Source of the DNA: a virus
Taxonomy: Duplodnaviria; Caudoviricetes
Reading direction: 5' to 3' (one strand)
Length of the DNA: 64,000 nucleotides
Virus record (IMG/VR): IMGVR_UViG_3300035428_000130
Span: 1-64,000 of that record
Positions within the stretch are counted from its first letter, which is position 1, and each line of letters opens with the position of its first letter. Below the pieces are notes generated by a model that saw nothing but the letters and a program-made list of their open reading frames with translations, was not told the origin of the DNA and did not search any database. Made by a program: the position numbers and the translations under genes. Shown here piece after piece: positions 1 through 64,000 of this stretch.

Positions 1-47
1 CCGTGGACGGCTATGTGCTGGATGGGACATAACATTAAAGATATTTT

Positions 48-1655
48 TTAGTCGATCTTGCCAACATAGCGATAATAGATTTCGATGTCCTGCTCCTTTG
101 TGCCGTCTTCGTGTTTTACAGCTTCGTGGATTACAATTTTCTCAATCAGATTATTGAGAAGTCCAGTATTTAATTCATCGAAAGATGATGCACTTTTGAT
201 AAGCTTAATCCATTTACCTATACTATCTATTCGCTGTTTTTCGCTTTCAATTTCACTGGATAACTCAGTAATTTTGGATTCAAGCTCACATTGCTCTTCT
301 TGGTATTTCTGTGTAAGCATAGCAAAATTGCGCTCACTAACAGTCCCAGCAATACGATCTTCATAAAGTTTCGACAGCATATTATCCAGCTTGCTTAATC
401 GTTGTTGTGCGGCCCGCAGACCATCAGCAGCTCGTTTTTTGTTTGCTCGCTCATTGGTGTCATTTTGCTGCATAAGACGAGCAATGGTAGCCTGTTCGTC
501 CCGTTGAACGATATCCACCCAAGATCGCAATCTTTGGAGCACATAGGCATACAGTACATCATAGCGGGTATAGTGTGAGGTACATTGGTTTACATGCTCA
601 ACACTCTTACGGCACCGATAATACGCATATGGTTTCTTGTTTTGCCGATTTACATTATACGATAAACCACATCCACAATCCGCACAACGCAGAAGTCCGG
701 CAAAGATTTGATTTGTACCGTTCTTGCGAGGCCGTCTGCGTTGCTCAATAAGCTTTTGTACCCGCTGAAATACTTCTTCAGACACAATTGGATCATGCGT
801 GTTTTCGATAATGAGCCATTTATCAGCACTGGTCTTGATGCGCTTTTTGCTTTTGAAGGAAACCTTTGTTTGTTGGTAATGTACGCTATGACCGAGATAT
901 ACTTGGTCGCTAAGGATTTTCTTTACCTGCCCAAGTCCCCAATCATACTTTTTGTTTTCTGGCTTTCCTTCAAAAATGTGCGCCCAGGTGCCGTATCTTT
1001 GAAAATTAAGCCATGCTGGAGTAGGAATTTTTTCGTTTACCAAAATACGCTGAATTTTAGATGGGCCGTCCCCAGCTAATGCAAGGTTGTAAATTTTCTC
1101 GACAATCCAGCGTGTTTCATTGTCGATGAGTAAATGGCATTTGTTATCAGGATCTTTCTTATAGCCAATAGGTGCGTGAGTAAAAACATGATCTCCTGCA
1201 AGGTATTTTGCTCGAAATACAGCTTTGATTTTACGGCTGGTGTCTTTTGCAAACCATTCATTAAACAGGTTTTTTATTGGAACAAAATCTGAAAGGCCAT
1301 GCTCTGAGTCTTCGTTATCAGTGACAGCGATAAACCGTACCCCCTTTTCAGGGAACACATATTCTAAATAGAAGTCCATCTGAACATGTTCACGGCCAAA
1401 GCGAGATAGATCTTTGACTATGACACAGTTGACCTTGCCATCACTAATGTCGTTCATCATGCGCTCAAAATTTGGGCGATCAAAGTTTGTCCCTGTCCAA
1501 CCGTCATCCACATATTCATCGACAACAGGGAATCCATGTTCTATAACGAACTGACTGAGGATGTTACGTTGTGTTTCAATGCTTACGCTATCGCCAAATT
1601 GTTCATCGTCTTTGCTTAGCCTCATATAGAGAGCAGCATTGTATGACTGCTTCAC
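48..1655 (-). CDS. Large serine recombinase (integrase) with recombinase, Zn-ribbon and C-terminal DUF4368-like regions
   Basis: YMRLS catalytic motif, DLSRFGR, CADC...C...C Zn ribbon, coiled coil, C-terminal IEIYYRYVG. Confidence 0.93.
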   Translation of the reverse strand: MKQSYNAALYMRLSKDDEQFGDSVSIETQRNILSQFVIEHGFPVVDEYVDDGWTGTNFDRPNFERMMNDISDGKVNCVIVKDLSRFGREHVQMDFYLEYVFPEKGVRFIAVTDNEDSEHGLSDFVPIKNLFNEWFAKDTSRKIKAVFRAKYLAGDHVFTHAPIGYKKDPDNKCHLLIDNETRWIVEKIYNLALAGDGPSKIQRILVNEKIPTPAWLNFQRYGTWAHIFEGKPENKKYDWGLGQVKKILSDQVYLGHSVHYQQTKVSFKSKKRIKTSADKWLIIENTHDPIVSEEVFQRVQKLIEQRRRPRKNGTNQIFAGLLRCADCGCGLSYNVNRQNKKPYAYYRCRKSVEHVNQCTSHYTRYDVLYAYVLQRLRSWVDIVQRDEQATIARLMQQNDTNERANKKRAADGLRAAQQRLSKLDNMLSKLYEDRIAGTVSERNFAMLTQKYQEEQCELESKITELSSEIESEKQRIDSIGKWIKLIKSASSFDELNTGLLNNLIEKIVIHEAVKHEDGTKEQDIEIYYRYVGKID

Positions 1656-1676
1656 AATTAACCTCCTTTTAGAAGC

Positions 1677-1732
1677 AGCCCCACATTATGATACCCTTAC
1701 TGATGTAGTAATTATATCATAAACGTGGGGCT
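1677..1732 (-). promoter_or_regulatory. Long inverted repeat upstream of the integrase (probable regulatory hairpin)
   Basis: AGCCCCACATTATGATA ... TATCATAAACGTGGGGCT; contains a TATAAT on the - strand. Confidence 0.55.
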
Positions 1733-1742
1733 ACAGCAACTA

Positions 1743-1934
1743 TTAAGCTACGCTTTCTTTTAATTCCTGCGCTCGCTTTAAGATTATTTCGTCCAAAATT
1801 TCGCTGAAAGTTTTTCCTTTTTCTGCGAAGTGTTCAGTTACATTCAAACGGGTTTTTCCATATACAAAATGCTTTTTCCCGTCTTCGTCAGTGGTGAACT
1901 CACCACGCATTGTTGGTTTTAAGCAATCGTCCAT
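1743..1934 (-). CDS. Small TnpW-like protein, candidate recombination directionality factor
   Basis: 63 aa, YGKTRLNVTEHFAEKGKTFSEIL pattern, directly upstream of the integrase. Confidence 0.5.
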   Translation of the reverse strand: MDDCLKPTMRGEFTTDEDGKKHFVYGKTRLNVTEHFAEKGKTFSEILDEIILKRAQELKESVA

Positions 1935-1938
1935 AGAT

Positions 1939-2283
1939 TTACCCCTCTCTATCTACCCGCTCTACCTCTGCCCTGCTAACTCCATCAAAGATTTGAATAT
2001 CAATAGGAGACATCAACATGGGCCGAAGTATGCAATCACGAAGCTCAGGCCAATTTTCTTTCCATGTAAGATCTTCCTGAACACCGATAATATGTGCTTT
2101 ATAGCCTCTCATATTTTCGCTTAGTCCCTTAATACAATGGATAGAAAATCCATCATCATAGAACGTCCATCGGCTCTTTTGCTTTATAATCGTTCCCAGT
2201 CTAACATTGTAAAACTTGCGAAGATAGTCGGCCAAAGCATCTTCATCTTTATAAAACAGAATAACTTCACATCTCAACAGCAA
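1939..2283 (-). CDS. Hypothetical protein
   Basis: ORF packed into the operon; start uncertain. Confidence 0.55.
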   Translation of the reverse strand: MLLRCEVILFYKDEDALADYLRKFYNVRLGTIIKQKSRWTFYDDGFSIHCIKGLSENMRGYKAHIIGVQEDLTWKENWPELRDCILRPMLMSPIDIQIFDGVSRAEVERVDREG

Positions 2284-2291
2284 TCCTCCTA

Positions 2292-2951
2292 TTAGTCTTC
2301 CTTATCTTCCTCAGCCTTTGGAGCGTAGACACATTCACTTGTTCCGTCATCATTGATAACCAAGGCACACAACGATCCGCCATAGTAACAGGCTGAGTCA
2401 ATGCAGATATCTCCTGTAGGTACGGCGTAGGCCAATCCATCCCTATTGGGAGTATGTCCGAATACAACCTGCTTTTCTCTGGGTTCAGTATCCTTCAACC
2501 ATTCTCGACTCCATAAAATGTCGAACTCAGTATTGTCCTTTAACTGAGGCTTTGCAAGGCCAGCATGACAAAAGATGATTTCTGGCGTGTCATAAACCAG
2601 TGGTAGGTTTTTGAACCACGAAATACTATTCGCAATATCAATACCAGCTCTTTCATAGCTGTAAATTGTTGCATATCCACCGTTTTGCATCCAAAGAGGA
2701 TCTTCTGTTCCGCCAGCATCAATAGCCATTTGCTCATGATTGCCTCTGAGACAAATACACTTATCTTTGCCGACCTGATGCTGGAGGTGTTTTATAAATT
2801 CGACAACTTCACAGCTAAATGGGCCACGATCTATGTAGTCACCAACAAAGACTAAAATATCAGTGGCGCTCGTATAATTCACCTTCACCAGAAGGTTTTT
2901 TAGGGTATGAAAACAGCCGTGAATATCTCCAATTGCAATTAGTCTATCCAT
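2292..2951 (-). CDS. Calcineurin-like metallophosphoesterase (Ser/Thr phosphatase family)
   Basis: GDIHG, GDYIDRG, GNHE, HAG, GHTP motifs. Confidence 0.92.
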   Translation of the reverse strand: MDRLIAIGDIHGCFHTLKNLLVKVNYTSATDILVFVGDYIDRGPFSCEVVEFIKHLQHQVGKDKCICLRGNHEQMAIDAGGTEDPLWMQNGGYATIYSYERAGIDIANSISWFKNLPLVYDTPEIIFCHAGLAKPQLKDNTEFDILWSREWLKDTEPREKQVVFGHTPNRDGLAYAVPTGDICIDSACYYGGSLCALVINDDGTSECVYAPKAEEDKED

Positions 2952-3225
2952 GTTTTTACTCCAAATATTTGTTTGGGCGACGTTGGTAGTATCTTAGTAA
3001 CTTTGATATTGTGCATTTCCAGCTCCTCACATAAAGCTACCGCCATAGCTGAACCCATCAAAACATCTACCTCTTTAACCAAAGGTGCAATTAGGGTAGA
3101 GTTGTTTCCCAGTGCAGTTTCTTGAACAAAGACCTGCTGAACTATTGCTCCGGCAGAGCCAGAAAAGGCACAGCACTTATTGTCTTCGATAATTGTGCAA
3201 CCATTGATGTCTGGAATTATAAGCA

Positions 3226-3486
3226 TTACACTACACACCCTTTCAAATTGACAACTTGGTCAAGATAGAAGAACTCAGTATGACTACCAACATCAAACTT
3301 GGTCATCTGCTGACCTTTGCATTCGGTATGCCAAATTCTTGTATAGTAGATTTTGAAATTTCGAGCGTCACAGAACTTCTTGATTTCTTTTTCTGCCGCC
3401 TCCAGATATTCTTTATCTGTCATGCCACTATCAAATTCGGCTACTACTCGCATTTCACCATGAGAATTTTTGAAATAGAGTGTCAT
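3226..3486 (-). CDS. Hypothetical phage protein
   Basis: ORF with RBS-like upstream sequence; FDVGSHTEFF. Confidence 0.6.
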   Translation of the reverse strand: MTLYFKNSHGEMRVVAEFDSGMTDKEYLEAAEKEIKKFCDARNFKIYYTRIWHTECKGQQMTKFDVGSHTEFFYLDQVVNLKGCVV

Positions 3487-3506
3487 GTATTTATCTCACC
3501 ATCCTT

Positions 3507-3734
3507 CTATGGCTGCTGGATATCTGCTCCAGCTTCAATTAGTTTTTTGAGATTAAGAAGAGCTTCTAATACATTCTTGTTATATAAGCCAAGCTCATAC
3601 TGCCAGCCGCTTGTCGCTGGTTTGAGAGGATTGTTATACGAAAGCTGATCCTCATAGATCTGTCTCACCTGCGCGATTTCCTCATCTGTAATCGCTCTAA
3701 TATCGGTGCAAATTTTCAAAATCTTGTTTTCCAT
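3507..3734 (-). CDS. Hypothetical protein
   Basis: GGAGG RBS, packed ORF. Confidence 0.6.
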   Translation of the reverse strand: MENKILKICTDIRAITDEEIAQVRQIYEDQLSYNNPLKPATSGWQYELGLYNKNVLEALLNLKKLIEAGADIQQP

Positions 3735-3746
3735 TGTTCCTCCGTA

Positions 3747-4217
3747 TTATGCCGCCGCTGGAGCGAGCTGATAAATTGTCACATTCATATCTTTGAAGTA
3801 AGTCTCTATCATTTGTGAAACAATCGCCCAGTCTCCATTTGCCAATCCACAGCCAAAGCCATATGGGAAAGCCAAAGATTTTCCAGCATATTTATTGCGG
3901 ATTTCATTAAAAGCGTTCGTCAAAGCAACGTAATCAGTATACTTTTTGTATGGATTGCGGCCATAGTCAAGCTGCCCAAAAATGTTCGCAACATGTTTAC
4001 CAGGTTCGACTTCAACCATTTGAACCCTACCTAATAGGTCTTGCGGCCTACCAAAAGATTCTGTTTGGCAAAACCATTGGTATTCATTTTTTACAGCAGG
4101 CCAGCGCTGATATAGTGCCTTTGCAACGCCCGCTCCCATTACTCCCTGACAATTTACTTGATGACAAATGATGTCTTCAGTAGCGTCAAGAATATTCCCA
4201 TAAACTGTTTTAATCAT
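3747..4217 (-). CDS. Macro domain protein (ADP-ribose binding/hydrolase)
   Basis: GNIL...ICHQVNCQGVMGAGVA and AFPYGFGCGLANGDW motifs. Confidence 0.9.
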   Translation of the reverse strand: MIKTVYGNILDATEDIICHQVNCQGVMGAGVAKALYQRWPAVKNEYQWFCQTESFGRPQDLLGRVQMVEVEPGKHVANIFGQLDYGRNPYKKYTDYVALTNAFNEIRNKYAGKSLAFPYGFGCGLANGDWAIVSQMIETYFKDMNVTIYQLAPAAA

Positions 4218-4761
4218 TAGGCCAGTCCTTTTTTAGCTCATCGGGAATAAGAATTACAGTCTTACTATCCCAATAGCAACAGTATTCTTCATACTTCTTA
4301 TTCCACTCTTCCGCAAACTTCTTAAATTCTTTATAGGCTTCATCGCAGAAATGAACACCCTCACAATCCAGCTCTTCTTCTAAATGCTCCAAAATGCTAC
4401 CTGGTTCAAGGCGCATATAAACACGGGTTGTACCATAGCAGTAGGTTGGTAAATCCTTAACGGCTATTCCTTCATCTGCAAGATGTTCCAGAAGATCATC
4501 CACAGATCCATAGTAATTGTCATTCCAATAGACCATGTTTCCAGGATTCGCCGCTTCATACTCTTCGACAGACATTTTAGCAGCCTTATCAAATCGGGCT
4601 TTTTCCTGACAGCTCTCACATTTTAATATGTATCTTGGGGTTTCTACTCCGCAAACCTCACAATGATACTGCTTACAGCAGATATCAGCAGCGTATTTAC
4701 TGGTATAAAGTGTGCCGCACTTATCACAAGCCCATATCCCAATGTTTTTCTTTGTCGCCAC
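4210..4761 (-). CDS. Cys-rich (Zn-finger) hypothetical protein
   Basis: Three CxxC pairs in the N-terminal part. Confidence 0.6.
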   Translation of the reverse strand: MATKKNIGIWACDKCGTLYTSKYAADICCKQYHCEVCGVETPRYILKCESCQEKARFDKAAKMSVEEYEAANPGNMVYWNDNYYGSVDDLLEHLADEGIAVKDLPTYCYGTTRVYMRLEPGSILEHLEEELDCEGVHFCDEAYKEFKKFAEEWNKKYEEYCCYWDSKTVILIPDELKKDWPND

Positions 4762-4928
4762 TTTAACACCTCTTAATCATCATCAGAATCAAAATAAGTA
4801 CCATATGACCAATGTTCTCCATATCCGCATTGGCACCTAAATACGTACTCTACAATATAACCCTCTTCATACCATACTCTTGGATGAGTTGGGCATCCAC
4901 ATTTAGGACAAACTCTTGGAGGACTCAT

Positions 4929-5508
4929 CTAAATTTCCTTTTCTCTAAATTGCTTCAGTTCTTCCAGCCACGTTGCCAATTGCAAATGCTCTTCGGCACA
5001 TTCACTGCATCCCAATTTTTTAGCAACATCATGACAATGCTCAATTGCTTCTGATAATGTCATTTTTGCCATAGGCTCACTCCTAAAAATGACCACCATA
5101 CTTGGAAATGGTGCAGAGTTCTTTCCATCTCCAAATTTCAACCGTCCACGAATGAAGCGGATTTCTACATTTGGCTTCTGGTATATGTAGTCGTGGAAGT
5201 AGCTGGTATCGGTTCTGGCTGGAATCAATAACACAATTGTTGTTCCAGGTTTCTTTGCTTCTTCCGAGCATTTCTTTACCCAGTCTTTTACCGCTCTGCC
5301 ATATGGCGGATTGCAGAAGACGGTCTGCCCCCCCCCAGCACTGTTCAAGTCCATTATCCTCTTCTGTAAAATACTTTTCACATTTATGGTTGAACTCGTC
5401 GGCACAGGGGTCAAGGGTAAAGTGAAACTCATCATCCAATTTGTCAAAGAAATTCTGTGGTGTCGCCCACTCCATTGATTTTGACGAAAACATTACTTCA
5501 AGATTGAT
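4929..5508 (-). pseudogene. Phage Dam-type N6-adenine MTase, frameshifted (OFF) at a G9 tract
   Basis: EWATPQ...LDPCA in one frame and NPPY...IPARTDT...GRLKF in another; G8 instead of G9 at 5328-5336 gives WGGQTVFCNPPY. Confidence 0.88.
5328..5336 (-). repeat. G9 tract (coding strand), OFF state of the Dam-type MTase
   Basis: C9 on the + strand at the frameshift point. Confidence 0.85.
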
Positions 5509-5531
5509 TACGCTTCACCTCATAATTTGAT

Positions 5532-6359
5532 TTACACCCAAGCTGCTTTTGCTGTATTCAGCATAAGCATTGCTCTTGTCATCGGGCCAACGCCACCAGG
5601 AACTGGAGTATATGCGGAAGTCTTTTTATAAACGTCAGGATCGCAGTCTCCACACAGCTTCCCATTAAGATTTCTGTTCATACCTACATCAATAACAACC
5701 GTACCCTCTCTTACTGCGTTTGGCCTAATAATTTCAGCCCTACCTACGGCAGAGATTAAAATATCAGCAGTCCTACAGATATCAATTAGTTTCCTTGTAT
5801 GTGAATGACATACTGTAACAGTAGCATCATTTTGAAGAGCCAGCATTGTCATCGGTTTTCCTACGATATTAGATCTTCCAACAATTACACAATGTTTGCC
5901 CGATAGACAAATACCATAATATTTCAAAAGCTCTACAATACCACCAGGAGTACATGGAAGAAAGTGTGGGTTTCCTTGGAGCAAAAGGCCGATGTTGTGT
6001 GGGGTAAAACAGTCTACATCTTTGCCAGGAGAAATTGCATTAACCACACGTTTTGGATCAATATGCTTAGGTAATGGCATTTGAACCAAAATCCCATCAA
6101 CGTGTGAATCGAACGAAAGAGTAGAAACCAGATCTACAATCTTTCTTTCCGATGTATCTTCGTCAAGAAGGTATTCTTTGCTAATGAATCCACATTGTTC
6201 ACAATCAGCTTCCTTGTTTCTAACATAAATCTGAGAAGCAGAATCATTACCAACTAACACAACAGCCAGACAAGGCCGACGCCTCTCACTTTCTGTCTTC
6301 AATGCAAGCTCTTCCTTAATTTCATTAGCCACTCTTTTGCCATCTAAAACAATTGCCAT
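5532..6359 (-). CDS. folD: Methylene-THF dehydrogenase/cyclohydrolase
   Basis: YVRNK, ILVQMPLP, KDVD, PCTP, VGRSNIVGKP, TPVPGGVGPMT. Confidence 0.95.
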   Translation of the reverse strand: MAIVLDGKRVANEIKEELALKTESERRRPCLAVVLVGNDSASQIYVRNKEADCEQCGFISKEYLLDEDTSERKIVDLVSTLSFDSHVDGILVQMPLPKHIDPKRVVNAISPGKDVDCFTPHNIGLLLQGNPHFLPCTPGGIVELLKYYGICLSGKHCVIVGRSNIVGKPMTMLALQNDATVTVCHSHTRKLIDICRTADILISAVGRAEIIRPNAVREGTVVIDVGMNRNLNGKLCGDCDPDVYKKTSAYTPVPGGVGPMTRAMLMLNTAKAAWV

Positions 6360-6370
6360 ATTTACCTCTC

Positions 6371-6742
6371 TCACAGCTTTTTGTGCATGGTGTACCTTTT
6401 CACACGCACATCAAGTTTCTTTTCTTTGGCGACTTTTATCATATGCTTGGTTCCAGGAGAATTGCCGTCCCAAAAAGCTACAAGCGCATCAGCGTATTCC
6501 GCCATTTGCACATTGCGTTTGTAGCCAGCAGATTTACCAAATGTATCCCAGTCTGCTGGCATATACCTAATACGGTAGCCATGTTCTTTTGCATACTGTT
6601 CTCCTAAACGATCAGCTCCACGGGCCATTCCGCACACAATTTCAATATCGTCTATAACGTTTTTCAAAAGGTAGTCGAGACTGGCAGCAAGCCCTTTATA
6701 ATTATTGAAGTCCCTACCACCAGCCACGATCACCTTGAACAT
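6371..6742 (-). CDS. SLOG/DUF2493-like protein
   Basis: VAGGRDF, GMARGAD, AGYKRNVQMA, FWDGNSPGTKHMI. Confidence 0.8.
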   Translation of the reverse strand: MFKVIVAGGRDFNNYKGLAASLDYLLKNVIDDIEIVCGMARGADRLGEQYAKEHGYRIRYMPADWDTFGKSAGYKRNVQMAEYADALVAFWDGNSPGTKHMIKVAKEKKLDVRVKRYTMHKKL

Positions 6743-7204
6743 AAATCAATTCTTTGATGGTGCTACTGAAGGAATTCTCGCAAGTCCTGTACCGTGACAA
6801 ACTTCACACCTTCGCCAATCAGTCGGATCATTGGGATCTGGTCTATCATCTTCGGCACAGGCTCGGCTTCTCAAAACCTTGCCCTCACCACCACACGCCT
6901 CACATGCCGTATTAATTCTTCGCAATTCGGTAAGGCTTCTTTTATATGGTGCAATTTGAGCGGCAAATTCACCTTCCATTTTTGAAATCTGATGTTCTAT
7001 CTCACGAATTGCCGGAACTAAATTCAAGGTATTAGAAGTAGCTTTCATCTTCAAATCCTTCCTCGCATCCTTTACAAAGAGACTCAGGATAATCACCAGT
7101 TCCACACTGCGTCCAATATCCGCACTCACATTGAATATCGCACACATCTCCGCATTGAGTGACTGTGATTGTAGCTCCACAACGACCAACACAACAATAA
7201 TCCA

Positions 7205-7996
7205 TTATGCGGTTTCCTCCAATCTTTGGGCTGCTACATCAGCCCAAGCCATACCGAAATATCGGCTCTTTTTATTATCGCAAATGCCGTTATCCATGCC
7301 TATGTAGTGACGGCCCTCCAGTTTGGCGGCAATTAAAGTTGCTCCACTGCCACAACAGTTGTCCAGCACTACCCCCCCCTGGTCGGTGTATGTACGAATG
7401 GCATAACGACATAGTTCAACGGGCTTTTCGGTAGAACTGATTGCTATTGACGGATGAGGCTTGGGGAATTCCCAAATAGAGGTTGGATGCTTTAAGTCGC
7501 CTGGGGTTTCCACAACTTTATAAGCTCCATAGACTCTATTGTTAGAAATATCTTCTGCCTGACTTCCTATGGCCTTGCCCTTACTATGGTTTGGAGCGCC
7601 TTTAACCATCTGAGGATGATAGATTGGCTGCTTCTTATAAAAAACCATGATATCTTCATGTTCACGCAAAGGCATACGATTGGCGTTAAGAAAGCCACTC
7701 TTTAACACCTTTCGCCAGATGATGTTATAACGATGGAGTTTTTCATTTGACAACATCATTTTTGCAGTAAACTTATCTTGACCAAAAAGGAGAATTGCGC
7801 CATTTGGTTTGATGATTCTTTCATATTGCTCCCAAAGCTTATCTGGAGGAATTACAACATCCCAAGGATTTTTTGTAACTCCGTAGGGCAAATCACAAAG
7901 AATCATGTCAATAGACGCATCTGGAATTAGGGCCATACCATCGAGGCAGTCGATATTATGAACGCTATCTATCTCAATTGTCTTTGGCACTAACAT
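7205..7996 (-). CDS. Beta-class N4-C/N6-A DNA methyltransferase (in frame, internal G8)
   Basis: DLPY catalytic motif, HEDI, TEKP, LDNCCGSG SAM motif. Confidence 0.9.
   Translation of the reverse strand: MLVPKTIEIDSVHNIDCLDGMALIPDASIDMILCDLPYGVTKNPWDVVIPPDKLWEQYERIIKPNGAILLFGQDKFTAKMMLSNEKLHRYNIIWRKVLKSGFLNANRMPLREHEDIMVFYKKQPIYHPQMVKGAPNHSKGKAIGSQAEDISNNRVYGAYKVVETPGDLKHPTSIWEFPKPHPSIAISSTEKPVELCRYAIRTYTDQGGVVLDNCCGSGATLIAAKLEGRHYIGMDNGICDNKKSRYFGMAWADVAAQRLEETA
7372..7379 (-). repeat. G8 tract in MTase (ON)
   Basis: CAG GGG GGG GTA = QGGV. Confidence 0.75.
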
Positions 7997-8166
7997 GACT
8001 CCAATCAAATATAGTCTTACATATCTCGCTGTCCGCAAACATACCAGCCAAGAGTGGCACAGCGCACTCATGCCCAAAGTCACACCACCATGCGCACTCT
8101 GGCTGACATTTAGTATTGCGGATTGGACAAAGCTTTTCTTTGTACTCGTCCATTATCCGCCTCCAA

Positions 8167-8183
8167 ATGAATTAGTTAATCTC
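8167..8183. promoter_or_regulatory. Repeated AT-rich motif, copy 1
   Basis: ATGAATTAGTTAATCTC. Confidence 0.6.
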
Positions 8184-8184
8184 T

Positions 8185-9252
8185 TTAGGCCGCTTTTTTA
8201 CTTCCAAATTCGATTACATGCTGTCCGTCAGTCGATCCCATCCCGCCATTGCGAACACCGCTCGCTGTATCAGAATAAGCCAACCCATACGGGAGGAAGA
8301 TTCCTTGCATGAAAGCATCGCCAGCCTTTACCGTGACAGTCTTTTCTTTGCCATCATTCGTGATTTTGGCAAAAATATGTCCCTCATTGTCTGAGTTATA
8401 ATAATCGCTGTCAATTACGCCAATAGTATTGTCGAGTTGGACACGATATTTAAACCCAAGTCCACTTCTGGGAACACAGGCCAGCCACCAACCATCAGAA
8501 ATCTTCACACGAATACCAGTCGGAAGTTTGATTGATTCTCCAGGAGCAAGCGTAAAGTCAAATGGCGCTCTGAAATCATAACCAGCGGAACCACTGGTTG
8601 ATCTGGTAGGCAGTTCAAGCGCATGATACATCTGGGTAATACACCTCAACATAGCTTCGTCCGTAGCAGGGACAAAGGGCTTGATATTGTTATAGAACTC
8701 TTCAAAGCCTACTTTCTCAAAAGCGCCTATACGCTGGACTCTCTTTGCACCCCCCTCTTTGGCCTCAGTCAATCGAGTGCGCCGCCAGTAATTCTTCATC
8801 TTATAAGCAGGATTGTCGGTAACATCCTGAACGAAAAACGGAAGAGGACTGAAATTTTGTGCGGCCTCAACGTCTGGGAACTCGATCTCTGCATACATAA
8901 ACTCTGTATTGCTTCCCTTATCAACAAGGGAGCATTCCAGCTCCAGTTCGTCGGGGAGCTGGTAGATGCGAAAATCTTTCAGAACAAAAGGATGCTCAAC
9001 GGTTTCAGCCAGGGCATAAAATTGTTCCTTGGAAATATGCAACTCAACTTCCTGCCGCACCAACTTACCGCCAGACTTAATGGCAAGGAAATATGCTACA
9101 TCTTGCCCTTGTACCACATTGCGGCGAATTCTTACTTCTGGATCAATGGACAGATAAGCTTGATATACCTGGAATTCCTCTTTCAGAGGAAGATCGGTTG
9201 GAAACGAATTGATAAGAAACTTGCGTTCAATTTCCATAAAATTACTTTGCAT
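8185..9252 (-). CDS. dut: CYTH-domain / trimeric dUTPase fusion
   Basis: EIERKF...EIEF (CYTH), then SAGYDF, PRSGLG, GVIDSDY, RNGGMGST (dUTPase). Confidence 0.88.
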   Translation of the reverse strand: MQSNFMEIERKFLINSFPTDLPLKEEFQVYQAYLSIDPEVRIRRNVVQGQDVAYFLAIKSGGKLVRQEVELHISKEQFYALAETVEHPFVLKDFRIYQLPDELELECSLVDKGSNTEFMYAEIEFPDVEAAQNFSPLPFFVQDVTDNPAYKMKNYWRRTRLTEAKEGGAKRVQRIGAFEKVGFEEFYNNIKPFVPATDEAMLRCITQMYHALELPTRSTSGSAGYDFRAPFDFTLAPGESIKLPTGIRVKISDGWWLACVPRSGLGFKYRVQLDNTIGVIDSDYYNSDNEGHIFAKITNDGKEKTVTVKAGDAFMQGIFLPYGLAYSDTASGVRNGGMGSTDGQHVIEFGSKKAA

Positions 9253-9754
9253 AGGCGTTCTCCCACAATACTATATTTCCACATTGAAGTGACTGCTGCA
9301 CATCAATGATTCTTTGATTACGGCTTCCTTTATAAGAAAGTGTCATGTCTCTTTGCTCCAACACAAACCTACCATCGACAAGCACGTCACATTCACTCAA
9401 AAGCTCTAACATTTCACTGTTTTCCAGTATTTCTCCATAGGTAAAACCTGAGTAAATCCATACTGTGACATTCTTATTGGTCTGCCGCAAAGCCTTTATA
9501 AACGGCGTTATTTTGCTTGCACTATACATAGGATCGCCACCGCTTAGTGTAAGACCTGAAATAAACGGAGTTTTGTTAATATAGGCTATGATTTCATTTT
9601 GGAGCTGTTCAGTAAATGGTTGCCCCACAGTAAAAGAGTGGGAGGTGGGGTTGTGGCATCCCTTGCAATTATGTAAGCATCCACTTACATAAATCACAAC
9701 CCGTACCCCCTCACCATCAGCAACCGATTCAAAGTTGATTCCGGCTACGTTCAA
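9242..9754 (-). CDS. nrdG: Anaerobic RNR activating enzyme
   Basis: CLHNCKGC, LSGGDP, GSRNQR. Confidence 0.95.
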   Translation of the reverse strand: MNVAGINFESVADGEGVRVVIYVSGCLHNCKGCHNPTSHSFTVGQPFTEQLQNEIIAYINKTPFISGLTLSGGDPMYSASKITPFIKALRQTNKNVTVWIYSGFTYGEILENSEMLELLSECDVLVDGRFVLEQRDMTLSYKGSRNQRIIDVQQSLQCGNIVLWENAYAK

Positions 9755-11997
9755 TTATTGCGCCGCTCCGTTGTTCCAAAATCGGTATAGCTACTATGCT
9801 TCACCCGATCCAGGCACTCCTTAATTTTACCAGCGTTAAAATTGCGATAATCTGTAGTCAGATATCCAGTCACACGCCGTAGCCGCTGAATTTCTGTATT
9901 GCCACATCGAGGACAGTTATAATCAATCTCGCCCTGATAGCCGCACTTCAAACAGGAGTCGATAGGGAAGTTGAACGCCAAATAGGGAATATCCAAACTC
10001 ATGGCGTAGTCAATGATATCTTCCACGGCCTTTTCGTTCTGCATAATAGAGCTTTCAAGCTCAATATAGGTAATGCAGCCACCCGTGGGGAATTTACAGA
10101 ACGGAGCTTCCAAATCAAGCTTTTTGTAGATTGATACCTTCTGCCAAACTGGAATATGGTGTGAATTTGTGATATACTCGCGGTCAGTCACATTCTTGAT
10201 ATTACCGAACTCCTTCTTCAGAGCCTCCGCATATGTGTAGCAAAGATTCTCAGCCGGAGTCGCATAGCAGGAGAAATTCAACCCATGCTTTTCGCTGGCC
10301 GCTTTGCAGAAGTCGGAAATATGCTCAACAACACTGAGCGCAAACTTCCAAACCTCTGTGTCCTCAGAGTGATCCTTACCAAACATGGCCTGGCACATTT
10401 CCGCAATGCCGATATATCCTACCGCAAGAGTACCATGCTTCATAGCCTCATAAATACCCTTAAAGCTGGCTTTCTCATAATCCGCAACAGTGCCATTCTG
10501 GTACATAAACTTGGCTGAAGCGACAGACTGCTTACAAACGTGATAGAACCGATCAATCAAGGAAAGCTCTGTCAGATGCAGAACTTCATCCAGCTCTGCC
10601 CAGAAGCCATCAATATCGGGAGTTTCCCTCTCACCAAGACAGATACCATGCTTAATACCAATCTTGGGCAGATTCATTGTTGTGGGGCAAACATTGCCAC
10701 GGCCAACTTTGGAATAGCCAAGACCGTTCCGGTCGTATCCCATCAATGTCCGACAGCCCATAGTAGCCATCTCTGTATCGGGATCGCCAGGAGTTTCAAC
10801 ATTCTGGGAGTAGCCGCAGTTTACAATGTTGGGATAAATCCTCTTGCACAGAGAGCGAATGGCGAGTTTCTTGATGTCGTAGTTCGGATCACCAGGATTG
10901 GCATTCACACCCTTCTTGTATTTGAAAATACTAATTGGGAAAATGGGAGTCAGATAGTATTTTCCAATACCCGCCATACTTGCATCCATCAACCAGCGAG
11001 AAACCATACGACCCTCAATGGATTTGTCTGTACCAAAGTTGATTGAGGTGAAGGGGATTTGCGAACCAGCGCGGCTTTCCAAGGTATTCAGATTGTGATA
11101 GAGACTCTGAGCAGCCTGTTTGCCCTCACGCTCCAGCATATCAAGCGCATACTGATAGATAGCGCTATCCTGCTTGAAATACTCATCATCAATAGACAAC
11201 CATTCATTTTTGGCGTGAGTAATGATAGTCTCAAGCTCATTCTCAGGCAGATTTCCAATATAGCGGCAACCATCAGCATAATGCTTATAAAAGCTCTTCT
11301 TCACAAAGAGAGCCAAGTCATAGTCCAAATGGCAAGAAGCTACTCCGCCATACTGCACCTGGCTTTGGATCTGGAAGATTACCGCAATAAGCTGGCAAGC
11401 CGTTGAAAAACTATTTGCAGGCCGTACATCACCATTTCTGGTAGTAAAACCATTGTTGAGCAGTCTCTGGAGATCGACAAACAGACAGTTGTGAGAACCA
11501 ATGTCGTATTCAGACAGATCATGCAAATAAATTCGAGATTCACGGTGCGCTTGGGCAACCTCAGGTCGAATAAAGACATTCAGAGCAATATTCTTATGAA
11601 GGATATTGGCACTCTCAAATTTTCGTCCACCAAAGGAATACTCATCAACATTTGCGTTCTGATTCTTAACGTTGTTGCACAAAAGGATATCTTCAATCTT
11701 CTTGTTCAACTCGTTATTGCGCTGCCGCTCTTGGTTGCGCTTTTCACGGTACTTGATATAGGCTTTGGCAGTCTTCTTGCAATGGCTGTTCATCAGGCCA
11801 TCTTCAACCATGTCCTGAATCTGCTCCACATCAATAGTACCGCTGAATGTAGAATTTGCGATTTTACTGGCAACCCGCAAAGCCACCGCTTCATCTACTT
11901 CATCTGTTTGAGCCATAGCTTTTGAGATTGCACCCACAATTTTACTCGCATCAAATGGCTCTACACGTCCGTCACGCTTTTTGATTTCTGTAATCAT
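9751..11997 (-). CDS. nrdD: Anaerobic (class III) ribonucleoside-triphosphate reductase with ATP cone
   Basis: KKRDG ATP cone, MGCR, TPAE, YITNS, CxxC...CxxC, RVTGYL glycyl radical loop. Confidence 0.96.
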   Translation of the reverse strand: MITEIKKRDGRVEPFDASKIVGAISKAMAQTDEVDEAVALRVASKIANSTFSGTIDVEQIQDMVEDGLMNSHCKKTAKAYIKYREKRNQERQRNNELNKKIEDILLCNNVKNQNANVDEYSFGGRKFESANILHKNIALNVFIRPEVAQAHRESRIYLHDLSEYDIGSHNCLFVDLQRLLNNGFTTRNGDVRPANSFSTACQLIAVIFQIQSQVQYGGVASCHLDYDLALFVKKSFYKHYADGCRYIGNLPENELETIITHAKNEWLSIDDEYFKQDSAIYQYALDMLEREGKQAAQSLYHNLNTLESRAGSQIPFTSINFGTDKSIEGRMVSRWLMDASMAGIGKYYLTPIFPISIFKYKKGVNANPGDPNYDIKKLAIRSLCKRIYPNIVNCGYSQNVETPGDPDTEMATMGCRTLMGYDRNGLGYSKVGRGNVCPTTMNLPKIGIKHGICLGERETPDIDGFWAELDEVLHLTELSLIDRFYHVCKQSVASAKFMYQNGTVADYEKASFKGIYEAMKHGTLAVGYIGIAEMCQAMFGKDHSEDTEVWKFALSVVEHISDFCKAASEKHGLNFSCYATPAENLCYTYAEALKKEFGNIKNVTDREYITNSHHIPVWQKVSIYKKLDLEAPFCKFPTGGCITYIELESSIMQNEKAVEDIIDYAMSLDIPYLAFNFPIDSCLKCGYQGEIDYNCPRCGNTEIQRLRRVTGYLTTDYRNFNAGKIKECLDRVKHSSYTDFGTTERRNN

Positions 11998-12554
11998 TCA
12001 TTTCCTCCCGCTATTTCAGTAACCAACTGATAAATTTCGTCCCAATCATGCGCACGACTCATGCCGTTTCTCTCGGCGTTATACGAACGATTATGAGGTC
12101 GGTCAAATAGGATTTTTGCACATGATGTTGTCTCTAAATTGTGCGTCCCATCATCAATCATTACATCACCCTTGATTAAGCTTTTGTCGCTTGCGATAAT
12201 GACATCTTCCCATTTGAGATAGGAGTATAGCTCCAAGAAACGCTTCATTTTAGGCTCAACGGTTCTGTAATGAGTTGCTGTAACTGGACGTATCTTATGC
12301 CCATCATCAATCAGGCGCTTCATAACCGGAAAAGCATGATCCATCGGCTGTAACTTTGCCCACAATAAAGGATCATATAGAGGGGTAAACAACTCGCTTG
12401 ATGTCAGTTCTGGAAAGAATTTGGCAATGTTCCAATCAGTAATATCTTCAAAATTGACTGATGTACCATAGCGCTGGTTTAGCTCAGCAACCCAAACCCC
12501 AACCAGATCCCACATAACATCATCCATGTCAACCAACACTGTTAAACTTCTCAT
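11994..12554 (-). CDS. HAD 5'(3')-deoxyribonucleotidase (NT5C family)
   Basis: DMDDV, DKSLI.GDVMIDD, PHN. Confidence 0.85.
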   Translation of the reverse strand: MRSLTVLVDMDDVMWDLVGVWVAELNQRYGTSVNFEDITDWNIAKFFPELTSSELFTPLYDPLLWAKLQPMDHAFPVMKRLIDDGHKIRPVTATHYRTVEPKMKRFLELYSYLKWEDVIIASDKSLIKGDVMIDDGTHNLETTSCAKILFDRPHNRSYNAERNGMSRAHDWDEIYQLVTEIAGGNE

Positions 12555-12934
12555 TTGCTTTCCTCTGCCTCATCCTTTGGAGTAAGGTAATGCGGCATAT
12601 CATCGAATTCTGTTTGTCCCAGTTCCTGATGATGAATTATCGAAAGAAGATTCCACACCGCCGCCGCAAGATGATCTTCGTCTTCCATGCCCATGATAAA
12701 CTTGTCAATATGGCGCTTGGCTGAATCAATGTAGCGGGAGAATGGCATACCTTTTTCCCAATTACGGTCAGCATACTTTTTACTTCCAAGCTCATACCAC
12801 TTGGCAAGTCTGAGAATACCAAATGGAGTAATTAAATCATAACGTCCTTTTCCCTCTGACGGTTCACGCATCGCACAACCGTCGCCATAGGAAATACGCT
12901 CGCCGCCATCATTAATCTTACCGTCTAAACTCAT
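12551..12934 (-). CDS. dATP/dGTP diphosphohydrolase domain protein (DUF5664-like)
   Basis: KGRYDLI, GSKKYADRNWEKG, RH, EDHLAAAVWN. Confidence 0.8.
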   Translation of the reverse strand: MSLDGKINDGGERISYGDGCAMREPSEGKGRYDLITPFGILRLAKWYELGSKKYADRNWEKGMPFSRYIDSAKRHIDKFIMGMEDEDHLAAAVWNLLSIIHHQELGQTEFDDMPHYLTPKDEAEESK

Positions 12935-13596
12935 TACTCCACCTCAATGTCATCAAAAATAACCGGAATGCGCTTCTGGAACTCTCTCAGTAGCGGGATT
13001 GTAATTTCACGCATCTGCGGATGTGCTGCGGGTGCTGTTCTCAAACGGAAGAAGTGCCGCCATTCACGAAGATTCATTGTGATGCAAATTTCTGTCTTAG
13101 TAGAGTTGTTCAGCACAGAACGGGCGATCTGGGGACTTGCACCAAGCTCAAGCATTTTGAAATAGTGCTGCTCTGCGTCCTCGCAAGCTCTTGTCCACTC
13201 TTCAACAATGCGGTTGATTGTCTCAACATCCAGCTTCCTCATCTTGGGATCAAGCGCAATGCCACCCTGAATATCAATGTAAGTTACAGAGTTTCCGAAC
13301 TTCTCCTGAGAATAATTGCAGTAGCGAGTGCTCTCCTGAGCATAACTGGCGACACGATGCCGAACTTCCTCATGAGAAACACCACGATCATTTGTCAGCC
13401 GTACAGTAATGTTGTAATGCTCAATTACTGCCTCATGCCCTCTTTTGAGCAAATTGGCAACGAAATTGTAGTAAGAATCATCTGTGGTTTTGTCTTCGCT
13501 TTTATAGCAGGTTCTTCCGACTTCCTCAATGCTCTTCAAAACCTTTACGCCATCAATGGCGGTTAAAATATCAAACTGGGGTTTTACAACGTTCAA
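12934..13596 (-). CDS. thyX: Flavin-dependent thymidylate synthase
   Basis: HEAVIEH, RHRVASYAQESTRY, ARSVL, MNLREWRHF. Confidence 0.95.
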   Translation of the reverse strand: MNVVKPQFDILTAIDGVKVLKSIEEVGRTCYKSEDKTTDDSYYNFVANLLKRGHEAVIEHYNITVRLTNDRGVSHEEVRHRVASYAQESTRYCNYSQEKFGNSVTYIDIQGGIALDPKMRKLDVETINRIVEEWTRACEDAEQHYFKMLELGASPQIARSVLNNSTKTEICITMNLREWRHFFRLRTAPAAHPQMREITIPLLREFQKRIPVIFDDIEVE

Positions 13597-13611
13597 ATAG
13601 TTTCCTCCGCA

Positions 13612-13628
13612 ATGAATTAGTTAATTTC
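13612..13628. promoter_or_regulatory. Repeated AT-rich motif, copy 2
   Basis: ATGAATTAGTTAATTTC, just upstream of the thyX RBS. Confidence 0.65.
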
Positions 13629-14228
13629 TATGTAACAGAAATATGTTGTGGTGCCAAGTGGCTCATCATAATACTCATGGTAAACGCCATCGCCCTGCTT
13701 AAAGTTTGCTTGGAAAACAACATTCGCAGGCAGAAGACTACCATCTTCCAGAAGCCTTTTTGCATTTGCAATAGTTCGCTCATCTGGCGTATTATTGATT
13801 GCTCCAGACCAAGTTGGAGAGTATTGCCCTTTTGCATAGATAACATCATAAATGTTATCTGGGAACAAATCACTTTCTACACGATTCAATACAACGCTGC
13901 CTACATAGAGCTGTATGTCATCTGGAATCCATTCACACCCTACTTCGGCAAAAATTAGCCGTGAAAGTAGATCCAACTCTTCCTCAGTATAAGTTGGTTC
14001 AACCTTAATCTCGACTGGCTCGTTTTCGGCAACAGCCATCGTTTCAATAGGGGGGGGTAGGACGGCCTGGGAGACTGGAACTGCTGTAACAAGGGGCTGA
14101 ATATCAACCAGCTCAATATCATACTGAGGCTGATATGTATGTGCTGAGATACCAACCCCCGTTACTGTTACGGCAACCAATACTCCCAGGCAAACCGCCG
14201 TTATCCTTAAAATGTGTTTACTTCTCAT
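13617..14228 (-). CDS. SleB-like cell wall hydrolase (Hydrolase_2) with N-terminal signal/TM
   Basis: LLSRLIFAE, VGSVVLNRV, FPDNIYDVIY..GQYSP; C8 tract at 14050-14057 is in frame. Confidence 0.85.
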   Translation of the reverse strand: MRSKHILRITAVCLGVLVAVTVTGVGISAHTYQPQYDIELVDIQPLVTAVPVSQAVLPPPIETMAVAENEPVEIKVEPTYTEEELDLLSRLIFAEVGCEWIPDDIQLYVGSVVLNRVESDLFPDNIYDVIYAKGQYSPTWSGAINNTPDERTIANAKRLLEDGSLLPANVVFQANFKQGDGVYHEYYDEPLGTTTYFCYIEIN

Positions 14229-14248
14229 GCTGCTACGTCCTTTCTTGT

Positions 14249-17200
14249 TTAAGCAATTAGTTCGTAATCAAGCAAATACCAATACCCACTTTTATTCTTT
14301 TCCAAATCTTTTGCAAGGATAATGTCAAACCGCTTGATTGGATCTTTCGTATATCTGTAACTACGGACAGTGAGCCTTGCGGCCTTTCCGCTGCCAATAG
14401 ATCGGGTCAGAACAGCATAACCCCAGATTTCATTCTTCTGCTTGCTTATCAACGGGAACACATCGGTAATAAGAAGTTTCCGACGATCCTCCGGCCTCTT
14501 AGTTGTAAGGTCAATATAACCCATTAATTCAAGCTGATTTTGGATTTTTGTCTTCAAATCTATATCAGGCAGGCTCATGGATTTTATCGTTGTTTCACAA
14601 GCTTGAAGAAGTCCAGGCATATCAGTGATAACGAAAGACTTTGCTTCAGTCCCATTTTTGTTTTTATCAGTGGCAAATTTAGAAACTAAATCAAGCATTT
14701 GACCACTAAGCTTTTCTTTTGGGACTCGCTTTGCTGTTCCGTTTTTGAAGAATGAGAAAATACTTACCATTCGTGATAGCTCTGCTATATTGCCATAGCT
14801 TTGGAAGTAATCAATCTTGATAAGGATTTCTCTCTGCCGAGTATCCAGCCCTGTATATTCACTCAGCAGGCCAAGCAACTCCATAAAGGAAGTTGTTTTG
14901 TATTTCTTTGAAAGCTCATAAAGTTGATTTGCCACGGCGCTATTCATGTACTTAATCGAATCCAGCCCTTTGGCGATTACACGCCGTTCCGTATCGAATA
15001 TGTATTTGTCTTTAGACAGGCCGTACCGTGGAGGAACAATCTGGATACCATACAACTCCGCAAGGGCGCTTCCGTTTTTAATGTCATCCTCGTTGTTTGC
15101 ATTATTGAGATATGCTGTGATAAATTCAAACGGATGATAGTAGCGAAGATAAGCGCATAAATAGCCAATCATACAATATCCGATGGAGTGATTGTAACCA
15201 AACATATAGTTACTTGCATCTTCAATGATCTGCAAGAACTCTTTTGCTTCCTGTTCTGCAATTTCCCTTGGTTGTTCAGACTTGCTACAATATCCCTCCA
15301 AAATTTCTGGAAGAGCCTTGCTTAATCGGTCTGTTTGTTTACGTGCGATTGCCCGTCGAGTGTTGTCAGCGTCAGAACCACTCATTCCACAAATCTGCTG
15401 AAGGAATTTGATAACGTCCTCCTGGTAAACCAGATAGCCATAATTTTCTTTCAGTAGCTCATCAATGATAGGAGATGGATTCTTGTGTGGCTTGTGCTGC
15501 ATAAGATCATCTCGATAGGAAGCACCAGAGGGACGAAGTGCTGCTGTAATTAAAGACATGTCAAAGATACTATGTGGTTCATATTGCCGCAGCATTGTGT
15601 AGGCAAAATCCCCTTCAAACTGGAATATGCCAACGGGAGAACGAAGCATATCCTTCCAAACATCTTGATCGTCCCAATTGATTTCATGGGATTTCGGATA
15701 CGGAGTGCCAATAAGGTTATAGGCATCTTTGATAATCTCAATATTCTTCAACCCAAGAATGTCGTACTTTACAAGGCTAACCTCATGTACACCCTCCATA
15801 TCAATTTGAAGAATAGTATGTCCTTCAGAATCAACAAAGGTTCCATAATTGTCTGCCAAGGTAACAGGGCTTGCCACGATACCCGCAGGGTGCATAGATT
15901 GAGATATTGCAACATCAAGCAGACCAGGAAAATAGTAAAATACATCTGGATATTTTTTGGTCACTGCCTTATATGCGTCTGAGTTCAAAAAGGCGTTGCG
16001 GTATTTTTCCGATCCTGGCTTGTCTACCGCCTTTGCAAGCTCGTCAATTGCGGTCAGCTCGCTCTTAATCGTTGCACTGATTTTTCCAACCCAAGGATTT
16101 TTCTGAAAGATTTTCTCATTTTCCGCTTTGACTCTGGACAGTTCTTTCGTATAGGTGCTAATCATGGATTGGCGTTCTGCCTTAGAAAGATCTGATACAC
16201 AGATTTGCTTTCCAGTTTGCACATCCATAAAAGTACCAGACACTTTCTCGTCTTTGAGCACCTTCAAAGCGTCTTTGAGCGGCTTTTCATCTGTCTGATG
16301 TTGCTTATTCCATCGCACCCCTAAGGCACGACAAATCTCATCAACACAACCTTTGGCTTTAATTGTACCAATAGCCAGGATAAATGCTGTCTTGGCCTGC
16401 CCGAACCGATTGATGATGTATTCATACACCCTATCACGATCACTGGGCGCAACATCAATATCAATATCACCGATTTCTTTACGATCCTCATTACAAAAAC
16501 GAGAGAATACAGTATGCCATTGCTCTGGGTTCAAATCGGTAATGTCAGTGACAAATGCTACACGAGAGCCGCCGCATGATCCACGGTTAAAGCCAACTGG
16601 AATACCATTAGATTTACACCAAGTCACAAGCTCTGACATGAACAGCATGAAACCAGACATATCAATCTTGTCAAAGACTCGGCATTCCTCCGCTATGGCT
16701 GCTTTGAAGTTTTCAACCTGTTCTGGGCGAATAGCACCAGACTCCAACTTGGCACTAAAACAAGCTGCGATCTGCTGGTCAAAGACTTCTTTGTCCCTAC
16801 TTCCATAGAGCTTTGGATATTTGAATGCCAAATCAAGATCAAAAGATTCTACGCTATCAGCCATGCGATTTGTATTTTCAATAGCTTCAAGATATACCTT
16901 TTCAGGAAGAGCATCCTGTTTTCGGAACATCTCAACAAGCTCGTCATATGACTTGTATGTTAAGTCAAATGAGTCTTCATCGCTATACTCAATATGTTTC
17001 GCAGCCAAAAGAATGCTACGACACTCGGCCTTATACTTGTCGATACTATGGGTATCTGTGCCAGCAATCAAAGGCTTGCCGAACTCTCGTGCTAAATGAG
17101 CAAGGTGTAGATTGAATTCTTTTTGCTCTTGAAAGTCATGAGGCTGGATCTCCAAATAGTCATAGTGTTTTACCAGCTCTCTATATCGCTTGTGCGAAAT

Positions 17201-17662
17201 CGGCAACTTATTTAGCGGGGAGGCTAAACAAGCACTGATTTTGATAATGTTATTGGAGATGCCTAAAAACTCATCGAAGGAAATACGGGGTTTATAATAA
17301 GTGTGAGACTCAGTTGTAGACACACTGACGAGTTTATTCAGCTCCAGAACGCCAGCAAAATTCTTGGCGATTAAAATTGTGTGGTAGTTGTCACGAACCT
17401 TTTCACGCTCTCCGGTTTTTGGATCAGTATGAAGAAGCTCTTCGGTAAGATAGCACTCGACTCCATGTAGGTACTTGATGCCCATTTTGTCACAGTATAT
17501 CTTTTTTGCTACCCATTGATAAATATTGCCATGTTCAGTAAATGCGAGAGCTTTTTGTCCCAGTTCAACAGCCCTATCAACATACTGCGCAAAATTCGTG
17601 CAACTATCTAATAATGAAAGCTCCGTATGAACATGGTATGCTATGTAGTTACGGTCTGAAAT
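14249..17662 (-). CDS. dnaE: DNA polymerase III alpha subunit (PHP + polymerase), probable ATT start
   Basis: HVHTE/TEHG PHP motifs lie upstream of the first ATG; RGS, DIDID, HPAG, KYDILGL, YQE, FGYNHS. Confidence 0.92.
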   Translation of the reverse strand: MSDRNYIAYHVHTELSLLDSCTNFAQYVDRAVELGQKALAFTEHGNIYQWVAKKIYCDKMGIKYLHGVECYLTEELLHTDPKTGEREKVRDNYHTILIAKNFAGVLELNKLVSVSTTESHTYYKPRISFDEFLGISNNIIKISACLASPLNKLPISHKRYRELVKHYDYLEIQPHDFQEQKEFNLHLAHLAREFGKPLIAGTDTHSIDKYKAECRSILLAAKHIEYSDEDSFDLTYKSYDELVEMFRKQDALPEKVYLEAIENTNRMADSVESFDLDLAFKYPKLYGSRDKEVFDQQIAACFSAKLESGAIRPEQVENFKAAIAEECRVFDKIDMSGFMLFMSELVTWCKSNGIPVGFNRGSCGGSRVAFVTDITDLNPEQWHTVFSRFCNEDRKEIGDIDIDVAPSDRDRVYEYIINRFGQAKTAFILAIGTIKAKGCVDEICRALGVRWNKQHQTDEKPLKDALKVLKDEKVSGTFMDVQTGKQICVSDLSKAERQSMISTYTKELSRVKAENEKIFQKNPWVGKISATIKSELTAIDELAKAVDKPGSEKYRNAFLNSDAYKAVTKKYPDVFYYFPGLLDVAISQSMHPAGIVASPVTLADNYGTFVDSEGHTILQIDMEGVHEVSLVKYDILGLKNIEIIKDAYNLIGTPYPKSHEINWDDQDVWKDMLRSPVGIFQFEGDFAYTMLRQYEPHSIFDMSLITAALRPSGASYRDDLMQHKPHKNPSPIIDELLKENYGYLVYQEDVIKFLQQICGMSGSDADNTRRAIARKQTDRLSKALPEILEGYCSKSEQPREIAEQEAKEFLQIIEDASNYMFGYNHSIGYCMIGYLCAYLRYYHPFEFITAYLNNANNEDDIKNGSALAELYGIQIVPPRYGLSKDKYIFDTERRVIAKGLDSIKYMNSAVANQLYELSKKYKTTSFMELLGLLSEYTGLDTRQREILIKIDYFQSYGNIAELSRMVSIFSFFKNGTAKRVPKEKLSGQMLDLVSKFATDKNKNGTEAKSFVITDMPGLLQACETTIKSMSLPDIDLKTKIQNQLELMGYIDLTTKRPEDRRKLLITDVFPLISKQKNEIWGYAVLTRSIGSGKAARLTVRSYRYTKDPIKRFDIILAKDLEKNKSGYWYLLDYELIA

Positions 17663-17683
17663 TGTCTACACCTCACTCTTTAA

Positions 17684-19630
17684 CTAATCTTGTTCGCCAA
17701 ACACCTCATCTTCATCATCTACCAGTTGTTGTGGCGGAAATGGAAGCGGGCCAGAATGAGACGAACGATCCCACGAGTATTGTTTATCAAGATCGGTTTC
17801 ACTGGTGAAGAATCGCCGTGATGGAGTGTCATAAAACACACCAATGCTGCGTCCCTCATAACCGAGCATACGATCTTTTAAGATATCAATGAGAACATCG
17901 TCTTTGATAGGTGGTACTCGCCAACCGCTGCCATTCAATTTAGGCTGTCCTTTTTTATCTGACTCCTGGACACGATACAGACTGATGATACGATGGGCAA
18001 GGTCTATAATAGCGCTTATACCTTGCACATCCATCTTAGTCAGCCTGCGCATGGTTTCGATCTTATGCGGATGTACAACAAGCACAATTGCAACATTAAA
18101 CTTCTTTGCAAAAGAAATGAGATCCATCACAAACTCACTTTGCTTATTGTATTTGTTGTCATCACTACATTCCAAGTTAATAGCGGTCAGATTGTCAAGA
18201 ATCACAAGTTTCGTGCCGTACTTACGTACTGAGTCTTCAATTCTGGACATTAATGCGGTTCTGGTGTTCGGATAACCGTCTTCACAAATATACAAGCGAC
18301 CACGATAAAACTCTTCAATCGCTCGCTTTGCTTCGGGCCGAACCTTGTAGTATATTGAATCACCATACTGCTTTTCTTCAACCCAGCGCTGGCCTGCAAT
18401 TACAGAGTTAAGCCAGTTCTTTGTTTGAAAGTTTGGAAGCTCCCCAGAAAACAAGAAAACATTCTTTTCTTCTTCCATAGCCTGTATGATGAGTTGGTTG
18501 ATAAACGAGCTTTTACCAGCTCCGTTAATGCCTGTAATGATATTGAGCGTTCCCAAGAAAATTTTCATCAGGTAGCGATCAAGGGAACGAATACCAGTCT
18601 TGATGCCGTCAATCTGGTCAATGTCTATGTCCTGAATATCTGAGAAATCAATCAATCCAGGGACAGGACTATCTTTAGCGTTCAGAATGATATCCAATAC
18701 TTTTTCTTTACCATAGTAGTAAAGGACTTCATTCAAGTCATTTACAGGCAGCTTCTTACCGTCTGGTGTTTCAAAAAACTGTGGCACATCAACTACTCTC
18801 GTGCGCCAACTACCTAAACGGTAAACAACTTCTTTCTGCATTTTGATTCCAGCTTCATCATTATCTGAACAAACAATGATGTTGTCGAACTGCTCCAACC
18901 AGTCCCAATTCTCTTCCATCCAGTGAAAATTGCTACTTCCAAGCGGAACTGACACGGCATTTGTATAACCAGCCTCAATAGCAGAAAGGCAATCAGGTTC
19001 ACCCTCACAAATCAGCAGCGGAGCATTCACATTGATTCGATTCATATTAAACAAAAGATTGCTGGTGTCAGCCCCCTTTTGGCACCACTGCTTATTTTCC
19101 CCTTTGCGCACTTTTCTGGAGGGGCGGTATTTAACCATAGTCAATACATCATTCGTATCGTAATAGTTAAATACCGTATTACCCTCTTCATCTTGGCGCA
19201 CATCGACATAATCAAGGGTTGCTGGACTAATCTTGCGGCGATGGAAGTAGTTGTACACCGCCGTTTTATCTTCACAGATTACCTCTTTGGGATATTTATA
19301 TTGATGCTTTGTGCGTACACCCAACTCGCCAAAACTATACTTCATACCTGCAAGCTCAAATAGCTTTTGGCAAGCTTCCAAATAGGTCATGCCTTTATGG
19401 ATAAATACGTCTATAATGTCGTAGTTCCTGGCACACGCACCAAAGCAGTGAAATGAATAGGACTTCTTATCATAGATGAATGAAGCATGGTCTTCTTGGT
19501 GGAATGGACAGCAACACTTCAAATTGCGCTCATCGAAGTCCTCTATATCTAATTCCCTGGCAATAATAAAAGCATTTTCGTCTCCAAGCTTCTCTTTTGC
19601 CTCCAGGATGGTGTCGCGGTCAATTTGCAG
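17684..19630 (-). CDS. Primase-helicase (Zn finger + TOPRIM + DnaB-like), probable CTG start
   Basis: CPFH...HCFGAC, EGEPD, DNDEAG, GINGAGKS, DNL, VVHP. Confidence 0.9.
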   Translation of the reverse strand: MQIDRDTILEAKEKLGDENAFIIARELDIEDFDERNLKCCCPFHQEDHASFIYDKKSYSFHCFGACARNYDIIDVFIHKGMTYLEACQKLFELAGMKYSFGELGVRTKHQYKYPKEVICEDKTAVYNYFHRRKISPATLDYVDVRQDEEGNTVFNYYDTNDVLTMVKYRPSRKVRKGENKQWCQKGADTSNLLFNMNRINVNAPLLICEGEPDCLSAIEAGYTNAVSVPLGSSNFHWMEENWDWLEQFDNIIVCSDNDEAGIKMQKEVVYRLGSWRTRVVDVPQFFETPDGKKLPVNDLNEVLYYYGKEKVLDIILNAKDSPVPGLIDFSDIQDIDIDQIDGIKTGIRSLDRYLMKIFLGTLNIITGINGAGKSSFINQLIIQAMEEEKNVFLFSGELPNFQTKNWLNSVIAGQRWVEEKQYGDSIYYKVRPEAKRAIEEFYRGRLYICEDGYPNTRTALMSRIEDSVRKYGTKLVILDNLTAINLECSDDNKYNKQSEFVMDLISFAKKFNVAIVLVVHPHKIETMRRLTKMDVQGISAIIDLAHRIISLYRVQESDKKGQPKLNGSGWRVPPIKDDVLIDILKDRMLGYEGRSIGVFYDTPSRRFFTSETDLDKQYSWDRSSHSGPLPFPPQQLVDDEDEVFGEQD

Positions 19631-19645
19631 TAATAGCCACCTCCA

Positions 19646-20428
19646 TCACACCAAGCCTCTGTATTCGCACTCATGGCACACATCACAAAGGTTGTTACAA
19701 CGCCAATAGTCGGGATTGGCTTTCCACGAATCATTACATGTGATACGATTGATTTCGCTCTTGGCCCAATCCTCAACCAAGTAAAAGCGTTCAGGGTTAA
19801 ACGGCTCTTGAATCATTGTTTGAGAGCGAAAACAGTTAAATTCCAGCAAATCGGGAAATCTGCCATACTCATTTTTTACCGCTGCTGAATAGACATATAG
19901 CTGCCGTAGATAATCGTCTAATTCCGCATCGGCTTTCGTTGGTTTTGAACGTTTCGATCTGGGCTTCAAAGCCCTGGATTTGTGGTCAGTAATAATTAAA
20001 TGTCCATCATCACTGACCACATCTATAAATCCAGTAAACGGCTTACCAGCAAATGTAAAGTCTACATGCTGTTCAACTCCGAGTATGTTCCTCTGAGGAA
20101 AACTGATTTTGTCGAAGTAGTGAAAACCCTGCTCGAAATAATTATGGTAGATTTTAGGGTTTGGAGCTTTTGCATGTACATTGTCATTAAAATGAGCCAC
20201 ATAAAATGTGGATAGGTCTTTGCGGGGAAGGATACCAGATAAGTACATTTGCAAAATCAGGTGCATATAGCTTCCGTATTCAGCGAAAAACCCGCTCTTC
20301 TTCTTGATTGATTTTCCGTGTTCATCCCGATAGAGGTAAGTCAAAAACCATTTATACGGACAATCCTCAAACGAAGTAATTCGTGAATAGCTCCAAACCA
20401 TATCATCAATTCTTAAATCATAGCGAAT
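19646..20428 (-). CDS. PD-(D/E)XK nuclease (Cas4/AddB-like, Fe-S cysteines)
   Basis: SYS...CP, GSYMH, GFID, DHKS, QLYVY, C-terminal C...CDVC..C. Confidence 0.85.
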   Translation of the reverse strand: MRYDLRIDDMVWSYSRITSFEDCPYKWFLTYLYRDEHGKSIKKKSGFFAEYGSYMHLILQMYLSGILPRKDLSTFYVAHFNDNVHAKAPNPKIYHNYFEQGFHYFDKISFPQRNILGVEQHVDFTFAGKPFTGFIDVVSDDGHLIITDHKSRALKPRSKRSKPTKADAELDDYLRQLYVYSAAVKNEYGRFPDLLEFNCFRSQTMIQEPFNPERFYLVEDWAKSEINRITCNDSWKANPDYWRCNNLCDVCHECEYRGLV

Positions 20429-20455
20429 AGAGCACCACCACCGAGTTTCTACCTA

Positions 20456-20920
20456 TTAGAACGGCAGATTCTCGTCATCTCCGTCTCCATCTCCGTCCTC
20501 ATCTTCTAAAGGAGGCGGAGCTGGTTTCTTTTTCCCAGTGCTCTTAGCAGCCTGCTTTTTGGCGGGTTTCTTGCTACTGGTCTTCTTCTCCCCATCAGAC
20601 TCATTCTCATCCTCGTCTGGGAACTTAAATCCGAACAGAGTAAAGTTGACATATTCCCGCTCCCGCTCCTTGTCATAGCGGTTTGTTACGTCGCAGGCAC
20701 CAAGACGGATTCTGCACCGCTCGCTATTTTCAATCTCTGCTGCAATCTCATCAAGCCGCTTAAAAGCTTCACCAACTAAGCTTACAAAGCCGCTAAAATC
20801 GGTGACATATTCATCAGTCTTTTTGTCCTTACGACTGGTAGACATACGCACCTTAGCGAAATTATCCCGCTCGTCGGTAATCTCCCAGATTGTAGCCCAT
20901 GCACCTTCACGAAATCCCAT
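20456..20920 (-). CDS. Single-stranded DNA-binding protein
   Basis: OB-like N-terminal part, acidic tail ending DDENLPF. Confidence 0.8.
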   Translation of the reverse strand: MGFREGAWATIWEITDERDNFAKVRMSTSRKDKKTDEYVTDFSGFVSLVGEAFKRLDEIAAEIENSERCRIRLGACDVTNRYDKEREREYVNFTLFGFKFPDEDENESDGEKKTSSKKPAKKQAAKSTGKKKPAPPPLEDEDGDGDGDDENLPF

Positions 20921-21690
20921 TACTTTCCGCCTCCATCTTTTGTCCCAGCCTTGACCTGATCTACTCCAATAATCGGAAGCTGCTTTTGAAGTTCCTCCAG
21001 GAGCTTCCCAGCCGCCATAGGATCGGTGAGGTATGTGTTATAATCAACACTTGGCTTACTTCCATTACGTACATACTGCTTAATCAAAGCACTAACTGTC
21101 TTTCTGGCCTCGTCGCTATTCTCATGAATATCGAGATAGCCATGCACATGTGCGTCGATTTTGGTGACGATTTGACGTGTAACCGCAAGTTCGGCCTCCT
21201 GTTCGGCCTCTTCTTTTTGACTACGATACTTGTCAGGATCATCGTCAGGAGTTGCAATCTGGAAATACTGAGTCAGGAATTGCCGCTGTGCGTAAGTAAA
21301 AGCACCGCCTTGCGCCTGGGACGGATCAGATTGCTCGCCACAACTCGGCCATGGAACCTCTTTTGTCTCTCCAGACTCCACATCAATCCATGTCCAAATA
21401 ATCTCTTGGGAAACAACAAACTCATGGACTACTTCTTGAATTACAGTACCATCCTTCAAAACCTTTGGCTTTTCGTAATGGTCAGGTGTAATCTTCTGAG
21501 AGCCAGGTACATAATGCGGCTCCAAAAGAAGTTGTAGCTTATCCATACCTGCTTTAAGCTTTGCCAGCATTTCAACGATAGAAGGATAGGTGTATCCATA
21601 TCCTTTTTTGCTCTTTTTCACCACGTCCACATACTGCCGTAGCTCAAACAGTTTTCTATTCAAATTCATTGCGCTTGTGTCTTCAGCCAC
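20920..21690 (-). CDS. ERF-family ssDNA annealing protein
   Basis: KGYGYTY, QAQGGAFTYAQRQFL...IATPDDDPD. Confidence 0.85.
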   Translation of the reverse strand: MAEDTSAMNLNRKLFELRQYVDVVKKSKKGYGYTYPSIVEMLAKLKAGMDKLQLLLEPHYVPGSQKITPDHYEKPKVLKDGTVIQEVVHEFVVSQEIIWTWIDVESGETKEVPWPSCGEQSDPSQAQGGAFTYAQRQFLTQYFQIATPDDDPDKYRSQKEEAEQEAELAVTRQIVTKIDAHVHGYLDIHENSDEARKTVSALIKQYVRNGSKPSVDYNTYLTDPMAAGKLLEELQKQLPIIGVDQVKAGTKDGGGK

Positions 21691-22270
21691 TATGTTCCTC
21701 CATAAGATACGATGCTGTCATATCAGCAAGGTGCAATAGAACGGCCAATGGGCACATTTCATATGCCTTGCCACTTCCAAAATCTCCGCCCTTGACAGCA
21801 GAATCAAAACCGCCCATATGCCAGCGTATAGCATAAATCTCATCATCTGTCAGCTTCATGTACTTCATGAGGATAATGACAGACTTCTCTCCATGACCAA
21901 CAGGATATTGATCGTCCGTCTTATAAAACGGCTCTTTATGCCATTGACCCGTCTTCTCGTCTTTGACATTGCGGGAACTAACGGTATAATAGTTGACCTT
22001 GCACAAATCATGGAATAGTGCTGCTATGGCGAGGGACTCAGCAGAGATTTGATATTCTGAATGTATATTCGCCAGTTCTTTTAGGGCATCGTAGACATTT
22101 AAGGAATGCTCCAGAAGCCCACACTCATAGTTGCCATGGAAACGTGTACTGGCTGGTGCCGTATAGAAATCAGAGTTTTCCAGCCATTGCAGAAGACTAT
22201 CAATGCCCTCTCGCTTAATCTCGCTCTGGCAAATAGAAATAAACCGCTCTTTCAAATTTGCATCTTTCAT
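21683..22270 (-). CDS. HD-domain hydrolase
   Basis: APASTRFH, GLLEHS, HDLCK, GHGEKS, WHMG, AD. Confidence 0.88.
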   Translation of the reverse strand: MKDANLKERFISICQSEIKREGIDSLLQWLENSDFYTAPASTRFHGNYECGLLEHSLNVYDALKELANIHSEYQISAESLAIAALFHDLCKVNYYTVSSRNVKDEKTGQWHKEPFYKTDDQYPVGHGEKSVIILMKYMKLTDDEIYAIRWHMGGFDSAVKGGDFGSGKAYEMCPLAVLLHLADMTASYLMEEHSG

Positions 22271-22333
22271 TGTGCTTACCTATTGGAGAGCGGGCGGGCT
22301 ATACTATCCAGTACAGTCACGCCCTTTGTAAGA

Positions 22334-22822
22334 TCAGCCCAGAACAATGGTTGCCTCAATCTTGCCGGCGGGCGCATCGTTGACAAACAACCGCAGAAGC
22401 TCATCCAGGCCAATGCGCCGAGGCTGAGTGGGCTTACCTGGCTCCGCTGGAGCGGTTGTCATCGGCTTCTTGGAAGCAGCCTTTACCTTAGGAGATGCCG
22501 CCTCAGTCACAGGAGCCTTTGCAGTCTTCTTGGGCCGAATTGCCTTATCAAGACACTCCTGGAAGCTCTCATAAGGATGAAGTAGCTTCTTGGCACAGGC
22601 CATCGCCAGACCGACTTCCTCAGAAAAGGTGTCCTGCTCGTTGCAGCGAGCAACTGTCTTTGTCCCATCACTCCAATGCACGATGGTTGCGGGAGGGTTA
22701 AAGATCACCTGCCGCACCTCAGGCATAGGACTGGTGCTTACTGTGCCCTCCATCAACTCAGCCAGCGCAAGCCCAGCAAGAGGAATGGGGAACGGAATGG
22801 GAAATACATGGTTAGATTTCAT
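22334..22822 (-). CDS. Conserved phage hypothetical protein
   Basis: NPPATIVHWSDGTKTV...GLAMA; first gene after a strong promoter. Confidence 0.7.
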   Translation of the reverse strand: MKSNHVFPIPFPIPLAGLALAELMEGTVSTSPMPEVRQVIFNPPATIVHWSDGTKTVARCNEQDTFSEEVGLAMACAKKLLHPYESFQECLDKAIRPKKTAKAPVTEAASPKVKAASKKPMTTAPAEPGKPTQPRRIGLDELLRLFVNDAPAGKIEATIVLG

Positions 22823-22846
22823 TGTGTTTGCTCCTTCTTTTGAAAT

Positions 22847-22910
22847 ATGAATTAATTAATTTCATATCATAGAGAAAGCACTTCTGCGCCAATATGAATT
22901 AATTAATTAC
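22847..22910. promoter_or_regulatory. Repeated AT-rich motif, copies 3 and 4 (22847-22863, 22894-22910)
   Basis: ATGAATTAATTAATTTC and ATGAATTAATTAATTAC immediately downstream of the -10 box. Confidence 0.7.
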
Positions 22911-22917
22911 TAATGAT

Positions 22918-22945
22918 AGTATAGCAGATTTTTGAGATTTGTCAA
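22918..22945 (-). promoter_or_regulatory. SigA-type promoter driving the replication operon
   Basis: TTGACA-16 bp-TATACT with extended TG. Confidence 0.75.
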
Positions 22946-22959
22946 GCGATTTTCAGAAA

Positions 22960-23152
22960 TTATTCCAACTTTTCAATCAAGCAAATCCCAATATTTGAGG
23001 CTGTAATAGTCGGGCAAATTTCTCCACTCTCTTGTACCCGACCACGCCTTGTTTTGCTTTGAGGGTAAGAAAGGTCAACAACCCCCCCCCACCCGGCATT
23101 CAATAAAGCCTTGCTTCGTGGCCTGTTTAATCAGCACTGTCTCGTCGTTCAT
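22960..23152 (-). pseudogene. Stand-alone C5-MTase target-recognition (TRD-like) module, OFF at G9
   Basis: G8 at 23082-23090 gives MNDETVLIKQATKQGFIECRVGGVVDLSYPQSKTRRGRVQESGEICPTITAS...; G9 stops early. Confidence 0.7.
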
Positions 23153-23907
23153 AAACTACTCCTGGCGGATTGCCATGGATTTGCGCTCGTAATGTCGGAC
23201 AGTCTTCCTTAATCACACAGCGCTTGCCAACCCGCCCTTGGGGATCAACAATACCTAATGGTGTTTCCGACTCTGCCTGTACTCTATACCATCCAGTCTT
23301 TGCACCCCCCCTCCAGCCTCAGCTTTCAGGGCGCGAGCAATGGTATTCCCATTATAAATACGGTTTGCATCTCCGTTATAACCGTTTATGTAACCAAGTT
23401 GTTCAAGCTCCAAATTCTGAGCTGGGGCAATAGTAGCTGTACTGTCTGGTGTAGCATTGTTCAAACGCTGCAAAGCTTTCTCAAATGCTCCAATTCCACT
23501 AAAAAACGAGCCTACCTCAATGTCTTCAAACAAATACGGCATAGCTTTATACAGCTCTTCCATAATATGCTGAAGCACATCGACAACAATAGAATTGCCA
23601 GCCTGTTTATATAGCTGAGAACCAGACCGATCCTTGCCGTCATACAGCTTTTCATTCATTCTGTCTCTGGCCCGTTCATAATCGAGGTCATCAAACCCCA
23701 TTAATCTCCAGCATTCTTTTTGTGTAAGCTTCCTCACACGATAGGCTGGCCGCTTTGTAATACTCATATCTTCCAATTGTGTATCATTCGCCTCCATAAC
23801 TAATTGTCTCCGTTTCTTTTCAAGATACTGTTCAATTGTAGTGCCCTTATAATAATTGGCATCAATACAATATGATACGGGGGGGTGGAGAAGATAACGT
23901 TATTCAT
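23127..23907 (-). CDS. C5-cytosine MTase subunit with motifs IX-X-I and flanking TRD-like modules; two frameshifting tracts (in-frame core 23255-23797)
   Basis: RKLTQKECWRLMGF, YKQAGNS, FFSGIGAFE; C8 at 23879-23885 adds SYCIDANYYKG, G8 at 23305-23311 adds GGGGAKTGWY...CPTLRAQ. Confidence 0.8.
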
Positions 23908-24778
23908 TTTTTACAATCACACCTGTCATTTGTTGATTTCCAAAACCCTTATAATCTCTCGCTAACAGCGTCATTGCTGTGTCGCTTAATCCATCGAACT
24001 GACTACCTTTTTTACTCAACTTCACTCCGCTCTGTAACCAAGTCCCAGGAGTGTCGGTCTGTTGATCCCCGTCCGCTGCTTCTAACTGTGTTAGTGATTG
24101 CGCGAAGCGGGGGGGGGCGATAAGCTGAGCTACCTTATCATCGCTCAGATAATAGCGCTCATCAACATTGGTTTCAAGCATATCTGGCAACGACTTTTTC
24201 AAAGGCAGAGGTTCTGGAAATTTGAATTGACCGTTATCTAAGTCTTTACGAATGATGACACAATAAACCCGCTCTCTGTTCTGAGGAATACCATAGTGTT
24301 TTGCATTGAGTACCTGCCAATAGACATTATAGCCGTAGTCCTCCAGCTCCTTCACGAATAAATCAAAGGTCTGGCGAAAACGTGCGCCTACAATATTTTT
24401 AACGTTCTCATAGATGGCAAAACGGGGCTTCTTTTCTCTGAGAAAACGCAACCATTCAGCAAGCAACGATGATCGGGTTTTGTCAATTTCTGTTGATCCG
24501 CATTGGGGACATTTATCACGTTCTGCATAGTGGGCTTCCAAGGGGTTATATGTATGGCCGCAAGTTCTACATGTCCATGCTACCCCCCCCTGCTTGCCCG
24601 CTATCGAGAAGTCCTGACAAGGGCTTCCGCCAAACATTACATTGAAATCAGGCACTTTCTTTTCGTCAGCCTTAGTAATATCTCCAATGTTAAGTGACGG
24701 ATTTACACCATGAACCGCACAATAGCTTTCTGCGGCATACTTGTCAAACTCGCAGAACAAGACAGTTTTGAAATCTAT
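23900..24778 (-). CDS. C5-cytosine MTase catalytic subunit (motifs II-VIII + TRD), probable ATA start
   Basis: CEFDKYA, GGSPCQDFS, ENV, PQNRERVY; no motif I; G8 at 24583-24590 and C9 at 24109-24117. Confidence 0.88.
   Translation of the reverse strand: MDFKTVLFCEFDKYAAESYCAVHGVNPSLNIGDITKADEKKVPDFNVMFGGSPCQDFSIAGKQGGVAWTCRTCGHTYNPLEAHYAERDKCPQCGSTEIDKTRSSLLAEWLRFLREKKPRFAIYENVKNIVGARFRQTFDLFVKELEDYGYNVYWQVLNAKHYGIPQNRERVYCVIIRKDLDNGQFKFPEPLPLKKSLPDMLETNVDERYYLSDDKVAQLIAPPRFAQSLTQLEAADGDQQTDTPGTWLQSGVKLSKKGSQFDGLSDTAMTLLARDYKGFGNQQMTGVIVKNE
24109..24117 (-). repeat. C9 tract selecting alternative MTase C-termini
   Basis: G9 on the + strand; all three frames translated by hand. Confidence 0.75.
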
Positions 24779-24794
24779 AAAAATTCCTCCTTAT

Positions 24795-25535
24795 CTAAAT
24801 GGGTACACAAGTTGGCATTGGAGAAAGCTTGTGAAGATTGCGCAGATGTAATGTTAGAATCTTTGCATCAACATCTTCACTGCCAGACGTTCCATACATA
24901 ATATAGTCATCAAGCTGGGTATAGGTAAAACCTAAGTTGTCCTCATCGGTTTTTCCACACAGCCCGTCAGATGGAACTTTGTCTACCAAATCGGTAGGAA
25001 GTCCAAGCTCGTGGCCGATTTGAATAACTTCATGCACCATCAAATTGGCAAGGGGACTAAAATCGCCAGCACTGTCACCATATTTGGTAGAATAACCTAC
25101 ATAATCCTCAGAGCAGTTACAAGTGTTGGCAACACGTCCGCCATTAGGCAAAGATTGAGAAATCGCATAGAGCATTGCCATACGGATACGAGCAGGCAAG
25201 TTCACCTTCGTTTGCTCCTTGACATCCATATAGACATCAATTTGGTCGATCATGCGCTGTACTTCATGGGAGATGTTGGTGTAAATGTATCGGATTCCTA
25301 AGTGCTGAATCAACCGTTTACTATCATCCAAATCTGATTGCTCACCGTTTGGCATCATTACCCCTACTACACGATTTTTGCCAAGCGCTTCTACGCAAAG
25401 TGTAGCAACAATACTGGAATCCTTACCACCGGAAATGCCGACTACAGCATCGCAAGTAGGGCCGTTCTCCTTAAAATAATCTCGTATCCAATTGACAATA
25501 TAGTCTTTTGTCCGTTTAGGGTTTCCCAACATCAA
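24795..25535 (-). CDS. nadE: NH3-dependent NAD+ synthetase
   Basis: GISGGKDSS, NLPARIRM, SE..VGYSTKYGD, KVPSDGL, TDEDNLG. Confidence 0.93.
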   Translation of the reverse strand: MMLGNPKRTKDYIVNWIRDYFKENGPTCDAVVGISGGKDSSIVATLCVEALGKNRVVGVMMPNGEQSDLDDSKRLIQHLGIRYIYTNISHEVQRMIDQIDVYMDVKEQTKVNLPARIRMAMLYAISQSLPNGGRVANTCNCSEDYVGYSTKYGDSAGDFSPLANLMVHEVIQIGHELGLPTDLVDKVPSDGLCGKTDEDNLGFTYTQLDDYIMYGTSGSEDVDAKILTLHLRNLHKLSPMPTCVPI

Positions 25536-27046
25536 AAATCACCCCCATGAAGATTCTGACGAACTTCATCCAAAGTATAGACTTTTAAGAGTTTACCATT
25601 TTTGAAGACGGTTTTAAGCTCGTTGTTATCCTGTGCTTCTTCCCAAGTCAGCCCATCTTCATAGGTATACTCATCACCATCCTTGGACACTCGACAACAA
25701 CCCCGTTGAGATTTCTTGAAATGCCCACTATCAGTCTTAGGATTTTTGAAAATCATAATGGATTTGCCGTCTATATCCTTAGCATAGGTGGCTTTAACAG
25801 CAATTCCAAATGTATCACGGGTAAAAGGAGCATACTGAACAGACTGCACCAAGCCAGAATTGTCGAGTGGATTAGCCTCCCAATGCTCCAAACATTGCAT
25901 GGAGAAGGAACCCACGCCAAGAGAGACGTTATTAATGGCAAACCCATTGTTCATCAGGATCTGATAGATTCGTTCGCACCGCTGCGGTGTAATGCTATCG
26001 CCATATAGCGCCTTGACATGAGGATTCAGAACCTTAAACCCCCTACTATTTACGGTGCCGCCGAAGATATCCCACAGCTTAAAAACAGTCTGTGTTACAA
26101 TCTGAACAGGATCTCCGCTATCGCCACGAACAGCAAGGCAGCCATCGTGCGCCAGCACATCTTCTTTAATCTCTGGCAAAATGACATTGACCAAATTCCA
26201 ATAGTCATAGCTATCGCTTACCATGGAAAAATTCTGGTGAGGATAAATCTCTTTCAGCAAACGCCGAATGTGTGTCACCTCATCGCCATCAATAGCGAAG
26301 TTGGAACACATAACACTATGTTCGGTAGACAAAGCGCCGTAGGCTACCTGGTCATACTCCACACGGCAAGCGTAATTGTGTTCCAACCAAAGAATAGCGG
26401 GGACTGTAGCCGTATTAAGAAAGCTGAGACAAAACGCAGCGGAGCTTTTAGTTGCGCTTTCTACACTCTCTTGCCCACGCATAGAAAAATCTCCTAAGAG
26501 CTTGGCTCGCACTACGCTGTCATCACAAGTCAGCTCTGCATACTTATTGACGATCTGCCGATAACGATAGCCAACTTCTGCCGAAATCTGGGTATGCCAC
26601 ATAGTACAAGACAGCATAGTCTCGATGGAATTGACCAGCCACACAAATCGAGGGTTGGTGTTGGATATCTCAATTTGAGGCACCTTGATATTGGTGCGGG
26701 CACCCTCTGGAACAGCACGAATCTCCAAAGGCAAGTAGCCCAATCTATGAAGAGCTGCCACACGGCCTCTGCCTACACCGTTTGTATCAATAGTGTTTTT
26801 AAGAATCCGCTCATACTCTTCAAGCACCACGTCCAATGAACGGTTAAAGAAGTTGGTATTGAACGCTTCAATCAAGTATTCCTGAATGAACGCCTGAAGA
26901 CCAAACATCGTAATCTTATCGACATCTTCCAGACGGGTCATACGTGGCGTATAATAAGACACCATTTTTGTTAGTGTCGCCGGATACTGGCCTGCATGTG
27001 CTGTTTTGTAGAAATCCAGACACAGCAAAGGATTGTATGAAATCAT
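25532..27046 (-). CDS. Nampt-family nicotinamide/nicotinate phosphoribosyltransferase (Namat-like)
   Basis: LDFYK, DFSMRG, STEHS, VSDSYD, RGDSG, YGDSI, RDTFGIAVKAT, KKSQRG. Confidence 0.9.
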   Translation of the reverse strand: MISYNPLLCLDFYKTAHAGQYPATLTKMVSYYTPRMTRLEDVDKITMFGLQAFIQEYLIEAFNTNFFNRSLDVVLEEYERILKNTIDTNGVGRGRVAALHRLGYLPLEIRAVPEGARTNIKVPQIEISNTNPRFVWLVNSIETMLSCTMWHTQISAEVGYRYRQIVNKYAELTCDDSVVRAKLLGDFSMRGQESVESATKSSAAFCLSFLNTATVPAILWLEHNYACRVEYDQVAYGALSTEHSVMCSNFAIDGDEVTHIRRLLKEIYPHQNFSMVSDSYDYWNLVNVILPEIKEDVLAHDGCLAVRGDSGDPVQIVTQTVFKLWDIFGGTVNSRGFKVLNPHVKALYGDSITPQRCERIYQILMNNGFAINNVSLGVGSFSMQCLEHWEANPLDNSGLVQSVQYAPFTRDTFGIAVKATYAKDIDGKSIMIFKNPKTDSGHFKKSQRGCCRVSKDGDEYTYEDGLTWEEAQDNNELKTVFKNGKLLKVYTLDEVRQNLHGGDF

Positions 27047-27071
27047 TGTCCGATTCCCTCTTTTCATTGAA

Positions 27072-27857
27072 TTATTTACAAATGGTAATCTTATCATGAC
27101 TGATACGCAAGATACTGTCTGTAGTAAACACATGAGAAATAAGGCCGTCAGTCAAAACAGTCCCGTCTAAGATTGTATTCTCACAATGAGTAACATACAG
27201 TAGAATCTTTTCAGCGCCAGCCGCTTTCAACGCTTTGGCCGTATATGTAAAGGTGCCGCCGCGAGAACAGATATCGTCCACGATCAGGATGTTTCTACCA
27301 GCAACCTTCTCGGGAGTTGTCAGTTCCGTTCGCTCAATTTTACCAGTACGCCAATCACGGTGCTTAATACAGAAGACATATTCCATAGGAATCATCTCAG
27401 AATACCGCTTGGCAGCTCCCTCGTCTGGATAACACAACAAAGAATTCATTTCCTGGCTTACCATAAACTGAATCGGCTGGTTGATGTAGTATTTCACATC
27501 CATGACCTTTACGTTGTTAATGAGCGCCGTCGCCACATTTGAGTGTGGATCAAGCACACGGACAAGTCTGAAATTGAGTGAATTGATGAAATCAGCAAAC
27601 CATTTAAGTGTGAAAACTTCGTCGCTGTTTTTCACCCGATCCATTCTGGCGTTTGGAATATACGGCATATTCAAATACAAATCGTCAATGCCCATAGCTC
27701 TCAAGTGTTTTACCAAATACAGGAGGTGCATACATTCGGCATCGTTGTCGTACTTCCAACTAATGTTACAAGTACCCGCCTCCAAGCCAAAACGAAATGA
27801 CGATGTACCATCAGGAAAATTGGTGAAATTGACGTTTCTTCCATTGACAAGAATCAT
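27072..27857 (-). CDS. prs: Ribose-phosphate pyrophosphokinase homolog (Prs/Adps-like)
   Basis: FPDG, PYIPNARMDR, DPHS, PDEGA, VDDICSRGGTF. Confidence 0.88.
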   Translation of the reverse strand: MILVNGRNVNFTNFPDGTSSFRFGLEAGTCNISWKYDNDAECMHLLYLVKHLRAMGIDDLYLNMPYIPNARMDRVKNSDEVFTLKWFADFINSLNFRLVRVLDPHSNVATALINNVKVMDVKYYINQPIQFMVSQEMNSLLCYPDEGAAKRYSEMIPMEYVFCIKHRDWRTGKIERTELTTPEKVAGRNILIVDDICSRGGTFTYTAKALKAAGAEKILLYVTHCENTILDGTVLTDGLISHVFTTDSILRISHDKITICK

Positions 27858-27858
27858 C

Positions 27859-28404
27859 TTAGCCCTCCCAATTCTCTACATTGATTTGACACATCTTCAT
27901 AACCGCCAGAGCATTGGCATGACTCTCAGGAGTTACACCAGCACAACAAGCTGCATCAACGGTAATCTTAGCTTCTGGCAGAAAAGCCCTGAGAAGCAAT
28001 GCGTTGGAAATCACGCAGATGTCGGTACAAAGGCCGACCAGAACGATCTCGTCAATATGCCATGCCGTTTTGCTTTTGATGTGTAGGTATTCACCCAGCT
28101 CGGCAGAGCCAAACGTCTTCTTTTCAAATGTAGAAGACCACGCTCCATTGTCCAGAAGAGCATTGAAAAGGACATCGGGAACACACCACCCAGAAGTTTT
28201 CTTAATGCAATGCTCAACGGGAAGCAGTTTTCCCTCTTGCGTTTTCAGGTAGTCCTTATCATGGGTATCCATGGTCAAAACGATTTCGCCATAAGATTCC
28301 TTGGCCTTTTCGATAACCTTAGGCAAAATTGCCTGTGCTTCTTTGGTTCCAAGTGCGCCGTCGATGAAATCATTTTGCATATCAACGATAACTAAAACTT
28401 TCAT
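27859..28404 (-). CDS. pncA: Nicotinamidase (isochorismatase family)
   Basis: VDMQNDF, DTH, HC, K, GLCTDICV (D-K-C triad). Confidence 0.85.
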   Translation of the reverse strand: MKVLVIVDMQNDFIDGALGTKEAQAILPKVIEKAKESYGEIVLTMDTHDKDYLKTQEGKLLPVEHCIKKTSGWCVPDVLFNALLDNGAWSSTFEKKTFGSAELGEYLHIKSKTAWHIDEIVLVGLCTDICVISNALLLRAFLPEAKITVDAACCAGVTPESHANALAVMKMCQINVENWEG

Positions 28405-29153
28405 TTTGCAGCAACCCCTTTTATTTTTTCGCTTGCAAATCGTTTTTCCAGCTCAAAAATCCCTTTTGGCTGTCCCTTATAGTAGCCTTTGAATGGCCGC
28501 TGGATTTGATGCTGAAGACATTTCAACTTCTCCCAATATGATGGAAGATGTTGATATATGTTTCTTAGTTCTGTCAGGTTTTTGTTACAACAGCACCAGC
28601 AAGAAACACGACTAAGTACAGTATATAAGTCGATCTGACCAGCGGGAGTATCTTCATACCAATGCCAGCCTCGATCATAACAGTAATTCAAACAATCTTG
28701 CTCTGTCATTCCCCAAGTAACAAGCGGAAACGTCTTTCCCTCAGACTTTGCCTTTTCAAACCGCTTTGGTTCGTCTGCGGCGATCCCTACATAATCCACA
28801 ACCATATCACCCAAGGATTGTTTGAATTTCTTTATGGCTTTGAGTTTGTCAGTTGTTCCCCAACGACATAGACCGCCACACCAACCATAACCATAGTGTG
28901 TTCCTTTTTGCTTGCTTTGCACCTTGCGTTCAAGCATTGAATACAAAAACGGTTCCTGAGGTTTCAGTTCGACATAAGCAATTCCGTTTTGCTTTAGCCA
29001 AGGCTTGATCTTATCTCTGATACGATAGATTGCCTCAAATTCCATTTCTGTGTCATAAAACAGAACAATATCCAGCGGCCATTTTTCCTCTACCAGCCGC
29101 AATAACATGGCGAGAGAGTCCTTGCCAAAACTTACACTTGCGATGTGCTTCAT
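28401..29153 (-). CDS. PAPS-reductase-family (PP-loop, Fe-S) protein
   Basis: SFGKDS, WCGGLC, GIAADE, RVSCWCC. Confidence 0.8.
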   Translation of the reverse strand: MKHIASVSFGKDSLAMLLRLVEEKWPLDIVLFYDTEMEFEAIYRIRDKIKPWLKQNGIAYVELKPQEPFLYSMLERKVQSKQKGTHYGYGWCGGLCRWGTTDKLKAIKKFKQSLGDMVVDYVGIAADEPKRFEKAKSEGKTFPLVTWGMTEQDCLNYCYDRGWHWYEDTPAGQIDLYTVLSRVSCWCCCNKNLTELRNIYQHLPSYWEKLKCLQHQIQRPFKGYYKGQPKGIFELEKRFASEKIKGVAAK

Positions 29154-29283
29154 ACTGACCACAACCGAATCCGGCTGAGGTCAACTGCCTAATCCTCCCA
29201 TGCTCGCTTGCGCTCACGCTGTAACAGGCAGCTTTACCATGCACTTATCAATCTTACATGAACCTGGTTTACCAGGATTGGTA

Positions 29284-29559
29284 TTAGCTCCTTCCGTTGT
29301 TATTATTTGTCTGTGAACTCTTGAAGTAACGTCCGATTGTTGCCAATGTTGCGCAGGCCAGAGGAATAAAATCTGGTGTGAAACGTGTCGTGTCAAACAT
29401 CAGGTTCATGCCAGCGGCAATTGTGTCGCCCACACACATTTTCAGTAGTACCCCCCCCACCCACGCAAGGCCGAAGGTGATAACTGGACTAAACACCAGC
29501 AGTCCAATTACTCCCACGATAATTGTGAGAACGCCCACAGTTTCTAACTTATCTTTCAA
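29284..29559 (-). CDS. Small membrane protein with an in-frame G8 tract (29451-29458)
   Basis: AAGGAGG RBS, TTG start, hydrophobic segments. Confidence 0.6.
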   Translation of the reverse strand: MKDKLETVGVLTIIVGVIGLLVFSPVITFGLAWVGGVLLKMCVGDTIAAGMNLMFDTTRFTPDFIPLACATLATIGRYFKSSQTNNNNGRS

Positions 29560-29622
29560 TGCACAGTCCTCCTTATGATTTTGTAGGGATCTATTATAGC
29601 TACCCGACTTCAACTTCATCTG

Positions 29623-30149
29623 CTAACTGCATTTTGAAATTTCTTCAAACACAATTTGCTTTGGAAGCATTTTATGACAGACATAAACACTGCTAAATGG
29701 TGGATTAAGCGATGGCTTTTGTTCTGCATAGTCTTTGAAATATGATATACGTTTGTTCATATACATAATTTCAAATTCATTCTCCTTGAACATGTCAAAC
29801 CGTGCCTTGCTTTCAAAAAGCCCTACCACACCGACCAACATAGCAAATGGAATATTAAGATCGAATAGCTTTTGTAGCACAGCTCCTTTTAAGGAGTAGG
29901 GCGGATTGCTAATTATGTAGTCACACTTCGGTGGTTCATGCGTAAAGAAATCCTGCCCGCTGGAAATATGTGTAGCAATCACTGTATATCCAAGTTCCTG
30001 AAATCGTTTTACAAACAAGCTATCCTCTGTATCAAAAGGGCACCAAATTACTGCGGGGGGGGTGCAAGATACTTCTCAATAGGAGCAATTGCATAGGCTG
30101 GTGTGTAAAACTCATCATTTCCACTGCCAGCAACTTTATCCATTTTCAT
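29623..30149 (-). pseudogene. Small adenine MTase, frameshifted (OFF) at C8
   Basis: NDEFYTP...APPPQ* upstream, WCPFD...DFF...ISNPPYS downstream; C9 or C6 at 30055-30062 restores the frame. Confidence 0.85.
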
Positions 30150-30161
30150 CAAATACCACCT

Positions 30162-30776
30162 TTACAACCATTTGATAGATGGAACACCAGTATATCCGAG
30201 TTCCCATACGAACCAAGCGAAACACATTGTACTGGCCCAAGGTTTACCTTTTTCATCAACTTCCATTCCGTTTCTCAATGGGTTTACACGTTTAGAAAAC
30301 ACGTATACTGTTTTGGGTGGATATTTCGCAAAAAATTCCTTGCGTTGAATCCCCTCAAGAAACTGAATTTTTGCAAACATAATTACCTTATCAGTAGATA
30401 TCAGCAATGCTTTCTCCACAAACTCTTTTGCCAAAGAAAACGGTGGATTAGTTATTACATTGTTGAATTTCTCAGGATATAGCGTGGTAAGGAAATCCAC
30501 CCCCCCCACAATGTTGCACCCAAACCGATCTTCACGTTGTACCAGGTCGGTAGACACAATCTTATTATCTGGATAATAGTCTCGAACAATTTTGCTGATA
30601 TGTCCTTCTCCAGCAGCAGGTTCTAAAATTGAACCGTTGAAGTGTTCCTGATCTAAAATGGCCCGTGTTGCATCAAACGGGGTGGCGTAAAAATCATTTT
30701 CAGCTCGTAATCGAGTCAGAGACATACCAGCAAGACTTGTACCACCTAAGTATTTTCTGTTATCTATATTTATCAC
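30162..30776 (-). CDS. Small adenine MTase (in frame, G8 at 30500-30507)
   Basis: DFYATP, LEPAAGEG, DFL, TNPPF, AWFVW. Confidence 0.85.
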   Translation of the reverse strand: MINIDNRKYLGGTSLAGMSLTRLRAENDFYATPFDATRAILDQEHFNGSILEPAAGEGHISKIVRDYYPDNKIVSTDLVQREDRFGCNIVGGVDFLTTLYPEKFNNVITNPPFSLAKEFVEKALLISTDKVIMFAKIQFLEGIQRKEFFAKYPPKTVYVFSKRVNPLRNGMEVDEKGKPWASTMCFAWFVWELGYTGVPSIKWL

Positions 30777-30787
30777 TCCTTGAATTG

Positions 30788-31747
30788 TTATTCTGTTGTA
30801 ACACCAATGTAGTCAAGTACAGTTTTCATCCCTAAACCATGTTCTTCCCACGGCCTCATACAGTAACTCCACAGCTTTGGATGAGTGATTTTCAAGCGCT
30901 GAAAACGGTTTGGAGCCTTTTCCAAATGAGCACCAAAGGCACAAAACACACAGCCTGTACGCTGTTCTCCTGTAGTGCTCCACCCCCCCCCGTCAGTTCT
31001 GACTATATCGCCATAAACAGACGCATAGGGGATGTTGTATGTATAGAGGTATTCAAGAACATCGGCTGCAGTCCAGAAAGACATAGGCTGAGAACTGGGA
31101 GCTTTCTTTGAGAATGCGTTGCAGCCTTGGCGGAGCCATGTTGATCGTCTTGATCTGCTTTCGTCGGCCATAGTTGCGATAATCGGCACACGTCCAGATT
31201 TTTTCTGATACTTTTTCATAGGCCGTTTCTTCATCACATCACAACAGCGAGACGATACCTTAAACGGAGCATTCAAAAGATAGCACCATTTTTCACAATT
31301 AAACTCGGATGGCGTACCATTACTACGAGTGATTTCACCATGAAGCTCTTTCCAACGAAATGTTCCAGGCTTATGTCCATACTCCACCGTGTCCACAACT
31401 CGTTTTGATACCACAGGATATCCATAAGTTTCAATAACCTTACGGAAATTCATTTCAGGTTTTACGACAACAACATTTTCCTGGCTTAAAGCAAACTTCC
31501 GAACCTCTGGAAATTCCAGGCCAGTATCAGCAAATACAGCAGGGACATCAGGATAAAGCCTGCGTACAATATCCAAAAGTACGGTTGAGTCTTTGCCACC
31601 AGAAAAGGCTACATATACCTGGCCGTTATAATACTCGTACCATTCAATAATGCGAGTCGTGGTTACTTGAATTTTGTGCTGAAGATCCCACGACTGCATT
31701 ATTGCTAAATCTTCTTTGCTATAAATAGTTAATACCTTCCCCTTCAT
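30788..31747 (-). CDS. PAPS-reductase-family protein (in frame, G9 at 30983-30991)
   Basis: FSGGKDSTVLL, DTGLEFPE, RCCDVMKK, RTGCVFC. Confidence 0.85.
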   Translation of the reverse strand: MKGKVLTIYSKEDLAIMQSWDLQHKIQVTTTRIIEWYEYYNGQVYVAFSGGKDSTVLLDIVRRLYPDVPAVFADTGLEFPEVRKFALSQENVVVVKPEMNFRKVIETYGYPVVSKRVVDTVEYGHKPGTFRWKELHGEITRSNGTPSEFNCEKWCYLLNAPFKVSSRCCDVMKKRPMKKYQKKSGRVPIIATMADESRSRRSTWLRQGCNAFSKKAPSSQPMSFWTAADVLEYLYTYNIPYASVYGDIVRTDGGGWSTTGEQRTGCVFCAFGAHLEKAPNRFQRLKITHPKLWSYCMRPWEEHGLGMKTVLDYIGVTTE

Positions 31748-32665
31748 TTAGTGGGCTAACAAATCAGCCCTATGCAGCAACATCACATCCGAAAATGTAT
31801 TGTCACCAACCAGCCGCCTAAATTTATCCGTCGCTCTTTTTGAACGCGGATCTCTCTCCAATTCAAATGGACGCATATGCCACTGAATCACATTTGCGAT
31901 ATAGAGACGGTTCAGTGCAGGGTTACTATAAAAGAGACTGTCGTAAGCAGAGACATGATGATGTTCGTAATAGTGAGCAATCTCAGTTGTCTCACCCTTG
32001 CTATTTACAAATGATTTGGTGAAAGGCTTTCCAATATCATGGAGTAAAGCCGCCTCTTGTAACTCAGGGGAGGTAGAGGCAAGCTGCTTATAGGTGGCTA
32101 AACAATGTTGCCCGATAGAATATGTATGATGTGGATTATCATGAGGAATTCGATTAAGGCCAGTTCCATCTTTATTGAACAACTCATTTACATCAAAACG
32201 AAATGCCTCTTGCGGATAAACAAGCTCAATACGATCCCAGCCCTCATAGTAATAAGGAATCCAAATGCTCTTATACATACGGGCCATAACTTCATAAGGA
32301 ACTTCTCTATCACGATGCCTATTGCGGTCAATACACATTTCAAAAGGAGTTGCCATAAAAACACAAACCTTCTGGCAATCAAACTTATTGAGTGTTTGCA
32401 AAAATTCATGCCGCCGCTTATAGTTGATGTTCGTAGCGTCATAAATGGTGTTATGACCCAAACGAATGTCTTCTTTGACACGAGTGTGAAGCACATCAAA
32501 AACTTTGGCATTTTCATCTTGGCGATTCACATCGCCCAGAATTTCCACCCTAATTGCATCACTGGAATGCACATTAGCGTGAAATTTCTCTGTCAGTTCC
32601 TTGGATTTGTCTGTCTTACCCCCCCCAGGCAGACCTACCATCATAAAGAAAATTGGCTTATCCAT
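31748..32665 (-). CDS. P-loop polynucleotide-kinase-like + HD domain protein
   Basis: GLPGGGKT Walker A (G8 at 32619-32626), DATN, HH...H, LHDIGKP. Confidence 0.85.
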   Translation of the reverse strand: MDKPIFFMMVGLPGGGKTDKSKELTEKFHANVHSSDAIRVEILGDVNRQDENAKVFDVLHTRVKEDIRLGHNTIYDATNINYKRRHEFLQTLNKFDCQKVCVFMATPFEMCIDRNRHRDREVPYEVMARMYKSIWIPYYYEGWDRIELVYPQEAFRFDVNELFNKDGTGLNRIPHDNPHHTYSIGQHCLATYKQLASTSPELQEAALLHDIGKPFTKSFVNSKGETTEIAHYYEHHHVSAYDSLFYSNPALNRLYIANVIQWHMRPFELERDPRSKRATDKFRRLVGDNTFSDVMLLHRADLLAH

Positions 32666-33471
32666 TAAACAGCCCCTCCAATTTCTTTCTGAAAACTAAA
32701 TTTCAGCAAATTCATAAGCGCTCCATTTAGAACAGTCTCAACCTCTCTATTTACTGAAACAACATGAGAGGCCATATACTCAGCTTTGGTTTTTTTCATA
32801 CGCTCAACCGTTCGATCTGCAATCTCCATGGCTGCGTCCAGTGAAATAGCGCCTGCCTTAACCCTCTTCAAATATTCTCGTTCTTGAGAAATCAGGCAGT
32901 CAGCATAAGGCACACCATTTAGCCAGCGACGCATAAACTCATCAAGTCTCAAAATGTGATGAAGCTGTTTTGGATCGTAGCCAAATTTCTCAATTTTCGC
33001 CGCCGTTGCAGGATAAGGGTGGCATAACGCTTTTCTTTTCTCTAATGCTGTTCCACACATACAATTGAGCGAGGCAAAATCATTGTATCTACCAATCAGC
33101 TCCGCAGCATCAAGAACAGGCTGATACAAAGCTTGATATTGAGGATTGAGAATGCGGTATTTAGTAAAAAGAATTTCAACAAAATTGATATTCTGCTTAC
33201 GAAAACAATCAAACATCAAGCGGATATCTTTAACGTCAACATGCTCTTCGTTTTCCATGATATGTGTATAACTTGTAGGCTTTTTGTTCAAAACAAACTC
33301 TTCAAAGCAAGGAAGCACAATCAACTTGGAATCCACATCACTTCCCTCATAATCAAGGTTATAGTTTTGAGAGCCTTGTAGAAAAATTCCTACCCATTGC
33401 GGATGCTTTTCTTTTACAGCGTCAAGGTGCTCTTGAAGTCGCTGCATCACTTTTTCTGACAGTTCAGTCAC
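32665..33471 (-). CDS. Pol-beta-superfamily nucleotidyltransferase
   Basis: GSQNYNL...SDVD, KQLHHILR. Confidence 0.8.
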   Translation of the reverse strand: MTELSEKVMQRLQEHLDAVKEKHPQWVGIFLQGSQNYNLDYEGSDVDSKLIVLPCFEEFVLNKKPTSYTHIMENEEHVDVKDIRLMFDCFRKQNINFVEILFTKYRILNPQYQALYQPVLDAAELIGRYNDFASLNCMCGTALEKRKALCHPYPATAAKIEKFGYDPKQLHHILRLDEFMRRWLNGVPYADCLISQEREYLKRVKAGAISLDAAMEIADRTVERMKKTKAEYMASHVVSVNREVETVLNGALMNLLKFSFQKEIGGAV

Positions 33472-33760
33472 CTTCTTTCATCACACAGTCTCGAACTAAA
33501 CGCTTGTAATGTAATGGATCGACTTCTGCATAATTCGTCCAGTCGATTAACTGTTGCCGTCCATATTCGTTGGTCACATTGCCACTGATATCATAAAGTT
33601 CCCCATCTATCCTTGTAACAAAGTGACCATCAGACGGCTCATACAAGATTTCTCCGCTAAAACGGGTTTGCAGGATGTGTGCAAACCAATAGCAGCATCC
33701 GTTTAAGAACACATCCTGCGCCCCGTCAAACTGAGAAATAAATGCTAAAACTTTCTCCAA
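33464..33760 (-). CDS. Hypothetical protein
   Basis: GCCYWFA...HFV...YDISG (Cys-His-Asp pattern). Confidence 0.6.
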   Translation of the reverse strand: MEKVLAFISQFDGAQDVFLNGCCYWFAHILQTRFSGEILYEPSDGHFVTRIDGELYDISGNVTNEYGRQQLIDWTNYAEVDPLHYKRLVRDCVMKEGD

Positions 33761-33761
33761 A

Positions 33762-33778
33762 GTTAATTAATTAATTTC
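33762..33778. promoter_or_regulatory. Repeated AT-rich motif, copy 5
   Basis: GTTAATTAATTAATTTC. Confidence 0.55.
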
Positions 33779-33788
33779 TAACGAAAGC

Positions 33789-34220
33789 TTAATCACTTTG
33801 AATAATTTCGATTCCAACATTCCCTTTACCCAACTCCATAATAAGATCGGATAGAGTATTATCGGAATAATCGACTTCCTTAAAAAGTACGATCCACCCA
33901 CGCTGAATTGCCGCCAAACACTTGTCATATTGTTCCTTATAATACTCGTCTTCCAACAAGATATCATCTAAGGTATGGCCTGCCCAACCATAACGAGCCA
34001 CAAAGAAATCGTCAAGCTCTTCCTTGGTTGTAAGTTTATCGCCCTCTTCTGTTTCGTTGTAATTGCTGGAGGCAGTCAATACCATATCAATCAGCTTATT
34101 GAAACATGCAAGAGCCGGATATTTCTTTAAGGTTTCTTCGTCATAGCTGGGTGTTTGCTGGTAGGCAATAATGTAGCTGGAGCTACTACTGTTTGTTGCA
34201 AAATCTTGACGAATCTTCAT
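33789..34220 (-). CDS. TNSSSSS-leader protein 1
   Basis: MKIRQDFATNSSSSSYII. Confidence 0.8.
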   Translation of the reverse strand: MKIRQDFATNSSSSSYIIAYQQTPSYDEETLKKYPALACFNKLIDMVLTASSNYNETEEGDKLTTKEELDDFFVARYGWAGHTLDDILLEDEYYKEQYDKCLAAIQRGWIVLFKEVDYSDNTLSDLIMELGKGNVGIEIIQSD

Positions 34221-34226
34221 CTTATG

Positions 34227-34799
34227 CTAATCTCCCCATAGATACTTGTGGAAATCGGCGTATGTGCCAAACTTCTCTTTCCACCCAGCAACGATATCTG
34301 CCGGATTAAGGTTAAACTTCTGACATACAAAAGTAATGTACTCATTCTCATAAAGCTTTTTCCGCCTCTTATTGGCCTGCTTTACTTGAGCAAACACCTC
34401 ATCACGACTCACCCCATAGGTTTTCTCTAAGTAGCAGGACAAATCATACTCAGAATATTCAATGAACTGGCAAATCGGACAGAATTCCTCTGGTATAGAA
34501 TAGCGAACATCATCCATCTCCATAAATAGAATTGTCAAATCGTCGGCATCCAAACGCTTTAATGCGTTTTCAGAATAGTCCTCTCCGTCATCCTCAGAAG
34601 CTATACTCAGAATTAACTTGATAAGCTGTTCCTTTGAAAGCTCCAGCATCTCATCTGCACAGAATGTATGCCCGTTCACGCACTCAACCATCTCAGCTTC
34701 AGATAGTCCCATATCCCAGCCGCTTTCCGTTCGACCGCAGATATCACACGTATAACTGGAACTACTCGAATTAGTTACAAAATCAGATCTATATTTCAT
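34227..34799 (-). CDS. TNSSSSS-leader protein 2 (Cys-rich)
   Basis: MKYRSDFVTNSSSSSYTCDIC...CVNGHTFC...CPIC. Confidence 0.8.
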   Translation of the reverse strand: MKYRSDFVTNSSSSSYTCDICGRTESGWDMGLSEAEMVECVNGHTFCADEMLELSKEQLIKLILSIASEDDGEDYSENALKRLDADDLTILFMEMDDVRYSIPEEFCPICQFIEYSEYDLSCYLEKTYGVSRDEVFAQVKQANKRRKKLYENEYITFVCQKFNLNPADIVAGWKEKFGTYADFHKYLWGD

Positions 34800-34810
34800 T
34801 CATTCACCTC

Positions 34811-35326
34811 TTAATGATGGCTAAAGCTCTGCACTGTGAATTTACAGTTGGGCAAAATGTGATGTTCCAATTCAGAGCCGATGTTCGTATGATCCTCGTA
34901 TTCCAGCTCAACCAAATAACGGCGTTCTCCGATTTTCTCAATCAGCTTAGCGGCATACTGATTTGTCAAACGCAGCAGCTCGTTTTGACATTCCTTTGAG
35001 TTGTAGAAATCAGCGTAAGTAGCCCCTGGATGCTCTGCCTCCCACTTGCTTCTAAAAGTCTCTTTTTCACTGTTCCACCAACCACCACCACCATAACATA
35101 TGACATAATCAGCATCACCTTCAAAATCACACTTGAAATGATTCTTAATATCATCAAAGGCAATAGGTTCAGCAGCGGCAAAGTCAGCTTTAAGTCGCTC
35201 AACATAATCTGAACCAAAACGATGGCTCATTGCTTCGATCTGGGCTAAACCATCCTCTTTATCCTTGAATGCAAGAATAAAACTGCTGGAGCTACTATTG
35301 GTCACATAGTCGGTTCTTACCTTCAT
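34811..35326 (-). CDS. TNSSSSS-leader protein 3
   Basis: MKVRTDYVTNSSSSSFIL; ends SHH. Confidence 0.8.
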   Translation of the reverse strand: MKVRTDYVTNSSSSSFILAFKDKEDGLAQIEAMSHRFGSDYVERLKADFAAAEPIAFDDIKNHFKCDFEGDADYVICYGGGGWWNSEKETFRSKWEAEHPGATYADFYNSKECQNELLRLTNQYAAKLIEKIGERRYLVELEYEDHTNIGSELEHHILPNCKFTVQSFSHH

Positions 35327-35339
35327 TGTTCACCTCGTT

Positions 35340-35702
35340 TTAATCTGCGTCTCCACGATGAATCTCTTCCATAAACTTCTGAGGAATGTTGTTATATAGG
35401 AACGCATCTTCCCCATCAGTTTCACCCTCGTTTGTCCACTCGATGAATGAAGCTCCAAGATAATATTTATCATCTTCCAAAGCGTCTAACTTGTCGAAAA
35501 ACTCAAGCTCATTCTTGACTTGGTTGTACTCTTCTGCTTTGATTTGTGCTCCGGTCTGGATGTTCTCATCAAGGAGCCGTAGTCCGAACTTGCCGAACTC
35601 TTCCTTCATATATTCACGTAGCTCATCACAAAGATCGACTCTTGCTACACAAACATAGCTACTGGAAGAACTATTAGTTACAAAATCACGCCTAATTTTC
35701 AT
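35340..35702 (-). CDS. TNSSSSS-leader protein 4
   Basis: MKIRRDFVTNSSSSSYVC. Confidence 0.8.
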   Translation of the reverse strand: MKIRRDFVTNSSSSSYVCVARVDLCDELREYMKEEFGKFGLRLLDENIQTGAQIKAEEYNQVKNELEFFDKLDALEDDKYYLGASFIEWTNEGETDGEDAFLYNNIPQKFMEEIHRGDAD

Positions 35703-35715
35703 ATGTACCTCTCTG

Positions 35716-36270
35716 TTATAGCTTACAGGCCAACAAAATTTCTTTTGTTATGATACGGCTATTTTCGACTGTCAACTTCTCAAGCTTCTTCAAATCAAAT
35801 TCATTCTTTTGAAATTTGAACTGAATCCATTTAGGTTCCGACTCTCTCCAATCAAGCCAGCTATCAGGCTTTTCTTTGTTGAGAACTTCCTTAACCATCT
35901 CAAGCAGACGTTCTCCAGCTTTTTTAGACTGAACAAATCCGCTAAGGTCGTAACCTATTCCTCTTGGACTCCAATACTCGCCATATTCTGGCCTGGGATC
36001 AGGAAAATCATAAGGGTGCCATGGGATACCTTTTCTTGGATGCTTCTGAAGCTCTGGATATTCACACGTTGATTCTCCATTTTCATTTACCCTACCAACT
36101 CCAATGGCTGATTTGGTAACTCCATCAGCCAGCAGAGCAAATTCGGTCTTGCACTCTTCACAGGTTCCAAAGGATGTTCCACAGCCACTAACATGGCCTG
36201 CAACAGCAAAATCACAGCCACAATTTGGACAGCCATATTTTAGGAAGTCATGAAAACTTATTGCAATCAT
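35716..36270 (-). CDS. Zn-ribbon hypothetical protein
   Basis: CPNC, CEEC. Confidence 0.65.
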   Translation of the reverse strand: MIAISFHDFLKYGCPNCGCDFAVAGHVSGCGTSFGTCEECKTEFALLADGVTKSAIGVGRVNENGESTCEYPELQKHPRKGIPWHPYDFPDPRPEYGEYWSPRGIGYDLSGFVQSKKAGERLLEMVKEVLNKEKPDSWLDWRESEPKWIQFKFQKNEFDLKKLEKLTVENSRIITKEILLACKL

Positions 36271-36282
36271 ATCGACCCTCCA

Positions 36283-36579
36283 CTAATGATGGTTTTCATA
36301 TTCAACAACGCTAACTTCATCGCTTCCATATGGGCTACCACTGCGCCAGCCAATAGCGTTATGTATGAAATTTTCAAATGCACCATCATCCGCCCCGTCT
36401 CCGCATTCATATGTGATTTGTCCTTTGGGTGGAAGTACAAACCGGCCTTTTGCATCTTCCAGCATCTTTGATACGAGAATGACTGCAACCTCTTCTGAAG
36501 TCAATTCTCTACCAGTATTGTTTGTAATTATAAAACTGGAAGAGCTGCTGTTGGTCACAAAATCTACTCTTGTTTTCAT
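36283..36579 (-). CDS. TNSSSSS-leader protein 5
   Basis: MKTRVDFVTNSSSSSFII; ends NHH. Confidence 0.8.
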   Translation of the reverse strand: MKTRVDFVTNSSSSSFIITNNTGRELTSEEVAVILVSKMLEDAKGRFVLPPKGQITYECGDGADDGAFENFIHNAIGWRSGSPYGSDEVSVVEYENHH

Positions 36580-36779
36580 ACTGGATTGTTCACCTCCAAA
36601 TATCTCTCAAAATACGAAAGCATTTCATTTTCCTCCAGATAAAAAGGATCTTTGCCCTCGCTTCTTATCATACTAAATACATTCTCCATAAGCTGTCCAA
36701 AGCGCCATTCTGGAACCTGCGTCGCCCAAAGCAAAGAAAGCTTATTTAAGAATATATAGATACGACTTGGATCTCTCAT
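36576..36779 (-). CDS. Small conserved phage protein (YihD/DUF1040-like)
   Basis: MRDPSRI...W...PEWRFGQL. Confidence 0.6.
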   Translation of the reverse strand: MRDPSRIYIFLNKLSLLWATQVPEWRFGQLMENVFSMIRSEGKDPFYLEENEMLSYFERYLEVNNPV

Positions 36780-36791
36780 GCCAACCTCTCC

Positions 36792-37544
36792 TTAATCAAG
36801 CCAGCGATTATCCAGGTATACAAATCCATACACGCAGCCTGCCATAAGCATCAGCCAGAAAACCCAGAAAATAACCATTGCAACAGTTTCATTTCCCTGT
36901 TTACTTTCAATCACTTCTGCCGGAGTTGCATCTTCATACAGATATGATTCGCTGACCATTGTTTTGTCTTTAAGGTTTGCCAACACTGTTCCGGCTATGT
37001 TGTTATAAGTGACATTGTAGTAAAACCGATCATTCATCCCATGATAAATGTAGTTCGTCCTATTTTTCACTCCAGCCTCACTTAGACTAAGCCGATGAAC
37101 AGGGAGTGATATAGTATCGCTTGGAAAATCGGAACCACAGAAGTTGATTGTATCGGTTTGACGGCTATCACTCCACACACGATCCCAGGTGTAATAAACC
37201 TCTGTTTCAGTGTGCGTTTTTCCATTAGAGTCTGTCTTTGTAACTGTTCTGGTATGCCTGGTGTAATGCTCTTTAACCTTCTGGATATAGATATAACCGT
37301 TTCCAATTTCGTCATATGTAACTGGCGAATTAGTCATAATTTCTCCATACACCAGAGCATTGCCAAAGTTTGTATCCATACCATAGCGAAACTGCTGCTC
37401 ATCTTCAATAACAGTTGCAGTCATGTAACGCTCGGCCTCCTGAGCGATACCTTCACTGATTTTATTACCAATCAGGAGGCCAAGCATAAGCATTACCAGA
37501 ACAATAATTACACTGAACAGAACCTCTCTCTTTGTAACCCTCAT
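36792..37544 (-). CDS. Two-TM membrane protein, LemA partner
   Basis: N- and C-terminal hydrophobic helices; adjacent to lemA. Confidence 0.7.
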   Translation of the reverse strand: MRVTKREVLFSVIIVLVMLMLGLLIGNKISEGIAQEAERYMTATVIEDEQQFRYGMDTNFGNALVYGEIMTNSPVTYDEIGNGYIYIQKVKEHYTRHTRTVTKTDSNGKTHTETEVYYTWDRVWSDSRQTDTINFCGSDFPSDTISLPVHRLSLSEAGVKNRTNYIYHGMNDRFYYNVTYNNIAGTVLANLKDKTMVSESYLYEDATPAEVIESKQGNETVAMVIFWVFWLMLMAGCVYGFVYLDNRWLD

Positions 37545-37546
37545 TG

Positions 37547-38101
37547 TTAATCAAAGAGATTTTGCGGGGCATCCACTGGGGCACCATAGTCCGTATATGT
37601 TGCCTCAATCTTCTCATATCCCAGCATACTCAGAATAATGTTGCTGGGGAAAGAGCGAATCGTCTTATTGTAAGACCGAACCTGCTCGTTATAATTGTTG
37701 CGATACTGGGCAATCTGATTCTCAGTCATTGCCAGCTCATTCATCAACTGCTGGTAGTTCTCGTTGGCTTTCAGTTCAGGATAGGCTTCGGCCACTGCGT
37801 TGATCGCAAGCTGAGCCTCTTCAATATTGCCGCTCTGGACACTGGCTCGTGCCGCAACAACTTCCTTCAAGGTGTTTCCTTCGTACTCCTGATATGCCTG
37901 CACAGCATCCACCAGGTTATACACTAAATCAACCCGTCGCTTTTCAGCCACGTTGATATTGGCCTGGGCACCGTTAATCTGCTCTTCCAAGAAAACAGCC
38001 TTGTTGTTCGTGCTGGCAAACATACCTACTACCAACAGGATAAAGGCCAGGACAATGCCGCCGATAATCAGTCCAGTCTTGTGTTTGTTGACAAAATTCA
38101 T
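37547..38101 (-). CDS. lemA: LemA family protein
   Basis: TM anchor, RRVDLVYNLV, EAYPELKANENY..LM.EL..TEN.I, YN..VR.YN, FP. Confidence 0.92.
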   Translation of the reverse strand: MNFVNKHKTGLIIGGIVLAFILLVVGMFASTNNKAVFLEEQINGAQANINVAEKRRVDLVYNLVDAVQAYQEYEGNTLKEVVAARASVQSGNIEEAQLAINAVAEAYPELKANENYQQLMNELAMTENQIAQYRNNYNEQVRSYNKTIRSFPSNIILSMLGYEKIEATYTDYGAPVDAPQNLFD

Positions 38102-38117
38102 AGTAAACTCTCCTTAT

Positions 38118-39194
38118 TTATACGGTTTTCTCAATGTGATCGCAGAGAACAATCTGGGGACGAATAGGGCAACCGCCCATACAAGACATCCGATTTTTAC
38201 AGTCTGGGCAAGAGGTTCGGAAGTGATTTCTGAAATCCTCAAATTGCGGACTATCCCAGGCGCTTTGGATGGTGTCATTGCTGATATCATAAGCCCATCT
38301 CATCTCTTGATTATCAAAAGAACACGGAAGGGCTTTCATATCAGAAGTAATATACATGCTCCAACGAGCACCCTCACAGGTATCAATACTCTCGCGCGAG
38401 ATATTCTTGGTGAGATTGAGTACAGCAGGAATTGAACAGGAGTCAAACCCAATCTTGAAATTGAACTTCTGATTGTCCACTATCTCAAAGAATTTCTTCA
38501 CTCGCAGATCGTTGATATGGAGCACATTTTCCTCACAGCCAAGGCCGACGGGCTTATGGAGCAGAAAGATTACAGCATTAATGCCGACAGGGAAATCATT
38601 GTGCTGGAGACGTTCAATGGCCTCGTCGATAGAATTGTTACCCAATACATAGTGTATATTGGTCTTGATACCAGCATCTAAAAGCATCTGAACTGCTTTT
38701 AAGGTATGCTCCTGACGATACCATGAAATCGCTACTGCACCACAATATTGTTTGCAGAGCCGCACAATCTCGTCTGTAAACCCAAGGCCAGATGAGGTAA
38801 AGTTGGGAACGATATTGTTTTCACGGCAGTAAGCAAGAATCTCCGCAAAGTTTTCATGCTGGTCAACATCGCCTCGCCCACCAAGGGCAAGCTGGAAAGT
38901 CTTACCTTTGCATTCATCCACAATGCGTTTGAAATTCTCCAGCGTCATGTTCGGCACTTTGGTTTTCAGCCCATTTTGATAGCACTGGACACCAGACTTG
39001 ATACAAAGACCGCTGGCACCATGGACGCAATGCCCCATTACACCAACGTCAATCAGTTCGGGGAACGCTGTCATAAACGGATCTACATCGGTATCTTTTC
39101 CGTTATTGTCGATAATTCCGCTCCTTGCATAAAAACCAGTTTTAGGGTCAAACACAGACACAAAGCGGTTCTTATGGTCAAGTTTCTTAATCAC
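38118..39194 (-). CDS. Radical SAM protein with SPASM domain and atypical Cys spacing
   Basis: ELIDVGVMGHCVHGASGLCIKSGVQCY, LGGRGD, CEGAR...LPCSF, CPDC..RMSCMGGCP. Confidence 0.88.
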   Translation of the reverse strand: MIKKLDHKNRFVSVFDPKTGFYARSGIIDNNGKDTDVDPFMTAFPELIDVGVMGHCVHGASGLCIKSGVQCYQNGLKTKVPNMTLENFKRIVDECKGKTFQLALGGRGDVDQHENFAEILAYCRENNIVPNFTSSGLGFTDEIVRLCKQYCGAVAISWYRQEHTLKAVQMLLDAGIKTNIHYVLGNNSIDEAIERLQHNDFPVGINAVIFLLHKPVGLGCEENVLHINDLRVKKFFEIVDNQKFNFKIGFDSCSIPAVLNLTKNISRESIDTCEGARWSMYITSDMKALPCSFDNQEMRWAYDISNDTIQSAWDSPQFEDFRNHFRTSCPDCKNRMSCMGGCPIRPQIVLCDHIEKTV

Positions 39195-39263
39195 GATAAA
39201 TTACACTCCCTCTCTATTTGAAGCCATTTTCGGCAGAATTTTATTGAGGATTACTGTATATTT

Positions 39264-40466
39264 TTATACAATTCTCTCTGCAACTACTTGGATGTCTGTC
39301 CGCTTTTCTCCCAAGCTAAGATACTTTACCTTTGCTGGAAGAGTACAATCCAATGTATCCTCAAAAGCCAGCTCATCCAAATGAGTTACCGCTAATACAT
39401 TTTTCATATTGCTGAAGTCATTTGCTAAGTATGCGGTATCCCTGAGCAATGAGGCTCTAAAAAGTTCCATATCAAAACGACCATATCGAAGTTCACCTTG
39501 AAACTCATTCTTTCGGTTTGTCTGATCCGCCGCTTCAATACCCAAATCGCTTTTGCTACACTCGCTGGGAAATGGCCCATTGCCATGACGTGTAAAATAG
39601 GAGCGAGTCACATAGCAAACCTCAATATCCGCATCTGAATAATGAGCGGCCAGCAGAATGTTCTTGGGATTATCGGAACCTGTTTTTGAAGTAGTCAAAT
39701 ATGGGGCGAAAGGCTTGTTATCCATATCCAAAAGAAGCCCCTGTGCCCCTTCAAAAACCAAATGGTCATAGATGTTCAAGACGCTATCGTCAGCCATTCT
39801 GCAATAGCTAAGCATCTCGTGAAGCTGGTCAATCCACCTATATAAAAGCACATCACTATGGATACGCTCATAATCTTCCATAGATAGATTTGTTACCCCG
39901 TGTTCCTTCAATCTTGCTGGCACATACCGCTTGCGAATATCCATCAAAATGAGATCCAGCGGAGTAGATAAAATTTTCTTGGCCGAAAGTAAATTGCGCT
40001 GCGGATATCCAAACATCAGAGAGTGGTATCGCACTACTGTTTCATTGATACCTAATCCACAGCTCCCATGCCGATTATCACCAAGAGAATTCTCAGCGAT
40101 TTGATTGACAAGCATATCATAAGGTGTCGTAATTCGGCAGTTGGGATGAATGTATACACGGGGAGTCAAGTTAAACTGCTTTTTTAAGGCTTCCAGTTCT
40201 TTGCAAAAGAGAATTGGGTTGAGGATGAAGTCTTCAGAAAGATAGGTAGCGACATGGGGATTGAAACTTCCCGCCCCAAAATGACTGAACACATGCCGTT
40301 TGCCATCTGGTGTAACTACGGTGTGGCCCGCCTGTGCGCCGCCATTGTGCCGAATATTCAGCACACTTCCGTTTGCAGAAAGTTCATTACAGAAATAGTC
40401 GGTCATCAGCCCTTTGCCCTCATCTCCGAAGTTTGCGCCAATTACCACCTTTATCTGCTTTTCCAT
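39264..40466 (-). CDS. Adenylosuccinate synthetase homolog (PurA-like)
   Basis: GANFGDEGKG, GGAQAGHT, GSCGLG, EGAQG, TRHGNGPF. Confidence 0.88.
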   Translation of the reverse strand: MEKQIKVVIGANFGDEGKGLMTDYFCNELSANGSVLNIRHNGGAQAGHTVVTPDGKRHVFSHFGAGSFNPHVATYLSEDFILNPILFCKELEALKKQFNLTPRVYIHPNCRITTPYDMLVNQIAENSLGDNRHGSCGLGINETVVRYHSLMFGYPQRNLLSAKKILSTPLDLILMDIRKRYVPARLKEHGVTNLSMEDYERIHSDVLLYRWIDQLHEMLSYCRMADDSVLNIYDHLVFEGAQGLLLDMDNKPFAPYLTTSKTGSDNPKNILLAAHYSDADIEVCYVTRSYFTRHGNGPFPSECSKSDLGIEAADQTNRKNEFQGELRYGRFDMELFRASLLRDTAYLANDFSNMKNVLAVTHLDELAFEDTLDCTLPAKVKYLSLGEKRTDIQVVAERIV

Positions 40467-40490
40467 GTCGCTACCTCCTATAAAATTGAT

Positions 40491-41387
40491 TTAGAATTTT
40501 ACAAGGTCACTTTGGGCCGTTACACTCTTCAGCCCGCTCAAAGCATCCTTGACAACAATGGAAGTGGTGCCATCCCAGCTCGCTGCCACCTCATCAACAT
40601 CCTTGCCACCCATGGTTTCCAGGATGGAGACAATCACCTCAGGAATCTTTGTGTAGTCAGACACCTTGATTGCCCGCTCTCCCATCAGCTCACGCCACTT
40701 GTCCATTCGGCTGCTGTCTCCCCACCGATCCAGAATGAGATGGAAAACCTCATACTTACGGTTTACCTGAGCAAGCAGAGCCTCAACAGAAATATCCTCG
40801 GAAATCTCATCCCCGAAAATATCCTTAATCTCACGCTTGGTCAGCTTCTTCGGGAAACAATCGTCGCCCATAGTGAAAAGAAAGCCCTTCTTTCCACGTT
40901 TCTCAAAGCAGTCGATAGAAGTGTGATTTGCGGCGAAATACCAGGCCAGCGGATAACTCTCAAAACCATTACCACCGCCACCCTTCTCGAAGTAAAGCTT
41001 GGTAAGCTGCTCCGCAATGCGGATGTCGGACTCAAACTGCGTCACCTGGAATGGGGAGCCGTCACACATTGCGTCCCCAATGGCATTGAACATAATCTGA
41101 GGATCAGGAATTGGCTTGCGATTAAGCACCTCCGTTACAAGGACATTCAGCTTTTTCGCAACACCCTCCAGAATGTCAGACATAGAGCCAGTCACATCTA
41201 AGCCGATGATGATTGCATTGCTCTCGGGATGATCCGCGCCGTCACGGCTCTCCCGCATGGTGACATTCAGAGGATCGAACTCATTCGCCGTAGAACGGCT
41301 GGTATAAATGCCAGCGGCAGATTTACCGCTGATAGAAGACCGAGAATAGCTGTCCCAGTCATGAGAAGTCCAAGAACCACTGCCCAT
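40491..41387 (-). CDS. vWA domain protein
   Basis: DVTGSM MIDAS motif, IGD, GGGGN.ESY, MGD. Confidence 0.85.
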   Translation of the reverse strand: MGSGSWTSHDWDSYSRSSISGKSAAGIYTSRSTANEFDPLNVTMRESRDGADHPESNAIIIGLDVTGSMSDILEGVAKKLNVLVTEVLNRKPIPDPQIMFNAIGDAMCDGSPFQVTQFESDIRIAEQLTKLYFEKGGGGNGFESYPLAWYFAANHTSIDCFEKRGKKGFLFTMGDDCFPKKLTKREIKDIFGDEISEDISVEALLAQVNRKYEVFHLILDRWGDSSRMDKWRELMGERAIKVSDYTKIPEVIVSILETMGGKDVDEVAASWDGTTSIVVKDALSGLKSVTAQSDLVKF

Positions 41388-41407
41388 AAGTAAAACCTCC
41401 TTATTAC

Positions 41408-42418
41408 TTACCGATAAATGTCGGATTTGCTAACTATCATTTCAATGAATTTGCGTTCTCCATATGCCTTATCCAATGTGGTATTCCATTTGGAGAAATC
41501 TTCTTTTGCCTTTGAAGAAGCACCTGCTTCCAAAAACTCTTTCACAGCCATAGGAGTTGTACCCATATCAGAAATTTGCCGTCCAATCTGCTTTGCCGCT
41601 TCTAAGTCTGTACCGATTGCGGCAATCTTGTCGCTCTTCGCTTTGATTGGCATTACATCATAGACTGCTTTGGGAACTCCTAACAACCGCTCACCCTGTG
41701 GCATAGCGTACCACCAGCCGCCTAAAGGAAGAAGCGTATGATACTGAGGGGAGATAAGGCAGTTTTGCACCACCAGCCCATTATGAGAGATGCCAAGATA
41801 ATCAAAGAAACAACATAAATTACACAAGCGGCTGATTATCCAGGCGACATGTCGATCTGGGATATGCCCGCCATAATAATCCAGCACGTCAGATAAAAGG
41901 AAGACATCTGGCGTTTTATCAAGGATTAGACAGAAACGGTCATCACTCGTCTTGAATGAGTATTTAACTTTTGGCAATAACCGTGAAAACTCTTTTTCCA
42001 TGTTGGCATTTGCATACCGTAGCCCTTTGATTTGCCTTAACGCATTCTCAAAAAATGAGACATGTTCTTTATCAAAAAGATATGTCAATGACAAATCGGC
42101 AATATACGCAGTGCCTAACTCAAACGGAAATGACTTCAAATACCGTGTGGAATATTTGCGTCCAGCATTGTCCCTAATCTCGAAAAGATTACTTACTTCC
42201 CACTCTCCTTTTTCAAGTAGAGCAATAGCTGCCTCATGTAGTTCATTGAGCTTTGCAAAAACCTTGCTTGCGTTTGGTAATGTACATATGTCAGGGTGAT
42301 ACGCTCTTGCCATCTGGCGATACTCAGCCTTTACAACTTTTTCATCACCCTGGCTAAAAATATCGCCGCACTTGCTGGCATTTAAGATTTCATCAGCCGT
42401 CTTTATCTTGACCACCAT
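41408..42418 (-). CDS. J-domain-like N-terminus + kinase-like domain
   Basis: YRQMARAYHPD; HVAWIISRL...ISHNGL..NCLI. Confidence 0.65.
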   Translation of the reverse strand: MVVKIKTADEILNASKCGDIFSQGDEKVVKAEYRQMARAYHPDICTLPNASKVFAKLNELHEAAIALLEKGEWEVSNLFEIRDNAGRKYSTRYLKSFPFELGTAYIADLSLTYLFDKEHVSFFENALRQIKGLRYANANMEKEFSRLLPKVKYSFKTSDDRFCLILDKTPDVFLLSDVLDYYGGHIPDRHVAWIISRLCNLCCFFDYLGISHNGLVVQNCLISPQYHTLLPLGGWWYAMPQGERLLGVPKAVYDVMPIKAKSDKIAAIGTDLEAAKQIGRQISDMGTTPMAVKEFLEAGASSKAKEDFSKWNTTLDKAYGERKFIEMIVSKSDIYR

Positions 42419-42716
42419 CTTTCTGTTTTTGAATCTGGTCTGCCAACTTACAGAGTTTTTGCGGAAGGTCGATTATGGTAATCAGCTTGTTTCCACGAAA
42501 CAGATAAACGTGGTGATGATACACTCTCATATTATTAGCATTACCATTTGACAGATAGAGCTTGTCAAGAAATCTGCGGAGGCTGCTTTTGGTATCAGCG
42601 TGAGTGATCCCAAATTCCAGCGCCTTTTGTGCATTTTTGTCGGCCAGCTTTTTGCTTAATCCAAGACGATCTTTTGTGCGTTTGACACTGTGTTCTGTTA
42701 CAATTACTTCTGCCAT
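42393..42716 (-). CDS. Hypothetical protein
   Basis: VTEHS..R.KDR pattern; AGGAGG RBS. Confidence 0.6.
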   Translation of the reverse strand: MAEVIVTEHSVKRTKDRLGLSKKLADKNAQKALEFGITHADTKSSLRRFLDKLYLSNGNANNMRVYHHHVYLFRGNKLITIIDLPQKLCKLADQIQKQKDGGQDKDG

Positions 42717-42736
42717 GCACCACCCTCCTTTCTATC

Positions 42737-42759
42737 GGGAGGGGCATAACGCCCCTCCC
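42737..42759 (-). terminator. GC-rich hairpin after the ABC/OmpA operon
   Basis: GGGAGGGGC-ATAAC-GCCCCTCCC; no strong U-tract. Confidence 0.5.
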
Positions 42760-42774
42760 TTATAAATGGTGTGT

Positions 42775-44624
42775 TTACTCTTCGATAATCTTGAAGAACA
42801 CGTCAGTCCTACGATTGAGGTATGCGTCGGGTGCGGCAGGATCAGTCACCATGGCGGTATTGCCGTTACCCACAGTGATAATACGGTTCGGATCAATGCC
42901 GCAGGAGATGAAATACTTTGCGACGGCCTTGGCTCGCTCCAAAGAAAGCGCCTGTCCAGACTCAGAGTAGTTTCTGGCATTGATATTGCCCTCAACCTGG
43001 ATAATCGCACCATCCAGAGTATTGGCAATGGAAACGAACTCGTCCATAATGGCATACGCCTCGTCAGGATTCTTAAACTGAGCCATGTCACCAAGGAACT
43101 CCACCGTCATAGACTTGGTGAGCAGCGCCTCATAGTCGATGATGTTTGCTTTCTGTTCCTCTGTCAGCTCCACAGCGGCGGGCTTGGATGTTGCAGAAGA
43201 ATATTTGCTCGCCAACGGAAGGATGTACTGATTGTCAAAGAGCGTCATGGCCGCTTTACGATTGACTGTCTCCCCGATAGACTCCCAAATCCCGCACATA
43301 TCATTGAAGACAGAGGGGGCGGTGCTATCAAGTACCTCTTTGTTCTCGGCGTAGCCCATCATTTCGGCATCGCCACACTGCGCCTTGATATCCTCATCGG
43401 AAACGCCAGCGAACATAGGCATGACCTCACGGATATAATCGAACTCAGTGATGTACATGTCGTTTGCCTGGAAAACACCATCCGCAAAGGCGGTGATTAC
43501 ATCGGGATGTGCCTCAGCGAAATCCTTACGGAACACGATACCGTCCATAATCAGGCTCTTAGAAGCCGTGGTAGAGAACATGATGTGAGAATCGGAGCTA
43601 TCAGCGGCGTAGGAAAGATAGGGCTGCCATGTTGCCGCTACATCAAGCTCTCCGGCGAAGAATGTCAGCGCCGATGCGGTTTTGTAGTTTTTCGGCGAAC
43701 AGAAAATGTCGAAAAATGGCGGGTAAAGGTGTACAGCCTTTGAATAATTATACTTGCCGTTTTCGCCCGTCAAGCCTGAAGCAAGCTGATAAATCAGGGC
43801 TTGACGGGCTTCAAACCGGCAAGTGATGTGGTGTATAAGGCTGTATAACACCTGTATGCTGCCCTGTAAAAAACGACATCCCATTTCGGCGAAAATCGAC
43901 ATTTTGAAATGGCGTTGACAAAGAACGCTTCGCCCGTCTCAGATGCGTCCTCAAACAAAATCATGTTGTTGATGATCTCATTCTTCTCAGCGTCGCTCAG
44001 ATCAGACTTATTCACGAACCAAATCACAAGAGTTTGTGCCTCGCTGAAACGGGGAACACCGATCCGCTTGCCGATGAGATCATTCACGGTGTTGATACCT
44101 GTCTTAGCGACGATACCGTCGCCGCCAGCGGAGTAGTTGGTAAACACGGGCATAACCACATCCAGGCCAGCCTCATTGAACTTACCAGACAAGAACGCCG
44201 CACGATTGGTCGTATAACCTGCCGCATTCAGCTCACCAGCAATCAAGGCATTACTGCTTGCGGTGCCATCATTGATAATGCTGATGTTGACCGTAAGGCC
44301 AAGCTTGTCAAAGATAGATCCAGGCTGGGTAGTCAAGCCCTGGTTGGCATCAATGATGGGCTTCCAACCTACCCACTCGTCCAGAGACAGGTTAATAACT
44401 GGACTGCTGGTGTCTGTCTTGGTGGCTGGAGTCGTGGGCTTGTCGGAGTCAGACGGCTTCTGAGTGGTGGTGCTGCCAGGGGTAGTTGTCTGAGCGGGCC
44501 TGTTCGTATCAGCAAAATTGTTGCGATAGAAATGGTAGCCCAGGCCACCAGCGCCAGCAAGGAGTGCAAGGATGAGAACGAACAGCACCACACGGCCAGC
44601 GGTTGTCAACTTTCTTCTTTTCAT
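42775..44624 (-). pseudogene. ABC substrate-binding (NMT1/SsuA-like) + OmpA-like domain protein, interrupted by a MITE
   Basis: Removing 43663-43920 plus one TTCTT restores ...GEAFFAGELDVAATWQPY (528 aa); C-terminal LSLERAKAV...NRRTD. Confidence 0.88.
43663..43920. mobile_element. 258-bp non-autonomous IS21-like MITE
   Basis: Ends TGTCAGCGCC / GGCGTTGACA, 5-bp AAGAA duplication (43658-43662, 43921-43925), subterminal AAAATGTCG repeats. Confidence 0.85.
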
Positions 44625-44630
44625 GATTGA

Positions 44631-45446
44631 TTACTTCCTCTCTTCTGTAATTTTTGTTCTTGGAATTTGATATGCGATACCAGAGCTGGCGGCGCTCAAA
44701 GCGGGTTTTGTACCATATTTCGCCGCCAAAGACTCCAGGTAAGCATCAGACTGAGCTTTCGCCGCATTCTTCTCTGCGACAGACATTTTTGTGGAAGAGC
44801 GGGAGGCGTGAACAACAATTGCGCCATCTACCTCTTTCCGAAGATCCTCTGCTCCCTCATGCACAGCACCAAGGAGCTTATCGGTAGCAGAATCCCTACG
44901 TAGCTCATCCAGATCGCCAAGCAGATCCTTCATGTTTCCACGGAGCTTCAGTTCCTCGACAGTCATTCGGCTCTGCTTTTTCAGCTCGCGGAGCTTCTTG
45001 TCATAAGCCTCATATACTGTCTTCGCTTCTTGCACCATCGGAGCAAGCTCCTGAAGGTAGCTTTGCTTTTGCTGGATCTCAAACAAAATTTCCTCTCTTC
45101 GTGCGGAATAAACTGCGGCATCCTGCATGTTGCGGGCTTTTACCAGGGCTTCACATTTGCCCTCAACATTTTTCAAATCTGCCTGCAAAGTAGTGATTGC
45201 CTTTTGTACAGAAGACATTTCACCAACAAAGCGATTCAACGTATCTCCCGCTTTGTTATAACGCTCCTGTACTTCCTCGATTGCCTGTTGGAAGACGGCC
45301 TTTGCACCTTCCGGTGTTTTAGCCATATCCTCAACAAAAATATTGAGGAAACCACCAACAAGAACTTTAAGCTTATCCCGCACACCAGGAAAAATGATTA
45401 GCGCAAGGATAAATACAACCGCCAGTGCGCCAACTGCGATACCCAT
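44631..45446 (-). CDS. PspA/IM30-like coiled-coil protein with N-terminal TM
   Basis: TM segment, then long heptad coiled coil starting TPEGA..VFQQAIEE. Confidence 0.65.
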   Translation of the reverse strand: MGIAVGALAVVFILALIIFPGVRDKLKVLVGGFLNIFVEDMAKTPEGAKAVFQQAIEEVQERYNKAGDTLNRFVGEMSSVQKAITTLQADLKNVEGKCEALVKARNMQDAAVYSARREEILFEIQQKQSYLQELAPMVQEAKTVYEAYDKKLRELKKQSRMTVEELKLRGNMKDLLGDLDELRRDSATDKLLGAVHEGAEDLRKEVDGAIVVHASRSSTKMSVAEKNAAKAQSDAYLESLAAKYGTKPALSAASSGIAYQIPRTKITEERK

Positions 45447-46006
45447 TAACTTTCCCCCTCAGTAGTACCGGCAATGCCGTCTGCAAAATTCAAAAGCTGT
45501 GTGATGGAGTTGATTTCCTCTGTGATTGCGGCATTGGCCTCAGCGGTTTTTCGTTTGGAGTCCGCAATCTTTGTTTCTGCCGCCTCAATCATAGACTTGA
45601 GGTGCTCAATGTCCGCCTCCGCCTCGCTGATGATGCTGTCATTTTCATCCTTGATACTTTGGGCAGCAGCTTCCAGTACATTGATACGTCCGCCGCCATC
45701 ATTGATAAGGTCGTGGACGTTAATGCCATTCACAGTGAGAATACCTGCAATAGAGGCTTGTTTCTTCGCGTTTGTCATCTCGGGCGGAAGGATGTCGATA
45801 TACGCCTTGATTTTGAAAATTGAGTGTGTGTCTTCAACTCCGCCCTGCTGGTAGACTGAATGAATAACATCCTCATAAGACACTTGCGAAGCGTCAATTT
45901 CGGGTGCATCTTCTGGCTCTACCGCTGGAACAAGGTTGCCCAAAGGAGTCACCAATGGAACTTCCTCAGTCCGAACAAGACCCATCTTTTCGAGAATTCC
46001 TGCCAC
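45446..46006 (-). CDS. Coiled-coil hypothetical protein
   Basis: Operon member. Confidence 0.7.
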   Translation of the reverse strand: MAGILEKMGLVRTEEVPLVTPLGNLVPAVEPEDAPEIDASQVSYEDVIHSVYQQGGVEDTHSIFKIKAYIDILPPEMTNAKKQASIAGILTVNGINVHDLINDGGGRINVLEAAAQSIKDENDSIISEAEADIEHLKSMIEAAETKIADSKRKTAEANAAITEEINSITQLLNFADGIAGTTEGES

Positions 46007-46630
46007 TTAGTTCCCTCCAATTCTAATTATTTGATCGCACATTTTAGAAGCTTCATCTTGGCTGTGCGTAACCATTAGGATAGTGTTTTGGGTTTTGCGA
46101 TGTATGTCAAGGATAAGACTTTGCATTTCGCTCCGTGTCTTATCGTCCAGAGCAGAAAGCGGCTCATCCATTAAGAGGTATTTAGGCTTGACATATAGCG
46201 TCCTTGCAAGTGCAAGCCTTTGCTGCATACCGCCCGAAAGCTGTGACGGCCATTTATCTTTGCAGCTATCCAATCCCACTTGGCAAAGTGCTAAATAGGC
46301 ATCAGCACGACTTTCATCTGTATACCGTTTTCGCTTATCACGCTGAGCAATTAGCACATTCTCCAAACAGGTAAGCCAGTTAAAATTACAATATCGTTGG
46401 TGCATCATATAAACTGGATTGCGCCTGGAAGTGCGATAATGAACACCGTCGATACTGACATGACCTTTAACTGGCGGGAGCAACCCCGCGATGGTTTTAA
46501 GTAATGTGGTTTTTCCCGCACCTGACTTTGCTAAAATGCCATACACTTTCCCGTCTTCAAAAGACAAGTTGAGATCATCAACAATTGCTACTCCGCCATA
46601 TCCGATAGAAAGATTATTCAACTGTATCAT
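46007..46630 (-). CDS. ABC transporter ATPase (TauB/SsuB-like)
   Basis: SGAGKTT, LSGGMQQR, LLMDEP, VTH. Confidence 0.93.
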   Translation of the reverse strand: MIQLNNLSIGYGGVAIVDDLNLSFEDGKVYGILAKSGAGKTTLLKTIAGLLPPVKGHVSIDGVHYRTSRRNPVYMMHQRYCNFNWLTCLENVLIAQRDKRKRYTDESRADAYLALCQVGLDSCKDKWPSQLSGGMQQRLALARTLYVKPKYLLMDEPLSALDDKTRSEMQSLILDIHRKTQNTILMVTHSQDEASKMCDQIIRIGGN

Positions 46631-47393
46631 TGCAAAACCTCCACTTAAATATCTTTCTGATTAGCGCTTTTCCAACCTTGTCAAACACATAGCTGAATAG
46701 CATAATCACAATAATTGCACCGAATACAACTGCGGTTTTGCCTCTTGCGGAGCTAACATTAATGATAAACCCAAGGCCATATTTAGCATTTGTGGCCTCT
46801 ACAACGGCGCAGTATGTCCACCCGATTCCATAGATGACAAGGAAGTTGTTACAGATGGAAGGTAGTGCCGCTGGTAAAAGAATTTCTTTGATTGTCTCCC
46901 AACTTGTCATGCCTATGGTTTTTCCTGTTTCCATTAAATCTGGCGGAACTTCATCAAAGCACAGCAGAACAGACGGTAGTAGATATACGAATGTCGCCAG
47001 GAAAAGAAATGATATTTTCATTTTTTCGCCAATGCCAAACCATAGAATCAACAGTGGCGAAAACGCTGTAACAGGCACATACCTCAAAAATGAAATTACA
47101 GGCATAATCGTTTCTTTTAGCGGCGCTATTCCATAGATAAGGAGAGCAAGTGGAACAGCAATTGCCATAGAGATAAACGATGCAGTCGTAATTCGCATGA
47201 ATGAATACAGCAACCCATTTGAAAGCTGACCTGTTTCAGCGAGTCCAATCACCGCTTTGAACACAGAGGCGGGAGATGGAATAAACATTGGCTTTGTAAA
47301 AAGCGATGCTATGTGCCAGACCGCCATAAAGCAGATAAGAAGCGTAATTCCACGGAAAAATTTCTTTGCCCTTTGGCCCACGCTATTCTTCAC
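46614..47393 (-). CDS. ABC transporter permease (TauC/SsuC-like)
   Basis: Multiple TM segments, PLLILWFGIGE, EAA-like loop. Confidence 0.9.
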   Translation of the reverse strand: MKNSVGQRAKKFFRGITLLICFMAVWHIASLFTKPMFIPSPASVFKAVIGLAETGQLSNGLLYSFMRITTASFISMAIAVPLALLIYGIAPLKETIMPVISFLRYVPVTAFSPLLILWFGIGEKMKISFLFLATFVYLLPSVLLCFDEVPPDLMETGKTIGMTSWETIKEILLPAALPSICNNFLVIYGIGWTYCAVVEATNAKYGLGFIINVSSARGKTAVVFGAIIVIMLFSYVFDKVGKALIRKIFKWRFCNDTVE

Positions 47394-47404
47394 ATAACAT
47401 CACC

Positions 47405-47677
47405 TCACAGTAAACTTTTCAGGCCATCAATAGCATTATTCATACCAGCGATACGGCCTTGAATGGATTCGATTGTTTCTTTTATTTCGCTCTTATCGTT
47501 TGGGATATAATATCCTTTGCCACAAGAGCAGATTGGATCGCCAGCGCTTCGAGCCTCGTTAATCAGTTTCCGAATGGACACTTGAGATATAGAGAAAGCT
47601 GTTGCAAGTTTACTTCCGCAAATTGGCGCTTTCTTTCCATTGGAATGTGCCATAATGTATTTGGTAATGAACTGCAT
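47405..47677 (-). CDS. Winged-HTH protein
   Basis: LATAFSISQVSIRKLINEAR..G.PICS..GYY. Confidence 0.7.
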   Translation of the reverse strand: MQFITKYIMAHSNGKKAPICGSKLATAFSISQVSIRKLINEARSAGDPICSCGKGYYIPNDKSEIKETIESIQGRIAGMNNAIDGLKSLL

Positions 47678-47699
47678 AACTACCCTCCCTTTAAGTGGA

Positions 47700-47723
47700 G
47701 CGGGCGGCGGTTAAGCCGCCCGC
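47700..47723 (-). terminator. Hairpin downstream of the DUF2828 gene
   Basis: GCGGGCGGC-GGTTAA-GCCGCCCGC. Confidence 0.55.
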
Positions 47724-47730
47724 CTTGCTT

Positions 47731-49308
47731 TTACAGATAGCTCAGAGCCTTGCCAATGGGCGCATACCGCTCACTGTTCAAAGTCTCCAGCAAGCACTCG
47801 TAGGGATCAGTCCTGCCGCTCATGACCATCTTGACGATGTTGGTGCTAAACCCGCTAACCAGGGCAACCCCCAAATCATTCTCGATGACAGGAATGGTGC
47901 CAGTACGGGAGTTGACGTTCCAGAACACCATTCTGGGAATCTGGTAGCCAGCCTCGGCGTAGCGCTTGGCAATCGTTTGGAACAGCTTGGCATTAGGACG
48001 ATTGCCGCCATAGCCGCCATAGCCATAACCACGACGAGCCGCACCACATGTAGCGCAACTGTCAAACTCCATATCAGAGATGATAAGGATGTTCTGGGGC
48101 AAGTCCTCCTGCGCCATATTGTTCTTGACCGCCGTAGAGAGAATCAGATCAAACACCGCCTCGATGTTGGTATTTGCCACCTCATTGTGCTGCAAGGCAA
48201 TCTGAATCTTCTCTCGAAGGTTCTTGCCGCTACTCAGATTGACAAGCTGAGGATGCTCGGAGAAGGTGATGTACTGATCCTTGAACTGGCCGGAAGAACG
48301 CTCAGCAAAGTAGATTGCCAGGGCATTAGCGACCTCCAGTGCGGTAGTAGAGGTGCCACCAACAGTGGTAGTCATACTGCCGCTTCCATCGGCCACAACA
48401 ATGGTATTGCCGCAGCCCTGTACCGTATCGGGGAGGGACTTCCATAGAGCCTCCAAGGTCTGATCCAGAGGCTTGAGACGGTCACGCCCCCAACCGTCGC
48501 CCATCATGTACTTACTCACAACATCGTGAGGATACAGAGTAGAGGCGTTGATCTTCACCTCGCCCTTTTCCAGAGCGGCCAGGAAAGCGCGACGGCGATC
48601 CTCGTCATTGCGCAGAAACGCATTGTTGTAAATCAGGTTCGCACGAGAGGGCACAGCCTCATACCTGATTGTATCCCAGGTGCGGGCGGACATTTTGCGC
48701 TCCACCACATCCAACTTCTTACGCAGACGAGAGAGTGTCTTGCGGTAATCCCGCTCAGTAACGCCAATATACTTGAAGATCTTCTTGGCGTATCGCTTGG
48801 TAGTGGGAGAGGACGCATTGGGAGAGGGGAGCCACTTCGCCAGAAGAGAGATGTTCTCGCCCTTGCTGGCTGCTTTCACATCCTCCACCAACTGCTTCTT
48901 GACCAGTGCCATCACATTGTCGGCCAGCTCCGTGTCCAGCAGGCTCCACAGGTCATCATATCTGCCGTACTCAGGCACCAGATTGATGAGAGGGATGATG
49001 TACTCGGGATTGGACACCGCCATCCGCTCAAACACAGAGCGGAACAACCGGCGCTCGCCCAAGCCACCACGTACATCGCGGGCGAAGAACAGCCACTTCA
49101 TGGCCGTTACCTTGTCCTCAAAGAACGCCCGCATAAAGCGGTCATAGATATCCTTGGGATTGGCCCGCCGCAGAGAAGCCACAGCGAAGTTGATATCCAA
49201 CAGTTCCTTGCCGGAGGTACGATAACCAACAGCGCCGTTCTCGGTGACAGACACGTTGAACTCATCGTTCAAAGTCCCCTTGACCGCAGACATAAAATTC
49301 TTGCTCAT
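47731..49308 (-). CDS. DUF2828 family TROVE/Ro60-like helical domain + vWA protein
   Basis: TENGA, RDVRGGLGER, YGRYDDL, AKWLP, VPSRA, DGSGSM MIDAS, ISDMEFD, FWNV, VSGFS. Confidence 0.88.
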   Translation of the reverse strand: MSKNFMSAVKGTLNDEFNVSVTENGAVGYRTSGKELLDINFAVASLRRANPKDIYDRFMRAFFEDKVTAMKWLFFARDVRGGLGERRLFRSVFERMAVSNPEYIIPLINLVPEYGRYDDLWSLLDTELADNVMALVKKQLVEDVKAASKGENISLLAKWLPSPNASSPTTKRYAKKIFKYIGVTERDYRKTLSRLRKKLDVVERKMSARTWDTIRYEAVPSRANLIYNNAFLRNDEDRRRAFLAALEKGEVKINASTLYPHDVVSKYMMGDGWGRDRLKPLDQTLEALWKSLPDTVQGCGNTIVVADGSGSMTTTVGGTSTTALEVANALAIYFAERSSGQFKDQYITFSEHPQLVNLSSGKNLREKIQIALQHNEVANTNIEAVFDLILSTAVKNNMAQEDLPQNILIISDMEFDSCATCGAARRGYGYGGYGGNRPNAKLFQTIAKRYAEAGYQIPRMVFWNVNSRTGTIPVIENDLGVALVSGFSTNIVKMVMSGRTDPYECLLETLNSERYAPIGKALSYL

Positions 49309-49327
49309 AAATGCTTCCTCCTTAAAA

Positions 49328-49344
49328 GTGAATTAGTTAATTTC
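49328..49344. promoter_or_regulatory. Repeated AT-rich motif, copy 6
   Basis: GTGAATTAGTTAATTTC upstream of the DUF2828 RBS. Confidence 0.65.
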
Positions 49345-49363
49345 TTTTGCTTTGCAAACTCCA

Positions 49364-49423
49364 AGACACTTTAGCTACCCATTCAGTATGAGTTTTGCTA
49401 ACTACTTTTTGCTGTATGTGTCC
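49364..49423 (-). ncRNA. ACAGCAA-module RNA A (stand-alone)
   Basis: GGACAC-AT-ACAGCAA ... GTGTCT closing stem; inner TTAGC/GCTAA and ACTCAT/ATGGGT stems. Confidence 0.7.
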
Positions 49424-49439
49424 CAGAGGAAGCGAAAAC

Positions 49440-49523
49440 GAGAGGCAAATTCAAAGGGTTTGAACCTTCTCATATCAGCTATGTAGCTAATACTTTAACC
49501 ATTAAGATTGCTGTACGCCTCTC
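49440..49523 (-). ncRNA. ACAGCAA-module RNA B enclosing tRNA-like D, anticodon and T arms
   Basis: GAGAGGC-GT-ACAGCAA...GAAGG-TTCAAAC-CCTTT...GCCTCTC. Confidence 0.7.
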
Positions 49524-49646
49524 TATATTGTTTGGCCTATTGTGGCCTAAACCACACAATCAATTTACATTCCCTCTTTCCTTTAGATTGCCATTTCTAC
49601 CAACTTTTTAGAGACTGTTTGAATGGCGAAGTCAACTCATACCCTC

Positions 49647-49771
49647 GGTGCGACAGGTGGGACTCGAACCCACGAATGGCGGCTTGGCTTATTTTTGATC
49701 TTGCTGTTAGTGAATCTTCCCGACTCACATTTTTTTAATGGCCGCTGTCTTAGCCCCTTGACTACTGCCGC
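49647..49771 (-). ncRNA. tRNA-like RNA C, 57-nt ACAGCAA insert in place of the anticodon loop
   Basis: Acceptor GCGGCAG/CTGTCGC, anticodon stem GCGGC/GCCGC, T arm GTGGG-TTCGAGT-CCCAC. Confidence 0.8.
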
Positions 49772-49822
49772 ATAGAGGCTACCAGCTATTGCAAATCACT
49801 GATAGCATATCCCCAGCTATTA

Positions 49823-49990
49823 CCGCACTGTGGAAAACTGAGGGCAACCACCCTTCCGGCATTTTGGAATGCCAGTTGACTACCTCTGGATTCTATATCA
49901 CAGACCCAGTAACACTCCACCCTATCAGCCTTAGGTGAATAACGCTTTGTTTATCGCTTATAGCTCAGCGGACTCATTACGCCAGTGCGG
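49823..49990 (-). ncRNA. Unidentified ~168-nt multibranch structured RNA
   Basis: Closing stem CCGCACTG/CAGTGCGG and several internal stems; no convincing ORF. Confidence 0.55.
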
Positions 49991-50012
49991 GCAAGGAGAG
50001 TTCTATCCTTTC

Positions 50013-50130
50013 GGTGCCAGGGGTTGGACTCGAACCAACGACCACGGGATTACAATTCCTTGAAAAATTGCTGTTTACGCCTTTAGACAAGGCACGTTAT
50101 TACGCGCTCTACCACCTGAGCTACCCTGGC
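50013..50130 (-). ncRNA. tRNA-Thr(UGU)-like RNA D, 43-nt ACAGCAA insert in the anticodon stem
   Basis: GCCAGGG/CCCTGGC-ACC, canonical D and T arms; excising the insert gives CGGGA-ATTGTAA-TCCCG. Confidence 0.8.
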
Positions 50131-50134
50131 ATAT

Positions 50135-50250
50135 TGCGGGCAAGCAGAATCGAACTGCTAACCATCTGTCCCTCAAACATCTTTGCTGTTAGTGTCGTTA
50201 AACGACACATTTTGTTTTTACAGATGCTCTATCCATTGAGCTATACCCGC
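50135..50250 (-). ncRNA. tRNA-like RNA E, 50-nt ACAGCAA insert in place of the anticodon loop
   Basis: GCGGGTA/TGCCCGC, GCTC-AATGGATA-GAGC, TCTGT/ACAGA, AGCAG-TTCGATT-CTGCT. Confidence 0.8.
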
Positions 50251-50256
50251 ATTTTA

Positions 50257-51282
50257 TCACGCAACAAATAGAGACTCCGCAAATTTGTCCATCTCTGTGA
50301 TTAGCTTATAGCAGTTTCCATGTGAAGCATGATTTTTCCATGATAGATATTTTTCGTCAAATTTTGCTCTGGACATCTTTCCGGCCTGAACCAGTTTTGC
50401 ATTTGTGCGGAGACGCTTTTTGATTTGACGCTTATTGTCGCCTGTCAACTTACGAATCACTTTGCCATCATCCGTCAGATAGGAGTGAAAACCAAGGAAA
50501 CGAATGCCTTTTTGCATTGGTACAATCTCGGTTTTATTGTTCAGCTCCAGTTGCAAGTCTGCTAAATATGCCTTAATCTGTATTAGACATTCTTGCAAAT
50601 ACTCTTTGCTTTCGGCTAACAGGTAAAAGTCATCCATATATCTGCCGTAGTATTCACAGCCCAGATTTTCTTTAACAAAGTGATCCAGGCCGTCCAGAAA
50701 CATCAGCGCAAAGACCTGACTACATTGATTTCCAAGTGGTAATCCGCAACCCTCAGTGCTGTCAATGAATAAGTCGCAGATCCATTGGATATCTACATCA
50801 TCAAAATACTGTCTCACGCATTCTTTCATAGCTTTGTGGTCAATGCTATAAAAGAACTTTGCTATATCACATTTAAGTATATAGCCATTGCAACCATGCT
50901 TGTCATAGAAAGAAAGTAAATTTTCTGACAAGCGGTTTAGTCCGAACAAGGTTCCCTTGCCTGTTTGACCTGCGTAATTATCCAGAATAAAGACATCTTT
51001 CAGCTTAGGAAGTAACACATAATCGCACAGGCAATGTTGGAGAACCTTGTCACGAAAAGAACCTGATTTGACAACCCTTCGTTTCGGCTCAGAGACAATA
51101 AATTCAGTATACGCACCGATTTTATATGTATGGTCTATCAACTGGCGTTTCATCACGCACAAGTTTTCTAAGGCCAGCACATTGAACCTTATTGCGCTCT
51201 GTCTTTTCCCTTTGCCTTTCAGAGAAACTTTGCAGGAGTTATAAAGGTTTCCAAAATCGACTAACTTCTGAAAGTCGCTCAT
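50257..51282 (-). CDS. DGR reverse transcriptase
   Basis: EPKRR, FRDKVLQH, LKCDIAKFF, LPLGNQCSQ (SQ motif), YMDD; no maturase/endonuclease domain. Confidence 0.95.
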   Translation of the reverse strand: MSDFQKLVDFGNLYNSCKVSLKGKGKRQSAIRFNVLALENLCVMKRQLIDHTYKIGAYTEFIVSEPKRRVVKSGSFRDKVLQHCLCDYVLLPKLKDVFILDNYAGQTGKGTLFGLNRLSENLLSFYDKHGCNGYILKCDIAKFFYSIDHKAMKECVRQYFDDVDIQWICDLFIDSTEGCGLPLGNQCSQVFALMFLDGLDHFVKENLGCEYYGRYMDDFYLLAESKEYLQECLIQIKAYLADLQLELNNKTEIVPMQKGIRFLGFHSYLTDDGKVIRKLTGDNKRQIKKRLRTNAKLVQAGKMSRAKFDEKYLSWKNHASHGNCYKLITEMDKFAESLFVA

Positions 51283-51393
51283 TTGCTTTTGTATTTATCC
51301 CGCAACCAGCGAGAAAGGTTATGTACTCTTTTGATAGTGTGGCGCACTCCTTGTAACCGCCGAAGCAGTTTATAGACCTCGCTAATCCACCAG

Positions 51394-51473
51394 AACGGGC
51401 GAACGTCGTTGCTGTAATCACAGTCATTCCAGTTCAGAATGCCATTGGAGTTGACGTAGCAAACGTTACGAGC
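51394..51473 (-). repeat. DGR template repeat (TR)
   Basis: 80 nt, AAC/AAT-rich, between avd and RT. Confidence 0.93.
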
Positions 51474-51503
51474 TTCAGCACATAGCCTAAAGGAGAAGTC
51501 AAA

Positions 51504-51869
51504 TCAGGATTTTCGCCATGCGAGAGTCATGAATTTTACATCATGAGCGAGATTTGTCCAGGTTTCACCTGTAGCCGCACTGATTAGATGAGCATGGAGG
51601 CTGTATTTTGTTAGGCTGAGGAACTTGTTGCACTTTGTAATGGCGCTGGTCTGAAAATCAAACCGTTTATTCCGTTGAGATACGGTATCTGTGCGGAACG
51701 AATTTGCGTCCATCACATCACTGTGAATACCAAGCGCATACTTTTGAAGCTGATCTGCCAGACGGCGAAATTTTGTGGGATAGTGTTCCCGATTTGTTGT
51801 CAAATCGAACACACTGAAATACAGTTCTTCCGCCTTGTCGCCTATATCAAACTTGACCTCACTGCTCAA
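51504..51869 (-). CDS. avd: DGR accessory variability determinant (Avd-like four-helix bundle)
   Basis: 121 aa, YPTKFR..L...L, AN, ends AWRKS; position in the cassette. Confidence 0.8.
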   Translation of the reverse strand: MSSEVKFDIGDKAEELYFSVFDLTTNREHYPTKFRRLADQLQKYALGIHSDVMDANSFRTDTVSQRNKRFDFQTSAITKCNKFLSLTKYSLHAHLISAATGETWTNLAHDVKFMTLAWRKS

Positions 51870-51876
51870 TTGCTAC

Positions 51877-52488
51877 TCAAGAAACCAAGATTGAAGAATT
51901 CAAAATACAAAACGGGCGAACGTCGCAGCTGAAATCACAGTCACTCCAGTACAGAAGGCCACGGGAGAAGACGCAGCAAACGTCACGAGCATAGCCAGTG
52001 TCCTCGTCATGCGTCACTCTGGTCGCCGTCCACCACGGCTCATCCATAGCGGGCAGATACTCTCTGTAGCGGCGGTACAGCTCGGTTGTCAGAATCGAAA
52101 CATTGTCCTTACAGGAGATTCCCTTGCCGGTTCCGTCATCGGCAACCAGCTTGACGGTATGCTGTACGATGTTCTCAGCACCAATCGCAGCGGCCAGCTC
52201 CTTATAGAAATCGCCATTGCAGTAGGAGCGGACATCACTCTTGCGCCAGTCGCCATTGCCGCCGAAGGACATACGCTTTACAGAATCCTTGACAAGCACA
52301 GCCGTCGTTTCTGCGCCATGGCCCAGGACATAGAACTCACGACCTCCCAGCTTCGTGATCCCGCCGCACTTGATGTCGCCAAGCGTCAGCACTTTCTTCT
52401 CCGTCAGCAGAATAGATACGCTGCCATCCGCAGACTTGTTGAGCGTCACATCGACGTTCGGGATGTTGTTCTGAATATTGATGTTCAT
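51877..52488 (-). CDS. DGR target protein (DUF6273-like / C-type-lectin-like C-terminus)
   Basis: W..SDVR..CN..F, WWTAT, C-terminal VRP; carries the VR. Confidence 0.88.
   Translation of the reverse strand: MNINIQNNIPNVDVTLNKSADGSVSILLTEKKVLTLGDIKCGGITKLGGREFYVLGHGAETTAVLVKDSVKRMSFGGNGDWRKSDVRSYCNGDFYKELAAAIGAENIVQHTVKLVADDGTGKGISCKDNVSILTTELYRRYREYLPAMDEPWWTATRVTHDEDTGYARDVCCVFSRGLLYWSDCDFSCDVRPFCILNSSILVS
51911..51990 (-). repeat. DGR variable repeat (VR)
   Basis: 80 nt, 12 mismatches to the TR, all at TR adenines. Confidence 0.93.
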
Positions 52489-52519
52489 TGCGATACCTCC
52501 AAATCACATAATTAACTTC

Positions 52520-52626
52520 GGTGAGCCAGGGCGGGACTCGAACCCGCTTCTGTAGATTAAATGTCCAGTGTGTACACACCGTCGGCAGCGCTACCGATAC
52601 TGTTTTACCCATAAACTATCCCAGCC
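52520..52626 (-). ncRNA. tRNA-like RNA F with an insert between D arm and anticodon-like arm (no ACAGCAA)
   Basis: GGCTGGG/CCTGGCT, GTTT/AAAC D stem, GCGGG-TTCGAGT-CCCGC. Confidence 0.6.
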
Positions 52627-52782
52627 ATATTGGTGTTGGGTGATAGGCTTCACCACATCCCGCTTACCTATCCTTACGCCCAACTCGTACAATTGTGCGG
52701 GTCTTTCGGTGTGGATTCCGTCCGACTTTACGGATGGTACGTCTACCAGTTTTGCAAAGAAAGGAAGGACGTACATGTACGC

Positions 52783-52896
52783 TGGTGCAGAGGGGAGGAC
52801 TTGAACCTTCGACATACAGAATTCACTTTAATATTGCTGTCTGTGCCAATCTCGACACGTTTTTGTCTGTTGCTCTACCAACTGAGCTACCTCTGC
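52783..52896 (-). ncRNA. tRNA-like RNA G, 45-nt ACAGCAA insert in place of the anticodon loop; encoded CCA
   Basis: GCAGAGG/CCTCTGC-ACCA, GCTC-AGTTGGTA-GAGC, ACAGA/TCTGT. Confidence 0.8.
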
Positions 52897-52956
52897 ATCT
52901 CTGTTATAACTACCTGTTAGAATGAATATCTGCTAACCAGAAAGTTAAATCGGCTT

Positions 52957-53066
52957 TGGGGAGCTACGGAATCGAACCGTAAGCAAAAGATTTGCATTCT
53001 TTTTAAGTAACATTGCTGTTAGTGTCCGCCGATCATTACACTTTGAGCCGCCCTCCAGACGCTCCC
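52957..53066 (-). ncRNA. tRNA-like RNA H with the ACAGCAA module 5' of a GCA (Cys-like) anticodon arm
   Basis: GGGAGC/GCTCCC, AAAGA-ATGCAAA-TCTTT, TACGG-TTCGATT-CCGTA. Confidence 0.65.
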
Positions 53067-53151
53067 AGGTTGCCGCACTTACACGGCAGTAGCGGTCTTT
53101 CCCGTCGTCACGCACTCTTACTTCCGAATTGCCATATTGCCCTTATACGGC

Positions 53152-53235
53152 TGGTGCCGCTGAGGGGAGTTGAACCCCTACGCCATAAGCAGCCGAGCTT
53201 AAATCGGATGTGTCTTCCAGTTCCACCACAGCGGC
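53152..53235 (-). tRNA. tRNA-Leu(TAA)
   Basis: Full cloverleaf, loop TTTAAGC, long variable arm, ACCA end. Confidence 0.88.
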
Positions 53236-53438
53236 ATATAATCGAGCAAGGTACGGGCCATACTCCCATACAATAGGCGAACCTATTTTGTATTCGCTTC
53301 ATCTGAAATAAGCAGTTGACACAAAATGTAGGAGGTGAATAATGGAAAGAGGAAAATGGAGGTGTCATGAATCAAAACAGTTATGCTTATTACGCTCAGA
53401 TTATCGAATAGGCTTTCTCTTTGCCTACTTGCTCTTGG

Positions 53439-53528
53439 TGGCGAAGCAGACAGGACTCGAACCTGCACACCCTTTCGGGCTACTGACGGTTTAGCAAACC
53501 GTTGCCTTACCATTAGGCTTACTGCTCC
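53439..53528 (-). tRNA. tRNA-Ser(GCT)
   Basis: Full cloverleaf, ACGGT-TTGCTAA-ACCGT, long variable arm, GCCA end. Confidence 0.9.
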
Positions 53529-53536
53529 ATAAATAC

Positions 53537-53602
53537 AAGGCGCTTAAAAAAGAGTGTTCGTTTATCAGTCAAATTCTTCTTTATAATTGCTGTATGCGCC
53601 TT
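53537..53602 (-). ncRNA. ACAGCAA-module RNA I (stand-alone)
   Basis: AAGGCGC-AT-ACAGCAA ... GCGCCTT. Confidence 0.7.
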
Positions 53603-53611
53603 AATGCTGGG

Positions 53612-53812
53612 TTATAGAAGCTTTGCTTTTGATGCTGGCACAACGCCTCTTGCCTTATACCAGATCATTGTGCCATCTTCATAATGGATATCGTATGGGT
53701 AATCACGATCTGCCGGATTAACCTGCTTTACCGTTCCAAAGCCATACTTCTTGTCGTAAACTCTATCCCCAACCTTGAACTTAGGCTTGAACTCTTTTAC
53801 GGTATTCCTCAT
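53612..53812 (-). CDS. Small SH3/KOW-like beta-barrel protein
   Basis: KFKVGDRVY...GFGTV...YDIHY. Confidence 0.6.
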   Translation of the reverse strand: MRNTVKEFKPKFKVGDRVYDKKYGFGTVKQVNPADRDYPYDIHYEDGTMIWYKARGVVPASKAKLL

Positions 53813-53837
53813 ATTTTATCTCCCTTCGGATTGGAAC

Positions 53838-53894
53838 ACGGCACACCACAAATATAATTTCAAGTTATATGTAGAATGTTGCTGTTAGTGCCGT
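53838..53894 (-). ncRNA. ACAGCAA-module RNA J (stand-alone, with an anticodon-like hairpin)
   Basis: ACGGCAC-TA-ACAGCAA ... ATATAA-CTTGAAA-TTATAT ... GTGCCGT. Confidence 0.7.
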
Positions 53895-53906
53895 TGACTT
53901 CTTGGA

Positions 53907-54197
53907 TTACTCCGCAGCCTCTACACTGAGAAGCTTGGAGAAGTTGGCGATAATGGCAGCGTTATTGCTACGCTTCTTAGCCATTGTCTCGCGGGTCTGA
54001 GCCAATTCAGCGGCGTATTTGTCAATATCCGCCATTGAATCAGAGATTTGCTGATTAATCAGCTCCAGGCCAGAAATGGTACGGGTAACAAGGTCAACCG
54101 CCTCATCAGCTTCACGCTCCAGCAGAGCAATCTCTGTCTGCTTCTCTTTCAGAATGTCATGCACAGCAGGAGCAGGAGTAGGTGTGGTCTTTCTCAT
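53907..54197 (-). CDS. Coiled-coil hypothetical protein
   Basis: GGAGG RBS, coupled to the upstream gene. Confidence 0.65.
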   Translation of the reverse strand: MRKTTPTPAPAVHDILKEKQTEIALLEREADEAVDLVTRTISGLELINQQISDSMADIDKYAAELAQTRETMAKKRSNNAAIIANFSKLLSVEAAE

Positions 54198-54484
54198 ACA
54201 GCTTCCTCCTTTTCACCAGAATCTTGTGACATATCGGCATCCTGAGAAGCCTCAGCCTTTTTCTTTGCCCCGTCCTTATCCCAATCACAGTCAGAGGGCT
54301 TAATCAAAGCCAGATAACCGTCGCCATTGAGGTAGGTAGTTAGGGGGCGAACCTCACCAGGAGGTTGATTGCGTCGGCATCCCTGCTTGGCGAAGTTAAG
54401 GAACTTACAGCCATTACAGGTGTGTGCCCTCGGCACCCAGTAGTAACCGCTCTCTCGTTTCGTGTTTTGCTTTTGATCTGCCAT
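54194..54484 (-). CDS. Hypothetical protein
   Basis: CxxC motif; RBS. Confidence 0.6.
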   Translation of the reverse strand: MADQKQNTKRESGYYWVPRAHTCNGCKFLNFAKQGCRRNQPPGEVRPLTTYLNGDGYLALIKPSDCDWDKDGAKKKAEASQDADMSQDSGEKEEAV

Positions 54485-54508
54485 CTTCTACACTCCCTTA
54501 TTTATTAT

Positions 54509-54760
54509 TTAGGCCACTGCGGTCTTCTTTGGTCGTACTGGCAGTAGAAATAGAAACGGCCAAGGTTTCACGCCACCAGTATTAGGTGTATCCAATAAAG
54601 GCTTTCCACACTGGGGGCAGTATTGAAACCGCATATGGCGACCCGCACTGTCAACAAAGATATTGGTTCCTATTTCAATGTGGGCACATCCTAAGCTATC
54701 GTCAGATGTCCCAAAAGCTAAGAACTCACGACCTTTTTGACAGTATTCGCATCCACTCAA
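54509..54760 (-). CDS. Zn-ribbon hypothetical protein
   Basis: CEYC...YCPQCGKPL. Confidence 0.6.
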   Translation of the reverse strand: MSGCEYCQKGREFLAFGTSDDSLGCAHIEIGTNIFVDSAGRHMRFQYCPQCGKPLLDTPNTGGVKPWPFLFLLPVRPKKTAVA

Positions 54761-54852
54761 ATTACACCACCTCTTTTATCAATCATTATCCGTTCGGGAG
54801 TCGAACCCGCCCTCTTAAAAGTCCACCGGAACTTATTCGGACATATCTTAGA

Positions 54853-54869
54853 ATGAATTAATTAAGTTC
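54853..54869. promoter_or_regulatory. Repeated AT-rich motif, copy 7
   Basis: ATGAATTAATTAAGTTC. Confidence 0.55.
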
Positions 54870-54895
54870 TTCTGTGAACTTAAAGGCTTTCGCCT

Positions 54896-55867
54896 TTAAG
54901 CTTCCTCTTTAGAGGGAGGTGTATAGGTTGGGAAGAAATGCTCTCTGAATAAATGGTAATCATATAACCGCCGATTAGCAAGCGCTACTGTGGAATATTT
55001 CTCACCAAATATTTCTTCAATCTTTGCTACATCATTGGCTTGGATAACGCCGTATGTGCGCTCGTAGATGTATGCACGACTATATACGCCAGACCAATAA
55101 ATTTTATCGTAGTTAAATAGGTTCTTGGATTCCTCGGAGCTATTGCCAAACTGATTTATCGAAATCCTAAGACGCTGCCCTTGGTCAAATCGGTCGCACC
55201 TGGTATTTCTTAACAGCCATTCACTGGGCACATACTTTAAGGTGATAATAGCTCGCCCCAAAGATTTATACTCGGTTGCGTCACGATAATCTTTGATATA
55301 CTCCATGATTTGCGTAATCGGCCTAATTGTTTTACCAGCCGTTACAATGCAATCGTCAAGCACCTCAGACTTTTTAACTTGCATGGCTTCTTCGATTGTC
55401 AAACCGCACCAGGCCAAGTAAATCGCTGTAATCGCTGTTCCGAATATCGCATCGTCAACCCGTTCTGCGGCAATCAATGTGCTATCAATTGCATCCTGCA
55501 AGCTTGGAAAGTCTTTGAAGTATCTGCTGTCGTAGTAACCAGCAACTTTGAGATCCTTGATTGTGACGGCCTTTAGAGCTTTGACACAATCGTCAGAGAT
55601 AAGCCCCGCTGCATTGATATATTCGACATACTGCAATATCTTAGATTTCATCACAGTAAGCACCGGAATTGTCGCAACGTTTAGCCGCTCCAAAAGATTG
55701 ATATAGTCCTCCTTGCCATATCCATCTTCTAAGGTCTTTTCAAGAGCTTCTTCGGCCTTTCCAATCCGTTTCCAAATATCTTCAAAGGTTCGGATCGACA
55801 ATTCCGTGAATCTATAGTCGCTCACATAGGATTCTATAAACTGGCGACGGTAACTACTGTTATCCAC
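54896..55867 (-). CDS. Tyrosine-recombinase-fold protein, MrpR (SPbeta YopR)-like repressor candidate
   Basis: 323 aa; box-I-like LAWCGLTIEE lacks the catalytic Arg; own promoter; near the immunity region. Confidence 0.6.
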   Translation of the reverse strand: MDNSSYRRQFIESYVSDYRFTELSIRTFEDIWKRIGKAEEALEKTLEDGYGKEDYINLLERLNVATIPVLTVMKSKILQYVEYINAAGLISDDCVKALKAVTIKDLKVAGYYDSRYFKDFPSLQDAIDSTLIAAERVDDAIFGTAITAIYLAWCGLTIEEAMQVKKSEVLDDCIVTAGKTIRPITQIMEYIKDYRDATEYKSLGRAIITLKYVPSEWLLRNTRCDRFDQGQRLRISINQFGNSSEESKNLFNYDKIYWSGVYSRAYIYERTYGVIQANDVAKIEEIFGEKYSTVALANRRLYDYHLFREHFFPTYTPPSKEEA

Positions 55868-55921
55868 GTCCCACCCTCCTATTCACTTGCGAAGTTGTTT
55901 AATTAAATCCTTGTTGAGTAT

Positions 55922-55950
55922 AATATAGCACATGAGAGCCGACTTGTCAA
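55922..55950 (-). promoter_or_regulatory. SigA-type promoter of the MrpR-like gene
   Basis: TTGACA-17 bp-TATATT with extended TG. Confidence 0.7.
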
Positions 55951-55980
55951 TAGGGTTTAATTAATTTGTTTCAACTTTTT

Positions 55981-56412
55981 TTACCCACCCTTCCAAGCCG
56001 CATACGCCTCAGCATAATACGAACAAAGTCCAACTTCAACTCCGCTTCCGTTTACAAAGAAAACGTCCAAAATCGCTTTGATCTCTGCTGCGTCCAAGAC
56101 CAGGAATACCCGGCCATCTACACGATCCCCGTCCGTAGTGTTAATGTGCAAGTAAGCCGTTGTATGTACAACTTTTTTCTGTACATTGAAAAACACTTCG
56201 GCGGAAAGGTTCTGCACCATCTGATCGTAGCGCCATACTCCATAGTCCAGGCCACAGCCCTTTTGGAGCAAGATAAGGTTTTGCGCCTCCACGCAAATAT
56301 CGCCCCACAGCTCTCCAGTATAGGGCAAGACAATCCGACGAGAATCGGTGCTCACCATTCCAAAATCGGCGGGCGTAACACTTCTCTGCTCACAACCGTT
56401 TCTTACATTCAT
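55981..56412 (-). CDS. Hypothetical protein
   Basis: First ORF after the leftward switch promoter; no motif recognised. Confidence 0.4.
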   Translation of the reverse strand: MNVRNGCEQRSVTPADFGMVSTDSRRIVLPYTGELWGDICVEAQNLILLQKGCGLDYGVWRYDQMVQNLSAEVFFNVQKKVVHTTAYLHINTTDGDRVDGRVFLVLDAAEIKAILDVFFVNGSGVEVGLCSYYAEAYAAWKGG

Positions 56413-56440
56413 GATTTCACATTTACCCCCGTTTTTTTAG

Positions 56441-56558
56441 TTGACATTCGAGAAAATATGGGCTATAATTGGTAAGCAACGATAATATTTTATCGGGCAG
56501 GCTTCAATATAGCAGAAAATATTATCGCTGTCAAGAGGCAATCGGGAAAATTTTATCT
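56441..56558. promoter_or_regulatory. Face-to-face promoters with palindromic operators (genetic switch)
   Basis: + TTGACA(56441)-17-TATAAT; - TTGACA(56534)-17-TATATT; CGATAATATTTTATCG at 56480-56495 with variants at 56512-56527 and 56543-56558. Confidence 0.75.
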
Positions 56559-56574
56559 TTATGTGAGGTGCCTT

Positions 56575-56919
56575 ATGGATTCAATTATCTACGTTCGGAT
56601 CAAAGAACTATGCGCAGCTAAGGGAATAACCTTGGCAAAACTGGAAGAAGATACTGGGCTAAGCTCTTCTATCATACGGAAGTGGAAAAACAACACCTCA
56701 CCATCCATTGATAAAGTGAAAGTAATTGCCGAATACTTCAATGTTTCCACCGATTACTTGGTTGGCCGATCTGATATATCCACTCCCGCAGAAGATTTGA
56801 TCGGAGATGAGGATTTTGTTTCCCTCCAGCGAGCCAAGTCACGCATGTCACCCCAAGACCGTGATAGAATGATGCGCATGTTGAAATTGGGATTTGAATA
56901 TGCGTTCCGCACAGAATGA
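56575..56919 (+). CDS. XRE-family HTH repressor (ImmR/CI-like)
   Basis: GITLAKLEE..GLS...IRKWK...PSIDK...IAEYFNVSTDYLVG. Confidence 0.9.
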   Translation: MDSIIYVRIKELCAAKGITLAKLEEDTGLSSSIIRKWKNNTSPSIDKVKVIAEYFNVSTDYLVGRSDISTPAEDLIGDEDFVSLQRAKSRMSPQDRDRMMRMLKLGFEYAFRTE

Positions 56920-56975
56920 AGTCCGTTTTATAGGACAATATACCGTGTATAATAGGCCATAACTGGAGGTGCAGC

Positions 56976-57584
56976 ATGGTCAGATATCCCTATATCTATA
57001 ATCAAGTCTTACAGATTTACAAAGGGCTATCCAACATCCAATTCCCGATAGAGCCATGTGATATTGTTTCAGCCATTCCTAACTGCAAAGCTTTAACTTA
57101 TCGTGAATTTGCGGAAGCAACCGACTGTTCCATTCGGGATGTTGTTCTGTTGTGTGAGAGTACGTCGGGATGTACTCACTACGATGTAACCAGAGATCGG
57201 TACTTAATCCTTTGGAATTCAGACAGCGAAGGACACAATGTAGCAGGACGAAAGCGCTGGACAAAGGCTCATGAGCTGGGCCATGTTATTTTGAAACATC
57301 TTCCTCTTGTTGCGGAACCAATGCTGGCGGAGAATGGATTTAACAACCTGTCCGCCCCAGACCTGGAGACTGAGGCGGATCAGTTTGCCGCCACTCTACT
57401 ATGCCCCATGCCACTATATACATCCCTTGGAATCTCATCCTCGTTCGATATACAGCGTGTATTTGGCTTATCTACTGAAGCCTCCACGAATCGTTGGGCA
57501 GAGTATCAGCGCTGGGTACGCTATCACAGGAAAACAGCCTGGGAAAACGACATGAAGCGAGTCTACCAACAAAAGAAGATTTAG
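56976..57584 (+). CDS. ImmA/IrrE-family metallopeptidase (antirepressor)
   Basis: RKRWTKAHELGH, ETEADQFAATLLCP. Confidence 0.9.
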   Translation: MVRYPYIYNQVLQIYKGLSNIQFPIEPCDIVSAIPNCKALTYREFAEATDCSIRDVVLLCESTSGCTHYDVTRDRYLILWNSDSEGHNVAGRKRWTKAHELGHVILKHLPLVAEPMLAENGFNNLSAPDLETEADQFAATLLCPMPLYTSLGISSSFDIQRVFGLSTEASTNRWAEYQRWVRYHRKTAWENDMKRVYQQKKI

Positions 57585-57923
57585 ATTGAGTCCTCTGCTT
57601 TCTCGCAGGGGACTTTTTCTATTCCATAGGAACAGAAGTGAGTCGGCGGAACCATCGTGATATGAGATGGTGCATCTACAAAACACATGCCTCCGCCCAG
57701 AAGCGCTACCTGACCTTCCACCGAAATGTAATGCTTGCAGTTGGAACAGAAAACAATTTTTGTCTCTTCCATCACGCTACCTCCTTGAAGTCGTTCTCGA
57801 TTTCTCGCTTGGCCTCAGCGATTGTGTCAGCAGAACACATAAAGTTTCCAGCCGAGTCACGAACCTCCACATGGCCGTTGCGGTACTCAATACTATACTC
57901 CATAGCGACACCTCCCCATAAAA

Positions 57924-57940
57924 ATGAATTAGTTAATTTC
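57924..57940. promoter_or_regulatory. Repeated AT-rich motif, copy 8
   Basis: ATGAATTAGTTAATTTC upstream of an RBS. Confidence 0.65.
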
Positions 57941-57996
57941 TTTTCAAATCAAAAAAATTCTTCCCTTTTATATCTACCCATCCGGCTCAATCTTTG

Positions 57997-60900
57997 CTAA
58001 CCGTCGCTGTCAATAAATTGCTGGCCCCATCTGATCTGGAAATGCCCTTCGTCATCTTCTTCCCGGCTCATCAGCAAAGAGAGCAAATCGTAGTTCACTC
58101 CGAATTTCTCATATATTTCATCCATGCTGGCATCCTGACCACGCATGAACAAATTGAGCCGTTCCTTGGCAAGAACCATCTGCATTAAATTGGACTCTAT
58201 GCTTCCAGCGTGTGTGACGAAGTATATATCCTTCCAATGCTCAGAGTTGAACCGAACAAAGCGCATATAGAACTGGCTCATACGGGAATTATTGTAATGC
58301 AACTCAGGAATGATTACCTTGTTGACATACTCAAAGTTTACGCTACTGGGCAAACTCTGCTGCGTACAGAGTAGAATCCCGTTTTTACTTTTCCGTAGGG
58401 TTTTCCGTAGGGCGCGACGCTTCGCAAGAGACATGGTTGCTCCTGTTACCACAAACAATTTTCGATCTGGCATAGCCTCCCGAATAGCCGTAGCAAACGC
58501 ATCCACAACAACCTTGTGCCGCACCCCAATAGCTACGATTTCATCACTCCACTCTTGGGCCATGTTAATGACCGTTGCAATTTTTGTAGGCAACTCTCCA
58601 GTATATTCCCGAACAGTATTAGGGGCAGCACTAATGCGCAAGAGCAAAGTAATCTGCTGAATCAGCCGCATCATGGCATCCTTGCGAGAATTGCCTGTTG
58701 AAGCGAAATAGTTGTCTCGCATTTCATGGAACTTTTCAATTGCCATAGTATATACAGCTCGCTCCTGCGGAGAAAACTGAATCGGAACCTGATGAATACG
58801 GCGAATCTCTTTGCCTACAATTTCTTTGAAGGTGCGGGTTATTACAAGCCGTTTGAGAATGTTACTCAACTCTTCCGCATTGTAGATATCCTGCGTTTTC
58901 TGTCCAACACCAAACACCGTGATTTTCTCAGGCAAATGGGACTCCGCAAAAAGCTTATAGCCACGCTGGTAAGCGGGGATAGGCTGTCCATAGTACAGGT
59001 TGTCATACGAGTGTAGGCCGGCCTCCAAGATATTTTTCTTCTTATTGACTTCCTCATAGCGATAAATCTCTCTGCACCAGGAAATCATGTTGACCGAATT
59101 GTTGTAGGCAAGCTCCAGTTGGGGAGCAAACTCACTGATATTATTGCGGGTACTGGTGCCGGTCATGAGAAGCTTGTACTTGCAACGGCGGAAACAATTG
59201 AGAGCCGCCTTTGAACGGATGCTGTATGGATTCGTCATTTCATCGCTTTCATCAAAGACAAGAGCAACTTTTTGATTATGCTGACGTATCCACTGTTTAA
59301 TCTGCCTCTGATACTTGCCCAGCTTGTTCATGGTAGTAAGAACAAAATCTCCAGGCTTGATCCGTTCCAAATCAGACAGGCTATTGACCATAACATAACT
59401 TAGCCCACAATCTTCAAGAGCTGTATCCCAATCCTCCTTCCGATCATGCTGTGTGTAGTTCGGCAAAACCAAATCCCAGTTGTTCTTGATAGAAATAGCG
59501 GGAGAAATTACCCACGTACAAACTGCGTTGCCCTTTTGCATCCGATATAAGCCAGTTGCAATTCCGGCCAAAGTTTTGCCGCTGCCCTGTTCCCACTGAA
59601 GAAGCGAATACCGCTTTTGGAGTGTTACATTGATATCCCGCTTCTGTTTGTCATTCAGTAAAATATCTTCCTCATTCTCACTGTCAAACAAAACAAAGTT
59701 GTTCAGCCAAGCGGAAATCTGTTCGTCTTCTTTCATCTCCGCAAATACCTGTTGCTCAATCTGGTATTCACGTTGACGGCGGCGAATCATCCTGGCATAT
59801 GGGCCATACCTGTTGGGATCGTCCATGTCGCTTACAATTTGATAAATCGGAATGGGCATCTTCCCAGTTTCCGTCAAGCGACGAGCTGCTTTCGGGCTAT
59901 ACGCCTTATATACTAAGGCGTAGTCTTGCTTTACCAGCCTCACTTCATCTCTCAACGGCTTCGGATGCTGCTTTCTCACTGTATTCCGCAGATAAGCAAG
60001 CACCTTTGCCTCCGTGATTCGCCGCTTGCTCCACTCTTCATAGGACATACCTTCGGGCTGTTTCTGCGTATAATATTTACTCAAATACTCACAGCATTTG
60101 ACATACTTTTCTCGGATAGCTGGATTGCTTTTAATGTGAAACAAATACTTCTTAACCTGATACAGAAACTCATGCGAAGAATGATCGTCTCTGGCAAGCT
60201 CCAGCAAAATATGAGACTTATTTTTCCGCAACATCTCCTGGGCATCGGCCAATACCGCAGTCTGTATGTATTTCACATCCGCCTTGTCACTGGGCGAAAC
60301 CTCCACCGATAAATCGGCGCTGTAAGGGCTTGCTTTCCAGCCATCCATTTCACTGTTCTTCTGCCAGAACTGGATTTTGGTGGGAAAGGAGCTTACACCC
60401 AAATGCTTAAAGGTATCGTCGGCAATGGAGAACTGTCCAAGAAAACTGAAATGCTTTTCCATCTCCTTAATCAATCCACCATCCGAAAAATCGTCGGCCA
60501 AAAATGAGCGGGGAACCACCAGCGCCATAATTCCCATAGGCTTCAACAACTCCGCCGCTTTCTGGCAGTAGTAAAGCTGGGAAAGTATTTGCGCTCCGTC
60601 CACCCACCACCGCAGATTAAACGGAGGATTGCCCACGATATAATCCATCTTGATCCCAGGATTATAAGTGCGAATATCCCCACAAACAAGATTTGCTTTA
60701 GGGAACAAATAGTGAGCTACCTTATAGGCTTTGACATCCAGCTCACAGCCATATACGTTGGCCTCAACAGGACAATGGTTAAAGAAACCGCCCATCCCAC
60801 AGGTCAGATCGGCTACCACATCTTGATCGGAGACAGCAAGACACTCCATAATGAACTGGCATACACTGTCTGGTGTGAAGAACTGCCCATTCTCAATCTC

Positions 60901-61110
60901 CTTTTTGGCAGAAGAAAACTCCGCATAGCTATCGTAGTCCTGAAATTTCAGGCCATGTAATCCGCCATCACCAGTATAGGCATTGTAGATGTCTTCTGCG
61001 GTAATCCCAGAGGACTCCGCAAGATCATTGTCGATGAGATAAAGAATTTTGTTATTGAGTTCCTGTCGGCTCTCCTGCGGGATGCTTTGCCCAGAGAATT
61101 GGTACTTCAT
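57997..61110 (-). CDS. N6-adenine MTase fused to an SF2 helicase (DarB-like architecture)
   Basis: GQFFTP, DLTCGMG, NPPF; QGSGKT, DESD, TGT, Q...R..R. Confidence 0.85.
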   Translation of the reverse strand: MKYQFSGQSIPQESRQELNNKILYLIDNDLAESSGITAEDIYNAYTGDGGLHGLKFQDYDSYAEFSSAKKEIENGQFFTPDSVCQFIMECLAVSDQDVVADLTCGMGGFFNHCPVEANVYGCELDVKAYKVAHYLFPKANLVCGDIRTYNPGIKMDYIVGNPPFNLRWWVDGAQILSQLYYCQKAAELLKPMGIMALVVPRSFLADDFSDGGLIKEMEKHFSFLGQFSIADDTFKHLGVSSFPTKIQFWQKNSEMDGWKASPYSADLSVEVSPSDKADVKYIQTAVLADAQEMLRKNKSHILLELARDDHSSHEFLYQVKKYLFHIKSNPAIREKYVKCCEYLSKYYTQKQPEGMSYEEWSKRRITEAKVLAYLRNTVRKQHPKPLRDEVRLVKQDYALVYKAYSPKAARRLTETGKMPIPIYQIVSDMDDPNRYGPYARMIRRRQREYQIEQQVFAEMKEDEQISAWLNNFVLFDSENEEDILLNDKQKRDINVTLQKRYSLLQWEQGSGKTLAGIATGLYRMQKGNAVCTWVISPAISIKNNWDLVLPNYTQHDRKEDWDTALEDCGLSYVMVNSLSDLERIKPGDFVLTTMNKLGKYQRQIKQWIRQHNQKVALVFDESDEMTNPYSIRSKAALNCFRRCKYKLLMTGTSTRNNISEFAPQLELAYNNSVNMISWCREIYRYEEVNKKKNILEAGLHSYDNLYYGQPIPAYQRGYKLFAESHLPEKITVFGVGQKTQDIYNAEELSNILKRLVITRTFKEIVGKEIRRIHQVPIQFSPQERAVYTMAIEKFHEMRDNYFASTGNSRKDAMMRLIQQITLLLRISAAPNTVREYTGELPTKIATVINMAQEWSDEIVAIGVRHKVVVDAFATAIREAMPDRKLFVVTGATMSLAKRRALRKTLRKSKNGILLCTQQSLPSSVNFEYVNKVIIPELHYNNSRMSQFYMRFVRFNSEHWKDIYFVTHAGSIESNLMQMVLAKERLNLFMRGQDASMDEIYEKFGVNYDLLSLLMSREEDDEGHFQIRWGQQFIDSDG

Positions 61111-61152
61111 AAGTTCACCTCCAATATATCTACCCGCAGAAAATCGGTTTTA

Positions 61153-61572
61153 CTAACCGGCAATTGCGGTATTTTTTCGTTCTGCAAGCGTTCGTTGCCA
61201 CGCTTGGTATCTCTCACCGTCTACACCTTGCCATTCTCCAGCATCGTGCATCCACTGGTATAAGTCTGCGTTCGCAGCCTCCACAGTTGCAGCAAAATAG
61301 CACCAGCACTCATAGACTGAATTATGAGAGGCGTATATCCGTTTAGCAAAGCGACCACATGAACAGAACATGCCGACCCAATTGAGATGACCACGCATAA
61401 ACGCAACAATATCGGCCTCCGTAACAGTTTTATCAAACTCAATCCAAAACATAGATAGGTTTGTTTTGTTGTGCCCGTGACAGGACATGAGTGTAGGCAG
61501 GCCGTTAGCGTTGAAAAACTGTACGAGCGGGATTACCTTTTCATCCAGCTCTGCCTCTATATATTGGCTCAT
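61153..61572 (-). CDS. Hypothetical protein
   Basis: LDEKVIPLV..FN..GLPT..SCHGH; GGAGG RBS. Confidence 0.6.
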   Translation of the reverse strand: MSQYIEAELDEKVIPLVQFFNANGLPTLMSCHGHNKTNLSMFWIEFDKTVTEADIVAFMRGHLNWVGMFCSCGRFAKRIYASHNSVYECWCYFAATVEAANADLYQWMHDAGEWQGVDGERYQAWQRTLAERKNTAIAG

Positions 61573-61576
61573 TTCA

Positions 61577-61849
61577 TCATCCTCCGTAGCAATCAAATTC
61601 CCGTATAGGAATCCACCAAATGTCGTAGTGTCTCCGTAAGCGTGTGGGGTTGTCCACCCCTCTTGTTCCATGCCACCAAAGCTTCTTGCTTTTAGGATTC
61701 ATGCTCTCCGTTTCAAAGGTGCCAATATCATAACGAGCAGTACCAAAAAATCTGGCCGCACAATTTGTAGGCTCCATCCGTAACGCCACCAGCATTCCAA
61801 CCCTGGGGCATAGAGTTTTTCTTCGCAAATCCAGCCGAGTCCAATTCAT
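61577..61849 (-). CDS. Hypothetical protein
   Basis: GGAGG RBS. Confidence 0.55.
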   Translation of the reverse strand: MNWTRLDLRRKTLCPRVGMLVALRMEPTNCAARFFGTARYDIGTFETESMNPKSKKLWWHGTRGVDNPTRLRRHYDIWWIPIREFDCYGG

Positions 61850-62133
61850 GATGACACCTCCTATTTCAGATTTTTGGAGGGAGGCTTTTACGGAGTCCTC
61901 CCAGAACCGTTTACTGATTGAGCGGGCACCAATCGGGAATCTGACACTCAGCCCGTTTCATATATGGCCGACAGGCGCAGGTGATAGTACGATTTGTACC
62001 GTCCTCGGTCTGAATCTGTGTACAGACTACCCTTTCGTCATCATCGCAGAACCAATCATCTGGGTCGGGATCGGGCTGCACCAAATGGTGCGGACAATCC
62101 ATGCAATTGTCAATTTTCAGCATCGCTTCCATG

Positions 62134-62469
62134 TTATTCACCTCTGATCCTACAATAAATCGGGTCTTTTCCCCGTTCCACGTTCTCGCCGCAGAAGCAA
62201 TGGCCGCAATACTGCCAAATGCCGTTCGGCCATTTACCAGCCACCTTTTTGAATGTAGCATAGACAGGTCGCCACTTCTTGGTGTCAGGATCTTCCCGAT
62301 GGGAATAGGGTTCTCCCATCTGAGAGCAGTCAGCCCGCATACAAGCGGGCGGCAAACAATCCATAGCATCATCCACCACGGCCTGTTCCACCAAATCGCC
62401 AATCTGCGCCTCGGAGTAAGAAAAAGTGTCCTGAGTGAAAACTTCCTTGCCGTTGTACATCATATTCAT
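62134..62469 (-). CDS. Hypothetical protein
   Basis: CLPP...QMGEPYSH...YATF; RBS. Confidence 0.65.
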   Translation of the reverse strand: MNMMYNGKEVFTQDTFSYSEAQIGDLVEQAVVDDAMDCLPPACMRADCSQMGEPYSHREDPDTKKWRPVYATFKKVAGKWPNGIWQYCGHCFCGENVERGKDPIYCRIRGE

Positions 62470-62708
62470 TCCTCCAAATGATAGGTTTTAATAAGCCATT
62501 CGTTAAACGGCTCGTGTTCCTCTGGTTGCATCATCGCCATTCGGTATCCATTAGGAGACACCATATAATTTGGCACTCGTTCAGTCTCTTCACAGAAACG
62601 GAAATATTGCTCATTAAGCCAAATCGGTGCCTCTCCCCATGAGGTATCTCCAGTAGCTTTCACATACATTTGATAGCGTGTCAAAAAGTATCCCTCCAAT
62701 TTAACCAT
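62466..62708 (-). CDS. Hypothetical protein
   Basis: RBS, packed ORF. Confidence 0.55.
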   Translation of the reverse strand: MVKLEGYFLTRYQMYVKATGDTSWGEAPIWLNEQYFRFCEETERVPNYMVSPNGYRMAMMQPEEHEPFNEWLIKTYHLEE

Positions 62709-62787
62709 CCTCCCCGTATAGCCGATAGGTCAGCTCCCCTTTTATCTACCCACGGTCAGCCACATTTGCTAACTGTGTATAGAAATT

Positions 62788-63801
62788 TTAGAACATCAGA
62801 ATTTCACTGGAATCATTATCCGAGCTGTCAACAAGGCTCTGCATGGTCTGCTGTCTGGCCCGCACTGCACCAGGCTTCGCACTTCCAGCGGCCACAGACT
62901 TGTTGTAGTCCTCAGAGGTGGTCGGGTTCCCGTTGAAGAAATCCTTCATGGTGCTGTTAATCTCGTCCTGAGACTTGCCGGCCCGAATCGCCAAGTAGCA
63001 GTAATAGGCACAGCTAATGAAATGGGTTCTGGCCTTAACCGTCTTCATCACCTTTTTGTCATCCAGTCCAAGCGAATTGGCAAACAGGTTATAGGCATCC
63101 AGCCCAGCCTTGACATCTTCCATAACCTGATCGTCAATCTCAACGGCCTTAGACCAATCGCGGAAAGCCTTGGTGGAGAAGTCGGGGTTTTCCATGGTGA
63201 CAAGATGATAGAGCTGCATGGCAATCATCTCATCAGTGAAGCGCTTCTTGCCAGTAGCCGTGACCACAGACTGAATCGCATCGTGTTTGGCAAGCTCCTG
63301 GAAAGCCGTGAGGCTGGGCGTGTTCACCCGTGTCAGCTCGATAGCAGACAGAGGCTTGCCATTGTTCAGCCTACGGAAGAACTCGCGGATTTCCTGCTCC
63401 GTCATGCCGTCGTAGTAATAGATCGTAAGGCTGAAATCCTTGATACGATCCTGCGCCCACTCAGGCAGTTGAGAGTAGGACATGCCAGTGAAGTTCTCTT
63501 CGTTGCCGTCATCGTCCATCACGAGCGGCGTGTCCATGGTCAGGCAAAACTCGTCGTTCATATATTCGCTGATAGCGTTGGAGCGCTGCTTGCCGTCCAA
63601 GCTGTCATACACGCCGTTCTCGTCTCTGGTGAAGTACATGGCGGGAATGGCAAACCCGTAAAGCATACTATGAATCAGGAGAGACTTCTTGCTGTCATCC
63701 CAGACAAGGCTCCGCTGCACAGCGTTGTCGAAGTTGACGGCCCCTTTCTTCATCTGATTGCACAGGGTCTTTGCCGTCCAGTTAATGTTGAATCTCTGCA
63801 T
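62788..63801 (-). CDS. DUF262 (ParB-like/GmrSD N-terminal) domain protein
   Basis: QRSLVW, LIHSML..IP, DGKQR, FRRLNNGKPLS..E. Confidence 0.88.
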   Translation of the reverse strand: MQRFNINWTAKTLCNQMKKGAVNFDNAVQRSLVWDDSKKSLLIHSMLYGFAIPAMYFTRDENGVYDSLDGKQRSNAISEYMNDEFCLTMDTPLVMDDDGNEENFTGMSYSQLPEWAQDRIKDFSLTIYYYDGMTEQEIREFFRRLNNGKPLSAIELTRVNTPSLTAFQELAKHDAIQSVVTATGKKRFTDEMIAMQLYHLVTMENPDFSTKAFRDWSKAVEIDDQVMEDVKAGLDAYNLFANSLGLDDKKVMKTVKARTHFISCAYYCYLAIRAGKSQDEINSTMKDFFNGNPTTSEDYNKSVAAGSAKPGAVRARQQTMQSLVDSSDNDSSEILMF

Positions 63802-64000
63802 GATATTTTCTCCTTCCTAAATTAAACTTCTGTTCCAAGGTACTCTTCTGCGAATTGACGGGCATACGCCTCGCTGGTAAACTTGACATCAACACGGCCA
63901 TTCCTTGAAACACCGAATTTGTTTAATTTTCTCCCAGCCGCACTCAAAGGAATTACCCTCAAATGTATAGCCGCATAGCTCAGAGAAGCCACTGCCCAAA

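Follow-up and report, generated by a model that had tools for sequence, protein, structure and literature searches.

A serine-rich N-terminal tag on unrelated proteins of a gut phage and its candidate radical SAM/SPASM modifying enzyme

SuiB, which installs the Lys-Trp cross-link of streptide in SuiA, SkfB and PqqE combine a radical SAM barrel with a SPASM auxiliary-cluster domain, are encoded next to the genes of their substrates, and draw the substrate into the barrel as an extended peptide. The radical SAM/SPASM enzyme anSME/AtsB acts on whole proteins, in which it modifies the Ser or Cys of a short motif close to the N-terminus; several sulfatases are clients of a single enzyme, and the system is restricted to anaerobes. 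Prochlorosin-type systems, in which ProcM has about 30 ProcA precursors, and NHLP/Nif11 leader families pair one enzyme with many paralogous substrate genes, whose products have a conserved N-terminal recognition sequence and a hypervariable remainder. The internal proteins of T4 are unrelated phage proteins that begin with a common sequence of about 10 residues, which targets them to the capsid. The locus described here resembles each of these systems in its type of enzyme, its gene arrangement or its common N-terminal sequence, and like anSME/AtsB it is restricted to anaerobes; entry of the substrate into the barrel is predicted, and its modification proposed. It is part of a 64,000-nucleotide stretch of phage DNA, the whole of which was analysed and is referred to as the window. 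Its five tandem tagged genes likely encode clients of the radical SAM/SPASM enzyme at 38118-39194, which would modify the tag that they share.

The tagged genes and their setting

Five tandem genes on the minus strand, encoding proteins of 98-190 aa, began with the same 16 residues, MKxRxD(F/Y)xTNSSSSS(F/Y). The features of the region are as follows.

38118-39194, minus strand: radical SAM/SPASM enzyme, 358 aa (Pfam SPASM, PHROG and profile matches); proposed tag modifier
37547-38101, minus strand: LemA, untagged; matches a PHROG labelled virion structural protein
36792-37544, minus strand: membrane protein, untagged; phrog_3886
36576-36779, minus strand: 67-aa protein, untagged
36283-36579, minus strand: candidate client of 98 aa, MKTRVDFVTNSSSSSF, C-terminus EYENHH; body cluster 5/6; partner in the complex model
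36532-36579, minus strand: tag-coding segment (codons 1-16) of the 98-aa gene
35716-36270, minus strand: 184-aa Cys-rich orphan, untagged, within the array
35340-35702, minus strand: candidate client of 120 aa, MKIRRDFVTNSSSSSY; body cluster 9/10
35655-35702, minus strand: tag-coding segment of the 120-aa gene
34811-35326, minus strand: candidate client of 171 aa, MKVRTDYVTNSSSSSF, C-terminus SHH; body cluster 0
35279-35326, minus strand: tag-coding segment of the 171-aa gene
34227-34799, minus strand: candidate client of 190 aa, MKYRSDFVTNSSSSSY; body cluster 2/3
34752-34799, minus strand: tag-coding segment of the 190-aa gene
33789-34220, minus strand: candidate client of 143 aa, MKIRQDFATNSSSSSY; body cluster 1/2
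34173-34220, minus strand: tag-coding segment of the 143-aa gene

An earlier note, made from the sequence, had described this leader at residue 1 of five proteins, and the open reading frames were found where it had placed them. A Shine-Dalgarno-like GGAGG/GAGGT stood 5-10 nt 5' of every tagged-gene ATG, and therefore the tag truly begins at residue 1. Gene positions likewise bore out the radical SAM/SPASM, LemA and membrane protein genes upstream on the same strand; the untagged 67-aa and 184-aa genes inside the array were absent from that note. A degenerate DNA pattern for T-N-S5 matched seven times in the window, where 0.25 matches were expected and none of 100 shuffles reached seven. Five of these matches were the tagged genes, and a six-frame scan of the window placed the protein motif only at their starts. 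Serine codons differed between copies (AGT AGT AGC TCC AG., TCG AGT AGT TCC AG., AGC AGC TCT TCC AG.), and the mixture of AGY and TCN that had been reported was thereby upheld.

Beyond the tag, the five proteins were as dissimilar and acidic as the note had stated. Pairwise BLASTP of the bodies from residue 21 onwards gave nothing below E = 0.01, pI ranged from 4.3 to 5.1, and two C-termini ended in HH (NHH and SHH). None of the five matched Pfam, NCBIfam or PADLOC, and the only PHROG match was a weak one to phrog_7397. The 171-aa protein had a conserved C-terminus of the form ELEYEDH...ELEH...SHH, and in the 190-aa protein Cys-rich, zinc-ribbon-like motifs followed immediately after the tag.

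Among 157 loci searched, LemA and the membrane protein were confined to one prophage and the closest 20 of the viral loci, and both were absent from loci L001 and L003. Being found only in the closest phage lineage, they were interpreted as lineage-specific inserts and dropped as parts of the system. The 67-aa gene was missing in a related strain and, like these two, is not a core part. None of the 157 loci had a homologue of the 184-aa orphan, which was also without a Pfam family and is probably an insert.

None of 50,697 deposited phage genomes matched at the nucleotide level. The phage was present in mouse-gut metagenomes of 12 studies, which brings a model system within reach. Contigs from four metatranscriptome runs (three studies) spanned much of 33.9-39.3 kb, which is no proof of transcription because RNA libraries may contain DNA.

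Linkage of the tag to the enzyme

The logo of 148 representative proteins read M1 K2 (I) R4 x D6 F7 V8 T9 N10 S11-S15 F16. The 341 unique tagged proteins fell into 56 body clusters, and HHalign comparison of the 14 largest of the 37 viral body clusters produced a single related pair. Rare variants of the tag were common to non-homologous paralogues of one genome: position 4 (R/K) agreed in 1.00 of within-genome pairs against a shuffle maximum of 0.94, and position 6 (D/G) in 0.985 against 0.965.

The co-occurrence of tag and enzyme, which the earlier note had proposed to test across genomes, was examined in both directions. A tag-first search found 74 viral loci with 1-8 tag ORFs each, always at residue 1; approximately 69 of these had a same-strand homologue of the enzyme (89-738 bits), in 69 of 79 cellular tag loci a homologue was adjacent, and an enzyme-first search found tag ORFs in 72 of 78 new loci, counts that overstate independent events because they include many close relatives. 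The six enzyme loci without tag ORFs all ended less than 3.3 kb downstream. In two apparent exceptions the enzyme sat elsewhere in the same record or genome, and one 78%-complete phage record had four tags and no detected enzyme. Linkage was thus near-obligate both ways, and the co-occurrence test that the earlier note had set came out in favour of its proposal. A two-gene form was common in Clostridia genomes and was the commonest cellular form; therefore, the system is not phage-specific.

The tag profile matched at least 15,433 protein clusters (50% identity), nearly always at residue 1. The pair of enzyme and tag occurs again and again across phages and anaerobes, in thousands of genes. 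ESM Atlas returned 'hypothetical protein' clusters only, mostly viral; the tagged clusters had no Pfam, NCBIfam, PHROG-function or PADLOC name, and a full-text literature search found no paper on the tag motif or an enzyme-tag system. A pair so recurrent and yet undescribed is probably a new protein-modification system.

The window enzyme exceeded the Pfam cut-off for SPASM (PF13186, 24.0 bits against 21.5). Radical_SAM (PF04055) scored 22.5 bits against a cut-off of 29.5, and TIGR04085 fell just under its own (26.1 against 27). PHROG phrog_7293 was matched at 6.5e-27, and no NCBIfam equivalog at cut-off. In the radical SAM superfamily a three-cysteine motif, canonically CX3CX2C, binds the SAM-cleaving 4Fe-4S cluster. 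Here the motif was expanded to CX7CX6C (C56, C64, C71), its cysteines being conserved in 19 of 19 aligned homologues; spacing was CX5CX3C in L003-type enzymes and canonical in a distant clade (loci L057, L064, L066, L071 and L076), whose members were without the last ~30 residues and thereby twitch-like. A GGE-like motif, ALGGRGD, was present, and ALGG.G[DN] was invariant at this position among 19 diverse homologues. SPASM cysteines C253, C273, C291 and C332 were invariant among homologues; the window enzyme also has C329, C338, C342 and C351. An N-terminal extension of 55 residues was conserved; it is shorter than an RRE (~85 residues), and Pfam and NCBIfam recognised no such PqqD-like leader-binding domain in residues 1-55.

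A profile of the 19 diverse homologues (A3) matched the solved structures of SuiB (5v1q, 2.7e-6), SkfB (6efn, 3.6e-5) and PqqE (6c8v, 3.3e-4), the alignment spanning the barrel with SuiB and SkfB. These peptide-modifying SPASM enzymes were the nearest solved relatives of the profile; a PDB search with the single sequence had no match. The enzyme, like the clients, matched nothing in PADLOC (anti-phage defence), where its cellular homologues gave only generic weak viperin (pVip) matches.

Predicted docking and alternative roles of the tag

A complex model of the enzyme with the 98-aa client gave ipSAE values of 0.75, 0.76 and 0.64 against 0.01 for the best control. In calibration, 58 of the 80 solved complexes attained the mark applied, as did 2 of the 110 mismatched pairs; the present model was made with its own alignments and with ligands, under conditions that differ from those of the calibration. 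The partner had a pLDDT of 54-56, and at least 55% of contacts recurred between runs. Confident contacts involved exactly client residues 1-11 and conserved enzyme residues, so that modelling of the leader with the enzyme, suggested by the earlier note, placed these residues by prediction in the active-site barrel. D6 and F7, not the serines, were modelled nearest the SAM-binding motifs. The invariant five-serine run, the most striking element of the tag, lay mostly outside the confident interface.

Because the model depicts binding and not chemistry, it would also suit a tag that is a docking handle and not a substrate, the bodies (LRR, BRCT, zinc-ribbon) recruiting molecules or regulating the enzyme as pseudo-substrates. 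The near-invariance of the tag against hypervariable bodies is consistent with such adaptors, as is the fact that all recognisable bodies were protein-binding modules (LRR_5 at 4.6e-59, BRCT at 7.1e-9). This is nevertheless improbable, since in the model the tag takes the substrate position beside the SAM motifs and fills the barrel, and therefore leaves no room for a second substrate; known SPASM relatives, moreover, modify the bound peptide itself.

It is less probable again that the N-terminal 10-16 residues are a RiPP core or peptide-derived cofactor, modified and then cut off from bodies that act as carriers, like the follower peptide of bottromycin. That the conserved part is the part entering the modelled active site, that SuiB, SkfB and PqqE all yield peptide products, and that one tag sequence extends over all the matched clusters would accord with this. 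However, no conserved protease or exporter adjoined the cassette, the bodies were conserved, folded orthologous families with invariant residues of their own, and a need for five to ten different carriers of one and the same product would be surprising.

The AlphaFold model of the 171-aa client had a mean pLDDT of 89.8 with residues 1-10 below 50, and that of a second, unrelated tag family had residues 1-11 below 50 and the rest at 85.6; residues ~13-20 formed a core strand in both. Foldseek found nothing for the 171-aa model at E <= 1e-3 in PDB or BFVD, its best Z in VIA wide was 5.4 (helical hairpins only), and the 124-aa model reached a best Z of 4.2; the two models are without a fold relative, a lack of match that does not amount to a new fold. 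The core strand could favour a motif that is part of a common fold, or a pyruvoyl-type site of autocatalytic cleavage (Asn-Ser or Ser-Ser), with the adjacent enzyme not acting on the tag. A fused protein that keeps an internal DFVTNSSSTSF without MKxR and the weak C-terminal beta-alpha-beta similarity of body clusters 0 and 1 (HHalign 17%) point the same way; the N10-S11 and Ser-Ser sequence would permit X-Ser cleavage. As a whole, such an explanation is very unlikely given that the bodies are not homologous, residues 1-11 lie outside both folds, and tag and enzyme are almost always linked, whichever is searched for first; self-processing taken by itself is neither favoured nor disfavoured. 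The earlier note had allowed that the leader might be merely a core strand; according to the models, the tag is more than this, because residues 1-11 are a free tail and the HHalign comparison found the bodies non-homologous. A catalytic motif of a shared PP-loop, HAD-like or PIN-like fold was rejected on the same two observations. Short terminal tags common to unrelated proteins are typical of targeting signals, and LemA matched a virion structural PHROG, but direction to the capsid (as in T4) or to export, with the enzyme linkage secondary, is extremely unlikely where the tag is hydrophilic without signal-peptide character, the array lies amid nucleotide-metabolism and replication genes and not head genes, LemA is a lineage-specific insert, and the commonest cellular form has no virion genes nearby.

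Modification of the tag by the enzyme remains the preferred reading, and from the computed linkage, free tail and predicted docking we infer catalysis, a modified site, a chemistry and a biological role. Each client would fold independently into a small, acidic protein whose first core strand is the SSSS(F/Y)-hydrophobic stretch, preceded by a free N-terminal tail of ~11 residues (MKxRxDFxTNS). Tag residues 1-5 may pair as an extra strand against residues 19-26 of the enzyme's N-terminal extension, with K2 against D38 and E268/S269, and residues 6-9 may run on into the barrel alongside the SAM-binding motifs (Q101, N131, G152-A153, N206). The 5'-deoxyadenosyl radical would then take hydrogen from one of the residues near D6-N10, leaving every client with the same single covalent change. 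Our leading guess, a possible one, is that F/Y7 is cross-linked inside the tag to T9 or a serine (by a C-C or ether bond); a chemistry outside those named here is rather doubtful, Ser/Thr oxidation is unlikely, and epimerisation somewhat more so. Oxidation of serine in the manner of sulfatase maturases is only one of several chemistries, because of the modelled position of D6 and F7. The variable bodies, elsewhere including LRR and BRCT modules, would be the working parts, needing the modified tag for stability or activity.

In phages, the client bodies are probably host-directed effectors. Our broadest proposal is tentative: in gut-anaerobe phages and host mobile cassettes, one radical SAM enzyme may serve as a general tag-and-modify system for folded acidic effectors, a large set that evolves fast. 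The effectors would receive a new kind of radical-derived N-terminal modification (e.g., an ether staple or a cyclophane at F7) and would need it to act on host targets. The phage-encoded modification system envisaged earlier, with a recognition tag and several clients, thus gained linkage, a free tail and docking from computation, and lost its restriction to phages and two of the genes described beside it. If the enzyme modifies the tag, this would be a large, unrecognised class of radical post-translational modification on whole folded proteins, possibly with new chemistry; it would provide a compact recognition element of 11-16 residues, transplantable as a tool, and a single way into dozens of gut-phage gene families that are now orphans. 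If the effector reading is true, RiPP biosynthesis would have a counterpart at the level of proteins, and the maturation of phage effectors a new class. As all tagged proteins depend on the tag, whatever its role, one enzyme knock-out would test them together.

Relation to described systems

In T4 it is the prohead scaffold and protease that recognise the signal, whereas the present tag goes with a radical SAM enzyme and is found in the two-gene cassettes of bacterial chromosomes too. ProcM is a lanthipeptide synthetase and not a radical SAM enzyme; moreover, its leader serves for recognition alone and modification falls on the variable C-terminal core, whereas here the conserved tag is the predicted site and the variable parts are folded domains. 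Similarity to anSME/AtsB was marginal (E 0.13-0.18, SPASM part only): MKxRxDFxTNSSSSSF contains no (C/S)xPxR, the clients are not sulfatases and have no common fold, and D6/F7 instead of Ser is modelled nearest the SAM motifs. SuiB, SkfB and PqqE are closest, and differ in several respects. The enzyme described here has an expanded cluster motif and, in place of an RRE, an extension predicted to strand-pair with the tag; the recognised and modified parts appear to be one N-terminal segment; and the substrates are not short peptides but folded proteins of 100-670 aa, with up to ~ten non-homologous clients for each enzyme.

The tagged genes of the window

A radical SAM/SPASM protein (the enzyme; 358 aa, 38118-39194, minus strand) and five client proteins are best read as an enzyme-client system, in which the shared leader MKxRxD(F/Y)xTNSSSSS(F/Y) (the tag) is the recognition element and, probably, the site of modification. 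The source record comprised 100,965 bases of an about 75% complete virus, and almost every gene in it lay on the minus strand. The clients were as follows.

Tagged ORFs of the window
within 33789-36579, minus strand: tagged ORF, 143 aa, starting MKIRQDFATNSSSSSY
within 33789-36579, minus strand: tagged ORF, 190 aa, starting MKYRSDFVTNSSSSSY
within 33789-36579, minus strand: tagged ORF, 171 aa, starting MKVRTDYVTNSSSSSF
within 33789-36579, minus strand: tagged ORF, 120 aa, starting MKIRRDFVTNSSSSSY
within 33789-36579, minus strand: tagged ORF, 98 aa, starting MKTRVDFVTNSSSSSF

The earlier note had claimed that five proteins share the tag, and this was borne out by the ORFs at 33789-36579, by the Shine-Dalgarno-like site preceding each of the five ATGs, and by a degenerate DNA pattern for T-N-S5, which matched the window 7 times against 0.25 expected (0 of 100 shuffles were as high); five of the seven matches were the tagged genes. 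A six-frame protein scan found no further tag motif in the window, and a profile search of the whole record returned only the same five proteins, with no sixth. Codon comparison agreed with the note that the tag serines are encoded by a mixture of AGY and TCN, differing from gene to gene. The bodies (residues 21 onward) were likewise dissimilar, with no pairwise BLASTP match below E = 0.01 among the five, and the clients were acidic (pI 4.3-5.1).

Between the radical SAM gene and position 33789, neighbouring genes were spaced by -4 to 16 nt, and because of this the region looks like one operon. By their distribution, four of its genes appear to lie outside the system: LemA and a membrane protein, confined to one prophage and the 20 closest viral loci; a 67-aa gene, missing from a related strain; and a 184-aa Cys-rich gene (35716-36270), without homologue in any of 157 related loci. 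Of the three upstream genes that the earlier note listed, the enzyme stood as linked to the tag, and lemA and the membrane protein did not stand as parts of the system.

Some further features of these genes were observed. In the related strain (two mouse-gut RNA-library assemblies), 36549-36790, corresponding to the 67-aa gene, was replaced by 38 nt, and the next gene retained its tag start as MKIRHDYVTN, with codons that differed from the window. The 184-aa orphan, inserted in the tag array, had an N-terminal zinc-ribbon-like cluster, CPNCGC...C...CEEC. LemA and the two-TM protein (a phrog_3886 match, 3.2e-68) formed a translationally coupled pair at 36792-38101, between enzyme and tag array; the PHROG of LemA bears the label 'virion structural protein', a name that seems doubtful for a membrane protein of the LemA family.

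Linkage and co-variation of tag and enzyme

A tag profile of 36 columns, built from 60 sequences, was searched against 1.84 billion cluster representatives (E <= 1e-3) and matched 15,433, nearly all from residue 1; the logo over the best 148 matches read M1 K2 I3 R4 x D6 F7 V8 T9 N10 S11-S15 F16. In databases the clients are annotated as 'hypothetical protein', and the enzyme as 'SPASM domain-containing protein'; PADLOC had no model for the system, and nothing on it was found in the literature. A variant, MKxRxGFVSNSSSSSF, occurred among database proteins. Some of the database proteins P0128-P0131, P0153, P0180 and P0223 carried two tag modules within one chain, which may reflect genuine fusions or the merging of gene calls; P0129 retained an internal DFVTNSSSTSF, the MKxR start being absent.

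The co-occurrence of tag and enzyme held in both directions, in counts where many loci are close relatives and not independent events. Beginning from the tag (D[FY][VA]TNSSS), IMG/VR contigs of up to 416 kb yielded 74 loci, each with 1-8 ORFs whose product began with the tag, and about 69 of the 74 had an enzyme homologue on the same strand (89-738 bits). The equivalent cellular scan covered a single genome for each prokaryote species and yielded 79 loci, with the enzyme adjacent in 69. Beginning from an enzyme profile, tag ORFs were present in 72 of 78 new viral loci; in the six without, the sequence ended <3.3 kb downstream of the enzyme. In two apparent instances of tag without enzyme, the enzyme gene was present at another place in that record or genome; in one 78%-complete phage record with tags no enzyme was detected. 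Two distant relatives of the 171-aa client (57% and 32% identity) lay immediately downstream of an enzyme homologue on phage contigs, and each was accompanied by three more tagged genes of other families.

Across loci, enzyme identity to the window copy ranged from about 85% to <40%. Its distribution is sporadic and accessory: when 300 genomes from one class were sampled, 10 had it. Most of the cellular loci were a two-gene cassette, in which the gene for a tagged protein of about 124 aa immediately precedes that of the enzyme. The cellular hosts included Lachnospiraceae, Oscillospiraceae, Dorea, Lacrimispora and others, besides single Methanobacterium and Desulfosporosinus MAGs; the prophage of Clostridiales bacterium CCNA10 (L079), a culturable relative, has the enzyme as well. 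The Desulfosporosinus cassette (L141:2396-9184) adjoined a metallo-beta-lactamase-fold protein, an integron-cassette-type protein and a 929-aa trypsin-like protein with a STAND-NTPase domain, surroundings that are defence-island-like. An XRE-type HTH gene lay directly upstream of the cassette in at least two genomes (L091:7480-7836, L135:7455-7781).

Rare tag variants were common to non-homologous paralogues of one genome among 68 non-redundant loci with at least two tags. Agreement at position 4 (R/K) was 1.00 of pairs (shuffle mean 0.90, maximum 0.94), at position 6 (D/G) 0.985 (mean 0.925, maximum 0.965) and at position 14 0.965 (mean 0.908, maximum 0.949); positions 3, 7 and 16 showed no excess over shuffles in these loci. 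This co-variation, carried by only about nine loci, would fit a shared partner.

Predicted docking and the form of tagged proteins

The enzyme, represented by an alignment of 19 diverse homologues (A3, the basis for all statements on conserved residues), was modelled with the 98-aa client (alignment A4), SAM and three 4Fe-4S clusters. The interface score, ipSAE, was 0.75, 0.76 and 0.64 against 0.01 for the best control; 58 of 80 solved complexes attain its mark, as do 2 of 110 mismatched pairs, in a calibration that, as the tool warns, differs from this run, which used its own alignments and ligands. Partner pLDDT was 54-56, and contacts agreed between runs at >=55%. The confident interface comprised exactly residues 1-11 of the client and, on the enzyme, residues 19-26, 34, 36, 38, 47, 49, 101, 103, 129, 131-133, 152-155, 177, 179, 181, 206-207, 209, 211, 247, 251, 268-269 and 271, most being at or beside conserved positions. 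Tag residues 1-5 ran along enzyme residues 19-24; K2 contacted D38 and residue 269; D6 and F7 contacted G20, Q101, N131, G152, A153 and N206, residues next to the SAM-binding motifs.

The model supports binding of the tag by the enzyme rather than any chemistry, and suggests a modification site near D6-T9. In one rival reading the tag is an adaptor handle and not a substrate; in another it is a peptide product that is released. Under the preferred reading, of recognition and probable modification, the five invariant serines may sit where the active-site channel opens out, act as cross-link partners or be oxidised.

A third rival makes the tag a structural or self-processing motif. The leader as a mere core strand of a shared fold, considered in the earlier note, was not borne out: when the 171-aa family and the 124-aa family from cells were modelled with AlphaFold (mean pLDDT 89.8 and 85.6), confidence stayed under pLDDT 50 for residues 1-10 or 1-11, and the core had its first strand from about residue 13 in one model and about 17 in the other. 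Neither model matched any solved or viral predicted fold. The bodies were also unrelated. The 341 unique tagged proteins formed 56 body clusters (median body pI 4.5; 96% <5.5), and the 224 viral proteins, clustered alone, formed 37, with the window's five in five different clusters; HHalign related one pair of viral clusters (96.6%, all others <=17%), and Pfam domains occurred in only 2 of 55 cluster representatives (LRR_5, BRCT). By these predictions the tag is a tail that hangs free and is anchored to the first strand of small domains with no other relationship. The remaining rival takes the tag for a targeting signal.

At the other terminus, many unrelated clusters had HH, H, GY, NY, HMG, NVG, VGC or acidic pairs as their ending, a few residues past the last hydrophobic strand; the last His was invariant in the 171-aa family.

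The enzyme and its relatives

The enzyme scored above threshold for Pfam SPASM (24.0 bits, cut-off 21.5) and under it for Radical_SAM (22.5 bits, cut-off 29.5). The three cluster cysteines were conserved across A3 with variable spacing: CX7CX6C in the window, CX5CX3C in a second group and the canonical CX3CX2C in a distant clade, which is twitch-like because the last ~30 residues are absent. Invariant features included ALGG.G[DN], VPN.T.SG, CGAVA, KTNIH and the SPASM cysteines C253, C273, C291 and C332. A 55-residue N-terminal extension conserved F15, G20, G26, D38-P39-F40, P45 and D49, and is of insufficient length for an RRE.

Two phages had a LAGLIDADG-type intein within the tag-linked radical SAM gene (L035:3972-6308, L039:5007-7367), giving ORFs of about 780 aa (Intein_splicing 3.5e-10, LAGLIDADG_3 2e-6). 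One cellular homologue (G220:C71:73416-74471) contained an in-frame TGA, which could be a pseudogene, selenocysteine codon or sequencing error.

Among known systems, matches in NCBIfam were sub-threshold and to assorted SPASM maturases, while the A3 profile matched the solved structures of SuiB (2.7e-6), SkfB (3.6e-5) and PqqE (3.3e-4), and also BtrN and anSME.

What the first reader, a model, noticed from the sequence alone, without database searches (positions are those of the whole stretch)
47731..53894. Ro60/TROVE-like DUF2828 gene next to nine ncRNAs sharing a helix + NN-ACAGCAA module (candidate phage Ro/Y-like RNP system)
Seen: ACAGCAA occurs nine times on the - strand in non-coding RNA elements within 4.5 kb (at 49409, 49508, 49701, 50068, 50183, 52834, 53013, 53587, 53879). 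Each copy lies exactly 2 nt 3' of one strand of a short helix: GGACAC, GAGGC, GATTCAC, AGGCGT, CGACAC, TGGCAC, GGACAC, AGGCGC, CGGCAC. The helix sequence varies but pairing is kept, which amounts to covariation. The array lies directly upstream of, and co-oriented with, a DUF2828 gene. Established: Ro60/Rsr proteins (TROVE + vWA) bind Y RNAs encoded nearby, and bacterial YrlA RNAs contain tRNA-like domains. Inference: the module is the binding site of the DUF2828 protein, which would be loaded with a family of different tRNA-like effector RNAs.
Basis: partly seen in the sequence, partly recalled or inferred. Interest (0 to 1): 0.92.

Follow-up and report, generated by a model that had tools for sequence, protein, structure and literature searches.

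The report
Ro60-like phage protein, nine partner RNAs
A mouse-gut phage encodes a ring protein predicted to fold like the RNA-surveillance protein Ro60, preceded by nine small RNAs that share one short "handle" (a 7-bp stem plus ACAGCAA) fused to tRNA look-alike parts; this gene-RNA pairing recurs in hundreds of phages and prophages, so the RNAs are most likely the protein's partners, a pairing I found in no paper or in Rfam.

Summary
All nine ACAGCAA copies lie where stated, 2 nt 3' of a helix strand. A tenth copy, at 51409, lies in an unrelated DGR template repeat.

The module has two circularly permuted forms:
- Open: a 7-bp stem AAGRCRC/GYGYCUU closes a 25-50 nt interior that often holds an anticodon-arm look-alike.
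- Closed: a hairpin, often with a GNNA loop, is inserted just 5' of the anticodon loop of cloverleaf tRNA-likes.

The DUF2828/DUF7788 protein is predicted to fold like Ro60: all top structural hits are Ro60 (Z 10-14) and the MIDAS motif is intact.

Co-occurrence holds in both directions:
- 117 of 149 DUF2828-seeded loci carry a strict module within 1.5 kb upstream on the gene strand (355 modules on the gene strand, 12 on the other).
- About 49 of 59 module-seeded phage records encode DUF2828. None of 20 chance-pattern loci does.
- No other protein neighbour is conserved.

G·U excess over A·C and the GNNA loops place the structure in RNA. Rfam gives only tRNA. The handle equals the 11-nt motif of Dictyostelium Class I RNAs, but RF01414 scores below threshold.

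Binding and discrete transcripts remain untested. This scan has already found the same system on other DNA many times. Verdict: a new variant of the Ro60/Y-RNA particle.

The parts
47731..49308 (-). Gene for a 525-aa DUF2828/DUF7788 protein predicted to have a Ro60-like fold (HEAT-repeat ring + vWA domain with intact MIDAS)
   Evidence: Pfam. PHROG 850 'RNA-binding protein' at 6e-139. AF2 model with pLDDT 75. Foldseek top 12 hits all Ro60/TROVE. VIA Z 10-14 over 363-417 residues. Invariant D307, S309, S311, T380, D412.
49360..49426 (-). Open handle RNA 9, in the 5' leader of the DUF2828 gene (stem GGGACAC/GUGUCUU, AU, ACAGCAA at 49409)
   Evidence: R1 model 26.4 bits, E 6e-4. Fold -17.9 kcal/mol, z -2.6.
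49437..49525 (-). Open handle RNA 8 (stem GAGAGGC/GCCUCUC, GU, ACAGCAA at 49508); its interior holds a T-arm-like hairpin
   Evidence: R1 33.7 bits. Fold z -3.6. The T-arm-like stretch repeats that of a tRNA-like (D11).
49649..49771 (-). Cloverleaf tRNA-like C with a closed handle (GUGAGUC-GGGA-AGAUUCAC-UA-ACAGCAA at 49701) 5' of a GCC-type loop
   Evidence: Rfam tRNA 44.7 bits with a 56-nt insert. Fold z -3.1. The loop GCCAA/UCCAA is conserved in orthologues.
50015..50128 (-). tRNA-like B: the closed handle (ACAGCAA at 50068) is inserted in the 5' strand of the anticodon stem between nt 28 and 29; the loop AUUGUAA is intact
   Evidence: ARAGORN with introns allowed. Sequence reading and compensatory changes in orthologues.
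50135..50250 (-). tRNA-like A with a closed handle (GUGUCG-UUUAA-CGACAC-UA-ACAGCAA at 50183) 5' of the loop UUGAGGG
   Evidence: Rfam tRNA 52.1 bits with a 50-nt insert.
52786..52896 (-). tRNA-like D with a closed handle (ACAGCAA at 52834)
   Evidence: Rfam tRNA 54.5 bits with a 44-nt insert.
52950..53072 (-). Degenerate tRNA-like E (acceptor-like GGGAGC/GCUCCC, T-arm ACGG-UUCGAUU-CCGU) with a 4-bp handle helix and ACAGCAA at 53013
   Evidence: Sequence reading. Fold. Orthologues covary GUGU/ACAC to GUGC/GCAC.
53534..53604 (-). Open handle RNA 2 (stem AAGGCGC/GCGCCUU, ACAGCAA at 53587), immediately 5' of tRNA-Ser
   Evidence: R1 50.3 bits, E 7e-10. Fold z -3.0.
53835..53896 (-). Open handle RNA 1 (stem ACGGCAC/GUGCCGU, ACAGCAA at 53879); its interior holds the hairpin AUAUAA-CUUGAAA-UUAUAU, which looks like a Ser(UGA) anticodon arm
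   Evidence: R1 52.1 bits, E 3e-10. Fold.
53152..53528 (-). Two ordinary tRNA genes within the array (tRNA-Leu UAA 53152-53235, tRNA-Ser GCU 53439-53528), without a handle
   Evidence: ARAGORN. Rfam tRNA 49-55 bits.

Best explanation
This is a phage version of the Ro60/Y-RNA ribonucleoprotein. The DUF2828/DUF7788 protein is a divergent Ro60-type ring (HEAT-repeat TROVE-like domain plus vWA/MIDAS). The nine RNAs are its cognate partners. Each carries the same portable handle: a 6-7 bp helix with consensus AAGRCRC on the strand that precedes a 2-nt spacer and the invariant single-stranded ACAGCAA. I infer that the protein recognises this handle through the inner end of the helix plus the heptamer. 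The rest of each RNA is exchangeable cargo derived from tRNA. The cargo is either a whole cloverleaf, with the handle displayed beside the anticodon loop, or a bare anticodon-arm look-alike or T-arm enclosed by the handle stem. The array and the gene are co-oriented and probably co-transcribed. The tRNA-like parts would then allow processing by tRNA enzymes and give stability, as shown for bacterial YrlA. The copy in the gene's own leader could allow feedback. Shown here: the motif, its RNA-level pairing, the fold prediction and the genomic coupling. Inferred: binding, co-transcription and the downstream role.
For: Protein:
- The top 12 Foldseek hits are all Ro60/TROVE (E 4e-8 to 5e-5).
- VIA gives Z 10.1-14.1 over 363-417 residues spanning both domains. 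Phage phiLo Ro60 is the best hit, and vWA-only hits reach only Z 9.1 or less.
- The MIDAS residues DxSxS...T...D are invariant in 19 homologues.

RNA:
- In the seed alignment (rows preselected for a paired stem), 7 of 7 helix pairs show compensatory changes and 0/500 shuffles reach the observed covariation score.
- Helix frequency peaks sharply at a 2-nt spacer.
- In helices with one odd pair, G·U occurs 150 times against 34 for A·C. Of 92 closed tetraloops, 64 are GNNA.
- The folds close on the handle stem.

Coupling:
- A strict module lies within 1.5 kb upstream on the gene strand in 62/79 viral and 55/70 genomic loci seeded on DUF2828. In 92 of these it lies within 250 nt.
- There are 355 modules on the gene strand against 12 on the other. 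Scrambled heptamers give 5-14.
- R1 hits are 70/70 and 24/24 on the gene strand.
- Many apparently negative loci carry the array just downstream, or lineage-specific heptamer variants.
- Seeding from the RNA side, 33 of 60 model-confirmed loci have DUF2828 in the fetched flank. Of 25 further records searched whole, 15 carry it elsewhere on the contig, including 8 of 9 records that are at least 90% complete. None of 20 chance-pattern loci has it.
- Among 27 DUF2828 lineages, no other protein neighbour is shared by more than 7.

Precedent:
- Ro60 genes have adjacent tRNA-like Y RNAs in more than 250 bacteria and phages (PMC4201824).
- Phage phiLo Ro60 binds two upstream Yrl RNAs (PMC12135203).
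Against: - No binding data exist.
- There is no sequence-level match to TROVE (Pfam PF05731 is not hit at E<=10) or to Ro60 chains in the PDB. The model is of middling confidence (pLDDT 75, TM 0.4-0.46).
- The handle bears no resemblance to the Ro60-binding helix of Y/Yrl RNAs, and Rfam Y-RNA families do not match.
- ACAGCAA is internal rather than at a free end, so it cannot simply thread the ring as misfolded RNA ends do in Ro60.
- One small phage record rated complete carries a lone module and no DUF2828.
- In Dictyostelium, the only reported direct binder of RNAs with this same motif is an RRM protein, Rnp1A (PMC7919456).
- Discrete transcripts are not shown. RNA-run contigs span the whole region and may be DNA.
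Confidence: 0.65

Rival explanations
1. The handle is recognised by some other factor, such as a host RNA-binding protein or ribonuclease, or it is a small self-cleaving or processing element. It would serve to dice or stabilise the polycistronic tRNA/tRNA-like transcript. The Ro60-like protein would then act on the tRNA-like parts, or on other RNAs, and would be linked only because it belongs to the same RNA operon.
For: - Handles flank or sit inside tRNA-type units and lie between genes, as processing signals do.
- Circular permutation is typical of small ribozymes (hammerhead, twister; general knowledge).
- Handles also occur far from the DUF2828 gene on the same contigs and once without it.
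- The Dictyostelium RNAs with this motif bind an RRM protein (PMC7919456).
Against: - No known ribozyme or processing family matches.
- Only about 12 positions are conserved and there is no conserved multi-helix core.
- The tight, strand-specific coupling to DUF2828 across 27 lineages, with no other conserved protein neighbour, is then unexplained.
- The handle in the gene's own leader fits a protein-binding operator better.
Confidence: 0.15
2. The closed modules are removable intron-like inserts of functional phage tRNAs. After excision, normal tRNAs (Thr/Asn/Lys, Gly and others) would be released. The open copies would be relics or free copies of the same element.
For: - In type B, removing the insert between nt 28 and 29 restores a 5-bp anticodon stem and a canonical 7-nt loop with U33 and A37. 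The split stem covaries among orthologues.
- ARAGORN calls five 'intron-containing' tRNAs when introns are allowed.
Against: - The insert position differs between types (28/29, 29/30, 31/32 and near 37/38).
- Types C and D would keep A33 or G33 after any simple excision.
- The inserts are 43-56 nt, far below self-splicing group I size.
- No splicing endonuclease, RtcB or RNA ligase is found in the (75% complete) record.
- Most handles are not in tRNAs at all (150 open against 120 closed).
Confidence: 0.05
3. The motif works at the DNA level, as a promoter, operator or recombination site with an inverted repeat.
For: - Open copies often precede genes or tRNAs.
- AT-rich interiors contain -35-like words in some orthologues.
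Against: - G·U outnumbers A·C 150 to 34 on the gene-sense strand, and GNNA tetraloops predominate.
- The helix sequence varies freely with compensation.
- Strand bias is 355 to 12.
- Copies lie inside tRNA-like cloverleaves.
- Sigma-70-like matches in the region are at background level (10 found against 9.2 +/- 2.6 in shuffles).
Confidence: 0.02

Closest known systems
Ro60 (Rsr/TROVE2) with Y RNAs: bacterial and phage YrlA/YrlB (Chen et al. 2014, PMC4201824) and Thermus phage phiLo Ro60 with Yrl1/Yrl2 (PMC12135203; PDB 9KOP, 9L5Y)
   Same: - A ring-plus-vWA protein (predicted fold).
- Small RNA genes lie next to the gene and are co-oriented with it.
- There are several RNA paralogues per genome.
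- The RNAs are modular, combining a stem-based protein-binding part with a tRNA-like part.
- The system occurs in phages.
   Different: - The protein is not detectable as TROVE by sequence (it matches DUF2828/DUF7788).
- The handle (AAGRCRC stem + NN + ACAGCAA) is unrelated to the Y/Yrl Ro-binding helix, and Rfam Y families do not match.
- There are up to nine members here, not one to four.
- The handle occurs in two permuted topologies, including insertion into the anticodon stem of a full cloverleaf.
- YrlA mimics the D, T and acceptor arms and lacks an anticodon arm. The minimal RNAs here keep only an anticodon-arm look-alike.
- No rtcBA-type repair genes were found in this record.
Dictyostelium Class I RNAs (Rfam RF01414; Kjellin et al. 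2021, PMC7919456)
   Same: - The architecture matches the open form: 42-65 nt, a 5'/3' terminal 6-bp stem, then C-UU-ACAGCAA (the 11-nt motif CCUUACAGCAA), a U-rich continuation, a variable interior and a 3' stem followed by UG.
- In the alignment of four Class I RNAs with eight phage modules, the C before the spacer and all of ACAGCAA are invariant.
   Different: - They are eukaryotic, dispersed genes with their own promoter (DUSE).
- They were reported as unique to Dictyostelia, and their function is unknown.
- The known direct binder is the RRM protein Rnp1A.
- They have no tRNA-like cargo and no closed form.
- The Rfam model scores only 12.2 bits here against a cut-off of 41.5.
- Whether Dictyostelium has a DUF2828 protein was not tested.
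Phage tRNA gene clusters, and tRNA genes with inserts
   Same: - The units sit among ordinary phage tRNA genes.
- Five units score 27-55 bits on the tRNA model, with acceptor, D and T arms.
- The anticodon-type loops obey the tRNA rule linking position 36 to position 37.
   Different: - A 43-56 nt handle-bearing insert sits beside or inside the anticodon stem.
- Several loops lack U33.
- The minimal members lack D and T arms altogether, so decoding by the ribosome is unlikely.

Membership tests
Ro60 / TROVE protein family | TROVE domain detectable by sequence (Pfam PF05731) or similarity to solved Ro60 chains | tested here: not met
   Pfam at E<=10 lists DUF7788, DUF2828 and VWA_2, plus vWA_Ro60 at only 0.019, with no TROVE hit. 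phmmer and a 19-sequence profile against PDB sequences find no Ro60.
Ro60 / TROVE protein family | Fold: HEAT-repeat ring followed by a vWA domain | tested here: met
   AF2 model (pLDDT 75.4, pTM 0.67). Foldseek ranks 1-12 are all Ro60/TROVE, probability 1.00. VIA Z 10.1-14.1, rmsd 5.2-6.8 A, 363-417 residues aligned across residues ~3-519. This is a prediction, not a solved structure.
Ro60 / TROVE protein family | MIDAS motif (DxSxS ... T ... D) in the vWA domain | tested here: met
   D307, S309, S311, T380 and D412 are invariant in 19 homologues of 37-77% identity.
Ro60 / TROVE protein family | Binds adjacent stem-containing small RNAs | not testable with these tools
   Only genomic coupling is shown.
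YrlA / Y RNA (Rfam Y-RNA families) | Match to the curated covariance models | tested here: not met
   cmscan in E-value mode over 47000-56000 (E<=1) and over five related loci (E<=0.1) returns tRNA only, plus unrelated sub-threshold noise.
YrlA / Y RNA (Rfam Y-RNA families) | Modular build: a protein-binding stem plus a tRNA-like domain, encoded beside the Ro60 gene | tested here: met
   The handle stem is combined with cloverleaf, T-arm or anticodon-arm cargo, directly 5' of the gene. The arrangement of the modules differs from YrlA.
Dictyostelium Class I RNA (RF01414) | Terminal stem plus the adjacent conserved 11-nt motif CCUUACAGCAA, length about 60 nt | tested here: met
   The motif is listed in the paper's supplementary code. 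The alignment with phage modules keeps C + NN + ACAGCAA in register. Open modules are 55-90 nt.
Dictyostelium Class I RNA (RF01414) | Score above the Rfam gathering threshold | tested here: not met
   The best match is 12.2 bits at 53550-53594 (-), against a cut-off of 41.5.
tRNA (RF00005) | Cloverleaf with a canonical 7-nt anticodon loop (U33, purine 37) and an uninterrupted anticodon stem | tested here: not met
   Five units match the model only with a 43-56 nt insert. Types C and D have A33 or G33. Type B has the insert inside the stem.

The most novel reading that the evidence does not exclude
The Ro60-like ring loads a library of handle-tagged anticodon-arm and tRNA decoys. The anticodon types are mostly Lys-UUU, Ser-UGA, Asn-GUU, Pro-UGG and Cys-GCA, and they obey the tRNA 36/37 rule. 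The phage would use these decoys to soak up or misdirect host tRNA-targeting defence nucleases or tRNA-modifying enzymes. The same handle-protein pairing would also be the missing explanation for the Class I RNAs of Dictyostelium.
Probability: 0.15. Interest if true: 0.9.

Novelty: new variant of a known kind. Interest (0 to 1): 0.77.

Why it matters
DUF2828/DUF7788 is a large family with no assigned function. A profile search finds 9,126 clusters at 50% identity, and the family is also annotated in plants. This finding gives it a concrete, testable ligand: a 16-nt RNA handle.

It extends the Ro60/Y-RNA principle to a second, sequence-unrelated protein-RNA pair, which is common in gut phages and in prophages of Oscillospiraceae, Lachnospiraceae and spirochaetes. 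It also shows an unusually modular RNA design: one handle in two permuted topologies, joined to interchangeable tRNA-derived cargo.

The handle links phage RNAs to the Dictyostelium Class I RNAs, which are published as unique to social amoebae and of unknown mechanism.

Prophage copies exist in cultured isolates (Dysosmobacter segnis BX15, Hominicoprocola fusiformis CLA-AA-H269, Lachnospiraceae bacterium COE1). The binding and function tests are therefore feasible.

Tried and rejected
- **Expression.** The only RNA-labelled runs are kept as assembled contigs. Contigs of 7-31 kb span the whole stretch, so they may be phage DNA and show no transcript ends. One 543-nt contig over 49883-50126 has depth 3569 against about 160 beside it in one metatranscriptome. 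That is a weak hint at best.
- **Anti-Shine-Dalgarno idea.** The 5' flank of the leader handle is complementary to the ribosome-binding site in this window (CTTCCTC against GAGGAAG) and in a few lineages. Across 75 loci the mean longest complement is 3.8 nt, against 3.5 in controls, so this is not supported.
- **RNA-repair context.** No RtcB, RNA ligase or CCA-adding enzyme was found in the own record, which is 75% complete.
- **Conserved protein partner.** No conserved protein partner was found near the gene.
- **Promoter and terminator scan.** Matches are at background level.
- **tRNA-intron reading.** It fits type B only.
- **Sequence-level link to Ro60.** No sequence-level link to Ro60 was found.
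- **Literature.** Searches for DUF2828, phage Ro60/Y RNA and anticodon decoys found no description of this pairing. The Avesson 2011 pull-down paper is not in the library.
- **ESM Atlas.** It returned only viral DUF2828 clusters.
- **Not done.** I built no separate covariance model for the closed form and detected it by pattern only.

Full report
**Setting.** The window is part of a single 100,965-bp virus record (GC 44.5%, CheckV completeness 75%). It encodes DNA polymerase III alpha, NrdD, a primase-helicase and NAD-salvage genes. Public runs that hold the stretch are mouse-gut samples. The nearest cellular copies of the key gene are in Oscillospiraceae and other Clostridia.

**Observation.** ACAGCAA occurs 25 times in the window against 13.0 +/- 3.4 in shuffles. 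Ten copies are on the - strand between 49409 and 53879.
- The copy at 51409 is part of a diversity-generating retroelement. The template repeat at 51391-51473 matches a variable repeat at 51908-51990 at 84%, and apart from one edge position the displayed mismatches fall at T on the + strand, which is A on the coding strand.
- That element sits between an Avd-sized ORF and a reverse transcriptase. It splits the RNA array but is otherwise unrelated.

**Anatomy.** The module has two topologies that are circular permutations of each other.
- Open form (53835-53896, 53534-53604, 49437-49525, 49360-49426): the strand before ACAGCAA is the 5' strand of a 7-bp stem. That stem closes an interior of 34-61 nt here and usually 25-50 nt elsewhere.
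- Closed form: the same strand is the 3' strand of a small hairpin, and the module is embedded in a cloverleaf. The Rfam tRNA model matches 52786-52896, 50135-50250 and 49649-49771 at 45-55 bits, but only with a 44-56 nt insert at the anticodon arm.
- Type B (50015-50128): the insert sits inside the 5' strand of the anticodon stem, between nt 28 and 29. A local 3-bp stem and a normal loop (AUUGUAA here; CUGUUAA or CUUGUAA in relatives) follow it. The split stem changes by compensation among orthologues.
- The unit at about 52950-53072 is a degenerate tRNA-like with a 4-bp handle helix.
- Consensus over 215 unselected sites: A-A-G-R-C-N-C/Y, then U/A-N, then ACAGCAA, then a U-rich stretch.

**RNA, not DNA.**
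- In a 38-sequence alignment of open modules, all seven stem pairs show changes on both sides and no shuffle reaches the covariation score. The rows were preselected for a stem, so the 100% pairing is by construction.
- Three measures are free of that bias. Of 347 distinct ACAGCAA sites upstream of DUF2828 genes, 215 have a strict 7-bp helix at a 2-nt spacer, against 18-98 at other spacers.
- Helices with one odd pair show G·U 150 times and A·C 34 times on the gene-sense strand. Of 92 closed tetraloops, 64 are GNNA.
- Single-sequence folds close on the handle stem and leave ACAGCAA largely unpaired.

**Cargo.** Of 297 distinct open modules, 111 contain a hairpin with a 4-bp or longer stem and a 7-nt loop of the form Y-U-NNN-R-N. 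Shuffled interiors give 17 on average and at most 29.
- The most frequent 'anticodons' are UUU (22), UGA (14), GUU (8), UGG (7), GCA (7) and GCU (6).
- The loops follow the tRNA rule. When position 36 is G, position 37 is G in 15 of 22 cases. When position 36 is U or A, position 37 is A in 76 of 83 cases (a smaller set).
- Some open modules enclose a T-arm (49437-49525) or a whole tRNA-like unit.
- The cargo is therefore derived from tRNA, or imitates it, while the handle stays constant.

**The protein.** The 525-aa product matches Pfam DUF7788 and DUF2828 and PHROG 850 'RNA-binding protein'.
- It has no sequence-level match to TROVE or to Ro60 chains.
- An AlphaFold2 model built from 19 homologues has pLDDT 75.4.
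- Foldseek ranks twelve Ro60/TROVE entries first (E 4e-8 to 5e-5).
- VIA-align gives Z 10.1-14.1 over 363-417 residues spanning both domains. Thermus phage phiLo Ro60 is the best hit. The next class of hits covers the vWA domain only, at Z 9.1 or less.
- The MIDAS residues are invariant.
- The family is large: 9,126 clusters at 50% identity at E<=1e-3.

**Coupling, seeded on the protein.** In 62 close relatives, ACAGCAA clusters on the gene strand in the 2 kb upstream. Two further DUF2828-seeded samples were taken, 80 viral and 80 genomic loci at 41-76% identity.
- A strict module lies within 1.5 kb upstream on the gene strand in 62/79 and 55/70 loci, and within 250 nt in 48 and 44.
- There are 355 modules on the gene strand against 12 on the other. 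Scrambled heptamers give 5-14.
- The covariance model R1 (open form) hits 32 of 40 distant viral loci, 70/70 hits on the gene strand. In the genomic sample it gives 24/24 on the gene strand.
- Lachnospiraceae prophages that R1 misses carry two closed-form tRNA-likes directly upstream.
- Many remaining 'negatives' have the array just downstream of the gene, or carry lineage-specific heptamer variants: ACCGCAA, UCAGCAA, ACAGCAG.

**Coupling, seeded on the RNA.** A pattern scan of IMG/VR for one stem variant of the open module returned 80 loci.
- Sixty carry R1 hits.
- Thirty-three of these encode a DUF2828 homologue (37-97% identity) in the fetched flank, usually with the module immediately 5' of the gene.
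- Of 25 further records searched whole, 15 have the gene elsewhere, including 8 of 9 records that are at least 90% complete.
- None of the 20 loci without an R1 hit, which are chance matches, has the gene.
- Across 27 DUF2828 lineages at 70% identity, no other protein neighbour is shared by more than seven.

**Known families.** Rfam 15 reports only tRNA in the window and in five relatives. Ro60 genes with adjacent tRNA-like Y RNAs are established in bacteria and phages (PMC4201824), and phage phiLo Ro60 binds two upstream Yrl RNAs (PMC12135203). I found no paper describing DUF2828 as their counterpart or describing this handle in phages.

Earlier notes of this scan gave a lead. I checked it.
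- The conserved 11-nt motif of Dictyostelium Class I RNAs is CCUUACAGCAA, placed directly after a 6-bp terminal stem in RNAs of 42-65 nt (PMC7919456, text and supplementary code).
- Four such RNAs align in register with the phage open modules, with the C before the spacer and all of ACAGCAA invariant.
- The Rfam model RF01414 scores only 12.2 bits here, against a cut-off of 41.5. The phage RNAs therefore share the handle but are not members by the curated test.

**Mechanism.** The best reading (confidence 0.65) is a Ro60/Y-RNA-type particle.
- The ring protein binds the handle.
- The tRNA-derived cargo gives processing, stability and perhaps the interaction surface.
- The leader copy may give feedback.
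- What the particle does is open. The predominance of anticodon-arm look-alikes suggests a link with factors that recognise anticodon loops, for example decoys for tRNA-targeting defence. I rate that at 0.15.
- The rivals are recognition of the handle by another factor or a processing role (0.15), removable tRNA inserts (0.05) and a DNA-level signal (0.02).

**Limits.** Binding and discrete transcripts are untested. RNA-run contigs are uninformative. The structural similarity rests on a prediction. This same system has been reported many times already by this scan on other DNA. That did not enter the scores.

Noticed in passing
window 50257-52488 (-): A complete diversity-generating retroelement sits in the middle of the RNA array. 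It comprises a 203-aa target gene (DUF6273) with its variable repeat at 51908-51990, a 121-aa Avd-sized ORF, a template repeat at 51391-51473 (84% identical; apart from one edge position, the displayed mismatches fall at template adenines) and a 341-aa reverse transcriptase.
   Followed up: partly
window 52524-52625 (-): A sixth tRNA-like unit (Rfam tRNA 26.8 bits, below threshold) has a 43-nt insert that carries a GUGU/ACAC-type hairpin but no ACAGCAA (it reads ...CACUGGACAUUU). It may be a decayed handle.
   Followed up: no
window 49780-50010 (-): About 230 nt of non-coding sequence between tRNA-likes B and C matches no model. In one metatranscriptome, a 543-nt contig over 49883-50126 has depth 3569 against about 160 for its neighbours.
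   Followed up: no
L243 3572 and 3646; L246 3456 and 3638; L335 2696 and 2802: Some DUF2828 lineages carry handle-like sites with a lineage-specific heptamer (ACCGCAA, UCAGCAA, ACAGCAG), each seen twice per locus. This could reflect co-variation of protein and RNA.
   Followed up: no
L235 5621-6213; also L233, L238/L239, L318: In several lineages the handle array (up to six copies spaced about 115-130 nt apart) lies directly downstream of the DUF2828 gene instead of upstream.
   Followed up: partly
L086 3360-3431: A 28.7-kb phage record rated 100% complete carries a single open module (R1 47.6 bits) and has no DUF2828 gene on the contig.
   Followed up: partly
window 47700-47723: A 9-bp all-G/C hairpin lies directly after the DUF2828 stop codon and is a likely terminator of the unit. 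The next ORF (47405-47677, PHROG 2113) has unknown function.
   Followed up: no
L019 7013-7045: A near-consensus sigma-70 promoter (TTGACA, 17 nt, TATACT) lies just upstream of the first handle RNA of that relative's array. This fits transcription of the array and the gene as one unit.
   Followed up: no

What the first reader, a model, noticed from the sequence alone, without database searches (positions are those of the whole stretch)
49647..52896. tRNA scaffolds whose anticodon loop is replaced by a 45-57 nt protein-binding-like module
Seen: RNAs C (49647-49771), E (50135-50250) and G (52783-52896) retain acceptor, D, anticodon and T stems. The 7-nt loop is replaced by an A-rich linker, a hairpin (GTGAGTC/GATTCAC, GTGTCG/CGACAC, GTGTCG/TGGCAC) and NNACAGCAA. 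The three scaffolds have different sequences, so the module was placed in several tRNA backbones. The inserts are far too short for group I introns, and I see no bulge-helix-bulge. Inference: these are natural tRNA-scaffold display RNAs, processed by RNase P/Z but unable to decode. They could act as adaptors or as decoys for tRNA-targeting defence enzymes.
Basis: partly seen in the sequence, partly recalled or inferred. Interest (0 to 1): 0.82.

Follow-up and report, generated by a model that had tools for sequence, protein, structure and literature searches.

The report
tRNA-shaped RNAs carrying Ro60-type handle
This gut phage encodes tRNA-shaped RNAs with a conserved hairpin-plus-ACAGCAA arm grafted next to the anticodon; the arm is most likely a permanent docking handle for a Ro60-like ring protein encoded next door, which would make them an apparently unpublished viral relative of the Ro60/Y-RNA particles.

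Summary
RNAs C, E and G are tRNA-shaped genes on the minus strand (Rfam tRNA 44.7-54.5 bits) with 44-56 extra bases in the anticodon loop. Each insert holds a 6-7 bp hairpin followed by NN-ACAGCAA.

I found two more carriers. D has the insert in the anticodon stem at 28/29. H has it in the D-arm region. Four stand-alone RNAs carry the same module in a circularly permuted form.

The array ends at a gene (47731-49308) whose model matches Ro60 structures over its full length (Z up to 15.4). Most of the 62 related viral contigs, and homologues down to 25% identity including cultured Bacillus, Listeria and Enterococcus phages, have the module just upstream of this gene. The helices and tRNA stems covary.

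Most loop-insert relatives have A rather than U at position 33, so simple excision would not give a normal decoder. No endonuclease or ligase gene was found.

Best reading (0.6): unspliced tRNA mimics that dock a Ro60-like protein. A new protein-dependent intron remains possible (0.2), mainly for D. I found no paper or Rfam family for it. This scan has met the same system before on other DNA. No expression or binding data were obtained.

The parts
47731..49308 (-). Ro60-like protein gene (525 aa; Pfam DUF2828 + DUF7788 + weak VWA_2), last gene of the RNA array
   Evidence: Pfam result. AlphaFold2 model: mean pLDDT 77. Foldseek: the top 13 hits are all Ro60/TROVE structures, probability 1.0, E 3.5e-7 to 3e-5. 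VIA-align: Z 11.5-15.4 with about 400-417 residues aligned over residues 16-519; the vWA-only hits that follow have Z 10.9 or less. The DxSxS MIDAS residues are invariant in 17 homologues.
49363..49424 (-). Stand-alone handle RNA B: a 7-bp terminal stem, then AT-ACAGCAA, then a 39-nt cargo holding a 5-bp/7-nt-loop hairpin. It ends 55 nt before the start codon of the Ro60-like gene.
   Evidence: An equivalent RNA sits about 80-110 nt upstream of the gene in nearly all related contigs.
49440..49523 (-). Stand-alone handle RNA A: a 7-bp terminal stem, then GT-ACAGCAA, then a 61-nt cargo with a T-arm-like hairpin
   Evidence: The fold has a z-score of -3.1. L002 7745 has the same layout.
49647..49771 (-). 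RNA C: tRNA-shaped (Gly-type). The handle lies inside the anticodon loop (hairpin and motif at 49698-49734). GCC-AA is kept just 5' of the 3' strand of the anticodon stem.
   Evidence: tRNA model 44.7 bits. Handle model 36.8 bits. The minimum-energy fold keeps the cloverleaf stems plus the handle hairpin, z -3.1. In 9 orthologues, 14 of 20 pairs show compensatory change and N-C-C-A is kept.
50015..50130 (-). RNA D: tRNA-shaped. A 43-nt handle (50060-50102) interrupts the 5' strand of the anticodon stem between positions 28 and 29. Downstream lie 3 bp of stem and a complete canonical Thr(UGU) loop.
   Evidence: Read from the sequence. Handle model 40.4 bits. Without the insert it is a 73-nt cloverleaf, 71% identical to the contig's ordinary tRNA-Thr(UGU). 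Relatives with the same insertion site carry Asn, Thr or Lys loops.
50135..50250 (-). RNA E: tRNA-shaped. The handle lies between the 5' strand of the anticodon stem and a 7-base loop-like run (handle core 50180-50214).
   Evidence: tRNA model 52.1 bits. Handle model 34.3 bits. Fold z-score -4.2.
52783..52896 (-). RNA G: tRNA-shaped with an encoded CCA end. The handle lies in the anticodon loop (core 52831-52864).
   Evidence: tRNA model 54.5 bits. Handle model 28.0 bits, E 2e-5, and G was not in the training set.
52958..53066 (-). RNA H: has an acceptor stem, a T arm and a complete Cys(GCA)-type anticodon stem-loop. The handle (core 53010-53047) takes the place of the D-arm region.
   Evidence: Read from the sequence. 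Handle model 19.1 bits, E 0.01. Relatives keep the layout but carry Ser, Thr or Pro loops. The fold alone is not significant, z -0.4.
53537..53602 (-). Stand-alone handle RNA: a 7-bp terminal stem, then AT-ACAGCAA, then cargo. It lies just upstream of the ordinary tRNA-Ser(GCU).
   Evidence: z -2.9.
53838..53894 (-). Stand-alone handle RNA: a 7-bp terminal stem, then TA-ACAGCAA, then a cargo hairpin with a 7-nt loop of anticodon-loop form (CTTGAAA)
   Evidence: The same loop recurs in relatives.

Best explanation
C, E and G, together with D and H, are tRNA-shaped partner RNAs of a phage Ro60-like protein. They are a viral counterpart of Y RNAs.

Proposed mechanism:
- The grafted arm, a 7-bp helix whose 3' strand runs on into single-stranded NN-ACAGCAA, is a kept docking handle for the ring protein encoded at 47731-49308.
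- The tRNA body, and above all the anticodon-side bases placed 8-20 nt after the handle, are the cargo the particle presents to something that recognises tRNA.
- That partner could be a host anticodon nuclease or other tRNA-targeting defence, a synthetase or modification enzyme, or an exonuclease such as PNPase, as in known Ro60-Y RNA-PNPase machines.
- The four stand-alone RNAs are the same handle written in the Y-RNA layout: a terminal stem, the motif, then cargo.

Shown here: the RNA anatomy, its conservation and covariation, the gene-RNA linkage, and the Ro60 fold of the protein.

Inferred: binding, retention of the arm in the mature RNA, lack of decoding, and the biological role.
For: 1. 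Protein. Pfam gives DUF2828 + DUF7788 + VWA. The model matches Ro60 structures over its full length: Foldseek probability 1.0 and VIA-align Z up to 15.4 over about 410 residues, including a Thermus phage Ro60. The MIDAS residues are invariant.

2. Linkage.
- 62 related viral contigs were fetched through the protein alone. Nearly all whose homologue is at least 54% identical carry 2-9 ACAGCAA copies on the gene's strand within about 2 kb upstream.
- The same holds for homologues of 25-39% identity: L073 and L146, Prevotella phage Lak-B6, Bacillus phage vB_BcoS-136, Listeria phage LMTA-148 and Enterococcus phage EA1.
- No other neighbouring gene is conserved with the pair.

3. Structure under selection.
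- Hairpin handle: 95% of cells paired, and 72 cells with changes on both sides against 25 in shuffles.
- Of 221 unique motif copies, 103 have a perfect 7-bp partner downstream, against 5.5% for shuffled strands. 35 have a perfect hairpin upstream, against 0.5%.

4. tRNA bodies are kept. Long tRNA-model hits above threshold occur in relatives. C-type orthologues show compensatory change in 14 of 20 pairs.

5. Against simple splicing.
- In loop-insert types the base before the anticodon-like triplet is mostly A. By my manual count it is U in about 1 of 10 C-type and 3 of 10 E/G-type sequences.
- An automated count, whose register is noisy, gives T33 in 7 of 51 sequences, against 34 of 37 where the whole loop lies downstream.
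- The triplet nevertheless stays within one amino-acid box: NCC for the C-type and NGG for most of the E-type.

6. The same handle occurs in RNAs that are not inside tRNAs. Their cargo is often a 5-bp/7-nt-loop hairpin of anticodon form: 49 of 74, against 22 expected.

7. Promoters abut the first base of the terminal stem in the Bacillus phage and precede the arrays in L014 and L019.

8. Precedent. Bacterial and phage Y RNAs lie next to Ro60 genes and mimic tRNA (PMC4201824). A Thermus phage Ro60 binds two RNAs encoded upstream of its gene (PMC12135203).
Against: - There is no expression, end-mapping or binding data. The public RNA runs were available only as contigs and show nothing either way.
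- The Pfam TROVE model does not match the protein.
- The canonical Ro60-binding motif of Y RNAs (GNCGAA) is absent, and no Rfam Y-RNA family matches.
- Removing D's insert gives a flawless tRNA-Thr(UGU). Its relatives give flawless Asn, Thr and Lys arms, which is what an intron would predict.
- E and a few relatives keep U33.
- The covariation set was chosen for pairing, so the percentage paired is inflated.
- Three distant homologue loci (L053, L054, L059) lack the motif upstream.
Confidence: 0.6

Rival explanations
1. The inserts are a new class of short, protein-dependent tRNA introns. The hairpin plus ACAGCAA would be the recognition element, perhaps bound by the Ro60-like protein. A host or phage nuclease and a ligase such as RtcB would then excise it to give working tRNAs.
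For: - Excising D's 43 nt gives a perfect 5-bp stem and a canonical Thr(UGU) loop.
- Relatives with inserts at 28/29 or 29/30 give canonical Asn, Thr, Lys and Pro arms. A compensatory change spans the insert: CG..CG in some sequences against CT..AG in others.
- E, L036 and L073 have U33 in the 7 bases before the 3' stem strand.
- Short unexplained tRNA introns were reported in Lak megaphages (10.1101/356790), and Lak-B6 encodes a homologue of the protein.
- In Listeria phage LMTA-148 the gene lies 1.3 kb from RtcB genes.
Against: - Most loop-insert members would lack U33 after any simple excision.
- Some stem-insert relatives would end up with 8- or 9-nt loops.
- The same module stands alone in RNAs that have no exons.
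- The distances from the module to the putative junctions vary: 8-17 nt on the 3' side and 7-13 nt on the 5' side.
- No RtcB, splicing endonuclease or RNA ligase family was found in the contig, which is estimated 75% complete.
- The contig already has an ordinary tRNA-Thr(UGU).
- The handle model finds nothing significant in Lak-B6.
Confidence: 0.2
2. The module is an RNA processing signal. A nuclease would cut at or near it, yielding tRNA halves or releasing the small RNAs from the long array transcript. The Ro60-like protein would be unrelated to it or would only guide the cut.
For: - The arrays look like single operons behind one promoter in L014 and L019, so processing must occur.
- The module lies at RNA boundaries in the stand-alone form.
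Against: - In the Bacillus phage several stand-alone RNAs have their own promoter abutting the stem.
- A mere cleavage signal would not need a covarying 7-bp helix plus an invariant 7-mer linked to one protein family across 25-77% identity.
Confidence: 0.1
3. The inserts are remains of a small mobile element that landed in tRNA genes, leaving decaying pseudogenes.
For: There are several copies of one short module in one region, inserted at different tRNA positions.
Against: - The stems of both the module and the tRNA bodies are kept by compensatory change across diverged phages.
- The strand and order relative to the protein gene are fixed.
- There are no copies elsewhere in the 101-kb contig.
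- No presence/absence polymorphism was seen among close relatives.
Confidence: 0.03

Closest known systems
Bacterial and phage Ro60 (Rsr) with YrlA/YrlB Y RNAs (Chen et al. 2014, PMC4201824) and Thermus phage phiLo Ro60 with Yrl1/Yrl2 (PMC12135203)
   Same: - A ring protein with the Ro60 fold plus a vWA/MIDAS domain.
- Several small RNA genes just upstream of its gene.
- RNAs closed by a terminal stem with a conserved single-stranded motif beside its 5' strand.
- Cargo that mimics tRNA (T arm, D arm, acceptor stem).
   Different: - The protein belongs to Pfam DUF2828/DUF7788, and the TROVE model does not hit it.
- The conserved motif is ACAGCAA, not GNCGAA, and no Rfam Y-RNA family matches.
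- The handle can be closed by its own hairpin and grafted into an otherwise complete, unpermuted tRNA. The RNA ends then sit at the acceptor stem and the anticodon bases are kept.
- Many cargoes are bare anticodon stem-loop look-alikes.
Class I RNAs of dictyostelid social amoebae (Kjellin et al. 2021, PMC7919456)
   Same: - About 60 nt long.
- A short covarying stem joins the 5' and 3' ends.
- A conserved, unstructured 11-nt motif follows the 5' strand of the stem, and the rest is variable.
- The paper states that T, C, C, A, A at motif positions 3, 6, 9, 10, 11 are nearly invariant. This fits ..T..C..CAA of the commonest form here (C-TA-ACAGCAA).
- From my own memory, the full amoeba motif ends in ACAGCAA.
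   Different: - Class I RNAs are eukaryotic and were reported as unique to Dictyostelia.
- Their known binder is an RRM protein (Rnp1A).
- No tRNA cargo is described.
- I did not compare sequences directly here.
tRNA genes with introns: bacterial group I introns in the anticodon loop, archaeal/eukaryal bulge-helix-bulge introns, and the 'enigmatic' short introns of Lak megaphage tRNAs (10.1101/356790)
   Same: Extra sequence interrupts an otherwise good tRNA gene in or near the anticodon arm. For D-type members, precise removal would restore a canonical tRNA.
   Different: - The inserts are 43-57 nt, far below group I size.
- They lie 5' of the anticodon (D-arm region, 28/29, 29/30, 31/32 and into the loop), never at 37/38.
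- They carry a motif shared with stand-alone RNAs.
- Most loop-insert members cannot yield U33.

Membership tests
Ro60/TROVE proteins | Ring of HEAT-like repeats followed by a vWA domain with a MIDAS site (fold level) | tested here: met
   Foldseek: the 13 best hits are Ro60/TROVE structures, probability 1.0. VIA-align: Z 11.5-15.4, about 400-417 residues aligned across residues 16-519, rmsd 4.4-6.2. DxSxS, T and D residues are invariant in 17 homologues. Model confidence is only moderate (pLDDT 77).
Ro60/TROVE proteins | Match to the Pfam TROVE model PF05731 (sequence level) | tested here: not met
   No match in the contig at E <= 1, while the control genomes did match. Pfam instead assigns DUF2828 and DUF7788. 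phmmer against PDB sequences found nothing at E <= 1.
Ro60-Y RNA ribonucleoproteins | Partner RNA genes encoded next to the Ro60 gene | tested here: met
   Nine module copies lie upstream of the gene in the window. The same arrangement is found in most of 62 related contigs and in distant homologues.
Ro60-Y RNA ribonucleoproteins | RNA with a terminal 5'/3' stem and a conserved motif in the adjoining loop | tested here: met
   The stand-alone RNAs have a 7-bp covarying terminal stem followed by NN-ACAGCAA. In C, D, E, G and H the same element is circularly permuted and closed by a hairpin.
Ro60-Y RNA ribonucleoproteins | Canonical Ro60-binding sequence (GNCGAA-type 5' strand, bulged helix) or a match to Rfam Y RNA/YrlA families | tested here: not met
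   Only tRNA hits in 44000-58000 at E <= 1 and in 10 related loci at gathering score. The conserved motif is ACAGCAA.
Ro60-Y RNA ribonucleoproteins | Physical binding of the RNA by the protein | not testable with these tools
   No protein-RNA prediction or experiment was available. Binding is inferred from linkage only.
tRNA (Rfam RF00005) | Cloverleaf with acceptor, D, anticodon and T stems | tested here: met
   C 44.7, E 52.1 and G 54.5 bits against a gathering score of 29. Stems are kept by compensatory change in C-type orthologues.
tRNA (Rfam RF00005) | 7-nt anticodon loop with U33 and a purine at 37, able to decode | tested here: not met
   The loops of C, E and G hold 44-56 extra bases. 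No join of flanking bases gives U33 in C or G. Relatives mostly have A33. E, and D if its insert were excised, would meet the feature.
Group I tRNA introns | Self-splicing ribozyme core of about 200 nt or more in the anticodon loop | tested here: not met
   The inserts are 43-57 nt. No intron family was hit in the Rfam scan at E <= 1.
Archaeal/eukaryal protein-spliced tRNA introns | Bulge-helix-bulge at the exon-intron junctions, usually at 37/38, with an EndA-type endonuclease and a ligase | tested here: inconclusive
   The inserts lie 5' of the anticodon, and the predicted folds show no bulge-helix-bulge. No tRNA_int_endo, RtcB or RNA_ligase family was found in the 75%-complete contig. The T4 Rnl1 search had no working control. 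Host enzymes were not examined.

The most novel reading that the evidence does not exclude
The particle is an anticodon-display device. A Ro60-like ring holds a panel of tRNA bodies and bare anticodon stem-loops (Gly, Pro, Thr, Asn, Lys, Cys, Ser and Gln types). Many of them carry A33, which would spoil decoding and perhaps cleavage. The panel would serve as decoys or traps for host anticodon nucleases and other tRNA-targeting defences, or would hand the captured partner or damaged tRNA on to an exonuclease or ligase. The same ancient handle would also explain the orphan Class I RNAs of social amoebae.
Probability: 0.15. Interest if true: 0.9.

Novelty: new variant of a known kind. Interest (0 to 1): 0.74.

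Why it matters
- Ro60 and Y RNAs are a long-studied but functionally unclear RNA-surveillance system. A second, sequence-divergent branch with its own RNA handle is present in 711 phage records of the reference collection, including Felix O1-like, KVP40-like, Listeria, Staphylococcus, Enterococcus, Bacillus, Campylobacter and mycobacterial phages. That would give the field genetically tractable models.
- Dozens of phage genes now called tRNAs with introns, pseudo-tRNAs or suppressor tRNAs by gene finders would be re-read as protein-docking tRNA mimics.
- It bears on the current interest in phage tRNAs as counter-measures to tRNA-cleaving defences.
- It offers a natural example of the tRNA-scaffold design used by RNA engineers.
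- It may give a first lead to the protein partner and origin of the amoebal Class I RNAs.

Tried and rejected
- **blastn of the array against the phage collection.** No match for 49300-50260; only the ordinary tRNA-Ser matched for 52500-54000.
- **Public RNA runs.** All four runs laid were contigs. They showed no joint skipping an insert; the listed joints are cross-matches between tRNAs of other organisms. This says nothing about splicing or expression.
- **Collection scan for three spaced ACAGCAA copies.** It returned mostly Thr/Pro-rich coding repeats. Only L073, L107 and L146 were informative.
- **Are the Lak megaphage tRNA introns this module?** The handle model found nothing significant in the 547-kb Lak-B6 genome (best E 0.2), although one stand-alone handle RNA lies upstream of its homologue. 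The Lak supplementary table is not held.
- **Sigma-70 promoter and terminator scan of the window array.** Not above chance.
- **ARAGORN intron mode.** It forces anticodons (tta, gag, tga) that I do not accept.
- **Text search for the amoebal motif.** It returned only unrelated primers.
- **Presence/absence polymorphism of the insert among close relatives.** None found. L012 differs only by a point change in the motif.
- **RtcB, tRNA_int_endo, RNA_ligase and T4 Rnl1 families.** None found in the contig.
- **Pairing between the A-rich linker and the tail after ACAGCAA.** Present in some stand-alone RNAs by eye, but not in C or E, so I make no claim.

Full report
**Setting**

The window is the first 64 kb of a 100,965-bp viral contig with 44% G+C. 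Public runs that hold it are mouse-gut samples. Genes carry strong Shine-Dalgarno sites, as in phages of Firmicutes (read).

All features of the finding lie on the minus strand, in a run of small RNA genes from about 53.9 to 49.36 kb. That run ends at the start codon of a 525-codon gene (47731-49308). A diversity-generating retroelement (50257-52488) sits inside the array. It is absent from all related contigs.

**Observation**

Plain ARAGORN finds only two ordinary tRNAs, Leu(UAA) and Ser(GCU). The Rfam tRNA model aligns end to end with three more RNAs, each with a long insertion in the anticodon loop:

| RNA | Coordinates | tRNA model bits | Insertion |
|---|---|---|---|
| C | 49649-49771 | 44.7 | 56 nt |
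| E | 50135-50250 | 52.1 | 50 nt |
| G | 52786-52896 | 54.5 | 44 nt |

I add three things.

- After ACAGCAA come 13-20 more bases. The last five of them look like anticodon-loop positions 34-38.
- Two further tRNA-shaped genes carry the module.
  - In D (50015-50130) a 43-nt insert (50060-50102) splits the 5' strand of the anticodon stem between positions 28 and 29. The rest of the stem and a canonical Thr(UGU) loop lie downstream.
  - In H (about 52958-53066) the module replaces the D-arm region, upstream of a complete Cys(GCA)-type anticodon arm.
- Four more copies (motifs at 49415, 49514, 53593, 53885) are not in tRNAs. In these, the 7 bases before NN-ACAGCAA pair with 7 bases lying 32-61 nt downstream. 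The same element is therefore written as a circular permutation: stem strand, motif, cargo, other stem strand.

**Is it more than chance?**

I built a covariance model from 35 hairpin handles, 32 of them from other contigs. Its scores in the window are:

| RNA | Bits | Note |
|---|---|---|
| D | 40.4 | in training set |
| C | 36.8 | in training set |
| E | 34.3 | in training set |
| G | 28.0 | E 2e-5, not in training set |
| H | 19.1 | E 0.01, not in training set |
| next best hit in 64 kb | 13.5 | |

The helix covaries. 95% of cells are paired, and 72 cells changed on both sides against 25 in shuffles. Slid controls pair at 31-46%. I chose those sequences for pairing, so the percentage paired is inflated; the variety of pair types is the meaningful part.

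An unselected count is cleaner. Of 221 unique motif copies within 2.6 kb upstream of the protein gene in all contigs:

- 103 have a perfect 7-bp partner downstream, against 5.5% for shuffled strands;
- 35 have a perfect hairpin upstream, against 0.5%.

**The neighbour**

- Pfam gives DUF2828, DUF7788 and a weak vWA match.
- The Pfam TROVE model and PDB sequence searches find nothing.
- An AlphaFold2 model from 17 homologues has mean pLDDT 77.
- Foldseek matches it best, and over its whole length, to Ro60 structures: frog and human Ro60, Deinococcus Rsr and the Ro60 of Thermus phage phiLo. Probability is 1.0.
- VIA-align gives Z 11.5-15.4 with about 400-417 residues aligned. The vWA-only hits that follow have Z 10.9 or less.
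- The MIDAS residues of the vWA domain are invariant.

I conclude that the protein has the Ro60 architecture but lies outside the reach of the TROVE sequence model.

**Linkage**

I fetched 62 viral contigs through the protein alone.

- Nearly all with a homologue of 54% identity or more carry 2-9 ACAGCAA copies on the gene's strand in the 1-2 kb upstream. One copy lies about 80-110 nt before the start codon.
- No other neighbouring gene is conserved with the pair.
- The link persists at 25-39% protein identity:
  - contigs L073 and L146;
  - Prevotella megaphage Lak-B6;
  - Bacillus phage vB_BcoS-136, with nine copies in and after its tRNA array;
  - Listeria phage LMTA-148 and Enterococcus phage EA1, with three copies each in the unannotated gap before the gene.
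- In the Bacillus phage, consensus promoters end a few bases before the first base of the terminal stem.
- In L014 and L019 one promoter precedes the whole array.
- Three distant loci (L053, L054, L059) lack the motif and have a G+C-rich leader instead.
- tblastn finds homologues in 711 records of the phage collection. Some are annotated 'Ro-like RNA binding protein'.

**Handle or intron?**

Points in favour of an intron:

- Excising D's insert gives a flawless 73-nt tRNA-Thr(UGU).
- Relatives with inserts at 28/29 or 29/30 give flawless Asn, Thr, Lys and Pro arms. A compensatory change spans the insert.

Points against:

- In the loop-insert types, which include C and G, no join of the flanks yields U33.
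- Across relatives the base before the anticodon-like triplet is mostly A. By my manual count it is U in about 1 of 10 C-type sequences and 3 of 10 E/G-type sequences.
- An automated count, noisy in register, gives T33 in 7 of 51. Where the whole loop lies downstream of the module it gives 34 of 37.
- The triplet and the next base are nevertheless kept. N-C-C-A is invariant in nine C-type orthologues, and all versions are Gly anticodons. Their four tRNA stems change only by compensation: 14 of 20 pairs.
- Some stem-insert relatives would end up with 8- or 9-nt loops.
- The module occurs in RNAs that have no exons. Their cargo is often a 5-bp stem with a 7-nt loop of anticodon form, such as CTTTTAA, TTTGGGT, CTTGAAA or CTGCTAA. 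This holds for 49 of 74 payloads, against 22 expected.
- The contig has an ordinary tRNA-Thr(UGU) only 71% identical to D.
- No RtcB, splicing-endonuclease or RNA-ligase family is found in the contig, which is estimated 75% complete.
- The public RNA data were contigs only and are uninformative.

On balance, the arm is more likely kept than removed. For D-type RNAs I cannot exclude removal.

**Mechanism proposed**

The Ro60-like ring binds the 7-bp helix and the single-stranded ACAGCAA that continues its 3' strand. The RNA that follows, whether a whole tRNA body or just an anticodon arm, is the cargo. It is presented to a tRNA-recognising partner.

This follows the known logic of Y RNAs, which tether Ro60 to other proteins and mimic tRNA (PMC4201824; PMC12135203). 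Which partner is involved is open. The frequent A33, the conserved positions 35-37, and the RtcB genes near the homologue in the Listeria phage make tRNA-targeting defence, or repair of its damage, the most attractive guess. It is only a guess.

**Comparison with what is known**

The closest described systems are Rsr-YrlA and phiLo Ro60-Yrl. This system differs in four ways:

- the protein family;
- the motif, ACAGCAA rather than GNCGAA;
- the absence of any Rfam match;
- the unpermuted, complete tRNA carriers.

The stand-alone RNAs also match the published description of dictyostelid Class I RNAs: a short covarying terminal stem, an 11-nt motif after its 5' strand with T, C, C, A, A fixed at positions 3, 6, 9, 10, 11, and a length of about 60 nt (PMC7919456). 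The exact amoebal motif sequence is from my memory.

Searches for DUF2828, for phage tRNA introns and for Ro60 in phages found no paper describing this RNA family.

Earlier notes of this scan report the same protein-handle pairing, and tRNAs with the handle grafted in, in many other phages and giant viruses. Those are unchecked AI notes. I retested their main claims on this DNA.

**Verdict**

- The best explanation is a tRNA-shaped Y-RNA-like partner of a Ro60-like phage protein (0.6).
- The main rival is a new kind of intron (0.2).
- Relative to the literature this is a new variant of a known kind.
- It merits bench work in one of the cultured phages that carry it.

Noticed in passing
window 50257-52488 (-): A diversity-generating retroelement is inserted in the RNA array. 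Its parts are a reverse transcriptase (50257-51282), a small ORF (51504-51869), a template repeat at about 51395-51475, and a variable repeat at about 51913-51990 at the 3' end of a DUF6273 ORF (51877-52488). None of the 62 related contigs has it. Public runs differ from the window at 14 sites within 51924-51990, as expected of an active variable repeat.
   Followed up: partly
window 52524-52625 (-): This is a sixth tRNA-shaped gene, F (Rfam tRNA 26.8 bits, below threshold). It has a different 32-nt insert of two short hairpins at 29/30 and no ACAGCAA. Its downstream loop CATTTAA is Lys-like with A33, and the same loop recurs in stand-alone handle RNAs of relatives.
   Followed up: partly
L053 about 3850-4000; L059 about 5500-5650: Upstream of three distant homologues (36-39% identity) there is no ACAGCAA. 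Instead there is a promoter followed by a G+C-rich structured leader with no Rfam match. It could be a different partner RNA or a riboswitch-like element.
   Followed up: partly
L189 (Listeria phage LMTA-148) 6852-8062: Two adjacent ORFs annotated as tRNA-splicing ligase RtcB (a split gene?) lie 1.3 kb downstream of the Ro60-like gene. This echoes the bacterial rsr-rtcB repair operons.
   Followed up: no
L188 (Bacillus phage vB_BcoS-136) 880-3900: Nine handle RNAs are interleaved with a 17-tRNA array. Three have a TTGACA/TATAAT promoter ending a few bases before the terminal stem. Several enclose nearly whole tRNA-like cargo of 95-105 nt.
   Followed up: partly
L182 (Prevotella phage Lak-B6) 3833-3900: A stand-alone handle RNA (7-bp stem, ACAGCAA, 44-nt cargo) lies about 100 nt upstream of a 25%-identical homologue in a 547-kb megaphage.
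   Followed up: partly
L041 about 5060-5090; L045 about 7830-7860; L061 about 7410-7440: Some stem-insert carriers have 8- or 9-nt loops in the anticodon arm downstream of the handle.
   Followed up: no
window 46007-47393 (-): ABC-transporter ATPase and permease-like genes lie directly downstream of the Ro60-like gene. This is unusual cargo for a phage, and only 6 related contigs share it.
   Followed up: no
G000 C1 about 100770-100900 (outside the window): At the contig end, after four ordinary tRNAs (Met, Thr, Ala, Ile), a T-arm and acceptor end are preceded by about 100 nt of structured sequence. This may be another interrupted tRNA-like gene.
   Followed up: no
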